54,749 nt of DNA from Prorocentrum cordatum. Its lineage: Eukaryota. This document shows, in pieces, positions 1 through 54,749 of this stretch. Where the stretch lies: NCBI GenBank assembly GCA_963575745.1, contig CAUYUJ010000216.1, forward strand, positions 62,001-116,749, written 5' to 3'. A program made the position numbers and the translations under genes. The notes beneath the pieces were generated by a model. That model was not told the DNA's origin, did no database searches, and worked only from the letters and a program-made list of their open reading frames with translations. Every line of letters starts with the position of its first letter. Within the stretch, counting starts at the first letter, position 1.

Positions 1-695
1 CGCTTACTCCGAGAAACGCACATACCGATCCCAGCAGGCGACGATCGACGGCTAGATCTTATTGTTCCTGGGCTCAATGTCGATCGAGGGTTGCCACTCT
101 TCTGCGACGTTACTGTGGTATCTCCCCTTGCACGCACGGGAGGCCCGCGCTACGGAACAAGCAACAGAGGTGGGAAGATGTTGGAAAGGGCCGAACAAGA
201 CAACAATGTGACTTATCACGACGTTATTTCAACGGGACTGGGGTCACTACAGTGTCTGGGGGCAGAGGTGTTTGGAAGATGGGGCAAACAACCCGTGCGG
301 TTACTGCCCGCACTGGCCAAGGAACGGTGCAGGTACCTACATGTGCGAATACGGCGGGGCACAACATTGGGCCTTCTACACAGATGGTGGGGGCTCCTTG
401 GCTACTCTGCAAAAAGCCGTAAGCCACATGGTGCTGGAGGAGTGGTCAGATATCCCGACTCTGAGGCTTGAAGCCCCCTGCCCGCTGGACGAGCTCGTTG
501 TCCTGTAGGCTGGAGGGGGCGCCTTCCCTCCTCCTCCTCCTCCTCCTCCTCCTCCTCCTCCTCCTCCTCCTCCTCCTCCTCCTCCTCCTCCTCCTCCTCC
601 TCCTCCTCCTCCTCCTCCTTTTCCCTGCTTAGCCGCGCGCCGGGGCTGTGCAGGTTCCGTCGTGTTTCACCCCGTTTGCGTTTAGCGAATGGCAC
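1..695 (+). mobile_element. 3' end of a CRE-like (RLE-type) non-LTR retrotransposon: C-terminal restriction-like endonuclease (to stop at 508, one frameshift near 395) and 3' UTR
   Basis: Translation RRLDLIVPG..LPLFCDVTVVSP..LQCLGAEVFGRWG..LLHRWWG..CPLDELVVL is closely similar to the RLE end of the element at 18550-19200. The UTR has (CCT)n followed by motifs tgcttag, gtttcacc and atggca, shared with that element. Confidence 0.85.
527..619 (+). repeat. (CCT)n microsatellite in the CRE-like 3' UTR
   Basis: Perfect CCT run directly visible. Confidence 0.95.
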
Positions 696-747
696 TTGGA
701 GGTGTATGTGTGTGGGCTGCGCTGCGGGGGGGGGGGGGGGGGAAATT

Positions 748-3193
748 TAAATGCGTTCGTTCCACTTCAACCAAGCATTGTGTTAGAATGCGTAGGAAGG
801 CGCCCCGTATGCATTTCGGGATGGATTGCAGCGTCTGGATGCGGTTGTCGACCTCAGTCCGTATATCCACTGCATCGATATGCCGCCAGCCATCCGGCAG
901 ACGAGCGACCCCAGGACGTCCTTGCATATGTGTTCCTCCCGATGTAGGTGGAAGGCGTGGTTCGGGGTGCCGTGGCGGTCGCGGTGGTGGAGTTTCACCC
1001 GATGTGGGTTGTGGTGGTCCTTCTGCGCGTCGGGTCGGAGGTGGACGTCGCTGTCGAAGACTGTCCGCCATGTAATTGCGTATATCTGGCGCCTTGTGCA
1101 ATCCCACAGTGATCGCAAAATACACTGTTTCCATACGACGAGCCGCCGTTGTAGCCTGCGCAATTTGATCCCGAAGCCGTTCTTGTAATCTGCCATTGAA
1201 GTAATTATTTTCCGCAAACACTCTGTTACGAGGGTCGTTCGCCGTTAACCATGCACACATCGACGCTGTGTCCGTAATGCCGATGTGTCGCATTCCAGTC
1301 CGCATGTGGTCAAAAGCTCCCCGTGCAGCACCCGCATCAACCAGCTCATGGAATGTGGGGAATTCGGCGACGAAATTTGTCAGTAAATTTTCCAACCATG
1401 ATACCAAAGGCACGTCATTTGCAAAAGATAGGCATTGAAATTTGACCATCTGTGTTGTTCAATGGTATTTTGCATAGCCGCGTCATCGGCTCCAGCTGGA
1501 ATGCGCCCCAGTAGACGTAGCAAGTTGTGGGCTGCTTGCACCGCGTCGGGCGGAGGTCGGACAGGAGCCAAATCAGGTTCGCTACGATCCTCTTCGTCAG
1601 AAGCCGCATCTCCCGGGTCTCCGTCGTCGTCGTCATCACTGCCCAGGTTGCTCGCCCCCCCAATGTCGCAAGCTAGCATGCCGTCGGCGGCGCTGATCTC
1701 GACGTGGGCCGCTGGATTGCCGGGTGGTGTAGGCCAGCTTCCCACGGGAGTCAGAGGTCTCGGCCCAAGGCCCAGTGCATTCAGAGCCTGCGTAATTTGG
1801 GAAGGAACTTCATTTTGAGCTGGGTGTGGACGTCCATATTCGCTGCGGGCACCGTCGACCGCGCGATTAGCAGCTGAGGTCGGTATGTCGTCGGGGCCGC
1901 CATCTCCGGGCGGGTTGCTTGGCATGGGCGGGGCAGAAGTTGGAAGGGCCGCCGGGCCGCGCGGAGGGGAGTTTGGTAGTGCCGGAGTTGGAGGAAGTGC
2001 GATGGAAGGGCGATGGGATGGAGAGTCGGGGGCAGCAAGCCCCGGTGGAGGGGTGCAGGGAAGGCTCGCAGGGCTGCCTTCGGGGGTGGAGATGCCCGTC
2101 GCTAGGGTCTGGGCCCCAGGTTCGCGTACTTCAGGTGGAGCTGGGATGGGGGTTCCATCGTGAGTGCCCGCCGGAGGCCCCAGGCACAAGAGCTGAAGGG
2201 TCCTATCAATGAGGGGTCTCTGAGGCGGCGGGTCATATTCGGCTCTGCCTGGGGATAGTGGTTCTGGAGCAGGGGCAGGGGGGACGTTGGCAGGTATGGG
2301 GATTGGGTGGACAAATGGGTAGGGAGTTACGTTAGGGAGGTTGAGAGGCGGACCGGATGACACCGTAGTCGGTGGTACGCCACGAACTTGTTGTCCTGGT
2401 CGTAGGCGTGGCGTTGGTGAAGTAGCTGACCGTGGAATTCGGTGCCCACCGCCCATCGTACGATTCCCATCTGTCGGTCCCAACCCTAAGAGTTGCAAAG
2501 CTCTGTCGAGTCCGGGTGGACCTGGATGGGCAGCTTCCCCAATGCGTTTCCCCGCGCGCGGTGAAAATTTGCACGGAAGATGCTGGGGTGTGGACGTAGC
2601 CACACGTTTGTAGATAGAGCGGTATCGATGTAACACCAAATATTTGATTGTAGAAATTCTGATTGTCTTATTGGCGTACGTCCAAGGGTAATCCATCGTA
2701 ACGCGCCGCTTGTACGACCCGGAAGACGATATTGAGAACCGAACTCGGTAGGCGAATGCGCCTGACATACGATAGTCAACACAACCACAGCTTAATCCAC
2801 CATCAGCCCAACAACCATAATAATCAATATCACCACCCACATTACCATAAACCCATGTCTTCGTCCACTTTCTGGTCGGTCTTTGTTCCATGTTGTTTTC
2901 GACCACAAGCTGGAATTGGAGCGGGAATTCGTGACGGACCACATAGTTTAAACCGGTAGTGCTCGAGGAAACCGCGGTAGTCGTAGTTGGCGTCATAATT
3001 GGCGTGGGTGCTGACGTCGGATGTAGTGTCGGTGCTATCGTTGGTTGTGGGAGTCGGGCTACAACATACAACCACCGTCGTAGTAGCGTTGATATTCCGA
3101 TTGATCCCGTAATAACGAATAAATCGTCGAAAATATTGTTGGGAATATTCGCGGTTATATTGCGTAATGCCGCCGCCGTGCCATGGTTAATAT
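748..3193 (-). mobile_element. CRE-like element copy A: N-terminal, pre-RT part; 3'-truncated at 748 and interrupted upstream by the DNA transposon (continues at 18188-18357)
   Basis: 748-1091 is nearly identical to 21579-21922 of the RT-encoding copy. ORFs 1380..3071 and 682..1449 are joined by frameshifts. Contains RIGEAAHPGP. Confidence 0.75.
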
Positions 3194-3215
3194 CCAGAGG
3201 TCCTAGAGTTGCAAG
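3194..3215 (+). repeat. Left terminal inverted repeat
   Basis: 21 of 22 positions match the reverse complement of 18165-18186. Adjacent AT-rich subterminal sequence is also weakly similar. Confidence 0.85.
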
Positions 3216-3375
3216 ATTTACGTTTGAAAGATAATATATTGATTACAGATGTGCTTGATTGCAAGTTTTATTTTCTACGTTTGTAAGATAAAATTTGTCA
3301 TTCTTATCATATACATATTTTGCTATCTCTGGATATCTCCATCTATGTATACAGCTGGAGCCCGAAAGCCTCATG

Positions 3376-4517
3376 AGGCCAGCGGCGGGGGGCGGAGGGG
3401 GCGGAAGCCCTAAATCCTCATAGGGCCAGCGGCGGGGGGCGGAGGGGGCGGAAGCCCTAAAGCCCCATAGGGCCAGCGGCGGGGGGCGGAGGGTGCGTAA
3501 GCCCTGAAGCCCCATAGGGCCAGCGGCGGGGGGCGGAGGGGGCGGAAGCCCTACAGCCCCATGGGGCCAACGGCGGGGGGCGGAGGGGGCGGAAGCCCTA
3601 AAGCCCCATAGGGCCAGCGGCGGGGGGCGGAGGGGGCGGAAGCCCTAAAGCTCCATAGGGCAAGCGGCGGAAGGGGCGAGGGGACGGAAGCCCTCAAGCC
3701 CCTAGGGGCCAGCGGTCGGGGCGGATGGGCGGAAGCCTAAAGCCCATGGGGCCCACGGCGGGGGCGGAGGGGGCGGAAGCCCCTCACGCCCAAAAATGGG
3801 GCCCAGCGGCGGGGGCGGGGGGGCGGAAGCCCAAGCCCCATGGGGCCAGCGGCGGGGGGCGGGGGCGGTCGGAAGCTACAGCCCATAGTTGCCAGAGCCT
3901 GCGGAGGGAGCGGAAGCCCTACAGCCCCATAGGGCCAACGGCGGGGGGCGGAGGGGGCGGAAGCCCTCAAGCCCCATAGGGCCAGCGGCGGGGGGCGGAG
4001 GGGGCGGAAGCCCTAAAGCCCCATAGGGCCAGCGGCGGGGGGCGGATGGAGGCGGAAGCCCTAAAGCCCCTATGGTGCCAGCGGCGGGGGGCGGAAGGGG
4101 CGGAAGCCCTAATGCCCCTATGGGGCCAGCGGCGGGGGGCGGAGGGGGCGGAAGCCCTAAAGCCCTTGCGGGGCCAGCAGCGGCGGGGGGCTGAGGGGGC
4201 GGAAGCCCTAAAGCCCCATGGGGCCAGCGGCGGGGGGCGGATGGAGGCGGAAGCCCTAAAGCCCCATAGGGCCAGCGGCGGGGTGCGGATAGAGGCGGAA
4301 GCCCTAAAACCCCTATGGGGCCAGCGGCGGGGGGCGGAGGAGGCGGAAGCCCTCAAGCCCCATGGGGCCAGCGGCGGGGAGCGGAGGAGGCGGAAGCCCT
4401 AAAGCCCCAAGGTGCCAGCGGCGGGGGGCGGAGAAGGCAGAAGCCTCACAGCCCCATAGGGCCAGCGGCGGGGGGCGGAGGGGGCGGAAGCCCTAAAGCC
4501 CCCTAGGGCCAGCGGCG
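3376..4517 (+). repeat. 47-bp G-rich tandem repeat (~24 units), subterminal in the transposon
   Basis: Unit GGGCCAGCGGCGGGGGGCGGAGGGGGCGGAAGCCCTAAAGCCCCATA, period 47 (e.g. 3423 to 3470). Confidence 0.95.
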
Positions 4518-5144
4518 GATGGCATGTGGCAGCCCAATCGGGCCGCGCCCAAGGCCCAGGCAAGACGCGCGCCCGCAGACACGCACGCAGGCGGAATGCC
4601 GACAGGCCAACGGTGATGAGGCAGGGCTGGCGGTAGCGGCGGCAGCGGCATCTGCGGCGCGTCGGCAGCCAGCAAAAGTCCGACTGGCTGGCAGCAGTGG
4701 TCGCACCCAATCGCCCCAGTGAACCCGTGCCCGAAGGCATAGGGAGTTATGGCGCCCTTGCCCCGCCTCCTGCCGAAAACGCCCCCCCCCCCCTTTGTTT
4801 TTGTTTTTTACTTGGTCTTGTTTTTTCAGGGAGGCGGGCTCGGGCGAGCTGAGCGCTTTCGGCATGTTTCGGCGTCCCGCCTCGCCCGCCCCCGCGCCCC
4901 GGCGGCACCCCGCGGCCCGCCCGCGCGCACTGTCGAAGTCCATTCATGTTCTCCTGGTCTCGCTGGCGCCGCGAACATTCCAAACTGCATGGGAACAACA
5001 ATTTTGGAGTAACATTCAATCTACAAAACTTGAGGCCCTGGAAAAAGGGGAAGGACCCCATCAGAGGCCACTGGGAGCATGGAGTTCTGCAGACCTGCTG
5101 GGGGATCCGCAGCGTGGTCAAGGCCGTGGGCGTTTATGCCCTTT

Positions 5145-5222
5145 CCGTGCCGTGCCGTGCCGTGCCGTGCCGTACCGTGCCGTGCCCCTTCTCTGGGCCG
5201 TGCCGTGCCAGCTCTGCCGTGC
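5145..5222 (+). repeat. (CCGTG)n pentanucleotide repeat, interrupted
   Basis: Directly visible. Confidence 0.85.
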
Positions 5223-5386
5223 CCCCACGTCTACGCGGTGGCCGAGGTCTACATCCGCACGGAGGCGCGGCGCCCCCCTGCACCTATCTTTCTCCGCCTC
5301 CCTTCCGCCTCAGCCCCCTGGTTCGTTCCACGCCCTCAGTCTTAGAGCGACCACCTGGGGTCGAATTTGATAAGACCAACTGGTAC

Positions 5387-5490
5387 TTCGACGATGCTTC
5401 GGCGATGCATCGCATCGGCGATCGACCGACGATGGGCATGCGATGCGCCAGCGATGGACCGACTGTGTTTCGCATCGGCGATGCATCGGG
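5387..5490. repeat. Degenerate GCATCG-N-CGATGC palindromic array
   Basis: ttcgacgatgc ttcggcgatgcatcg..catcggcgatgcatcgg. Confidence 0.7.
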
Positions 5491-5928
5491 CAATAGGAAG
5501 CGTGATCAATGCAACCGCATCCTCCTCCACCTCGCCCCCCGCTTCCACGCCCACCTGGGTTTCCTGCCCCTGCCGACGGTAGTGCCCACGGATCTGACCC
5601 TTGTTCCCCCTCCATTTTGCCACCTCCCCTCCTCGCATTACTCCAGGTTTCGCCTACTCCTCCTCCGTCTCATCACCCTTTCTGCGTCTCGTCGCTGCCA
5701 TGTCCTCGCCCTCCACGGCGCCTCGCCACTGTCTCCGTTGCAGCTTCCGCCCTCTTTAAATCTCCCCCTTTTCCCTCGTCCTTCTGTGTGCTTACATGTT
5801 GGGCCAGAGTGGCCCGCTCAAGTGTGACCACTAACATTATGTTCCTTCCTCCTCCTCCTCCTCCTCCTCCGCGCCCCTGTTCGCTCCCTGATTTTGGTGT
5901 GCCCCAAGTTGCAGCGTGCTGCTGATGT

Positions 5929-8900
5929 CTAATCTGCGCGAACGCGGGCAGGGCCTGCTCCTAAATGCGTCTGCACATCGACTCTGGTGAAAAAAACCCG
6001 TTCCCAGGCGCCGTGCGAGGCGCGCGACTGCTCTGCGATAGCGGCATACAGAGCGTTCAGAGATTCATCTCTCCAAGTGCTGTGCAGCCGCGGATGCCCA
6101 AACTCTTCGATCCTGGGAGGATGGCCCAGAGACGTACCGTGAGAACTTACGTTAATACATGGCTCTTCTACGTGTGGATCAGGTAGCAGGCCCACCCCCC
6201 ATGCCCCCCTTTCCTCGCGGGGGGGAGGGGGGAGGGGCAGGGGGGGGGGGTCAGGAGGAGGAAGAGGGTGAGAAGGTTACCCCTCGAAGGCCCCCCCGCC
6301 GACCCCATTCAGCAAACCGTCCTGAAAACCAAGTGGTACCACAGATGGTGCTTCGGCCGAGTCGGGATCTCCGCGGGCACCAATAAGACCAAGTGTCGCG
6401 CGCAGAGGCGCTCCAGGTTTCTGCGGGCGGTCGGGGGTGGGCAATCGGGCAGGGCCTGGAGGACGGTAGAGCACTCGCACAAGCTATCGGCAGCCGCTTG
6501 CAGCTCGCGACCCTTGTGGATCATGGCCGCGTATTTCGGCAATAAGCACTCTGCGCAACACTTGAAAAGAGAGGCGCACTCCCCAGCCTAGCAGCGAACC
6601 GCTGCCCGTGCCTCGACGCGGCTTGGGCGAGGGCACGGGGCCGTGCCAGCATTCCGCATTGGCCATGGCCGTGCGCCCTCGCGCAGGCTGCGTCCCAACG
6701 CGGGCAATGGTTCTTTGAAATCGCCGTAGCCTTGATCTTGAGCACCCGCTTCTTGGAGGTGCCAAACATTTTAGCATCCAAAGAATCCAGCGCGCTGACA
6801 GTGTGCCCACGCCCCTGCTCGAGTTTGTACCACGACGAGACTTCTGATGTTAGCACTGCAAGGGCCTGGGGTGGCAGTTGTTTTATCACCTATGCTCCGC
6901 CCCTCCCCTGTCCCATTTCACCGCTCGCCCGCCCTTCCCCCCTCCCCGTTCCCCCCCCCCTCCAACCAGTTTTGCGGGGGGCGGGCGGGGCCTGTTGCTC
7001 CATAGTATGCCGTGAATTGTTGAAGCCCCCTATCTGCGAGCACTGGAGAATTCGCCACACCGTCTCTAGCACCACGAAGCCACGGACGCCGAGCATATCC
7101 GTATGCAGCTCGTCAACACCAAAACGCCGTGAGATTGAAATCCCCAGTCGTTCATCAAAGAGAGGATTAAGCTGTCTAGTTATGCTTGCATCACTGTCGC
7201 GCCAAAAAATCAGAGTTACAGGCGGAGCAACGCTGGCATAGCCTCCGACGTCTGGGAGGGATGGTTGCGGCACCAGTCTGTCTCGCGGCTCCAAAGGCGC
7301 ACTGAACGGATTGAGAGGAGGCACGTGCCTTGTCACGCACAAACCTTTCCCTTCACTTTTTCTTTTGTCCCAGAGAAACCCTGCTGTTCTGAGAAGGCTG
7401 TCTCTCTCTTCCACTGTCAGGATAGTTACTGTCTTAATTGCCCTGTCGGATGCCCTCGCGTGTGCGCGGTGGTCATGGTTGCGCCACGGCTTAACGATAT
7501 CATCCAACTGGCTGCGAGAAATGCGCGCGTCTTTGGCATGCGCCCATCCTCCTCCGCCTCCTCCTCCTTCTTCTCCTCCAGGCGGACTTGGGGGGGCAAA
7601 TAATTTAGGGGGATCCTGGTTGTTCAAGTTGTGGGGTTGCTGGCTACCGCTCCTCAGCCTCCTCGCCCCTCGCCCCTCCCCCTCTCCGAGCGCCTCTCCA
7701 TCCCTCGGACTCCTCTGCATCCTGTCATCCCAATGTCACTCGGACAAGGCGGTACCCAATATTAAACTGACTGCTTTCGTACGCGGCATCAGGCACGCTG
7801 CGCTCGTTTCGTGCGTCTTTGAAACGGGCGAGGGGGTCATCTTCCAGAAAACGCAGAAAAAAAAAAAGCTGTCTTAAGCTTGGACGGCCAGCGCTTACCA
7901 AACAAGCGAAACCAAATCACTCAAATGGCCCCATCAAGGTCCGCGGCGGTCGAAAGCAACTCACCCAAAATGGTCCCTCCCAGTCTGCCGCTGGTCCGAA
8001 GCAGGTCCATCATTCATCTCCTCTCCTCATCTTTCCTCTCCTCTACTCCTCATCTTCTCTCCTCTAACCTCCTCCCCCTCCGTGAATTCCGATTCCTGCC
8101 CTCGCGCCCTGCGGGTCTCCGACTCGGTCCTCGTCCTCCCTCCGATTCGTCCTCTATCCGCCCCCTTCCCAATCCATCTGTCCTCTTCCCCTCCGCAGCC
8201 CCCTCTCTCGGGATAGAGTGCGGCGCCGGGATTTGTCCTGGCCAACGGACATGAACGGCCGCCCACGGGTAGGAGAGCGAAGGCAGGGGCGAGAACGCGA
8301 GGACGGACCGACGACGCACACCGTGACGCCCACTGGGGTAAGAGCAGGAGGACAACCTACGACCGTCAGTAGACACGTAAACGAAACGCAAATAAAAAAC
8401 ACAAGCACCTGTACGCGTGCATTGTGTCGGAGCTGCAATTGCACAGGGGGCAGGGGTGGAGCTCGGTGTTCCACTGCGGGACCCCCATCGTGCTAACGAC
8501 CGCCTCCCAGTCCAACATCAGATACACAACAGCAGCTTTGAACGCCGTGGCCTGGCCAGCCAACGCAACTCTGTCGAGGGCTGGAGACTCCGCGCTCCAA
8601 TCACCGCCACCGAATGCACTCTCAGACCACCTGCCCTGCGCGAGCTGCAACAAACACCAATGCAGAAAACTCAGTATGGAATAAACGCTACACCACCCCT
8701 TACAGCCACACCTGCACTGGTATTGCTTGCGGAATGCAAGCCCTACGTGGCGTGTGCCAGAAATCAGGTTGACCAGACTTACTTGAAGGATGCTGCGTTG
8801 TTTCCCTGCTGCTGCGCTGCCGCCGTATCGGGCAGCATCCATGTATATTGCGACGGGCACAACGAGTTCTTCGTAGCCTGCTCCCGATATGATGGGGTTC

Positions 8901-9364
8901 GCCTTCCATGCTCGAGGCAGCTCCTTTTCCGACAGCACACTATGCCACTCCTTAAGCCTGTGCGCCGATGCTGATGCTTCTTTGATAAGCAGCTCATGGA
9001 ACGGTCTGACCTGGAGCTGTATGTCGGCGCGCTTGCCTTTCACGTGCCCTGGGAGGCTGATGCGCATCAGCGGCACCCTCTCACCGAGCTCAGTCGAAAC
9101 AGTGTGCTCAACGTGCCGATGGTAATGACCGCTTGGGCGGCCAGGCGCCAGCCCCCACTGACTATCGGGCCCAACGCACCCACCACGCGCGGCCAAGTGA
9201 GCGAGCCTACACATGGCCGATGCAGTCATGGTGGATCCACTGCTGTACATAGCCTGCAGCTCCGACATACACGCACCCCCTGACTCGGCTCGGGCACTTG
9301 CCTCGGCGACATGGTCGAGGATAGGCGTGATAGTGCGCCGTCGTCGGCGCGGGGGCTCGGACAT
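5929..9364 (-). CDS. CMC/EnSpm-like DDE transposase, 5 exons: 9364-8409, 7511-6992, 6889-6731, 6587-6322, 6112-5929
   Basis: Splicing at GT-AG, GC-AG, GC-AG and GA-AG joins all exons in frame. Motifs: VPVAIYMD, CRCGCKGW, LDW..PCPLC, VDELHTDMLGV, LKIKAGE (created by splicing), PKHH, GHPRLHSTWRDESLN. This matches the D / C(2)C / DxxH / PKxH / E layout of CACTA-Mirage-type transposases. Confidence 0.8.
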
Positions 9365-9699
9365 CGTTTGGGCCGCAACGCTACATACTTAGTTGTGGTG
9401 TTGGGCCCTCGCTTGCGTGTCTATCGCGGCACGCCCCTCACGCGCTTCGTAACTCCATGAAATGGTGCATGGCGATGACGACTGTGATGATGAGGATGCC
9501 CAGGAGAGGGCTGGGGGAGGACGAGAGGCAGGAGATTGCGAAACTTGCATACCCCTGACCCGCTCCCCCTGCGCCAGGCCAATGCCTCCGCGCGGAGCGG
9601 ACCCTCGAGGACGGGCGGGCAGCGGGGCCGATGGGTGGGGAGGGGGCGAAGGGGCAAGAGGGGGGGGTGAGGCGCGAGGGAGAAGGGGAGGGGGAGGGA

Positions 9700-9740
<41 letters not shown>

Positions 9741-9763
9741 AATATATACATAGAGAGAGCGAA

Positions 9764-9794
<31 letters not shown>

Positions 9795-9849
9795 AAAAAT
9801 AAAGAGAGAGAGAGAGCGTCACACAAACATAGACAGAGAGAGAGAGAGC

Positions 9850-9881
<32 letters not shown>

Positions 9882-9961
9882 GAGAGAGATAACCACAACG
9901 AGGGAAGAGAGAGAGAGAGAGAAAGAGAGGACAGAGAAATAGACTAGATGGTGGGAGAGAC

Positions 9962-9995
<34 letters not shown>

Positions 9996-10201
9996 CGAGA
10001 GCGAGAGAAGAGGAGAGGAGAGAGAGAGAGTATAGAGAGAGATAGAGAAAAAAAAAAAAAGAGGGGCGGGGTGGAGAGAGAGAGAGAGGAGAGAGATAGA
10101 GATGGAGAAGAGAAGAGAGAGAGAGAGAGAGAGAGAGCGTCGAGAGGCACAGAGAGGGGGGGAGAGAAAGAAGAGAGAGAGAGAGAGAGAGGGAGAGGGA
10201 G

Positions 10202-10257
<56 letters not shown>

Positions 10258-10298
10258 GAGCGAGGAGAGAGAGAGGGACACAAACAACAGAAAGAAAG

Positions 10299-10350
<52 letters not shown>
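9700..10350 (+). repeat. Imperfect (GA)n microsatellite
   Basis: Directly visible. Confidence 0.95.
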
Positions 10351-10637
10351 AGAGGAGGAAGAGGAGGGGGGATGACATGGGAGACGGAAGGACGGAAAAG
10401 GGGCAGAGGGCAGGGGTGGCTGGGCGTGCTCGGGGGCCCACGCACTGTCGACCCCGAGATATCGCAAGTCCCCCCGAAAAACCAGCCTCGCGGCCATCGG
10501 GAATCAGGATCTCGCGTCGGTGGATGGCTCGGGCCGTTGCCCCTCCCCACAGAAGTCAACGAAGGGGTCGGATGGGCGTCTGGTTCAGGATTTACGTGTT
10601 TTTTTTTGCTTTTTCCTGGAATTTGCTGGGCCTACGC

Positions 10638-10799
10638 GCATCGACGATCATCGACGATAATCGACGATGGATCGACGATGGATCGACGATGCATCGACGA
10701 TGCATCGACGATGGAATAGTGCAAAAACACAGCTTTTTTGGGGCATTCGACGACGATCGACGATGGATCGACGATGCATCGACGATGCGTCGACGATGG
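10638..10799. repeat. 11-bp tandem ATCGACGATGC array (palindromic unit), two blocks
   Basis: gcatcgacgatcatcgacgataatcgacgatggatcgacgatg... Confidence 0.9.
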
Positions 10800-11036
10800 A
10801 ATTGCGGTCGCGCCCGCTCCTCGGCGAGGAAAACACCGGCCTGGGAGCGAAAACGCCGGCCTGGGAGCCAAGACTCTGACCAGACGGGGTCCGGTATTAT
10901 TTGCTCGGGACAGCAGCGCCGCCTCCCCAGCGGCACCGAAAACGTCAGAGATTCGCTCGATTTCTCCTCCTCCCCCTGCTCTGCCCCTACCTCCTCGATC
11001 CTCCTTAGAAGAGCGCGGGCAGTCCACGCCCAGTCC

Positions 11037-13870
11037 TCAAGCGGCCTTGACCTTCTTGCGCTTCTTGGTCTTCGGCCGATCCCCCTTCTCCTCCTTCGCT
11101 TTCTCCTCGTCGTTCAGGGCGCCGCCAGCCCTGTGGATCCTGCGGGTCTCCTGGTCCAGCTGCTCGATCATGGCCTGGCGGGGGATGGGGTGAGGAGGGC
11201 GGCAGGGGGGGGGGCGGGGGCAGGGTTTCCTCCTCCTCCCCACCTCTCTCCTCGCTCCTGCCTTCCCTCCGTTTCCTCTCCACCTCCCCCGACCGTCGCC
11301 ATCATCGCCCTCATTGTCATCATTCCCCCTTTATGGGGGCGAGGAATCGCGGGCGAGCCTTGATCTCCGTCAGGACGGCGGCCTCCTTCAATATGTCATC
11401 GTGCAACATGGTCTTCTTGATCTCGGCGGACTCGGTGCCCATCCTGAGGAGGTTGCCCATCGTCAGCTGCCTGACGCTCTCGCTGACATGATCGTTCATC
11501 TTCGCCAGCTTCCCGCGGACAGGCTTCGTGTTGGCCCACTTCCATTTCTTCTCGTCGGCGTTGATCTCCTCGATCAAGTTGTCGCAGTTCGAGGCGGCAA
11601 TCTTGGCGAAGTCGACGATCTTCTTGGAGTCGGCGAGTGCTTTCATGACAGCTGCGCTCCTCGCCCTCCTTGCCGCCTTCTCAGCTCGCTCCTCAGCCCC
11701 CCCGCCATCGCCGCCCTGGCCGTCGCCGTGCTTCTTCGGCCTGGGGCCTCCCAGCACAGCAGGTTCACCCTGTGGCTTCGCGCCGATGGCCGCCCCCTCG
11801 CCAGCGTCATTCTCGCCATTGCCAGCAGCGCCGCCCCCGACTGCCGCCTGCACATCATCTTCATCATCATCCGCTGCGCCTGCAGACTGGCCGTCGTCGT
11901 CTCCGCCACTGGCCTCGGCGAGCTCGCCGAGCCTGCTGCTGCTCGGGTTGTCGAGCCCAGCGGCGAGGGGCTGGCCACTGGGAGCCTGGCCGATGTCCTG
12001 CGACGTGTGCTCTGACCACAGCTTCGTGAACGACTCCTGGTACCCGATCTCGAAATGCATGAACTTGATGCCCTTGTGAGACCAATCTTGCTGGGCAAAC
12101 GGGTACCCGAGGGACAGGCACCGCTGCGCGTGGATGAGGCAGCACTCGACGGTGTACTTGTCCATGTGGCCCGTGGGGCCGCCCTCCAGCTCGCACATCT
12201 TCAGGAACGAAACCAGGCGCCCGCCCTTGGTGTAGTCCTCCTTGCTCGCGCGCGTGAACTCGCGCTTCTTGGAGGCGACGGCTGGGTACTTCTTCTGAAA
12301 GGGGCCGAAGTCCACGGGCGCGGTCGGCCGCCCTCCCCCTATCTGCCCCTCCCGATGTGCATGTGTCTGTATACCTGTCTGTCTGTCTGGTTCTCTATAT
12401 ACCGTTATAAGTAGGTTTATCGATAGATAGATAAGTAGACATACACATCGGGAGGGGCAGGGGGTGAGAGATCGCCCGCGCCTGCTGAGTTCGGCCCCAG
12501 TGCCTTCGCCCAGTCGGCCTTGAACGCCTCAGGGTCATCACACGCATTGTAGTCGTCCTTCAGCTTCTTGTTCTTCTTGAGGTCCCTCCCCCACCGCGCC
12601 TGGAGCGCCGCCGAAGCCGCTGAGAAGAAGCCGCCGTTCTCCTCGACCGCCTTGATCAGCTCCTCGTCGCCCTTCGCGTTCCTCTCGCCGATGACCCTGC
12701 CCTTCGAGCCCACCTTGGCCGCCTTGGCGGGCGGGCCATGCGCGCCGCCAGCGTGCACGCTGGCGAACGATGCGCGGCCAGTCTCCTGAGAGGTGCCCAG
12801 CTTGATCACCCCCGCGCTGGGGCGCACCAGCACGTCGCATCGGCAAGACCTCAGCCCTGCAGGACTGCGGTCTTGCCGATGCGAGGTTGCCAGTGCAGCT
12901 GGCGTCGGGGTCATCGCAGCGAGCCCGTCGACTCCTGAGCATGCCCAGCTGGCATGGCCGCGGCCTTCTTCATGAGCAGGTCCTGGGCCCGAGTCGCCAA
13001 CTCGAACTTCGGGTCCTTCTGCGGGGTGACATCCACGTGGCTCAGGCCGCCAGTCGTCGGCGTCACATCGCCGCCGCCCGCGCCTGCAATGTCAGCGTGC
13101 TTGCCCACGACGTCCCTGAGCGTCGCCCCCAGCGTTGGCCTGGCCGGCCTGCGCGGCGGAGGCAGCGCTGGAGCTGCCGCCGTCGGCGGCGCTGGTGCGG
13201 GCCCCGCCGCCGCTGGCTCGGCGGAGGCAGCCGACGTCGGCGTGCCAGCCGACGAAGTCACGGGCGTCGCTGGTGCCGACTTCGCCTGCGCAGGAGTCAC
13301 AGGCGCCGACTTCGGCAGAGGCCTAGGCGTCCCTGCCACGGACGCCAGCGGCTTGTCGTCGGAGTCCTCGGAGGCGCCGTCGGGCTCGTCGTCGGACCCG
13401 TCGTCGGACTTCTCGGGCTCGGCCGCGGTCTCGGTGAAACTCAGGTCGATGAAGTCCTGGAGGGTGTCCCCGTACTCATCGGTGCCCGTGTCGGAGCACT
13501 CGCCATCTTCCTCGTCCTCGCTCTCGGCCACGTAGTCCGAGTCCGCGTCCTCGTCGAGATCGCTCGTGGATCGAGCTCGCTTGACCACGGCCGCAGTCTT
13601 GTCAGTGAGCTGCTCTGCCTGACCCTTCGTCATCCCGTGGGCCAGCACGTGGTCGAAGTCATCAGATGAGATCCCGTCCATCCACGCCTTCTCCATGCTC
13701 TCCCGCATGTGCACGGACCGCCTGTTCGCGGGCCTCGAGCTGTCGCCGTTGCTGCACGCGGGCTCGGGATGCTGCTCCGACTTCTCGAGCTCGTCCTGCG
13801 TCATGCGCACGTCGTGCTTGCTCGCCTCCAGCGCCTCGATCAGCCCTGGCGACTCAGCCTCCATGGACAT
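11037..13870 (-). CDS. Transposon-borne gene 2, unknown function; acidic/Pro-Ala-rich N-terminus, helical C-terminus ending in a Lys-rich NLS-like tail; 4 exons: 13870-12935, 12785-12504, 12294-11359, 11174-11037
   Basis: Phase-0 joins HAQ|ETG (GA-AG), WAK|KKY (GC-AG) and EIK|AMI (GC-AG) link four ORF-track segments with strongly GC3-biased codons. Confidence 0.7.
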
Positions 13871-13969
13871 CTTGATGACGTCATTCCCTATGCCTGGGAC
13901 TGCTAGGGGCGGCTTTGATATTAATCCCCAGCCTCCCCCTCCTTCTCCTCATCATCCCCTTTATCCTTC

Positions 13970-14060
13970 TCCCTCCTCCTCCTCCTCCTCCTCCTCCTCT
14001 TCCTCCTCCTCATCCTCCTCCTCCCCCTCCTCCTCTCCATCCTCCTCCTCCTCCTCCTCG
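13970..14060 (+). repeat. Imperfect (CCT)n microsatellite
   Basis: Directly visible. Confidence 0.85.
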
Positions 14061-14740
14061 CCCTTCCCCCCCTCTCCTCTCGGCTGGGGGTGGCGAGTGG
14101 TCGGCGATGCATCTACGATGGGTCGACGATGCATCGATGCGCCAGCTTCGGGGCTTGCGAGACGGAGCCTGGCGATGGGCTCTCCGAGACGTGGACCGCC
14201 TCGTCCCCGCTGCTCGCCGAGATCTCTACGGAGATCTGCTCTGCCATCATCCCTGCGGACGGCTGCGGGCCCCTGGTCACTAAACACAGTGGGCGGCCCC
14301 TGAAGCCCGAAACGCCTCGTGCCAAGATGCTGCGGGTGTCATCTGAGATCTTCGCGCCCCTAGCTGTGCGAGCTACGCGGTGTGAGCTATCTGGTGCAAG
14401 CTGTATGCGATGGAAGCTCTGCGGCGCAAGCTATGGCGTAAGCTATGTGGTTCAAGCTGCTCGGCTGCCTCTGGTGCCCACGGAAGAAGCAAGAGGGGGG
14501 GGTCATGGGCGAACGGGTTGGTGCGAACGCACCGCTATGTTTTTTTTTTGACAGCCACCCGCTAGCCACGAAGTCTGGCGAACAGAGACGCACCAGGATT
14601 CGGGATGTCGCTCCACCCCTGGTTGCTCGCAGAAGCTGCCGACGGCGCTGGCTCCTCTGGGCGCGGGGGCACGGCAAGACACTGTTGATTTTCGAACGCC
14701 AAGGCCCCTTAATGTCGGAAGCTCGCCAACGCAAGCCCCA

Positions 14741-15082
14741 CAGGGGGGGGGAGGGGGAATTTCTGACGCTAAGGGGCCTTAACTTTGGACGCCCGACATG
14801 GGTGCGGAAAGAATGGGTGCAATGCCCAAAACCGAATGTTGCCCCACACCAACAGCGGCCGGTGTTAGGCAGGCGGCCTTCTGTCTCGAATGGGCACAGG
14901 CCGCGGCGGCGCGGACAGCGAGTCCTGCTCAAAATAAACAGGAATTGGTGTTTGGCATCGTACCCATTCTTTCCGTGCCCATCTCGGGCGTCCAGATTAA
15001 CGTTAGAAGCTCGCCGAAACGAGCCCCGCAGGGACGATCTTCTAACGCTAAGGCTCCTTAACGTCAGAAATTCGCCACCTGG
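14741..15082. mobile_element. MITE-like fold-back insert with long imperfect inverted repeats
   Basis: gaatttctgacgctaaggggcctta..ggacgcccgacatgggtgcggaaagaatgggt (14757-14840) pairs with acccattctttccgtgcccatctcgggcgtcca..taaggctccttaacgtcagaaattc (14944-15073). Confidence 0.6.
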
Positions 15083-15149
15083 CGACGCCCTGGCGAAATG
15101 CCCCACGCTGGGGCCATCGTGGGAGTAGGACGGGTACCCACCTTCCCGC

Positions 15150-15158
15150 CTCTCTCTT

Positions 15159-15225
<67 letters not shown>

Positions 15226-15339
15226 AGTCTCTCGAGTCTCTCTCGTCTTCTCTCTCTCTCTCTCTCTCTCTCTCCCCCTCTCTCTCTCTCTCTCTCTCCT
15301 CGTCTCTCTCTCTCTCCTTTCTCTCTTTTTCTCTCTCTT

Positions 15340-15438
<99 letters not shown>

Positions 15439-15516
15439 ATCTCTTTGTATCTCTCTCTCTCACTCTCTCTCTCTTTTCTCTCTCTCTATTTTTCTCTTCC
15501 TCTCTCTCTATCTCTG

Positions 15517-15549
<33 letters not shown>

Positions 15550-15550
15550 A
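15150..15550 (+). repeat. Imperfect (TC)n microsatellite
   Basis: Directly visible. Confidence 0.95.
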
Positions 15551-15918
15551 TATATATCCTCTATTTCTGTGCATCTCTATATCTTTCTACATCTGCGTAT
15601 ACGCACGCACCCACACTTGATTCAATATCACCACCCCAAAGTTGCATAATCCTTTCTCTCTTACGGCTACGTCGAATCCTCGTTTGCTCTCTCCCAGCCA
15701 TTTTGCTGCTCGGCTCGCTGCTCTCGGGCTCTGTTTTCAAGTCCTTGAGGTGCTGTGTTCCTCCTCCTCCTCCTCCTCAGCCTCCTCCTTCTGCTACTCC
15801 TGCCCCTCCCCTGTCCTCCGCCTATCATCTCGCCATCGCAGTCGTCCGCATCGCCGATCGAGTCGGATTTCGCATTCGATCTCGGTTGAGGCCACTCGTG
15901 CGCCGACAGCGGCACCGT

Positions 15919-15986
15919 AGATGCATCGTCGATGCATCGTCGATGCATCGTCGATGCATCGTCGATGCATCGTCGACCGATCGTCG
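15919..15986. repeat. 11-bp tandem GATGCATCGTC array (reverse orientation relative to 10638-10799)
   Basis: gatgcatcgtcgatgcatcgtcgatgcatcgtc... Confidence 0.9.
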
Positions 15987-16004
15987 GCGCGCAGCCGTCA
16001 CCGT

Positions 16005-17780
16005 TCAGACTGGAGGCCAGCGGAGGAAGAGGGGGGCCTCTCGGTGGAAGAGGGGGAGGATGAGGAGGAGTAGGGGCAGGGAGCCGGATGAGGAGGACGA
16101 CCAACAGGGAGGGCATGGAAGAGTAGGAGGAGGAGGTTCAATCGTGGCCAAGGTTGGTCCTGCCCTGTCCTCGTCAGTTCCTGGAGCTGGGCTCGCCGCG
16201 GCGGCCGCGGGCTTCTTGGCGGGCAGCTCCTGCTTCTTGGCGGGCAGCTCCTGCTTCTTGGCGGGCAGCTCCTGCTTCTTCTTGGCGGGCAGCTCCTGCT
16301 TCTTCTTGGCGGGCAGCTCCTGCTTCTTCTTGGCGGGCAGCTCGTCCTCCTCGAAGCCGTCCTTGGCGGGCAGCTCGTCCTCCTCCGCGTCGCCGCCGCT
16401 CGTGTCGTCGGGGTCCGTCTCCTCGTCCTTCTCGAAGCTGCCCTCCTCGCTCTCCTCGCCCTCGTCCTCGTCCTCGTCGCTGTGGTGACGATCATCCTCG
16501 GCGTCAGCTGCAGCAGGTGCAGCAGCAGGCCTCTTGGCGACGATGGCCGTCGCAGCTGCAGGGCGTTTCATTGCTGGCGTAGTTGCCGATGCCGCTGCAG
16601 GCCGCTTCCTCGACGGTATGCACCTGGCGGCCATGATCTCATCAATCGTCATGGTGTTGCTGATGTAGGCTTTGGCCCAGGTGTGCATCTTCTCACGGGC
16701 TTGCTCAGCAGGGCAATGATCGTAGCTGAGCTGTACTTTTTGTCGGCCGTCTACGTTGATGACGAGGCCAATCTCCAGGGTCTTGTCATTTCTGGTCCTC
16801 AGCTGCTTCTCCGTGACTGTGACTCTCTCATCGCCCTTGTGGCCGACGAACGACTGCTTGGATGCTGTCTTCTTCTCAGTGCCGATGCTCCCGAACGCCA
16901 GCTTCGTCAACGTCGGCAGCGCGTAGACCATCCCGTCGGAGAACCTCGCTCTCATGGTGCTGGTGTCCGTCGCGCCCTCTGGCGCGAAGATCTCATCTGT
17001 CAACTCGCATGGGCCTGTTTTTTTTTTTTTTTTTTTTTTTTTTTTTGATCGCCACGCCTTCCCCTGCGCGGAGTCCCACCCCCAGTGATGGTACACGCTG
17101 GGCTCACCCGTCGGCGGAAGCTGCTCCGCGTTGCCCTCAGGTTCTCGGCTTGGACGGGTAGTGGGCGAGCTGTCGAACGGAGGCGACTGGGTCGGAGAAG
17201 GCGAAGCTGCTGGGGCACCATGGGCAATCCTGACGAATTTGGCGAACCACTTAGGATACGTTTTGCCTGCTGTGTAGTTCCGCAAGGGCTGGTACAAGTG
17301 CTTTGCCATGGACCTCAGCATGCTCGACTTCTCGATCGCCCAGCTCTCCATCTGCTGGTCGTCGTAGGTCCACTCCGCCGCCTCGCGAGGAGGCGAGGGG
17401 AGGCGAGGAGGCGGGCGTCTCAAAACGAAGGGGGAGGGGGATGCCAATATTGGCACCCCCCGCCTCTTTTTTTTGAGATGGAGCAAACTGGGATGACTCT
17501 GAGTTTGTTGATTTATCGCCTTCGATCTGCCAATGCTCATCATCGCTGCATCGGTCGTGGCCTTCGTCATCGTGAGGTTCGAAGAGACGCCCCTGATGGC
17601 CCACGACATTTTGGCGTCCCTCTGCAGGGCTAGAATGCAATCATCCGTGAGTTTGTCCTGGCCTGGGTGAGTGCCGTACTTCACAAACGCGGGGCCGTCC
17701 ACGAACGGCAAAATGACCTCTAACAACTTCTTGTGGTCAGTGCACGTCTCTCGAGACTTCCTGTCCTCTGCCGTCGCCAT
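16005..17780 (-). CDS. Transposon-borne gene 3, unknown function; KRPAAA motifs, acidic tract, tandem ELPAKK(K)Q repeats; probable GC-AG intron 17382-17519; 3' end uncertain
   Basis: ORF 16005..17882 with likely start MATAEDRK at 17780. The in-frame intron would give SK|AAEW. 21/24-bp coding repeats at 16210-16380. Confidence 0.6.
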   Translation of the reverse strand: MATAEDRKSRETCTDHKKLLEVILPFVDGPAFVKYGTHPGQDKLTDDCILALQRDAKMSWAIRGVSSNLTMTKATTDAAMMSIGRSKAINQQTQSHPSLLHLKKKRRGVPILASPSPFVLRRPPPRLPSPPREAAEWTYDDQQMESWAIEKSSMLRSMAKHLYQPLRNYTAGKTYPKWFAKFVRIAHGAPAASPSPTQSPPFDSSPTTRPSREPEGNAEQLPPTGEPSVYHHWGWDSAQGKAWRSKKKKKKKKKTGPCELTDEIFAPEGATDTSTMRARFSDGMVYALPTLTKLAFGSIGTEKKTASKQSFVGHKGDERVTVTEKQLRTRNDKTLEIGLVINVDGRQKVQLSYDHCPAEQAREKMHTWAKAYISNTMTIDEIMAARCIPSRKRPAAASATTPAMKRPAAATAIVAKRPAAAPAAADAEDDRHHSDEDEDEGEESEEGSFEKDEETDPDDTSGGDAEEDELPAKDGFEEDELPAKKKQELPAKKKQELPAKKKQELPAKKQELPAKKQELPAKKPAAAAASPAPGTDEDRAGPTLATIEPPPPTLPCPPCWSSSSSGSLPLLLLILPLFHREAPLFLRWPPV

Positions 17781-18035
17781 GGCGGCGCGGCCCCAACAGG
17801 AGTGGGGCCGCTCGGGGCAAAACGGCCGCGTCGCGCGAGAAACGCGACAGACGGAGAGCGGCGGCATTTCCAAACAAGCCAATCCTCACCAGCACACACG
17901 AACATACATTCCCCCAGCCCGTGTTCCCAGTTTCGCACGAGACGTCCTCACAATTCGTGCAATGCTTGTAAACACGCGTCATATGTATACACATGCGTTT
18001 ACAACAATATGTGCACATGTATGTGTACAACACAC

Positions 18036-18036
<1 letters not shown>

Positions 18037-18075
<39 letters not shown>
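18037..18075. repeat. (TA)n microsatellite
   Basis: Directly visible. Confidence 0.9.
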
Positions 18076-18078
<3 letters not shown>

Positions 18079-18164
18079 AAAACCAACATTATCTTAGAAC
18101 ATTAAGATATAGGGCTGTAAGATAAAAGTTACAAATGATGCCATTTTGGCCGCAAGAATTAAAA

Positions 18165-18187
18165 CTTACAACTCTAGGACCTCTGGG
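18165..18187 (-). repeat. Right terminal inverted repeat (element terminus reads CCCAGAGG on the minus strand)
   Basis: Reverse complement of 3194-3215. Confidence 0.85.
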
Positions 18188-18357
18188 ATCCAAAGTCGTT
18201 ATCATTACCGTTGTACGGTTCATAAATGCCATGCCGGATCCGCCTGATACATACATTGGGCCCATGATGGTTGTTGTCACGAACGAGCACCGCTGTCTTG
18301 TAGCCGATGCCAAGTCAGAAACCGCAGTTGGATTCGAAACCGGAGTTGTTGGAGATC
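18188..18357 (-). mobile_element. 5' remainder of CRE-like copy A
   Basis: Reads ..MAFMNRTTVMITTLD and joins in frame to INHGTAAALRN.. at 3191 once the transposon and one AT are removed. Confidence 0.7.
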
Positions 18358-21300
18358 TTTTTTTTTTTTTTTTGCCATCCCCCGCATCGGACACGAAGCG
18401 ACGCTGTGCAAGGCTATGCCCGAAAACCTGGCATAGGTGAAACGCGGCGCAGCGAACAGCCTAAGCAGCGCCAAAGGAGGAGGAGGAGGAGGAGGAGGAG
18501 GAGGAGGAGGAGGAGGAGGAGAAGGAGGAAGGAGCGGGCTACCGCCGGACTAAATCACTTCCAATTCGTCCAGCGGGCATGCGGGCTCGAGAGGGCTCAC
18601 CGGCAGGTCAGAATATGGTTGGAGGATTTGGTTCGCCACCGACCGTTGTAGTACGATCCCCAGAATGCCCCACCATCTGTGTAGGAGTCCTAACGCAGTC
18701 CCTCTTCGGATAGCCCCTGGCAGCGCCCGGCATCGTTCACGTGCGAGCGCGGGCACGAGCGTCACTGCTTGCTTCCCCCATCTTCCGTACGTCTCTGATC
18801 CAAGGCATTGCAGCGACCCCAATCCCGTAGATACCACTTCCGAATAGTTTGCATTGTTCTCCCGCTCTGCTGTTTCCATCAGCCGCCCCCCTCTGTTACT
18901 CGTCCCTGCCCTCGGGGCCCCGTTCCCGCTGATTGGATGCATAATTGTCACGTCGCAGAATAGGGGAATACCATGTTCCACGTGAAGCCCCGGAACAATG
19001 AGGTCCAAACGCCTTTGATCATTGGAGGGGACGGGGACGTGCGTATGAGCCAGCATCCGCTCTACGTTCCTGTCGGGGATAATCCCTCCAACTTCCGTGA
19101 ACACTTGCCTCCACGCTCCTACCGTAGCAGTACGCCGTGCATTTAGCCTCCCATAGTGGTTCGTAGTCATGGTAGAGTATCCATGGGGGTCCCTTCCATC
19201 AAAAACCACTGCAATTCCCAACCTTCGCCGTATTGCACAAAAAAAAACGAAAAAAAAAAAAAAAAAAAAAAAACAAAAAAACAAAAAAAAGAAAAACTCA
19301 AAAAAAAAAACTGAAAAAAAAAAACAAAAAACAAAAAATGCAAAAAAAAACGCACAAAGCATTTGTGGATTATCCATTGCCAGCGTGGGAGTCGTAGGGC
19401 AGATAGTTAACCAAATAGCTGCATAGGGCCCCATACACGCATAGATTCGAGTTTTGCCGGCCGTTGCGGCATTCCTCCGGGCATTTGGTCCCCCACCTAG
19501 TTGTTGAAGCAAATTGTTATGAGATTGTTTTTTCGAAGTGGTCCGAAGCGTGAAATTGCCACCCATGTGTCCATTCGCCCAAAGTTAGCGGTTGCTCTGG
19601 TGGTGCGGGGGGTCTCTCACCCGCTGCCACCTGGGCCCACGTGGGGCGATCGCGCCATCCAGCGTTGCTGCATATTTGTCCGCTGCGCTCCGCTTCGACC
19701 ACACAGTCGGGGTAATTGTGCCCTGCTGGAATATCCCCACCAGATACGGTATCGAAGTGGTGTCGGATATCCCTTCCTATCTCGGGAAATGCGCGGGTCA
19801 AGTTATGCAACGAATCAGCCCAGCTTGCCCAGTAAGCTGCCGGAGAAAGCCTCGTGGAGTCCCTGAGGCCAAGGCCAGCGTAGCGGAGGGGGGGCGTAGC
19901 TTGTGCAACCCAGGTGGCATAAGAAACTCCATGCAAGATGCGATCCCAATTGTCTGGGCCTGGGATGCCGAATAGCTCGCTGAAGGTTGTTAGCACGTTG
20001 CGGTCGTGTGTGGCCGCTGCCTCCCTGGACTGGGATGGCGGTGTCGTCCGGAGTAAGTGGTTGAGCCGCGGCACTGCACAGTAGTATAGTAGGAGCCACG
20101 CCATTTGTAGTGAAGGGAGCTTCGGTAAAATGTGTAATAACTTCGCCTTCGCTGCAGCCTGCGCGTTTCCGAATTCTGCCACGTATGCATGTGTGCCAAA
20201 TGGTGGCCCTAAGACCCGTATTCCTTGTTCCGCCTCTGGCTTGTCGTAGACCCATGCTGTAGCGCCCCGTGCGTGCAAACCTGGGGGACAGGGATTGCGG
20301 TTTTTGCTCCATGCCGCCAATTTGCCGATGTTGACATCGATATGGCATGTTCCTCGGAGGGTGGCCCGGATAGCGTCATACACATTTAGCCACGTCAGCG
20401 GGGTCGCAGACCACGTATATATCGTCAAGGTAAGCGATCACTTCGGCCCCAGCTGGGAGGTCTGCTTTGATTTGCTCTAAGGCGCTGTGGAGCGCGAGGC
20501 AAAACAATGCTGGCATCAAAGCGTCACCTTGCTCCCCGCCATCTCCTTGGGGTATTGTGTGAACCCTCTCGTCATCATCTGCCCATTTGAACTGCGATGG
20601 GACGCCATACCATAGTCTGACAAAGGGGAGCAATCCGTGCAGGCTCCCATTAGCCATGAGTTGCTCGAACATGCGGGTCCTCGATACGTGGTCGAAGGCT
20701 CCCACCCCATCGATACTGAGAAGAACTTTGTCGGGGTTCACATCGGTCAAATACCTCAAGAGGTGGATGGCGGCATCGGTGCCCGAACGGTCATAAATCC
20801 CAAAATTGTGCGGCCACACGGCTTGTCGTAAACTGTCTTGAAATTGTTTTGCAAGTGTTTTTGCCACAAGCCGCCGAAATGTATCTCCACTGGATATGCC
20901 CCTCACTCGCGAATTCGGTTTCAAGGCCGCGGTCAATGACGAATAGAGGAGCCCATCCCGGATAATCTCTGGAATATGCGCTCTCGCGAGCCTCTGCGCT
21001 ACGTCGTACATGGCGTCGAAGGCGACATCGTCCTCCAGGCATGGCTTGAAGTGTTCATATCGGCTTCCCCACATCCCTCCCCTCAGACCGCGCCTCGTTT
21101 GGCGCAGCACCGTCGCAAATACATCTCTGTCCAAGTCCACGTCCCGCGCTGGCGCAAAATCGGCGAGATCAGGTGGCAATGGTTCCGCAGGAAATGCCGG
21201 CTGTAATAACGGGTCGGTCAGCTCGTCTAGCGTGGCCTGGGTGCCTGGGGCAATCCCTGTTGACGTAAGCACCCGGGCAGCATGGCTCAGTTCCCCCCGT

Positions 21301-21922
21301 TTGATGAGAGACATCGCTTTGTCTATGTTTTCTTTCTCTCCTGGGGTTCTCCGGGGCGCACGTGTAGGCTTGGAGTTGCGTTTAGCCATGCTGCTCCGAG
21401 CCCTGCTCAGAAATTGATCCCAATCCCCATTATCAAACAAAACAACTCGTTGGCGTAAGTCGCGCTCACCCGCTTTCCCTCCATGGGCTGTAGGGTGTAG
21501 TAACATCCTGGGGAGCAGGAGAAATAATATCCATGCCCGTGTGCAGTCACCTTCCGCATTTTCATCTCTGTCCCAATGTAAATGCGTTCGTTCCACTTCA
21601 ACCAAGCATTGTGTTAGAATGCGCAGGAAGGCGCCCCGTATGCATTTTGGGATGGATTGCAGCGTCTGGATGCGGTTGTCGACCTCAGTCCGTATATCCA
21701 CTGCATCGATATGCCGCCAGCCATCCGGCAGACGAGCGACCCCAGGACGTCCTTGCATATGTGTTCCTCCCGATGTAGGTGGAAGGCGTGGTTCGGGGTG
21801 CCGTGGCGGTCGCGGTGGTGGAGTTTCACCCGATGTGGGTTGTGGTGGTCTTTCTGCGCGTCGGGTCGGAGGTGGACGTCGCTGTCGAAGACTGTCCGCC
21901 ATGTAATTGCGTATATCTGGCG
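18358..21922 (-). mobile_element. CRE-like RLE non-LTR retrotransposon copy B (RT + RLE, frameshifted), with (CCT)n-containing 3' UTR and poly(A) tail at 18358-18373
   Basis: RT motifs LKPNSRVRGISSGDTFRRLVAK, SIDGVGAFDHVSR, GGEQGDALMPALF, AYLDDIY, GIRVLG. Downstream PLRYAGLGL and AAYWASWAD. RLE motifs RLDLIVPG..LFCDVT..ETYGRWG. Stop at 18550. Confidence 0.9.
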
Positions 21923-22855
21923 GACTTGTAGCGATAGAATCTTCAAGATGGTCGGAGGCCAGACTTCGGTCAAGACCCAGCGTCGCCATAACAGAAATCG
22001 ATGTCGATATCTTCGAAACGAAGACCTGAAAGATTAGGTGGAGCGTCGAAGCGTCGGTCGGAACCGGGGTCGGGGAAAACGTAAATAGGTGGGGAGTTGG
22101 AGTCGGTATGTTCGCTATCCCTGCTTTTGCTCCTTCCTCTCCTTCACCCTGCTCGTCGTCGTCTCTGCCTGTCCGGTGCCCAGGAGTGACATTATATTGA
22201 TTGGCATTCGGGTTTCTGAGGGCTTTGCTTTGGGATTTCCCATGGGACCCCCCGCGGGACTTTTCACTATAGACCGCGCGGCCGACCAAAGCTGGGAATC
22301 GATACCATCGGAATCTGTGCCGAAATCGTTCCAACCTGATTGAATGCTGGCGTCGGAGCCGGGGTCGGAGCAAGAGTCGGAACACGGAGTTACCATCTGA
22401 GCTGATGTCGGGGGCATCGTAGGGCCTTCCTCGTGCACCTCTATCGGGTCTTTTAAGGGGAGTGCCGCGGGATCCTCTATAGAACTGTTTGCTACGGGTG
22501 GTTCCTTGGGAGCTCTCGTGAGAATTCCTATCGGCGTCCTGGTCGGAAGGTGGTGTCGGAATGATGGGAGAATAGGAGGTGGCAGCCGGAGTTGGAACGA
22601 AGTGAGGGGCGGGATCCAGGATCGTGTTTAGGCCAGTCGGGGAAGATGGGTGGAAACAGGTAGAAGAGATAATCAAACTCATCATCCTCTCCCCCCCTCC
22701 TGGCGGAGCGCATCTTCGACTTGATACCAATGCCGCAGGTATCCACATTGCACCATTGCCAAACATATCGTCGCACCCATAATATATGTAATCTTCACTG
22801 CATTGTGTAGGCCACAATGACATAGCTTTGCAATCGAATATTGCATAGATACGGT

Positions 22856-23392
22856 TTAATATGGACCATATGCGCCGTGTGCGGCCCGGGCCCGCGATGG
22901 GGGAATGCCCGCGAGTTGGTGCAAGAAGTCGGTCTCGGTCATCCTGGCGGCGGCGGCTCTCTGGAGCAGAGCGGCGCGGCCTCCGGTGGTCAACCCTCGA
23001 ATTACTTCCAATTGTGCTTCTTCCGTTTGTGCAAGCCGTGGCGGTAGTAAATATGGCGGTAAAGCGGGCCCGACTTGGCGTGAATATCCCGCGCACATCA
23101 TTCCCAAGATACCGAACACGATGCCAAGAAATACGCCAACTGCCAACCATCCATAGCATACCGCGAATGGGCCGAACCCCGGAGTAGAGTAGTATGTTGG
23201 GTTTTCTCCGCCGCAAATGGCGCCAGCGTGGACTGTTGCCAATTTGCATTCCCGTAGGAGCGTAGATAGGAATGCCAAGGCAGACACGGCCGCACCCATC
23301 GTATGTTGAGCTGCGCTGGAGGCCACACCAGTGACCGAAGACACCGCAGAGCCCCAATCCATGCCACCAAGCCTTTCGAACGCCCATTCCAT
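22856..23392 (-). CDS. 178-aa putative membrane protein of unknown function
   Basis: ATG-initiated ORF with hydrophobic segment WLAVGVFLGIVFGILGMMCAGY and a helical C-terminus. Confidence 0.45.
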   Translation of the reverse strand: MEWAFERLGGMDWGSAVSSVTGVASSAAQHTMGAAVSALAFLSTLLRECKLATVHAGAICGGENPTYYSTPGFGPFAVCYGWLAVGVFLGIVFGILGMMCAGYSRQVGPALPPYLLPPRLAQTEEAQLEVIRGLTTGGRAALLQRAAAARMTETDFLHQLAGIPPSRARAAHGAYGPY

Positions 23393-24298
23393 CCCGCGGT
23401 CCCTCCCGGCACGCTGTCGTAGGAATTGTCAGAGGTAAGTGGGGCAGGGGGCCGATGTAAGTGGTGAGTGAAAGGGGATGTGAGATGTAAGTGAAGGGGT
23501 GTAGACAGTGAGTGACAAAAGATGGGAGTAAGGGTATGGGGATGCGGAGCCCTTGAGCCCTTGAGCCCTCGAGCCCTTGCTCATCCTTTTTGTTTTGCTC
23601 CTCTTCCTCCTCCTCCTCCTCCGCCTCCGCCTCCTCCTCATCCTATTCATCTTCCGTCTTCCTACTCCATCCATCCATCTCGAAACAATGTCCAGGCGAG
23701 CTGACGTGATCAAGGAAGCGCGGCAACAAAGAGGACGGCCGAACCGTGCAAAAAGAGCGAGGAGGAGGAAGTGGATGGATAGGCTAATGGAGATAAACGA
23801 AGCGTGTAGATTTTTTCTCATTTCCGTTATATTTTTTCTTTTTCTCTAATTCGTGATTGTTCTTGACATTCATTTCACTTTTTAAATTCCGCCCATCCTC
23901 CCCATCTGTGATATCTTCCTGTTCTTTTTTCCCGGATGTATCCCTTCCCGTTCTTGCTTCACGTAATATTTTTTTAAAGTTCAAGCTTTCGTGCAACATT
24001 CACAGTTTGCTTTTCCATCGCCATATTTGCCGGTTCGTAAAGTTATTCGTGCCTTATTGCGTCATGTGCGGCATTGCGGTTTCCCAATGCGTGTTCGGAA
24101 TCACAACTGGCGGGTTGGCAGTGCAAGACGCATCAAATAGCGATGCGATGATAGGACATTTCCTGCGCGAGCACCAAAACAGACATCGGCAAACTTGACA
24201 TTTGCGGCCGCAAATAAAGAAAGAGAAGGAAGAAAACGAAGGAAAAAAAGGACAAACAAACTATGGGAGGGGATAGAAGGAAAAAAAAGAAGGAAAAA

Positions 24299-24306
24299 GA
24301 AGAGAT

Positions 24307-24381
<75 letters not shown>

Positions 24382-24563
24382 AAGGAGATAGCCAGAGATA
24401 GATAGAGATAGAGAGAATATATATATATCTATATCAGAGAGAGAGAGAGAGGAGAGAGAGAGAGAAGATTAGAGAAGAGAAGAGAAAGATAGCAAGGATA
24501 GAAATAGAGAGAAGCGAAGAGAGAGAGAGAGATAGAGAGAGAGAGAGAAAAAAAGAGAGAGAA

Positions 24564-24601
<38 letters not shown>

Positions 24602-24680
24602 AAAGAACACCAAAGAGAAAGATAAAGAGAAAGAGAAATAAAAAAAGAGAAAAGAAATTGAGAGAGTAGAGAGAAAAAAT

Positions 24681-24715
<35 letters not shown>

Positions 24716-24720
24716 CGAGG

Positions 24721-24775
<55 letters not shown>

Positions 24776-24822
24776 TAGAGAGAGAGAGAAGAGAAGAGAA
24801 GCGAAGAGAAGAGAGAGAGAGC

Positions 24823-24855
<33 letters not shown>

Positions 24856-24891
24856 GAGAGAGCAGAGAGAGAATAGAGAGAAGAGAGAGAG

Positions 24892-24958
<67 letters not shown>
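24299..24958 (+). repeat. Imperfect (GA)n microsatellite abutting the LINE 3' end
   Basis: Directly visible. Confidence 0.95.
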
Positions 24959-24960
<2 letters not shown>

Positions 24961-25325
24961 GACAAGTAGGCGGACCAGGGTCCGTCCGCGAGGCGCACTG
25001 CGGTGCGACAACTCGCTAAACACTATTTGCGGCGGTGCAGCCTTTAGAAACGAGGGCGGGCAACAAAAAACCCCTCCCCCGGCGCAGTGCGACAGACGCT
25101 ACAGACGGCGGACAGACGGTGATGATCTCACCTGTCAGACCGCGTAAAGAAAGAGGCACCAACAAGAAAGGCGACGTGCTGACACGTGGCTAGGCGGCTT
25201 GGCAGACCGCCAGTTGGGCGCTTGGCCGCAAAGCGGCGCGCAGTGACGGGGCACCCCCCGCCCCCACGCCCTGACGCCGTGGACGCGGAGCCACGCGTAC
25301 ACACGGGCAGGCAGAAAGGAGGAGA

Positions 25326-28300
25326 TTAGCGCGGGGCACCAGGTGGAGCGCCGCGGAACGATGACAGCATAGCTTGGATGGTGAGTGACGGCACGGCACC
25401 ATCAGGCGAGGGCGTAAGCAGCTCGGCGAAGGCTCGCCCGGCGCTGTGGAGGCGCTGGAGTAGAGGGCCTTGACGGGCTTGAGCGGCGGCAAGGTCCGCG
25501 GCGAGAGCAGCACGCCTCTGCTGGAGAGCGGCCATAGCCTGGGACAGCTCGGTTTCGCGGTCGGTGAGGGGAGGTTGCTCAGTGCCAGCGGCTGCGGGCC
25601 TCGTGACAGGGGTGTGGTCCTCGGTACGCCTGGCCAGGTGGTGGACTAGCGTAGTACGGCACCCCGTATGCTGACGTACGTCATCCTTGAAGGGTGACTG
25701 AAGGGGAGCACGCGGCCCCAGGGCTGGAGCCGCTAGGGTCAAGCCCCGAGAGGTCGGAAGAGCTGCGTCCTCTCGCTCAGCAACAGTGGAAGCGTGGGCG
25801 GGGTGCGAGGGCCTGCCTGGTTTAGTGCCCTGCGGGGGGGCTGAAGCCGCCCCCGCGGGCTGCCGCTGGTGGAGGGGCGGAATGGTTTGCGCGGTGGGGC
25901 CAATCCTGATGCCGTACGAGGGCTCTGAGGCCAGCCGCGTAGTAGGGTGGCGCCTCGATAGGGCAGCATGGTCGGCAGTGTGAGATGTCGGCGGTGCGTC
26001 GTCAATTCCACTTAGTCCGCGGGGGTCACCCTGGTCGTCGTCGGCGTCTTGGCGGTGACCGATATCGACATATGGGAGCGATGTCGCTCTCGGAGACGGA
26101 GTCGCGGTAGGCGTCGAGAGGTTGCCCGACGGGGCAGGGTTGTCGCTGGCTGGGCCGTCGTCCAAGACGTCCAATCCCCCACCGAAGCTGGACGGGTCGT
26201 CCTCCTGTTCGTCAGCGTCTTGGGGGTGAGCGGCGTCGTCATGTGGGTGCGGTGCCGCACTCGGTGGCGGCGTCGAGGGCTTCGTGCGGATGCCCGACGG
26301 GGCAAGGTTGGCGCTGGCTGGCCCGTCGCCTAGGAAGTCAAGTCCCCCGCCAAAGCCGAACGGGTCGTCCTCCTGTTCGTCGAATAACGCCCGTTGGGCC
26401 TCGGCCCAGAGCTCGTCCGGGTTCTGTGGGATGTCTGGTCCAGCCGCGGGTGGTGCCTGGTCCGACAGCAGGGGGTTTGGTTCCATTTTGTTGAGTTCCG
26501 CAGCTGTAAACCCAGCCCTGCGGTGTGGGAGCGGGAGTGTGCGGTGTCTGCGCTCGTAGATGGCGACAGCGACCCCGTGAAGCACGGTCGCTTGGCGATG
26601 TCGTGTTTTGGCAGCTTCGACAATGTCGTCTGGAAGGTTGTGAGTGCGTGCCGCCGTTGTGGCGAGGGCGTCAGCCTGACGATTGAACTCCTCCGCAATG
26701 GGCCCGATGAGCCCGAGGTCGATGCCCATGTCTCCCAGGTGGCTGGCGATTTTCTCGACGCGGAACATGTTTGGCTTGGCCATAACACATCGGTGGATCT
26801 TTTCCCAGAGGTCCACATGCGTGCCCTGCGGCGCTGGATGTCCGTCGATGATGCTTTGGAACCCATCGACCACTGCCTGGTTGTCGACGAAAACGTGCAC
26901 GGGTCGTTCGGCACATGCCGTAAGGTGGACGATGGCGAGGGTCTCCGCCACCTGGGCGTTCTGCGTTAGGCCGTGGACGCGTGCACTGTAGTTCATGCGA
27001 TGGTCGATGCCGTAGTAGACGCCGTAACCCGCTCGTGCTAGCAAAGGGATGGCTTGGTTGGTACATGCACCGTCTGTGGCAGCGTAGACCCATGTCCAAC
27101 CAGTGTCGTGGTCGAGGTAGGTGGTGTAGGTGTCCTGGGCTGAAGCCGCAGGATCTCCCTCAGGGGGAGGCCGCGGCATGGGCTGTGGCAGCGGGTCCCT
27201 CGCGAGGTCAGCCTGCAGGTCAAGGAGGGCTGGATCTTCGTCGAAGAGCCCGCAGTGTCTTGTGTGCGGCGGGAGACGGGCCCACTGGTCGTCACTGATG
27301 AGGATGGTGAGAGGGAGTCTTTCTCGGGCCCAGCACTTGCAGTCACGAACAGTGTGCTCCTGAGTTTCCTCTTCCTCGTCGCAGTATCGGCAGACGGGGC
27401 TGGGGTCGGCTGACGTGTTTGATCGGGATCGTCGCTGTTGGGTGTGGTCTCCGCCCGACAGGTAGTTCAGGAGGAGCGCCAGCTGCCAGGCCGTGCATTT
27501 GGCTGCTCCTTTGGTTCGGGCGAGCCACGTGCTGGCGAAGAGGTCGAGGCCTTGTTTGACAGAGGCAAGGTATCCAAGGTCGTGTCGCCGTGGCTTGATC
27601 CTCCGCAGGAAGGCTCTGCGTTGTGAGGCCCGCAGCATGTGAAGGAAAGCGTTTTGGGGTAATTCAGCCAGCTGATCTGGCAGCCCCAGTCGTCGTACAT
27701 GATGCCAAATGTGGGCCAGGTCCATCGGAGCTGCTGGAGCGACTGGACGAGTCGTCCGACGGGTCCTCCACCACACAGGGTCTGGACGTGGTGTTGAAGG
27801 TCTCTGGCGAACCCGCAGAGTGTAACGTCGCGGTTAACCTGTCGCCGCAGGCACAGGAATGCTTCACGCTGCGTGATGGCGTCGATCTCCAGGGCGTGTC
27901 CTGGGACGCACACGGCCATGAGAGTCCAGAACTCGACCCATTTGTTCCCCTTGGGGCGGATAGCCGCCTTGAGGGCGTGGTTGTAGGCAGTTTTGGCAGG
28001 GCCCGATGGTGCTTGAATGTCGGTGCCCGTGGTGCAGACACTGGCCGCAAGGGAACGGGCGTGCCGCGCCTTGATAAGCATCGGTGATGGGAGCTTGCCA
28101 ATGCGCGGCAGGCGAATAGTCGCCCTCCGAACACGGGCATCTGCGGTGGCCGTGAGGTTTAGCGCGGCTGGAACCAGCGCTGCCTCGGCGTTGATGTAAC
28201 TCCCGACGAGCTTGAAGGAATCGACCACACGTAGGGGCCGCTCCGCCAGAGTGAGCTGGGTGACGGCGGCGTGAAGTTCGTCGGTGAGCGCCCACCCTGC

Positions 28301-30182
28301 CACTTTACCAGGGTGGATGCGTTGACCTGAGAATCGATCAAACTTGGCGGTTTCGTCAAGAGATTTCTGCAGCTCAGACGCGGTGTGGGTGGTGGAGTTG
28401 CTGTCGTCAACAAAGGTAGTGCTGAGCGATCGAGGGACGTATCGATGCTGCCTCTTAGTCCACACGCACATGAGCAGCTTGATGTCATCCAGGGACCACG
28501 AGCTTCCCTGGAGGTGACCGTTAGTCCTGGCCAAGTCCTTAGAGTACGCTCCGTTCATGCGGATGTAGCGTTTGCGGTGGTTGTAGAAGTTTCGGCGGAC
28601 AGTAACGATGTCTTGAGGGCACCCCGCGTGGAGTGCAAGGTTAAGGCAGATGTCCGTGATGAGGTAATCGAAGCACTTCTGTCGGTCTAGGGCAGCTCCA
28701 GCTAAGGGGAGGAGCAAAGCCCTGGCGTGCTCGATGCGCAGGGCGAGAGAGGTGCTGACATCCCCAATGGTAGCTTTGGGAACAGCGCCGAAACTCGTGG
28801 CATGGGTCCATCCTTTCCGCCAGTCCGTGAGGCTACGGTAGGCTGGCGCTTCCCACGCGTACATCCAAACGGAGAGAACCGAGAGGAGTCGTTGGTCCGT
28901 CGGTAGTTCCCCTCGGCCTTTTCTGAGGCACGGGTTTGGCACGTGAAGGAGGGGTTCTGGGATGTTGCCAGTGCGTTGCATAGCACGTAAGACGCTGGCG
29001 AAGAGGCGAAGGATGTCGTCTGGTAACTCCTTGGCCTCCTTAGTTGTCCAGCCGTCGAGTCCCCCCGCGCGGCACGGTGGACGGTTCCGAATGAAGTGGA
29101 TGAGTTGGTCGTCGGTGAGGTGGAACGGGACTGCTGGTGATGGCGTAGGCAGCTCTTGTCGGTACTCGTCATAAAAGTCTGCCCACGTCGGCATGGCTTC
29201 GGCATCATGACCAGCACGAGCGCGGTACCTGCCCAAGATGGGCTCCCAAGTGTCGACCATGAGCTTAAGCATGTCTTTGGTATTGACCACAATGGCGTTG
29301 GCGGGAAGGGCGTCGGGAACCTGGGCAGGTGGTGGGTCACAAGTGTGGCCTTCGTCGTTGTCCGTGTCCAGCGAACTACCGTCGCTGGGGCTGAAGCCGC
29401 CAGCGTCGGTGTCAGCATCGCTGTCGTCCGTGCAAGCTGGGTCAGGGTTGAAGGCGGTGGTGTCGCAGTGGAGTTGCGTATCGTCGGGAGTGGTGGGCGT
29501 GCGGAGGTACGCCGTGGGCGAGCAGTCAGCAGCCCGTGCGTATATGGCCGCCTTTCGCCCGCTTGGCTCGCGGACACCCTCAGCCCAAATCTTGATGCGT
29601 TCAGCTTTGGCTCGGTTTGCACGTCGCGCCAGCTCTGAGTCAAGGTTTTGGATCAGACGGTCCAGGTGCTCTCCGTGCGGTGCTGGCTCGTCGGGGTTCC
29701 AGGCCTCAGGAAAGGCCAGGAGGACCGTGGGGCGCAGCTTGTGGCAGAGAAGGCGGGCCGCGGTCCACGCGCAGTCGATGCGCTGCGCCAGGTGAGGCGG
29801 GATGGCACGGCAGTCGATATGGTGGTGCTGTCCGATGAAGCGAAGCTCACAAAGTTGCCGATGGAGCTTGCGAAGGCGGTTCATGTGAATCGCGGAAGCT
29901 CCGTAGGTGGGAAAGGCGCGGGGGACAGCGGGTCGCTCCTCGAACGTGGGAGTGAGCCCGTGCATGGTAGGGGCCTTCTTTTTTGGGTGGTCTGGCGGCG
30001 GAGGTGGCAGGTCGCGCAGCCGAATGAGATGGCACTCATGGCTGGCCTCGTTTGCCAGGGCGAACATGCGTTCCACATCGTCGCGTGTGTCGGCCTGCAC
30101 CATGCGGTCCTGGTATCGCCCTGCGATTAGGGTCCCTAATGCCTGAAGTTCGTGGTCCTCATGAGCTCCACCGTTAAATAAG

Positions 30183-30228
<46 letters not shown>

Positions 30229-30241
30229 AAAAAAAAAACAA

Positions 30242-30289
<48 letters not shown>

Positions 30290-30325
30290 AAAAAAAAAAA
30301 CAAAAAAAAAAAAAAAAAAAAAAAA

Positions 30326-30377
<52 letters not shown>

Positions 30378-30392
30378 AAAAGAAACACAAAA

Positions 30393-30455
<63 letters not shown>

Positions 30456-30459
30456 AAAA

Positions 30460-30505
<46 letters not shown>

Positions 30506-30526
30506 AAAAAAAAAAAAAACTCAAAG

Positions 30527-30563
<37 letters not shown>

Positions 30564-33500
30564 AAGAAGAAACAAGGGGGTAGGCGTGGGGGCAAGAAGG
30601 CGTCGGGCCGTATGGTCGAGGCGACTGAGGTCGAGCGTGACCTGTAGGCCAACATGGGACTTCGCTGGCAAGTCGCGGAGATAGCAGAAGTCGGTGACAA
30701 GGGATCGCGCCGCTTGGTTGGCGATGATGTAATCGATGCGCGAAGTGCGGGGACACTTGGTGACACGGTCCCAGTCAGGGATATTGCCATATGTGTGCAT
30801 GGTGTGGTCAGGTGTGCCTTCAGCGACGTTAGACCATCCGTGTTGCATCATGTGCAGCAGGTGAGGATTGTCATCGATATTAGTGTTGGCGTCCATGCAA
30901 ATGAAATACGGGGCTGTGCCGACCCTCGCGGCGGCGCAGTCGGCTAGCCGAAACAAGTCGGTGCTGTCTCCTCCAGCGACCCCATAGAGGCTCGCTATGT
31001 AGATCCCAGCGGGCCCGTGGGTGTTTCTTCGCCGCCTGCGGCGGTGCTGGGTGCAGAGCGGGAGGAAGGCCTCGTGCCATCTTTTCTTGGCCTTGAGTGT
31101 GGCGATACAGGACGCAATATCGTCGACGGTGGAGTCGACGATGGCGTCCTTGGAGAGGATGGCGACCCCTCCCGATGCGCCAGTGTTGCCCTGGACTGTG
31201 TGGTCTGTGCCGCCGTGGGCAGCTTTGCGCTGGGCTCGCGCCAGATCCAGGTCAGGTCCCAGACTGGCATGATATCCCCCGTGGTGTGGGTTGGCAGCGG
31301 TGGTAACGATGGCTTGTTTGGTAGGCTTGGCATGTCGGGTCTCCTGCAGTGCTATGACTGCGGCGTTGTGGTCGACACCTAGAGCGGTGATGGTTGGCCA
31401 ATTTGCTGGGAGGCTCGTGATGTTGAGGCTGACGAGATGGATGGAGCGACCTGGCCCGTCTCCATCAGTGGAGCTGGGGTTGGCCCGTCCCGCACGGTGG
31501 AGGGCCGCCTGGCCCTTATCCAGGTAGGAGGCTTGGCCACAGTAGGCGCTCATGGCGTCCCTGCAGATTGGCTTGAACGGGGCTGAAGCCGCCGTCAGGC
31601 CGTAAGTATAGGCGGGGCATGGTCGACACTGCGCCAGGGGGGGTTCATAAACGTCGGCAAAACTGCATCGAAAAATCCTCCTCACTCCTGTACCGTGGGG
31701 GACCAGGGGAGGAGAGGTGAGACGGCAGCAGAGGGAGAGGGAGGCGACTCCTCGATCCGTCCTGCCGAACACAAGAGCAAAAGCAGACCAGCGGCGGCAG
31801 CTCGACGCGGCGGCGGCGCAACGCGCGCGCATATACTGCGCACGCGACACCGCTGGTCCGTCCTGCAGTGGCGCGCCCGCCCCGTCAGTACCGTGATGAG
31901 CAGCATCAGGTGGAACAGCTCGAGCAGCGCGGTCAGTGGCCTGGCGCTGGGCCTCGTCCATGCCCGCTGCCGTGAGACAAGCGTTGCGGACAGGACTGAC
32001 TCCACGCGGGGCCGCCGCTGCCGCGGCAGCGGCTGAGGTGGCGAGGGCGCCGCCACGACTCTGTGGAGAGAGCGGTGAGCCGCCGCCGAAACCCGCCGCG
32101 AGGTCCTTGACGCGGTACTTGTTCTTGAACGGGTCAAAGGTCGGCGCCTCGTCAATGGGGGTGACCACGCGGGTGGGCGGCGGCAGCTCCTGGTCCGTGG
32201 ACGGCGTCGGCTCGAGGTCAACCGCCTGGCCAGGTTCAATGGCGCTGGCACCAAAGCGTGGCACCGCCTCGGGGGCTTGGCGATCAGCCTGAGTCTCGCG
32301 GGGCGGCGAGCTCGGGGAGCTCCCAGGGGCCTTGCGTGAGCTGTGGCGACTGCAGGACCTGCTGCGCGGGACGCGCCCGCCCGTATGGCGGTCGCGTGGC
32401 GAGGTCGCCTGGGCGTTAGCGCGCGCAGAGTCCGCCCTGCTCGGGGAGCGGATCGGCGCTGCGCTGGGTGTTGGACTGGGCTGGCGGGGGCCGCCTGCGC
32501 CGCCCGCCGCCGAGGCTGCAGCCTGGTCAGGGTCGACAGCGTCAGGGCGGGGGCTGATGTGATGGGCACTTCCGTCGCTGTGCCGCGGGGAGGCGCTGTG
32601 GTGCGCCTGGGTGTACGTGAGGACGAGCGGGACAAGCGGCTGCCTCTCACGCTCAGGTGGGGCAGGTTTTGCCTGGGCAGGGCGCAGCGATGCGGCCACG
32701 TTTGGCGGGGGCGTGTGTTGGCGCGGTTGCCAAGCGCGCACGTTCGCATCGCGCCATCCTTCAGGGCGCCCTGTCCTGCCACGGCTTGGTGCAGCCCCCT
32801 GGGCTGAAGCCGCAGGGGTTAGCACTGCGGGCTGGTTGCTGGGTGCGCTGTCATGGCGGCCTGGGTAGTGGCCCCAGGCACGCGTGGACCCTGGCACGGG
32901 CGAGGTGGCCCGTGGGGGAGACTGCACGAGTGCCCGCGAGTGACCGATGGCCGCTGGATGCACCCTGGCGTGGGGGGCATGGCCGTAGCTGGAGGCGGCT
33001 GCTCCAGCCGCCGCGGGCTTGGCGCCAATGGGGCCACGGTAATAGGCGGCACCCCCGCCGTACACCGTGTTGCCGCCTGTCGGGACGCGCGCGGGGGAGC
33101 GGTTGCGTGGAGTGCTCGGCTGACCTGCGTCACGTTGGTCGCGCTGCTGAATGCGCTGCTGGTGCTGTTGGTAGCGCTGCTGGTCGGCTCTCGAGAGCGG
33201 GCGGGTGTCGGGGAGGACAGTGGGCACGACGGGCCGCCGCCAGCCCTGGTAGACGTGCTCGAAGGCGTGGTCTGGGTAAGTCTCCCCGACGGGTGAATAT
33301 CGCCGCACATGCTCCAATGTTCTGCGGCTCGGGGAGCGCCGTGATGTTTACGGCGCGCTGGTGCGCTGGTCCATAGAGACAGAAACTACCACGGTTGCTG
33401 CGGTCGTGATTCAGCTCGGCTTCGGTCGTGGCTCGGCTCACCATGGCGTCGCAGAGGCGCGTGTCGTAGTCGAGAGCTTGAGGCCCAGGTCCGCCCTCGG

Positions 33501-36500
33501 CGTCCCAGTACAGTACCACATCTCGCCAGCGGGTGCGGGTAGTGTGGATGCGCTCGGCGATGCACTCGCAGACGGACCTGACTGTGACGCGATCCCTGTG
33601 CATGTTGGTGATGGTTAGGGAATAAGGTCGGCGGACCGTTTTGTTGAAGGTGAAGTCCTCCTTGAGGGCCTGGTGGGGGCCGAAGAGCACGTAGCCTTCC
33701 CTCCACAGCGGTTGGTCGGGGGACGGGTCTTCAGGCATCCCCGTTCCTGTGAACCCAGGTGGCCGCCGCGTGACGTCGGGCAATCCCTGCCTGGGGACCC
33801 GCCGCGGCCTCGGTGGAAGGTACCATTGACCCTGGTAACCAGCTTGGCCTGGTTGTGGAGGCTCCCCCCCGGGGCCTGAAGGCGCTCGGGGGGGCTCCTT
33901 GAGGTCGTGGTGGGCTGGCGCGTTGCCAAATTGGCGGGCAAGGATGTGCGGCGGCATCCCTGTGGCACGGACGTCGAGCAGGCTGTGTGGACTGGGCGGG
34001 TGGGGGCACCTGCTGGAAAGGCAGCATGTGTCAGAGTCCCTGTTGTCGGTGCTGAATGCACACGTCCAGCTGTTGCAAGAGTAGTCCGTGGACCAGTCCA
34101 TAGGTGCACGTAGTCCGCTGAGGGCGCAGTCTGGGCACGTTTGTTGGCCCGAGGTGCCGAGCTGCGTGTTGCGGCGGGCCGCACAGTACTGACAGCATTG
34201 GAATCGGCACTGTAGGCATGACCAGCGTCCTGGTAGGGGCGGGAGCGCTTGCTCGTTTGTGCCTGGGTCGTCTGGGTGGGGACGAGGTCGATCCCACAGG
34301 GGCCAGACGTCGGCAAACCAGGACTGGCCTGTAGTGCGGACGACCTCGGCGGGGGGGCGAGCGTCATCGGCGTGGCGCTCTATCCACTGGGGCCCCTTGT
34401 CCGCTGGTACCATGACCGTGCGCCACGTGTCATCCGCCTTGACGTGGACTTGGGTCGGTGCCCAGAGCTTGGTAGTGGTATCGCCATGGTCGTGGTGGAG
34501 GATGACCCAGCCGTCGCGACCCACCACCTCAGGGTCGGTAACGCGATGGCCCATGACGGTCGTCCCCCACGGTAAGTAGGCGCCGTCGTGGTGATCGCCA
34601 GGTTCAAGCCAGACCTCGATGCCAGGGGCGTTGACACGGGCCCGCACATCGCGGACGTGGAAGGCGAGAACGTGGTAGGCGGTCGGCTCCACTTCCGTCG
34701 CGATGTGCTCCCACGTCTCGATGTCGCTGTAGTCCGAGGTGGAGTTTTCGCCACTCTGCCGTGACGCACGGGAGGCGGATCGCCGTGGGCGGGCGTGGCC
34801 TCGGGCGAGGGCCGCGGCTGCACTGATGAGGGACGGCATACGGCGGTTGTCGTCTCCTGGTGTCGTCGATGAGCGGTCTGGACTGTGTGCCAGGGCGGCA
34901 CCTGACTGGTAGGTACGCGGTGGACCAGGCTCGGCCCCAGGGCTGGAGCCGCTGGGGCGCGACTCGCGTGCGTCGGGGTGCCCCCGCACGGGGACGGCTT
35001 GCAAGCCAGTGTACACAAGGTCGATCAGTGGCTGCGGGTCCAGCTGGAGCTTGCGAAGCGAGACGCGTGGCCGGGGCTGGTTGGGGTCGGCCCTGGTGGC
35101 TGCTTCAGTGTCGTAATAATGTTTGGCCCATGCTCGCGCTGCCTCTGGCGAGTATAGTGCCTGCGGCGGTGGCCACGCTGCCGCGATGCCCAGCCTGCGC
35201 CGAGTGCTAGCTTCGTGGTCGTGGGCTTCAGCGGCCTCACGGAGATCTGGATCATCGTAGCCAGCGATGTGGAGGGCGTGCGCACAGTCGCCCATGCCAA
35301 ATACTTGTGGTAAGGCACGGCACCTGGAGGCAGCTTCCGTGGGGGCACACCAGTCCATGCGGATGAGGAGGCCCAGGACCCGAGGGTAGATGAGGCGCGC
35401 TCCGCGGGCCTCCCCTTTCACGAAGTTGTGCCAGTTTTCACCGCTCGGTGGTTGGGTGGCCTCGCACATCCAGAGCGCGATGGGTCCCCACGCGAGGGTG
35501 TCGTCTTCGAGGCTGTAGGGCGGGTGGGGCGGCACTGCGTACCACGCGGCCAGCGAAGGGTGCACGCTCACGTACGTGCGGCCAACGCTGGTGCCAGTTC
35601 GACCCTTCGTTTCACGGCGGGGCCCTGGCAAGAGGTGCCCTCCGCTGGCAGCGAGACGGGCCGCAAGGTCGCCACGGGTCCCATGCCAGAAGACAGTGGG
35701 CGCGTCGGTGGTGGGTTTGCGGAGGTCCCACGTGAGGTAGGGGAACATCGTCTCGCCTGAGTTTCCGCCCGAGTCTTCGAGCACCCAAGTGAGGCGGTTC
35801 GGGGGGCCTCTGCATGATGTCAGTCCACGGCCCCAGCGCTTGGAGTGTTAGATCATGGGTGAATCGAGGATGGTCGTGAAGTCGCAGAGCGTCTTTGATG
35901 TCCTCTGTAGACACGCCACTGTTACCAAGCGCAAAGCCGTGTTGGTACAGGGCGTTGAGGATGCTCGTCGGCGGCACGGGCACCGCTGGGTCGCGCTGAA
36001 TAGTGTTGCGTAAGTTGCGCGTCGGTGGCTTGAGGGCTAGATGGGGCGTACCAGGGCCTACAGGCGCCTGGGGCCTGGCGGGTGATGCATAGCGTGCTCG
36101 CCGACGTGGTGGTTGGGTGTCCGTGTCGGAAGAGGAACCACGAGCATCTGCATGTCGGAAGATGGACCACGGGCTGTCGCGGGTGCGCTCACGTGGTTCC
36201 CTTACCTCGGCGTCGCTGGCGTGGGCTGTGGCGTCTTCGTGAGTCGGTGGATTACCATAGACCGCGCCGCTCTTGGAACCGTATCGCGGAGACGGGCTGG
36301 TCGATCGTGGTGTGACGGACGAGGCTCGCGATACGGCGGCAGTGACTTCGACGATGGCGGCGGTGGTGGCGGTGGTGACATCGGCGACTGCGGCGGCAAC
36401 TGCTGCGGCGTAGTGTTCCTGTAGCAGCGGATGTCGGAGTGAGTGCACGTGCTGGTCCTCGTGTTCTTCGGCAAGCGTGCGTGGCATTGTGTATGTGGCC

Positions 36501-38023
36501 TCATCACGCGGCCTCCTGCTCGGTTGGCAACAGCGGAGGCACCACTGGGCCATGGGTGAGTCCAGGGCACGCGCACAGATGCGGGCTCCTATGTGTCCGA
36601 CGGCTCCTTGAGCGAGGAGTTTGGCGCCGACAAGAAGAAGACCGCACACCACTCCGCCAGTGGCGATAGCTCCGAGTTTGCCGCTGGCCCATTTCAGGAC
36701 ACCCTCGAGGCCGACCCCGACTGCGCTGGCTCCACCCGAGACAATATCTCTGAGTTTGGCGCTGGTCCACATGAGAGTACCCCACAATGCGGACGCGACG
36801 TTGTATGCCGTTGTGCGTCGGGGTGTGGTGGGCACAGATGGGCCTGGTGCCGCCGCTTGACGTCGTCGTCGTTGTCGGTAGCTGGGGTCTCGGTTCGGTG
36901 GCGGCAGGTACCCATCGATCTGGTCCTTATACGGCATTGCTATCACGATGGCGTACGTGGCTACAAAGAGGCAAATGAGGCAGCCACAGTGTCGTGATGC
37001 CGCTGCGCTGTGCTGGGCCTCGTAGGTACCGCTGGCATCTGGGTTCGCGTCGTCGATGGGGTCGTTATCGATGTCGGCCTGCCAGTGGTCGATGGCGCTG
37101 AGATTGGAGTCAGTCCCGTTAACACGGCAAACAAGAGTGCGGGGCGTGGTGCTGCCGCCTGCGGTCTGGAGATGTCCAGGTCCAGCCAGTGCTGCAGCGG
37201 GGCTGAAGCCGCCACTGCGCGGGCTGGTTCGAGCTGGCGATGCCGTGGCATGGCTTGTCGCGTCGGCGACAGAGGCGCCTTCAGCGTCGTTGAGCTGTGC
37301 GCAGGGGTCGGTCTGGGCCGAGTCGTTGGGCGGACTGCTGTGCGACGGGGTGTGCCCTGAGTGGGGTTCGCTGTCACGGTCATGCTGGGCCGTGTCACCT
37401 AGTGGTGTCATGCCGTCACGATCCTGGGTTTCCATGTCGTCCTGGCTATCGTCCGACGCGTGGAACGAGCCCAGGGCTATGTTGCTGAGGGGCACGACAG
37501 CGGGGCTGAAGCCGCCACTGTGTGCATGGCCTTGGTCAGCAGCCCCGTCGAGGATGTGCTGCACGACGGTCGAGGCCACGCTGAGGGTGGACTGCGATGC
37601 ATGTGTCGTAGTTGACGAGGGCGTACATACACTCGCGATGGCGCCCAACGGTCCCTTGCCGCACGGACCCGCGGCGGCGGTGCTGTTCACGATCGGGTCC
37701 AAAATGGTGCAATGATCGTGCTTGTAGATGCTGCTGTCATCGTAAAGGAAAACGTGCTGGGGCGCACCGCCTGAAGACGGGCGTGCTCCAGCTAGCAAAG
37801 GGAGGGCCATGCTGCAGGCAAGGCGCCGCATGATGGCGAGACCAGGCAGGCGGCGCGAGCGATGAGCCAAAAGCTGCATGTCGGCACACGTCCTCAAATA
37901 CCCCTGAATGCTCATGTACATTGCAACAATCACGGCCCCTGCAAGACTGCGGGCGTCCCTACACCAGATAGCTTGCGCGTGCTGCTGCCAAAACAGACAT
38001 GAGGCGACAAGAAGGAGATACAA
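25326..38023 (-). CDS. LINE ORF2 polyprotein (reconstructed across frameshifts near 35800, 33320, 27660 and an A-tract at 30176-30575): TM-like segments, ART-like, Zn fingers, Ubl, APE, RT, CCHC-type, RNase H, coiled-coil
   Basis: APE: SLNITS, ALQETR, GGVAIL, MDANTN, RIDYII, KSH. RT: GGLDGWT, ALDRQKCFD, GHLQGSSWS, FVDDSN, HPGK. CRYC..H..C. RNase H: ATDGAC, AQVAETLAI, FVDNQAVV, KIASH, NRQADALA. Copy 2 reads through the 27660 frameshift and lacks the A-tract. Confidence 0.85.
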
Positions 38024-38092
38024 CGCGAAGAGGGAAAAGATGCCTCTGGAGGCGCTTCCTCGGAGGGCTGAGGCGGGCTCTCTGAGGCACCT

Positions 38093-40774
38093 TCAATAGG
38101 GTTCCTGGGTGGCCCGACCCTTGTCTTTGCCTTTGTCAGCCCCTGGGGGCCCCGCCCCTGGGGTGACCTGGCCTGGCTGGTCGATCCACCCGCAGACAGC
38201 CACGGGATCAGCGGCCGCTGCAGCTTCCTCCTTCTTAGTTGCCAGAGTGGCCACTTGTGGCAGGTGGATGGTACCCCCCGTGAGGTGCCCGAGGAGGGCC
38301 TGGATGTCGCCGCGCAGTGCAGCAGCTTCGGCGGTTGCCGTCTGTTGCTGGGTGACGACGGTGGCAAGCGCCCGTTCCAACCCCGAGACGTGCTCCGTGA
38401 GTGTGGCCTGGGAGGAGAGAACGCCCGCAAGCTGGACCTGCATGTTATCCACCGTGTTGGCTAGCAGCTCGTGCTGTTGTTCCATGTGCTGGATGCGGGT
38501 CGTGGCAGCATCTGGCGGTTGAGAGGCCGATGCGAAGCGCTCACCAAAGGTGTTGAGTTCGTGGGAGGCCTCGCTGTATTCATCGCCTGATGAGAGGATC
38601 TCGACGTCCTCGGCGTCACCTGATACTTCGGCGGCTGTGGCAGCGTCGCCTTCGGAGTGGCCCCCGCCTTCTGCCGCCACCGTGCCAGGCCGAGAGTCAT
38701 GACCACCTGCTCCTGGGGCGGCTGTTTGTTCAGCGGCTCCGTCCGTGCCGTGCGGGGGTGCAGAGGAGCTGCGGCCTGGGGCACAGTGTGACCTTGCGTG
38801 CGGCGGGACGTCACGTTTCCCACTGGAGGATCGGTGGCGCTTGGCTAAAGGCTCCTCCTTGGGGATCAGGAGCGGTGCGACGCCTTTGCCTTTGGGCGTG
38901 GCAGTCATGAGGTCGTGGAGATAGGGGCTCTGGGCCGCTTTGGTGAGGAGTGTGCCGGTGGCGGGGCTAAAGCCGCCACCACGAGCTGGCGGCGTCACAG
39001 GCTCCGTAATGGTGGTAGGCGTGACGATGGTGACGTTGTCCCGCTTTGGCACCACCTCAGCCAACGGGGCCTCGGTGATGCTCCACGGGATGGGGCACCC
39101 CGCAACTTGTACCGTGTATGTGATTGGGGGCCGATGGGCACGCACTAAGGCAAACTGGGCCGCAGTGGCTGGGTCCCAGGCGGTGTGGTAGACCTCACAG
39201 TCCCATTTGACGGACGGGCCCGTGAGAGTCTTGGCGAGCTGGGTCAGCGTGGCGTGGCGTGCCGCAATGCCAGTGATGCGGTAGCGCGTCTTGGCGAGGG
39301 AGGCCTCGCAGCCGCGGATGCTGACGGCCGCAGCCCTGGCGGCGTCTGACCCCCGCGGAACACGGATCCCCAGTAAGCCTGACTTGCCGTGCCTGACGAC
39401 TCCCAGGGCCTTGAACTCCACCGACTTCTGGAACGCATCTGCCATCGTGATGGGGTGGTCCTCAGGGAACCACACGGTCTGATACTTGTCAGCGGTGGGC
39501 TCGTCAGCACCTACGTTGCTGAGGTCGTAGGTAGCGCCGAGTTGCCCTGATCCCGCCAAGACCTTGTCGACCGCTTGGAGACTGACGCCGAAGGTGGCGG
39601 CCAGGGACCTCTTCCCGACGCCCGATCCAAACCTGCCTAGGCTGTTGCAGGGTTCAAGGATGGTGACGGCTTTAAAGTTGCCGTGGAAGAGGGCCTTGAA
39701 GGTGTCCTGGAGCTGACTATCGAGCTCCTGGCGGCGAGCGTCTTTCTTGGACTCCCTGTGCTTTTGGTTTTGGCGCGCCTTGTCCTGTGGAGCGGAGTCC
39801 CCTCGAAAAGGGCCCTTGGTGCGTGGACCACCGTTCACGGGGGCACCTCCAGAGAACTGGTCCTCGAAGGCCTGATGCATGGAGGGGACTGCGGCGATGG
39901 CCTCGGTTTCATGTATGGTCGCCCGAATCCAGCATACGTGGTCGGCAAAAGAAAAAAAAAACAAATACAAAAAAAAAAAAAAAAAAAAAAAAAAACAAAA
40001 GACAAAAAAAAAAGAAAAAAAAAAAAAACAAAAAAAAAAAAAAAAGAAAAACTAAACAAAAGACAAAAAAAGTAAGGTGGGGTCGATGGTGGCGACGGCT
40101 ACTTTTTCCGTGCAGGCGACCTCCTTGGTGCCCAGCTGGTACACGGTCACGGGGACGTGCGTGTGGACCACTTTGGGCGCCTTGGGGTGACGCTTCAGAA
40201 CGGGGACGGCGAGCTCGGTACCGACGTAGTTGTCGTTTTTTGGGCCCATGACAGCAATCGCGAGCTGGCCCGTGGTTCGCTTGCCCTGCTCGAGGTGGTG
40301 TTGGAGCAGCCGCTCACCGCTCTCGTAGTCGTGGAGGCTGATACTGGGCTTGTACGTCTTGCCGTCGTCGGGAGATGTGGGTTCAGCGAGGACGGGGACC
40401 TTCCAAAAGGCCGGGTCCAAGGCGATGAATTGGGTGCCCGCAGTCTGAAGACGTGCGGAACCCGCTGGTGGGTGTGATGTGTCACCGCCAATGCGCTTAG
40501 GCTTGCTGCGCTGGTGATGATCAAGCGTGTAGCTGATCTGGTTGGTGGCGCACATGCGGATCAGGGCGCTGCCAAGCTTCTTCGTGTTGGACTTGTGCAT
40601 GTCGTACGTTGCCTGGAGCTCGTCCGCGTTCAGTTCGGCAAGCCCGTTGCATGCGGCCGTGGGGGCGGTCAGACCCCGCTTGCTTGAACGCTGCGATGCA
40701 GTCCTGCTTGCGTTGATGGAGAGACCCTTCAGCAGCAGATCGAGGAAACTCTCGGAGGCTGCTTGGAGATGAAG

Positions 40775-40817
<43 letters not shown>

Positions 40818-41039
40818 AAAACAAAAAAAAAAAAAAAAACGAAAAAAAAAAAAAAACAAAAGAAAAAAACAAAAAAAAAATAAAAGAAAAAAAAAGAAAG
40901 AAAAAAAAGATAAGAAAAAGAAAGAAAAAAAGAAAAAAAAAAAAAAAGAGACAAAAAGACAAGAAAAGAAAAAAAAAAAAAAAAAAACCAGAAAAAAAAA
41001 AAAATCAGCCGAACGGCGGTCCGGCTTCTTGGGGGCCAT
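38093..41039 (-). CDS. LINE ORF1 (interrupted by A-tracts at 39946-40071 and 40772-41003)
   Basis: Starts MAPKKPDRRSAD|LQAASE.., continues through ORF-track segments 40052.. and 38093.. and ends in a coiled-coil-like RIQHMEQQHELLANTVDNMQVQL. Lies directly upstream of ORF2. Confidence 0.7.
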
Positions 41040-41191
41040 TGCTGCGGGCGCTCTGGTGAGAAGAGGTGACGCGAATCAGTAGGGTCCTGCTGGGACCCCT
41101 CCGGTCTCGCGAGGCCTGGGAGTCCGGCTCCGAGGCGGGGCGCTTCGCGTCGCGGCTGCGGTCTGAGTGCTGGGCACTCTCGAGCCGAGAC

Positions 41192-41192
<1 letters not shown>

Positions 41193-41239
<47 letters not shown>

Positions 41240-41283
41240 GTGAGAGAGAGAGAGGGAGGGAGGGAGGGAGGGAGGGAGGGAGG

Positions 41284-41341
<58 letters not shown>

Positions 41342-41358
41342 AGAGAGAGAGAGAGAGA
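41193..41358 (+). repeat. (GA)n/(GGGA)n tract between LINE 5' end and PLE 3' end
   Basis: Directly visible. Confidence 0.95.
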
Positions 41359-41603
41359 GTCCCTGTTTGCGACCACCACTGCCTTGAGTACTGATATCGC
41401 TGGCAAGCTCGAACCCTCCAAACGGAGGGCAGTGTCACGGGCTGGACTGTGAGCACACTTTGGGTCCAACTCGCATCGAAGATGCCTGAGAACGAACGGC
41501 AGCGGAGGAGACCGACGTGTGGCAGCATGTCAACACACATACACGGGGTGGAGGTGAAGAGGAAGATGTAGGAGATAATAATAATAAACTCTCGGGTGGG
41601 AAA
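41359..41603 (-). repeat. 3' pseudo-LTR
   Basis: Near-identical to 47263-47507. Confidence 0.9.
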
Positions 41604-41609
41604 GAGAGA

Positions 41610-41646
<37 letters not shown>

Positions 41647-41795
41647 GCCCAACGCGCGGCCGTAGGGCGGTGCCGCGGTCCTCTCTTCGGAGCGCTGGTA
41701 GGTGGATCATCCCCCGTCGGGATGGCACGTACTCTCTCGGGGAAAGAAGGGAGATGGAGTTGAGACATAGGGAGGTCTAACGAGGTTCGGGAGGA

Positions 41796-41838
<43 letters not shown>

Positions 41839-42149
41839 CCCAAAAAGCTCCCCGCGACACTGCTAGGCGGTGTTGCACCCACGGGAGCAAGGGCGGCCTG
41901 GTTCGGGAGCACTGGTGACGGCTGCTGGCACAGGGGAGAGATCGGGAAACGTGTGGAAACAACCCAGGCACGGGAGCATAGGGCAGGGACACGGGATGTG
42001 GTGAGCACGCCTGGTCAGCCTTCCAGCACAGGCCACTCACACCCTAGCCATGACCGGGTCGCACACATTCTGGGGGAGCGGGGAGAGTGAGGGAGGGCAG
42101 TATGGTGGGTTAAGTAATGGAGCAGATAGGGTGGGAGGGAGACCAAAAA

Positions 42150-42644
42150 TCAGCCCTGGGCCTCATGATAAATCTGGAGGTTACCAGAGGCATCACTAAT
42201 TGGGATCCTCCTTCTACTCGGCTTGGGGACTCTGCCACTCGGGGTGCACATGGGGACAGGGAGGCCAGTGAGACGACCAGCGACGACAGGGATGGCAGCG
42301 CCTACCATGCCTGTGATCATCGTCTTTACCACCGCCTGCTCCTCCCCGTTGGCGAAAGTGAAGGGGAGCTGCATAGAATTTGAAATCTCCTGAAGAAACC
42401 ACGTCTCTCTGGTGTGGGTCCAGTTGAGCGTCACATAGGCCTTCATCACCTTCATGAGGCCCCACTCATCCACAGGAAAGACTAGCCACACCAAGAGGGC
42501 TGATATTAGGCCAGCTGCATAACCAATCACACAGAACTGAAACGAAACCATCTCCATAGATGACGACGCCATAAAGGTCGAACTCTTCGAGGTCAAAGTA
42601 GTTTTCATGATCGTCTCAGCTTCACTCTCTGATGATGACTCCAC
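42150..42644 (-). CDS. Small putative membrane protein downstream of the PLE ORF
   Basis: Open frame begins just after the RT ORF stop (first ATG internal). Hydrophobic FCVIGYAAGLISALLVWLVFP and MITGMVGAAIPVVAG. Confidence 0.45.
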   Translation of the reverse strand: MESSSESEAETIMKTTLTSKSSTFMASSSMEMVSFQFCVIGYAAGLISALLVWLVFPVDEWGLMKVMKAYVTLNWTHTRETWFLQEISNSMQLPFTFANGEEQAVVKTMITGMVGAAIPVVAGRLTGLPVPMCTPSGRVPKPSRRRIPISDASGNLQIYHEAQG

Positions 42645-42656
42645 GTCCGTATCTGT

Positions 42657-45600
42657 TCAGAGGGCGCTACCATTCACGATATTCAAGACCATCGCCACCG
42701 CCTTCGACTTCTGCTTGGGCACCTGCTTCCTGGGGCAGTGTGCCTGGATGCACTTGTTCACGTTGCCCGTGATGCCCTTGTCGGTGGACATCGCCTTCTC
42801 GAGGATGTTGGCTGCATCACCCCACGTCACACGCTTGGGCAACGTCTTCTTCTTGCCCAGTAACGACTGCAACCAGCCTTGTTCAGCACGGCGCATGTAG
42901 TCCTCCGACGAAGGGGCCTCCGCAACTGGCGTCGGCGAAGTGTCACGAATGTCGGGCTTCGACGCGGATTGCGTCGCCTTCTGATCTTTGTCACCCTCCA
43001 AGAGTTTCGCCATCTTGTCTCCGAATGAACTCTTCATCGCCAGGGCTAGGTATTCTCCCTGCTTACGTAAGCGTAGTTCCTCTGCTCTGTCCTTCTTGTC
43101 CTTCACAAAGGCTTGGTACTCTGGATCTGCCTTGGCCAAGTTTTCCCTCACCTTGATGATGTCGGGGGCAGAGGCCGTCTCTTTTGAGCGGGACCTATGG
43201 CGTCGATCTCGAGAACGGTCCGAGTGGCGATCACCCCCATCTCGCCCACGGTCACGGTCATCTCGAGAGGAGCCTCCACGCTCACGATCTCCACGGCCTC
43301 CACGGTCTCCTCCACGTCCTGGGCTGTGACGCCGCTCACGGCTGTCCCCCCGGCCGTCACGGTAGTCACGTCGATCGCGATCGCGGTCTCGATCCTTGTC
43401 GCGATCATCACGTTTCCCTTGCGAATCGTACCATCCGTCGTAGGAGCGCCACCTCTCATCTCGCCCACCTCCGCGGTAGCTCCACGACGGGCGGCGTCCT
43501 TCTCCACCCATGGTGGTGTCCGTCTCGTATGAAGAACGCCAACGACGAAGGATCACTCGAGCCTTCTGTATGGCGACGGACCACGGACAGGCATGGGTCG
43601 CGGCACATATCACCGCCGAGGGGTAGCCCACGAGGTAAAGCTCCAGGGCCAGCTCCAGGATCCAGGATACTGTGACGGAAACCGACAACTCCAGAAACTG
43701 GGCCCGAACTTGACGTCCCGAGAAAAGCGCCACGATCATGTTGGAGCCCCTCGGGGGCTGGCCTGGCCACGGTAGGATGTTCGTCTTCGGACGGGGGCCC
43801 TCGGAGGACTTGTGGAGCCAGATCCTGTTGTCATTCTTGGGGGCAATCCAGAGGGTGTTCCCATGAGGCCAAACTTCCATATCTAACCAAATACACGGAC
43901 TTTCAGGATCTTCTAAAACACATGCTGGTGATAGTTTTACACGATAAACCTCTGTCAAGTACTTGAACACGCATAGCCTACAATATACTTTGCTGATGCC
44001 TATGATGTCGTCGACATATCTTCTTTGACGTATTTCTATTGATCCTGATGATGATGAAATGGTAAAGCCAGATGATGCATATAGTTCAAGATGTTTTTGA
44101 GCCTGCATCTCAAACCACGCCATAAGTATGGATAATGCAACGCCCGATAGAACGCCACCAATTGGTAAGCCTCTGAGTTCGTATACAATGCCTCCAATGG
44201 TGACTAGCGAGAGCCAGCAGTATGCCAGCATCGTCTTTGCAATGTCATGCACAGAAACTCTGAAATACTGCGGTGGTGTGCCACCGCGAAACGTCTTGGT
44301 GATACATTGGCGGCCTCGTCGAACTAGGGCTGAGTCCGTGCCCAGCTGCTTAACAATTTCACGAGATACTTCTGTCCACGCTCTGCCTACGAACTGGGCA
44401 CTGCATTGCTCATAGGCTTGGTCGGCGTCCACCACCACTATCGATATGCACGTCATGCGGGCTCCACAGCATAAGCACGTGTCTGTCGACGGTGGGTCTA
44501 ACTCATCGGATATCTGCCGCAGCTCGGCCGCAGCATCGTTCATGTTGAAGACCTCACATGACGTACCTGATGCACGGAGGAGGTGGCGAGCAGCCCGACC
44601 AACGCATTTGTAACCTGCCGTGCCTGGCGCCTCCGCTGAATTCACGATGCGCCTCATGCAGCTGTGCCCAGCCTTGGTGCACTTCTTGGTCCCGTCGGCG
44701 TCGAAGCATTTACTCTTCACCGTCGGGAAGACATATGGTGGGCATGTGGTCTTCGTCACAGGTGGCAACATCGTCTGGGACCGTAACCAGGCGGGCAGAC
44801 CAGCATGGGCCCTCGTCCACAGCCGCGTGGCCGCGTCCTGGTGTGTGAGGTCGAGTCGGAGCGCCCAATCATCATCCATCGCCGCTGTCTGGTGAAGCCA
44901 TCTAATCACATCTGGGCCGTCTGCGACCCACGTCTTGTCAGGTAGCTTGTCATCAGCAATAATAATCTTACCTGTTGCCATCTCCACTGAATTCTGCACA
45001 TCAACTTCGATAGCTTGCCACCTAGCGGGTGGGTCTGAGAATACTGACGTGAGGTCCGATTTCGAAGATGTCGAAAATCTCTTGTTCAAATAATCCAAAC
45101 CTCGGCGTACAATTCTGGGGGCCAGTCTCGCTGAAGCCGTCCATTCAGTCAGCGCAGCCCGTGCAGCCTTCAACGACACCCTGGGAGTTGCCCAGACAGG
45201 TAAGCGCCACGGTCCTGAGAGCTGTCGGAGGTGGAGGGGGCCAGTGATAAACCCATCTGCTCCGACTGGTGGTGGTAGAGATTCAGAGACATATTCTGCA
45301 CAGAACTTACTGGCGCACACCTTGTCTTTCCAGATTCTACGGGCACGGTATAGGACGCGGGTAGGATGTCGGTGCCATCTACGTGCGGGTTCAAAGCTCA
45401 TGTGGTTGGACATCGCATTGATAGCTCCCTTGACGGCCTGCTTCAACCGATGGTCCCGAAACTCATGAGGTAGCTTCAGTATCGGTCGCTTTGCTGCTGG
45501 AAGCTGTAGCCGACGGAGCTGGATATCGATATGGAAACGGGCCATGCGAAGCCTCGTGAAGTTCTCAAGAAAGAGTGGCGCCATCTCCGCAGCACGGAAT

Positions 45601-47030
45601 AGTATATCTCCTTGCTCTGCCCGTGTCATGAACGTGCAGAAAGGGAGGGGTCGCCACTTCGCAGCTAAGAAGGCCAGTAGGAGGCCTAATCGACACCACT
45701 CGTATATCCACAGAGGTCCAAACTCTCCCGTGTAAAAATGATGTTCCCGAAGTTGTAGGTCATACAACGTGGAGTAGGGTGCGGGTTCTGAGAGCGTGCC
45801 TGGAAATTGTGCCAACGGGCCTGTTGATGTCACCCCGGTCAGGTCTGCGAATGCTGGTGTCGCTGTCGTCCACGCTGGTGGTGGATACCTGCGGGTGGGG
45901 GCACGGCGCCATGACGGAGGCCTGTAGCGAGGCTTCTTCTTTCGAGGCGGGAGCTGCAGCACACCCTGACCTTTCCGAATGCTTACCTGCTCAGACTCCT
46001 GCTCATCTGCCATGTTCGCTGACGGCCGATATCGACGTATAGCGAGGGCCTCGAAGTGGAAGCTGGCCGACTCAGGTGGTAGCCACAAAAATGGGATAAA
46101 GTAGATCGAGCCTCCACTGCGTCGTAGGGCACGGTACCGTGGTCTATTGCCTGGGCGCACACGGGGTTGGAGGAAGGACTTGAAATGCTCCATCACCCTG
46201 CCCAAGACTCCTGACATGGGGGCCGTCCTCAGGATGGCTTTGCCAAGATAGAGTGCCGAATGGGATCCTAGTGCATACACCACGGCCCTGTGGGGTCCAG
46301 CATCTAAACCCAACATGCTGTTGAAAGCCGTGATCACAATCGGTTCATTCCAGTCATAAATCCCGCGGTGCCACTCGGGTGGTAGCACTTCCAGAAGCCG
46401 GCGTGCCCATCTCCGTGGTCGGTGCTCACGCAGTGCAAGCCGCAAACGAACCAAGCCCGACATTAATAATAGTACACTGAGGGTACTCCATAGTGGTGGA
46501 CCCTGGAAAACACGATACTGTTTGAGCCGTTGCCCAACAAAGGAGGAGAGGAACGCAATAACTGATGTAATGAAAGCACATACATGACGATGATCCCTAC
46601 GTTGCCAGACCCACTCTCGTATGTGTGCTCCAACCTCACCTTGAGTTAGACCAGAATCTTTTTTCAAGGTGCGCTGAAGGAACTGGACAGTGAATTGGCA
46701 AACCCCTGGCTGGTCCGAGGGGTACGGCATGAGAAATCTCGAAACCTCGGAGCTTCCCGAAGTCGGGTCTACTGATGATAGCTCTGGAGGACTGGTCAGT
46801 CGAGCTCCAGATCTTCTCCATCCATGTACCTCTGGTCCATCCAGCTCACGTAGGAAGACACCGATTCCGATTCTGACTCCGTCGGCGCATGATCGCTCCA
46901 CCAGCTGGTCTGTACCGCACGGATCCTCACCTCCTGATGAACTTGTCGCCACTGATCCTCGAGGTGCCATAACCACGGGCCGAGGGACGTATACGTCGTC
47001 TGATTCAACTGTACCAAACATTGCAACCAA
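42657..47030 (-). CDS. GIY-YIG endonuclease + PLE-type reverse transcriptase + RD/RS-rich tail
   Basis: EN: VVYAL..LYLGKA..GRVMEH..FEALAIRRYRPSAN. RT: ADDK, YVFPTVKSK, MRRIVNS, DADQAYE, GLPIGGVLS, RYVDDII, WLDMEV, GYP. Confidence 0.85.
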   Translation of the reverse strand: MVAMFGTVESDDVYVPRPVVMAPRGSVATSSSGGEDPCGTDQLVERSCADGVRIGIGVFLRELDGPEVHGWRRSGARLTSPPELSSVDPTSGSSEVSRFLMPYPSDQPGVCQFTVQFLQRTLKKDSGLTQGEVGAHIREWVWQRRDHRHVCAFITSVIAFLSSFVGQRLKQYRVFQGPPLWSTLSVLLLMSGLVRLRLALREHRPRRWARRLLEVLPPEWHRGIYDWNEPIVITAFNSMLGLDAGPHRAVVYALGSHSALYLGKAILRTAPMSGVLGRVMEHFKSFLQPRVRPGNRPRYRALRRSGGSIYFIPFLWLPPESASFHFEALAIRRYRPSANMADEQESEQVSIRKGQGVLQLPPRKKKPRYRPPSWRRAPTRRYPPPAWTTATPAFADLTGVTSTGPLAQFPGTLSEPAPYSTLYDLQLREHHFYTGEFGPLWIYEWCRLGLLLAFLAAKWRPLPFCTFMTRAEQGDILFRAAEMAPLFLENFTRLRMARFHIDIQLRRLQLPAAKRPILKLPHEFRDHRLKQAVKGAINAMSNHMSFEPARRWHRHPTRVLYRARRIWKDKVCASKFCAEYVSESLPPPVGADGFITGPLHLRQLSGPWRLPVWATPRVSLKAARAALTEWTASARLAPRIVRRGLDYLNKRFSTSSKSDLTSVFSDPPARWQAIEVDVQNSVEMATGKIIIADDKLPDKTWVADGPDVIRWLHQTAAMDDDWALRLDLTHQDAATRLWTRAHAGLPAWLRSQTMLPPVTKTTCPPYVFPTVKSKCFDADGTKKCTKAGHSCMRRIVNSAEAPGTAGYKCVGRAARHLLRASGTSCEVFNMNDAAAELRQISDELDPPSTDTCLCCGARMTCISIVVVDADQAYEQCSAQFVGRAWTEVSREIVKQLGTDSALVRRGRQCITKTFRGGTPPQYFRVSVHDIAKTMLAYCWLSLVTIGGIVYELRGLPIGGVLSGVALSILMAWFEMQAQKHLELYASSGFTISSSSGSIEIRQRRYVDDIIGISKVYCRLCVFKYLTEVYRVKLSPACVLEDPESPCIWLDMEVWPHGNTLWIAPKNDNRIWLHKSSEGPRPKTNILPWPGQPPRGSNMIVALFSGRQVRAQFLELSVSVTVSWILELALELYLVGYPSAVICAATHACPWSVAIQKARVILRRWRSSYETDTTMGGEGRRPSWSYRGGGRDERWRSYDGWYDSQGKRDDRDKDRDRDRDRRDYRDGRGDSRERRHSPGRGGDRGGRGDRERGGSSRDDRDRGRDGGDRHSDRSRDRRHRSRSKETASAPDIIKVRENLAKADPEYQAFVKDKKDRAEELRLRKQGEYLALAMKSSFGDKMAKLLEGDKDQKATQSASKPDIRDTSPTPVAEAPSSEDYMRRAEQGWLQSLLGKKKTLPKRVTWGDAANILEKAMSTDKGITGNVNKCIQAHCPRKQVPKQKSKAVAMVLNIVNGSAL

Positions 47031-47167
47031 TCAGCCCGAAGGGCTAGGAACTCACGAATGACTCTGAACAGTGTATTATCACCCAAGATGTGATGGACTG
47101 ACTGAGGCATGGATGAAGAGGGGCACGTGCTAGAAGAAGACGAAGAAGAAAAACTTGCTTGATACAC
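46796..47167 (-). CDS. Possible short upstream ORF overlapping the PLE ORF start
   Basis: MPQSVHHILGDNTLFRVIREFLALRADWLQCLVQL.. looks helical and non-random. No homology recognised. Confidence 0.3.
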   Translation of the reverse strand: MYQASFSSSSSSSTCPSSSMPQSVHHILGDNTLFRVIREFLALRADWLQCLVQLNQTTYTSLGPWLWHLEDQWRQVHQEVRIRAVQTSWWSDHAPTESESESVSSYVSWMDQRYMDGEDLELD

Positions 47168-47262
47168 GCGTCGGACTCACACACGTAGCGTACACTATGA
47201 AGCGCGCGATCCCTGGCTCCCCGTCGCCCTGAGTGGGCCGTGTCGAACCAAGATATGAGAGA

Positions 47263-47500
47263 GTCCCTGTTTGCGACCACCACTGCCTTGAGTACTGCTA
47301 TCGCTGGCAAGCTCGAACCCTCCGATCGGAGGGCAGTGTCACGGGCTGGACTGTGAGCACACTTTGGGTCCAACTCGCATCGAAGATGCCTGAGAACGAA
47401 CGGCAGCGGAGGAGACCGACGTGTGGCAGCATGTCAACACACATACACGGGGTGGAGATGGAGAGGAAGATATAGGAGATAATAATAATAAACTCTCGGG

Positions 47501-47507
<7 letters not shown>
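47263..47507 (-). repeat. 5' pseudo-LTR
   Basis: Near-identical to 41359-41603. Bounded by (GA)n 47508-47586. Confidence 0.9.
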
Positions 47508-47583
<76 letters not shown>

Positions 47584-47586
47584 GAG

Positions 47587-50500
47587 CGGACAAGTAGGCG
47601 GACCAGGGTCCGTCCGCGAGGCGCACTGCGGTGCGACAACTCGCTAAACACTATTTGCGGCGGTGCAGCCTTTAGATACGAGGGCGGGCAACAAAACCCC
47701 CCTCCCCCGGCGCAGTGCGACAGACGCTACAGACGGCGGACAGACGGTGATGATCTCACCTGTCAGACCGCGTGAAGAAAGAGGCCCCAACAAGAAAGGC
47801 GACGTGCTGACACGTGGCAAGGCGGCTTGGCAGACCGCCAGTTGGGCGCTTGGCCGCAAAGCGGCGCGCGGTGACGGGGCACCCCCCGCCCCCACGCCCT
47901 GACACCGTGGACGCGGAGCCACACATACTCACGGGCAGGCAGAAAGGAGGAGATTAGCGCGGGGCACCAGGTGGAGCGCCGCGGAACGATGACAGCATAG
48001 CTTGGATGGTGAGTGGCGGCACGGCGCCATCGGGCGAGGGCGTAAGCAGCTCGGCGAAGGCTCGCCCGGCGCTGTGGAGGCGCTGGAGTAGAGGGCCTTG
48101 GCGAGCTTGGGCGGCGGCGAGGTCCGCGGCGAGAGCAACACACCTCTGCTGGAGAGCGGCCATAGCCTGGGACAGCTCGGTTTCGCGGTCGGTGAGGGGT
48201 GGCTGCTCAGTGCCAGCGGCCGCGGGCCGCGTGACAGGGGCGAGGTCCTCGGTACGCCTATCCAAATGGTGGACAAGCGTAGTACGGCACCCTGCATGCT
48301 GTCGTCCGTCACCCTTAGAAGGTGACTGGCAGGGAACGCGCGGCCCCAGGGCTGGAGCCGCTAGGGCAACGCCCCGAGAGGTCGGGAGAGCCGCATCCTC
48401 CCGCTCAGCCACGATGGAAGCATGAACGGGGTGCGAGGGCCTGTCAGGTTCAGTGCCCTGCGGGGGGGCTGAAGCCGCCCCCGCGGGCTGCCGCTGGTGG
48501 GGGGGCGGAGTGGCTTGCGCGGTGGGACCAATCAAGATGCCGTGCAAAGGCTCTGAGGTCAGCCGCGTAGTAGGTTGGCGTCTCGGTAGGGCGGCATGGT
48601 CGGCAGCATGGGGTGTCGGCGGTGCGTCGTCTATGCCACTCAGTCCGCGGGGGTCACCCAGGTCGTCGTCGGCGTCTTGGCGGTGACCGATAACATCATA
48701 TGGGGGCGATGTCGCTCTCGGAGCCAGAGTCGCTGTAGGCGTCGAGGGATTGCCCGACGGGGCAGGGTTGTCGCTGACTGGGCCGTCATCCAAAGCGTCT
48801 GATCCCCCATCGAAGCTGAACGGGTCGTCCTCCTGTTCGTCAGCGTCTTGGAGGTGAGCTGCGTTGTCATGTGGGTGCGATGCCGCTCTCGGTGGCTGAG
48901 TCGAGGGCGACGTGCGGATGCCCGACGGGGCAGGGTTGGCGCTGGCTGGCCCGTCGCCTAGGAAGTCCAGTCCCCCGCCGAAACCGAACGGGTCGTCCTC
49001 CTGTTCGTCGAATATCGCCCGTTGGGCCTCGGCCCAGAGCTCGTCTGGGTTCTGTGGGATGTCTGGTCCAGCCGCGAGTGGTGCCTGGTCCGACAGCAGG
49101 GGGTTTGGTTCCATTTTGTTGAGTTCCGCAGCTGTAAACCCAGCCCTGCGGCGTGGGAGCGGGAGTGTGCGGTGTCTACGCTCGTAGATGGCGACAGCGA
49201 CCCCATGAAGCACGGTCGCTTGGCGATGTCGTGTTCTGGCAGCTTCGACAATGTCGTCTGGAAGGTTGTGAGTGCGCGCAGCCGTTGTGGCGAGGGCGTC
49301 AGCCTGACGATTGAACTCCTCCGCAATGGGCCCGATGAGCCCGAGGTCGATGCCCATGTCTCCCAGGTGGCTTGCGATTTTCTCGACGCGGAACATGTTG
49401 GGCTTGGCCATGACGCATCGGTGGATCTTTTTTCCAGAGCTCCACGTGCGTGCCCTGTGGTGCTGAGTGTCCGTCGATGATACTTTGAAACCCATCGACC
49501 ACCGCCTGGTTGTCCACGAAAACGTGTACGGGCCGTTCAGCACATGCCGTGAGGTGGACAATGGCGAGGGTCTCCGCAAGCTGGGCGTTTTGCGTAATGC
49601 CGTGAACACGTGCACTGTAGTTCATGCGGTGGTCGATGCCATAGTAGACGCCGTAGCCCGCTCGTGCTAGCAATGGGATGGCTTGGTTGGTGCATGCACC
49701 GTCCGTGGCAGCGTAGACCCATGTCCAACCAGTGTCGTGGTCAAGGTAGGTGGTGTAGGAGTCCTGGGCTGAAGCCGCAGGATCACCCTCAGGGGGGGCC
49801 GCGGTATGGGCTGAGGTAGCGGGTCCCTCGCGAGGTCGGCCTGCAGGTCGAGGAGGGCTGGGTCTTCATCGAAGAGCCCACAGTGTCTTGTGTGCGGCGG
49901 GAGACGGGCCCACTGCTCGTCACTGATGAGGGCGGTGAGAGGGAGTCTTTCTCGGGCCCAGCACTTGCAGTCGCGGACAGTGTGCTCCTGAGTTTCCTCT
50001 TCCTCGTCGCAGTATCGGCAGATAGGGCTGGGGTCAGCTGACGTGTTTGATCGGGATCGTCGCTGTTGGGTGTGGCCCCCGCCCGACAGGTAGTTCAGGA
50101 GGAGCGCCAGCTGCCAGGCAGTGCATTTGGCTGCTCCTTTCGTTCGGGCGAGCCACGTCCTGGCGAAGAGGTCGAGGCCCTGTCTGACAGAGGCAAGGTA
50201 TCCAAGGTCGTGACGCCGTGGCTTGATCCTCCTCAGAAAGGCTCTGCGTTGTGAGGCCCGCAGCATGTGAAGGAAAGCGTTTTGGGGTAAGTTCAGCCAG
50301 CTGATCTGGCAGCCCCAGTCGTCGTACATGGTGCCAAATGTGGGCCAGGTCCAACGGAGCTGCTGGAGCGACTGGACGAGTCGTCCGACAGGTCCTCCAC
50401 CAAACAGGGTCTGGACGTGGCGTTGGAGATCCCTGACGAGACCGCAGAGCGTAACGTCGCGGTTAACCTGTCGCCGCAGGCACAGGAAAGCTTCACGCTG

Positions 50501-51487
50501 CGTGATTGCGTCAATCTCCAGGGCGTGTCCTGGGACGCACACGGCCATGAGAGTCCAAAACTCAACCCACTTGTTCCCCTTGGGGCGGATAGCCGCCTTG
50601 AGGGCGTGGTTGTAGGCAGTTTTGGCGGGGCCTGATGGGGCTTGAATGTCGGTGCCCGTGGTACAGACGCTGGCAGCAAGGGACCGGGCGTGCCGCGCCT
50701 TGATAAGCATCGGCGATGGGAGCTTGCCGATGCGCGGCAGGCGACTGGTCGCCCTCCGTACACGGGCGTCAGCGGTGGCCGTGAGGTTCAGCGCGGCTGG
50801 AGCCGGCGCTGCCTCGACATTGATGTAACTCCCGACGAGCTTGAAGGAGTCGACCACGCGTAAGGGCCGTTCCGCCAGAGTGAGCTGGGCAACGGCGGCG
50901 TGAAGCTCGTCGGTGAGGGCCCACCCCGCCACTTTGCCAGGGTGAATGCGTTGACCTGAGAATCGATCAAACTTGGCGGCTTCGTCAAGAGATTTCTGCA
51001 ACTCAGACGCGGTGTGGGTAGTGGAGTTGCTGTCGTCAACAAAGGTAGTGCTGAGTGATCGCGGAACGTATCGATGCTGTCTCTTTGTCCACACACACAT
51101 GAGCAGCTTGATGTCGTCCAGGGACCATGAGCTTCCCTGGAGGTGACCGTTGGTCCTGGCCAATTCCTTAGAGTACGCTCCGTTCATGCGGATGTAGCGT
51201 TTGTGGCGACTGTAGAAGTTTCTGCGGACAGTGACGATGTCTTGGGGGCACCCCGCGTGAAGCGCAAGGTTAAGGCAGATGTCCGTGATGAGGTAGTCGA
51301 AACACTTCTGTCGGTCAAGGGCAGCCCCAGCTAAGGGCAGGAGTAAGGCCCTGGCGTGCTCGATGCGCAGGGCGAGAGAGGTGCTGACGTCCCCAATGGT
51401 AGCTTTGGGAACAGCGCCAAAGCTCGTGGCGTGGGTCCATCCTTTCCGCCAATCCGTGAGGCTGCGTAAAAAAAGAAAAAAAAAAAA

Positions 51488-51519
<32 letters not shown>

Positions 51520-51524
51520 AAATG

Positions 51525-51562
<38 letters not shown>

Positions 51563-51598
51563 AAAAAAACAAAAAAATAAAAAAAAAAAAAAAAAAAA

Positions 51599-51632
<34 letters not shown>

Positions 51633-54600
51633 AAAAAAAAAACAAAAACAAAAAAAAAAAAAAAAAAAAAAAGAAAAGCCTGGCGCTTCCCACGCTACAG
51701 CTCCAGACGGAAAGCACCGAGAGAAAGTCGTTGGTCCGTTGGGAGTTCGCCTCGGCCTTTTCGGAGGCACGGGTTTGGCACATGAAGGAGGGGTTCTGGG
51801 ATGGTGCCAGTGCGTTGCATAGCGCGTAAGACGCTGGCGAAGAGGCGAAGGATGTCGTCGGGTAACTCCTTAGCCTCCTTAGTTGTCCAGCCGTCAAGTC
51901 CCCCCGCACGGCACGGTGAACGGGTGCGAATAAAGTGGATGAGTTGGTCGTCGGTGAGGTAGAAAGGGGTCGCTGGTGATGGCGTAGGCAGCTCTTGTCG
52001 GTACTCGTCGTAGAAGTCAGCCCACGTCGGCATGGCTTCGGCGTCATGCCCCGCACGGGCACGGTACCTGCCCAAGATGGGCTCCCAGGTGTCGACCATG
52101 AGCTTAAGCATGTCTTTGGTGTTAGCAACAATGGCGTTGGCAGGGAGAATGTCGGGGACCTGTGCAGGTGGTGGTTCACAAGTGTGGCCTTCGTCGTTGT
52201 CCGTATCGGGCGAACTACCGTCGCTAGGGCTGAAGCCGCCAGCTTCGGTGTCGGCGTCACTATCGTCCGTGCTAGCTTTGTCAGGTTTGAAGGCGTTAGT
52301 GTCGCAGTGGAGTTGCGTATCGTCGGGAGTGGTAGGCGTGCGGAGATACGCCGTGGGCGAGCTGTCAGCAGCCCGTGCGTATATGGCCGCCTTTCGCCCG
52401 CTTGGCTCGCGGACGCCGTCAGCCCATATCTTGATGCGTTCAGCTTTGGCGCGGTTTGCACGTCGCGCCAGCTCTGAGTCGAGGCTTTGGATCAGACAGT
52501 CAAGATGCTCTCCGTGGGGTGCTGGCTCGTCGGGGGTCCAGGCCTCGGGAAAGGCTAGGAGAACCGTGGGGCGCAGCTTGTGACAGAGGAGGCGGGCCGC
52601 GGTCCACGTGCAGTCGATGCGCTGCGCCAGGTACGGCGGGATGGCACGGCAGTCGAGATGGTGGTGCTGTCCGATGAAGCGAAGCTCACAAAGTTGCCGA
52701 TGGAGCTTGCGCAGGCGGTTTATGTGTATCGTGGATGCACCGTAGGTGGGAAAAGCGCGGGGCACAACGGGTCGCTCCACGAACGTGGGCGTGCGCCCGT
52801 GCATGGTGGGGGCCTTCTTTTTTGGGTGGTCTGGCGGTGGAGGTGGCAGGTCGCGCAGACGGGTGAGATGGTACTCATGGCTGGCCTCGTTAGCCAGGGC
52901 GAACATGCGTTCCACATCGTCGCGTGTGTCGGCCTGCTCCATGCGGTCCTGGTATCGCCCAGCGATGAGGGTCCCTAACGCCTGCAGTGCGTGGCCCTCG
53001 TGAGCTCCATCGTTAGGGGGGTGGGGCGTGGGGGCAAGAAGGCGTCGGGCCGTATGGTCGAGGCGACTGAGGTCGAGCGTGACCTGCAGGCCAACATGGG
53101 ACTTCGCTGGCAAGTCGCGCAGATAGCAGAAGTCGGTGACAAGGGATCGCGCCGCTTGGTTGGCGATGATAGAATCGATGCGCGAAGTGCGGGGGCACTT
53201 GGTGACGCGGTCCCAGTCAGGGATATTGCCGATGTGTGCATGGTGTGGTCTGGTGTGCCCTCAGCGACGTTAAACCATCCGTGCTGCATCATGTGCAGCA
53301 GGTGTGGATTGTCGTCGATGTTCGTGTTGGCGTCCATGCAGATGAAATACGGGGCTGAGCCGACCCCTTGCGGCGGCGCAGTCAGCGAGCCGAAAAAGAT
53401 CTGTGCTGTCTCCTCCAGCAACCCCGTAGAGGCTCGCTATGTAGATCCCAGCGGGCCCGTGGTTGTTTCGTCGCCGCCTGCGGCGGTGCTGAGTGCAGAG
53501 CGGGAGAAAGACCTCGTGCCATCTTTTCTTGGCCTTGAGGGCGGCGATACAGGGCGCATTGTCGTCGACAGTGGAGTCGACAATGGCATCCTTAGAGAGG
53601 ATGGCGACCCCTCCCGAGGCACCAGTGTTGCCCACGACGGTGTGTTCTGTGCCGCCGTGGGCAGCTCTGCGCTGGGCTCGCGCCAGATCCAGGTCAGGTC
53701 CCAGACTGGCGTGGTACCCCCCGTGGTGTGGATTGGCGGCGCTGGTAGCGATGGCTTGTCTGGTCGGCTTGGCATGTCGGGTCTCCTGCAGTGCTATGAC
53801 TGCGGCGTTGTGGTCGACACCAAGAGCGGTGATGGTTAGCCAGTTCGCTGGGAGACTGGTGATGTTTAGGCTGACGAGGTGTATGGAGCGACCTGGCCCA
53901 TCTCCATCGGTGGAGCTGGGGTTAGCACGCCCTGCACGGTGTAGGTCAGCCTGACTCTCCCCCAGGTAGCAGGCTTGGCCACAGTAGGAGCTCATGGCGT
54001 TCCTATGGATTGGCTTGACCGGGGCTGAAGCCGCCGTCAGGCCAGAAGCATAGGCGAGACATGGTCGGCACTGCGCCAGGGGGGTTCATAAACATCAGTA
54101 AAACTGCCTCGAAAAATCCTCCTAACTCCTGTACCATAGGGGACAAGGGGAGGAGAGGCGAGACGGCAGCAGAGGGAGAGGGAGGCGACTCCTCGATCCG
54201 TCCTGCCAAACACAAAAACCACAGCGAACCAGCGGCGGCGGCTCGGCGCGGCAGCGGCACAACGCACGCGCATATACTGCGCACGCGACACCGCTGGTCC
54301 GTCCTGCGGCGGCGCGCCCGCCCCGTCAGTACCGTGATGAGCAGCATCTGGTGGAGCAGCTCGAGCGGCGCGGTCGGTGGCCTGGCGCTGGGCCTCGCCC
54401 ATGCCCGCTGCCGTGAGGCCCGTGTTGCGGACAGGGCTGACTCCACGCGGGGCCACCGCTGCCGCGGCAGCGGCTGAGGTGGCGGGGGCTCCGCCCCGAC
54501 TCTGAGGTGAGAGCGGTGAGCCGCCGCCGAAACCCGCCGCAAGGTCCTTGACGCGGTACTTGTTCTTGAACGGGTCGAAGGTCGGCGCCTCGTCAATGGG

Positions 54601-54749
54601 GACGACCACGCGGGTGGGCAGCGGCAGCTCGTGGTCCGTGGACGGCGTCGGCTCGAGGTCGACCTGGCCAGGTTCTATGGCGCTGGCACCGAAACGTGGC
54701 ACCACTTCGGGGGCTCGGCCATCGGCCTGAGCCTCGCGAGGCGGCGAGC
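47587..54749 (-). mobile_element. LINE copy 2 (3' part: APE, RT, RNase H, 3' UTR); runs off the window end
   Basis: Colinear with 24959-32310, with many substitutions, several frameshifts and its own A-tract at 51468-51677. The same 3' terminus abuts (GA)n. Confidence 0.92.

Follow-up and report, generated by a model that had tools for sequence, protein, structure and literature searches.

The question raised by this locus is whether roughly 16 kb of minus-strand sequence is a single retrotransposon, in which a large accessory payload and a polymerase are encoded together, or whether unrelated sequences lie side by side. The locus was analysed within a stretch of 54,749 nucleotides, referred to here as the window. 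The element is a non-LTR retrotransposon (LINE) on the minus strand, and 41192..24960 (-) is probably a single copy, complete in length but dead, of a giant APE-type LINE that is very abundant in a dinoflagellate-like genome. This reading includes a fused ORF2 of ~4,100 aa in working members and the integration mechanism proposed below.

Organisation and boundaries of the element

On the minus strand the layout is a 5' UTR, ORF1, an in-frame TGA, ORF2, a 369-nt 3' UTR and a (CT)n tail (Table 1), and the domain order is that of LINEs, with APE (E 1.6e-4), RVT_1 (E 0.02-0.024), zf-RVT (E 0.03) and RNase_H (E 7.4e-7). The element has no terminal repeats, and no spliced-leader-like match was found within the window. 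The initial annotation described one element bounded by (GA)n, and this holds; read on the minus strand, (CT)n flanks copy 1 on both sides. The 3' end is set by a second copy, as unique sequence common to both copies is followed by (CT)n at the same junction (47590/47589 in copy 2); the tail of copy 2 adjoins the next element. The 5' end at 41192 is read at one junction, in copy 1 only, because copy 2 runs past the end of the window.

Table 1. Positions of the features of copy 1, and of copy 2, within the window
Feature	Positions	Strand	Basis or remark
(CT)n/(CCCT)n tract, presumed microsatellite target	41193..41360	-	adjoins 5' end; + strand purine tract 41187-41360
5' UTR, ~153 nt	41040..41192	-	sequence read
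ORF1, ~865 codons net	38096..41039	-	ATG at 41039; TGA at 38093-38095
Poly-T tract in ORF1, 244 nt	40765..41008	-	sequence scan
Poly-T tract in ORF1, 127 nt	39945..40071	-	sequence scan
Single in-frame TGA, ORF1 to ORF2	38093..38095	-	flanking pieces (to 38096; from 38092) in one frame
ORF2 part C, 762 codons, low complexity	35807..38092	-	0 stops; three hydrophobic segments
Frame break 1, six C vs five in other copies	35801..35806	-	copy comparison in runs
Predicted PARP-like ADP-ribosyltransferase (ART)	35347..35820	-	H-Y-E pattern: FWHGTR / GRTYVS..AAWYA / MCEA
Predicted SH3b-like beta-barrel	34378..34695	-	model residues 1-100, block pLDDT 55-86
Two cysteine-rich clusters, zinc-finger-like	33928..34215	-	conserved Cys pattern in 1-3 relatives
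Conserved domain, possible beta-grasp (Ubl of the initial annotation)	33298..33738	-	relatives 44-75% identical
Frame break 2, 8-nt deletion vs other copies	33316..33317	-	copy comparison in runs
Pro/Ala/Ser-rich linker, 628 codons	31430..33314	-	shares open frame of APE
APE	30708..31376	-	Pfam Exo_endo_phos E 1.6e-4, 21.9 bits vs cut-off 24.5
Poly-T tract between APE and RT, 406 nt	30172..30577	-	poly-A on + strand; copy-specific
RT region, 835 codons	27665..30169	-	Pfam RVT_1 match at 28292-28744
Frame break 3, 1 nt missing vs copy 2	27663	-	copy 1/copy 2 alignment
Cys/His knuckle after RT, zf-RVT-like	27324..27444	-	motif kept in P0039
RNase H	26649..27080	-	Pfam RNase_H E 7.4e-7, 29.9 bits vs cut-off 25.8
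Low-complexity C-terminal tail of ORF2, 423 codons	25329..26599	-	176-nt tandem duplication at 26038-26381
Ten hairpin motif copies, sense only	25721..38976	-	starts 25721, 25838, 27137, 29388, 31580, 32801, 34940, 37200, 37503, 38964
3' UTR	24960..25328	-	strong conservation between copies; fold z-score -1.8
(CT)n 3' tail	24660..24959	-	degenerate CT-rich tracts onward to ~24212
Copy 2, truncated at window end (3' part present)	47507..54749	-	matches 24877-32311, 91.1-93.2% identity

The ~16-kb span given previously stands, but it is inflated by three poly-T tracts (127-406 nt; copy 2 covers one of the three) that interrupt the coding sequence, and with these subtracted the net length is ~15.46 kb plus tail. 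On the same basis ORF1 comes to ~2.58 kb after subtraction of 244 + 127 nt, and ORF2 (38092 to 25329, minus one 406-nt tract) to ~12.36 kb or ~4,115 codons, with the APE match beginning ~6.6 kb into it, after an extension of ~2,200 codons. The initial annotation had put these at ~2.6 kb, ~12.3 kb or ~4,000 codons, and ~6.5 kb respectively, and had copy 2 reaching only ~0.9 kb upstream of APE; all four were borne out.

Both coding pieces of ORF1 have a GC3 of 0.73-0.76 and no stops, and the five frame pieces of ORF2 also contain none. A TAG at 40052-40054 sits within the second poly-T tract of ORF1. No Pfam family matched ORF1 at E <= 0.01; weak helical or coiled-coil-type matches lie between residues 450 and 576 of the 617-aa product translated from 38096-39946. 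ORF2 has its first in-frame ATG at 37921, 57 codons after the TGA.

The APE, RT and RNase H part

RNase H is the domain that passes its Pfam cut-off; it is also matched in the relative L001 (E 2.8e-10), and the family profile matches human RNase H1 (E 1.3e-4). The RT is very divergent. Its RVT_1 match has an E of 0.024 in copy 1, 0.02 in copy 2 and 0.24 in L001, all below the cut-off, and P0039 gave no RVT_1 match; neither RT nor APE reaches the curated Pfam cut-off, and sequence and profile searches of the PDB returned no match to either. FVDD replaces YXDD and is invariant in alignment A5. The RT region is 42-77% identical to P0039, L001, L003 and L004, and the C-terminal part of APE aligns with the start of P0039. 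The zf-RVT match stays below the cut-off in both copy 2 (E 0.03) and L001 (E 0.02).

As judged from codon positions, the pol part is shown to have evolved under purifying selection: between copies 1 and 2 the first codon position differs at 3.5% of 2191 sites, the second at 4.5% of 2191 and the third at 15.8% of 2190, and the RT proteins of the two are 96% identical. In the 3' UTR 11/368 aligned sites differ (3.0%).

The extension ahead of APE

The extension begins with part C, for which a hydropathy scan predicts membrane-type segments at 37982-38053, 36926-36997 and 36596-36685; these are the only places in the whole element where the mean Kyte-Doolittle value is >= 1.99 over 19 aa, and a fourth hydrophobic segment (36350-36406) scores 1.64. 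Over its last 105 aa part C shares 50% identity with P0004 (E 1e-27).

The assignment of the next region as a PARP-like ADP-ribosyltransferase is supported by its predicted fold and its motif. The model, built from alignment A3, has a mean pLDDT of 65.9 with core blocks at 77-94; with VIA-align, 17 of the 19 top matches are PARP or pseudo-PARP (Z 4.0-5.6, rmsd 4.3-5.7 across 113-127 aa), and the best Foldseek match is PARP10 (E 0.13). Pfam PARP (PF00644) is matched by 2/19 family members (best E 0.0047), and the H-Y-E motif columns are visible in the payload family alignment. A helical region after the domain reaches ~34990. The SH3-like assignment is likewise supported by the modelled fold, as SH3b domains head the Foldseek list (prob 0.89-0.97, E 0.04-0.15), and VIA-align places 16 chains at a Z of 5 or more, reaching 6.4, with an rmsd of 2.0-3.0 over 65-75 aa, almost all listed rows being SH3 or SH3b. 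Seventeen columns of the barrel are invariant among seven sequences. For both models no Foldseek match reached E <= 0.001, and Z stays under 8 for the PARP and SH3 matches alike, a range that by the tool's own warning may reflect no more than a common arrangement.

The cysteine patterns of the next region are a weak indication of zinc fingers: P0001 keeps the whole region and P0013 and P0018 its start, while no Pfam family was matched and the clusters are poorly modelled (pLDDT 24-36). The conserved domain that follows has relatives in P0008, P0010, P0015, P0016, P0019, P0021 and P0023; its low-confidence model (pLDDT 50-62, order strand-strand-helix-strand-strand) and an RA_2 match in 2/21 members (E 0.15) give a weak hint of a Ubl. 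Over its first 111 aa the linker shares 37% identity with the tail of P0010 (E 3e-9). Linker length differs among copies, with 31889-32788 skipped in one X9 contig, and a loose end lies at 32223 in X2, X9 and X3. The payload proposed in the initial annotation is therefore retained unevenly: the ART and SH3-like domains have fold support, the membrane segments are seen by hydropathy only, and the zinc fingers and Ubl are weak.

Integrity of the payload within the family

The extension is an integral part of the family and is conserved as protein. One open frame (33314 to 30579) links payload-homologous sequence to APE, and codon bias is uniform, with third-position C at 0.42-0.51 and 0 stops in all nine coding pieces. 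One scan of the window for a hairpin motif gave 15 matches, every one of them minus-strand and within the two copies, against 0.38 expected by chance (0/100 shuffles reach 15); a further count gave 16 for the minus strand and 0 for the plus strand. In four public runs (X1, X2, X9 and X3) 30/30 bins were covered, and APE, payload and ORF1 have summed depths of similar order in all four. The 6.6 kb ahead of APE is tiled by 38 payload protein relatives from elsewhere at 33-93% identity; these are fragments of 51-580 aa, and searches for longer ones found none. Outside the window no contig, protein or second copy was found to span from payload to RT, L001-L004 being too short to extend that far. 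The LINE family with a large accessory payload that had been proposed is supported by the frame, codon bias, hairpin motif, depth and relatives.

It is very unlikely that the payload is a passenger, that is, a captured host gene or nested mobile element that is dispensable for transposition. Its domains have no match in any LINE known to us, and our literature searches turned up no paper on this family and none on a LINE with an ADP-ribosyltransferase or PARP; L001, which is 62% identical and among the nearest RT relatives with DNA, has no sense-strand hairpin motif and a different 3' region, and sequence upstream of APE is absent from the available pieces of P0039 and L001-L004. Against this, the payload protein is conserved down to 33% identity with its domain order kept and its ends running into part C and the linker, it has the codon bias and hairpin motif of the pol part, and none of the seven joints listed skips it, nor is an internal element end or tail seen among them. 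More improbable still, to the point of being hardly credible, is that the 16 kb is no mobile element in its own right, but ORF-rich repeats brought together by chance or an array of host genes that includes a domesticated RT. The RT and APE scores under the Pfam cut-offs and the single 5' junction would allow for it, but the window holds a second copy with the same 3' end, diverged variants number hundreds per position in several organisms and metagenomes, microsatellite junctions stand at both ends, and the LINE domain order includes an RNase H over its cut-off.

Frame breaks and the form of active copies

Three indels and three poly-T tracts disrupt copy 1. The initial annotation recognised two frame breaks, near 35800 and 33320, and assumed them to be errors; three were found, and breaks 1 and 2 are real indels carried by many copies, not reading errors. 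At 35801 the form shorter by one C has depths of 1787/6760 in X1, 1865/6525 in X2, 79.3/79.3 in X9 and 228/772 in X3, and the extra C makes up ~74% of depth in X1, where a one-base-shorter form at 35804 has 317/8744. At 33314/33316 the 8 extra nt have depths of 174.7/174.7 in X2 (1 contig), 29.7/73.7 in X9 and 132.9/654.3 in X3, and were not seen in X1 contigs (0/1063). Break 1 is read through by P0004, P0005, P0014, P0017 and P0026, and break 2 by P0001, P0010, P0015, P0019 and P0021. Break 3 is a real 1-nt deletion absent from copy 2, whose frame 51694-49667 is open across the place; P0039 and L001 are also continuous there. Copy 2 lacks the 406-nt tract (53015 and 53017 are contiguous), and shows several frameshifts as well as a 217-nt poly-T tract of its own at 51464-51680.

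These indels bear on whether the working form is instead a multi-ORF LINE, in which part C, a part D (ART-SH3-Cys-Ubl) and linker-APE-RT-RNH are produced from overlapping frames as separate proteins or joined through +1 frameshifts, the indels at 35801 and 33316 being the state of the lineage that is actively copying. Frameshifted states are common, which fits poorly with a simple fused-ORF2 active form: in X1 most of the depth carries the extra C, the 8-nt-longer form is a minority in X3 and X9, both breaks call for a shift in the +1 direction, and 9,978 of the 38,690 X1 contig pieces on 9.3 kb are at least 99% like the broken copy 1. However, all relatives spanning break 1 or 2 are continuous, as are some other copies, and in X9 the in-frame shorter form at 35801 is found in 3/3 contigs. 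Variants are lost from contigs, and in pieces of ~110 nt an indel of 8 nt may be clipped rather than aligned, of which the loose end at 33317 in X2 is an instance. Copy 1 is also otherwise damaged, by the 27663 deletion and the poly-T tracts. A multi-ORF working form is on balance unlikely, and the fused ORF2 is preferred.

Proposed mechanism

Under the preferred reading, working members would consist of a 5' UTR, an ORF1 of ~865 aa, a single in-frame UGA, an ORF2 of ~4,100 aa, a 3' UTR and (CT)n. The extension would run through three hydrophobic segments, ART, SH3b-like barrel, two Cys clusters, possible Ubl and linker, followed by APE, RT, Cys/His knuckle and RNase H. To our knowledge there is no precedent for a 4,100-aa LINE protein with membrane segments. 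Target-primed reverse transcription would be the means of movement, and the conserved 3' UTR would be recognised in cis. At the nick, (GA)n may pair with the (CU)n tail of the RNA, and new copies would therefore arrive in (CT)n microsatellites or, head to tail, in the tails of older elements; two junctions are the basis for such targeting. The extension would ride on the same polypeptide as the polymerase. Enzymatic activity of the ART in either of two roles is a tentative suggestion, which we hold to be possible but doubtful: the PARP-like domain may ADP-ribosylate a target at the site of integration (DNA or RNA ends, host chromatin or repair proteins) and thereby help integration, or it may serve to blunt host control.

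Organisation of the 16-kb element

The element had been annotated initially as one unit bounded by (GA)n, and its coordinates and sizes were borne out once three poly-T tracts were subtracted. The minus strand carries a succession of stop-to-stop frames, of 460, 652, 826, 905, 1057, 1017 and 835 aa, from 41434 to 25326. The first three share one common reading frame; the 460- and 652-aa frames are separated by a TAG within a poly-T tract, and the 652- and 826-aa frames by a clean, single, in-frame TGA, so that ORF1 and ORF2 lie in one frame, with the first in-frame ATG 57 codons downstream of this TGA. The frames after the third are shifted and overlap their neighbours by 218-367 nt.

The partial second copy (copy 2), which runs from 47507 to the end of the window, was aligned with 24877-32311 of the full-length copy (copy 1) at 93.2% (3,962 nt), 91.4% (1,341 nt) and 91.1% (1,739 nt) identity. 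Both copies have the same 3' end, an identical unique sequence followed by (CT)n, and (CT)n/(CCCT)n also lies upstream of 41192, the first unique base of copy 1. No terminal repeats were detected by self-BLAST of the window. As copy 1 is flanked by (CT)n on both sides, a target-site duplication is unreadable, and the 5' end of copy 2 lies beyond the window.

No Pfam family matched either piece of ORF1 at E <= 0.01, no DNMT was among the weak matches up to E 5, and the best ESM Atlas score was 0.77, below the lead level of the tool. No Rfam family reached its gathering score across 24000-42000, the fold z-score of the 3' UTR was only -1.8, and a spliced-leader-like 15-mer had no match within three mismatches anywhere in the window. 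The tail of ORF2 carries a tandem duplication in both copies, which encodes a repeated acidic, Gly-rich peptide.

Features of the 16-kb element and of its surroundings (window coordinates)
Feature	Position	Strand	Size	Details
Copy 1	41192-24960	minus		
Copy 2 (partial)	47507-54749	minus		
ORF1		minus	net ~2.58 kb	poly-T tracts subtracted
ORF2		minus	net ~12.36 kb (~4,115 codons)	poly-T tracts subtracted
ORF2 ahead of APE match		minus	net ~6.6 kb	
TAG, 460-/652-aa frames	40052-40054	minus		within a poly-T tract
TGA, 652-/826-aa frames	38093-38095	minus		in frame
Exo_endo_phos (APE)		minus		Pfam E 1.6e-4; 21.9 bits, cut-off 24.5
RVT_1		minus		Pfam E 0.024 (copy 1), 0.02 (copy 2), 0.24 (metagenome locus L001); all under the 29.6-bit cut-off
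zf-RVT		minus		Pfam E 0.03 (copy 2), below cut-off
RNase_H		minus		Pfam E 7.4e-7; 29.9 bits, cut-off 25.8; same ORF, downstream of RT
Break 1	35801-35806	minus		six C, five in other copies
Break 2	33316/33317	minus	8 nt	deletion
Break 3	27663	minus	1 nt	deletion; absent from copy 2, P0039 and L001
Hairpins	25721-38976; 48349-54034	minus		16 instances
Duplication in ORF2 tail	26038-26381 (copy 1); 48666-49009 (copy 2)	minus	176 nt	units 77-81% identical
Length polymorphism, low-complexity part C	37530-37661		~124-129 nt	missing in some X1, X2 and X3 copies
Linker	31889-32788			missing from one X9 contig
A-rich tracts	19234-19339; 30172-30577; 39945-40071; 40765-41008; 51464-51680	plus	106-406 nt	83-93% A; poly-T relative to the interrupted minus-strand elements
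Element between the copies	41650-47505	minus	open frame 1,457 aa (42660-47030)	(CT)n-tailed; RVT_1 only E 0.015
RT-bearing frame downstream of copy 1's tail	20379-23642	minus	1,088 aa	RVT_1 E 8.2e-12
Tandem array	3353-4519		~1.1 kb	period ~47 nt; units 82-91% alike
Dispersed repeat	744-1097; 21575-21929		355 nt	98.3% identical, same orientation
Long (GA)n or (CT)n tracts	9669-10377; 15137-15551; 18470-18539			beside other open frames

The coding sequence ahead of the endonuclease

The initial annotation had described an ORF2 with a large accessory payload, and this is supported: the 6.6 kb ahead of the endonuclease (APE) belong to the element on five lines of evidence, namely the frame, the codons, the hairpins, coverage in public sequencing runs and protein relatives. 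An open frame from 33314 to 30579 begins in homology to the tail of a payload relative (P0010, 37%, E 3e-9) and continues stop-free into APE. Nine coding pieces have a uniform codon signature (GC3 0.67-0.76, third-position C 0.42-0.51) with 0 stops; the 3' UTR, read as codons, contains four. A 13-nt hairpin motif was matched 15 times, a count that none of 100 shuffles attained and that compares with a chance expectation of 0.38; all matches lie on the minus strand inside the two copies, five of them in the payload. A stricter rule gave 16 matches, all of them on the minus strand.

The hairpin, a GC stem with a TYYA loop, is confined to the sense strand. The arms that flank it vary between instances yet remain complementary, and in frame it is translated as GGFSP. 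No hairpin was present on the sense strand of L001, which is 62% identical.

Whether other copies lack 32300-38023 had been asked initially. Contigs of four public runs (X1, X2, X3 and X9) covered 30/30 bins of 30600-39900 in 4/4 runs, and none of the seven joints listed from these contigs skips the payload. APE, payload and ORF1 had summed contig depths of similar magnitude in the four runs, which shows presence and similar repetition, not stoichiometry, as contig depth is not copy number. Two length differences were seen in the contigs, one in the membrane-type part C of the payload (35807-38092) and one in a linker.

An exhaustive protein search with the 905-aa frame of the payload (piece D) returned 38 relatives, 23 of them at E <= 1e-10. 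These are fragments of 51-580 aa with 33-93% identity, which jointly cover residues 6-897 and preserve the order of the domains. A word-index search with the same piece returned nothing among proteins of 497-1584 aa or 1585-4525 aa; given the 38 relatives from the exhaustive search, this miss is probably due to low-complexity words crowding them out. No single molecule from elsewhere that joins payload to RT was found in the long-protein and longer-contig searches, the relatives being fragmentary. The payload alignment A1 offered no usable conserved stretch for a DNA search, and a pattern search with alignment A2 gave 56 stretches in metagenome contigs and one in viral contigs, 0 of which were confirmed.

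Frame breaks

The breaks near 35800 and 33320 had been assumed to be errors. This was not borne out, as they are real mutations of which in-frame and frameshifted forms coexist in the runs. At 35801 the in-frame form with one base fewer accounted for a depth of 1787/6760 in X1, 1865/6525 in X2, 79.3/79.3 in X9 and 228/772 in X3, with additional shorter-form depth at 35804. At 33314/33316 the in-frame form with 8 nt more accounted for 0/1063 in X1, 174.7/174.7 in X2 (one contig), 29.7/73.7 in X9 and 132.9/654.3 in X3. The related protein P0004 aligns on either side of break 1 (50% over 105 aa, E 1e-27, and 75% over the next 124 aa), and restoring the 8 nt at break 2 gives a reading that matches P0001, P0010 and P0015.

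Since in-frame forms are seen in the runs and relatives span the breaks, one continuous frame is likely to be the ancestral and still extant state. That the working form consists of multiple ORFs, not one ORF2, is a less probable alternative, supported by the commonness of frameshifted forms at the breaks; against it stand the same in-frame forms and break-spanning relatives that argue for the continuous frame.

Polymerase domains and probable identity as a LINE

Pfam domains occur in the order Exo_endo_phos, RVT_1, zf-RVT and RNase_H. RNase_H was also detected in L001 (E 2.8e-10), and the related protein P0039 had no RVT_1 match in Pfam. Human RNase H1 was matched by the pol family profile (E 1.3e-4) and was the sole meaningful PDB match of profiles A5 and A6; no RT in PDB was matched by these profiles or by a sequence search with the RT piece, and a sequence search with APE gave 0 PDB matches. 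The N, E, D-x-N, D and H positions of APE were placed by eye only, and the RT motifs, also read by eye, are in order with FVDD at the YXDD place; these four residues do not vary between the window's RT and P0039 (A5). Judged from its sequence, the RT is unusually divergent.

Relatives of the polymerase region comprise P0039 (1,328 aa, 47% identical), which was the one protein returned by a word-index search with the RT region, and four metagenome loci (62-81% identical). The latter are the confirmed loci among 242 matches of the A5 DNA pattern, all 1.0-4.4 kb long and too short to reach the payload. Alignment A6 was made without one of them, L002, whose translation contains a stop. P0039 and L001 (open frame of 1,296 aa) carry the APE end, RT, Cys/His knuckle and RNase H in one frame, and the RNase H frame is uninterrupted in copy 2, P0039 and L001. 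The pol domain order, the lack of terminal repeats, the shared 3' end with (CT)n and the pol relatives identify the 16-kb element as a probable LINE. Between 631 and 38,690 contig pieces per run were placed on the element in the four runs, which corresponds to many dispersed copies.

Predicted domains of the payload

Several domain calls had been made for the payload, and they fared differently. A PARP-like ADP-ribosyltransferase (by fold and motif), an SH3b-like barrel (by fold) and the hydrophobic segments (by hydropathy) stand as predictions, the zinc fingers are reduced to a cysteine pattern, and the ubiquitin-like fold is a weak hint.

Three hydrophobic segments with a mean hydropathy of at least 1.99 are found in part C, none so strong occurring elsewhere in the element, and the first sits between the TGA and the first ORF2 ATG.

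The AlphaFold model of the PARP-like domain, built with 19 sequences, has a mean pLDDT of 65.9 with core blocks at 77-94. In VIA-align, PARP or pseudo-PARP catalytic domains made up 17 of the top 19 rows (Z 4.0-5.6), the best at Z 5.6 with an rmsd of 4.6 over 121 aa; the best Foldseek rows were PARP10 (E 0.13). Pfam PARP was matched by 2/19 family members (best E 0.0047) with no match for the window's own sequence, and the ART profile had 0 matches in PDB. Copy 1 has FWHGTR with its H, GRTYVS/AAWYA with its Y and MCEA with its E; by the general pattern of PARP motifs, we take these three residues to be the PARP catalytic triad. The E is kept in all relatives covering the position, and the H in all but P0006, which has Q. 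Each score is weak singly, and it is the agreement between them that makes a PARP-like domain persuasive as a prediction.

The conserved block that follows it is predicted to be an SH3b-like barrel, at fold level only (Z < 8). Residues 1-100 of its model have a pLDDT of 55-86, and VIA-align returned 16 chains at Z >= 5 (best 6.4, rmsd 2.0-3.0 over 65-75 aa), the listed rows being nearly all SH3/SH3b; Foldseek probabilities were 0.89-0.97 with a target-normalised TM-score of 0.52. Few relatives extend over the two cysteine clusters, and those that do have kept them; the clusters had a poor model and no family match. The block first called ubiquitin-like shows 44-75% identity among relatives, with a model pLDDT of 50-62; RA_2 was matched by 2/21 members (E 0.15), and the best ESM Atlas score was 0.85, to unnamed clusters and below the lead level of the tool.

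Divergence and abundance of copies

Between copies 1 and 2, 76/2191 first codon positions (3.5%), 99/2191 second positions (4.5%) and 346/2190 third positions (15.8%) differ, and the RT protein is 96% identical. The divergence therefore mostly accrued in lineages under purifying selection. The 3' UTR differs at 11/368 positions (3.0%) and is thus under tighter constraint than silent sites, as expected of a cis-acting signal. On the sense strand, transitions between pyrimidines exceed those between purines (259 vs 101, copy 1 vs copy 2), with a like trend in the run contigs; the C-rich third positions account for this. Copy 2 is dead as well: relative to the open frames of copy 1 it has several single-base indels. 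Private differences of copy 1, 40 shown of ~1,150 places, fall on codon positions 10/10/20 and comprise 15 synonymous and 25 other changes, too few to gauge selection on the payload. In X1, 9,978/38,690 placed pieces were at least 99% like copy 1, and the family looks young and very abundant.

Poly-T tracts and neighbouring elements

Two of the A-rich tracts can be compared between the copies; each occurs in one copy only, with no prior T-run at the site and no visible target duplication. Such tracts could be tail-only retro-insertions or an assembly feature. One tract opens, on the plus strand, with AATAAG before the A-run. Introns were considered for these tracts and ruled out, as the tracts differ between copies and are without consistent splice-site-like ends.

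Between the two copies sits a further (CT)n-tailed element, whose first ~250 nt (47257-47505) recur at 41353-41646 with 97.6% identity, just upstream of copy 1. Because of this recurrence, copy 1 may have landed in a short CT run of the 5' end of a second copy of that element. The frame downstream of the tail of copy 1 is a third RT-bearing type, without BLASTP similarity to the other two; there was no BLASTP match among the window's three RT-bearing ORFs, and a profile comparison of the RT family with the RVT_1-bearing neighbour ORF gave a probability of ~0.1. One copy of the 355-nt dispersed repeat lies within this downstream frame. The additional long (GA)n or (CT)n tracts beside other open frames point to (CT)n-tailed elements being common in this genome.

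Comparison with known systems

LINEs of the L1, I and Tad1 types with APE, RT and RNase H have two ORFs, a Cys/His knuckle after RT, a simple-repeat tail and presumed target-primed reverse transcription; they are usually 5-8 kb long, with APE at the ORF2 N-terminus. The present element is like them in its two ORFs, in the order of APE, RT, Cys/His knuckle and RNase H, in its simple-repeat tail and in its presumed mode of movement, and differs in the ~2,200 aa ahead of APE, an ORF2 of ~4,100 aa and a very divergent RT. The (TC)n-specific Kibi elements of fish are microsatellite-targeting LINEs. They are likened to the present element by tail and flank features alone, that is, a (CT)n 3' tail and (CT)n-flanked copies head to tail with other (CT)n-tailed elements, and the junctions that speak for targeting number two or three, all in this one window.

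With PARP13, PARP1, PARP10, PARP16 and the tankyrases (PDB 4x52, 4dqy, 3hkv, 6hxr and 2rf5) the payload domain shares its predicted fold (Z 4.6-5.6 over 113-126 residues), and with PARP catalytic domains the H-G-[ST], the Y-x-[SA]...Y and an E on a strand, all of which most relatives retain. However, identity is 3-17%, and the payload domain is without the helical regulatory domain, the WGR domain and the zinc-finger context and is fused in a retrotransposon polyprotein.

SymbioLINE-Dnmt and other Symbiodiniaceae LINEs have Exo_endo_phos, RVT_1 and RNase_H in ORF2, and SymbioLINEs carry a DNMT in ORF1, kept under purifying selection, in many copies (de Mendoza et al. 2018, PMC5890265). The DNMT-bearing SymbioLINEs are the nearest published kin in kind: like the present element they come from dinoflagellates, have these pol domains, lack a poly-A tail and exist in many copies, and they too combine conserved UTRs at the 5' and 3' ends with an accessory enzyme domain (PMC5890265). 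By description they differ in that the DNMT is in ORF1 (PMC5890265), whereas the PARP-like, SH3b-like and other predicted domains are inside ORF2 ahead of APE. Literature searches for LINEs bearing a PARP or ADP-ribosyltransferase domain yielded only papers that, by their listed entries, deal with host factors.

Proposed mode of action

The element would move by target-primed reverse transcription, in which the RT would recognise the conserved 3' UTR and the (CU)n tail would pair with (GA)n where the target is nicked. Such pairing would explain the (CT)n on either side of copy 1, the adjoining of the tail of copy 2 to the next element, and the presence of several co-oriented, (CT)n-tailed RT-bearing elements in the window. 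ORF2 would be reached via read-through or re-initiation at the in-frame TGA, and the payload, being on the polymerase polypeptide, may act in cis at the integration site.

For the payload itself, an active ADP-ribosyltransferase is tentatively favoured, though less likely than not, with either nucleic-acid ends or host proteins of chromatin or repair as its substrates; the alternatives are an anti-host role and an inactive scaffold. The fuller picture built on an active transferase is less probable still and is offered as a speculation. It is of a LINE-built ADP-ribosylation module, in which a membrane-tethered ORF2 protein of ~4,100 aa with an active PARP-type transferase and SH3b-like, cysteine-rich and ubiquitin-like partners would, at the nick, mark either the ends of DNA or RNA or host proteins of chromatin or repair. 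This would either promote insertion into dinoflagellate chromatin, which is unusual, or counter host control, and the RNA would be organised by the regular row of sense-strand hairpins.

Significance

LINEs are regarded as compact two-gene elements with an ORF2 that begins with the endonuclease. The present family has double the usual LINE size, with ~2,200 conserved codons on the polymerase protein that include a predicted PARP-like domain with an intact catalytic pattern. In at least three sequenced organisms it ranks with the most abundant repeats, and it also occurs in marine, estuarine and freshwater metagenomes. For annotation, the 16-kb units, frameshifted majority forms and poly-T tracts will yield many false split genes in dinoflagellate genomes.

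Host PARPs both aid and restrict mammalian L1 retrotransposition, and the present element, if the proposal is true, is a testable case of a retroelement itself wielding ADP-ribosylation activity. It extends a theme opened by the DNMT-SymbioLINEs (PMC5890265), namely that retroelements of dinoflagellates take up enzymes which modify chromatin or nucleic acids. An ADP-ribosylation module of this type would, if true, give a retrotransposon its own system for post-translational or nucleic-acid modification, with no described counterpart among LINEs.
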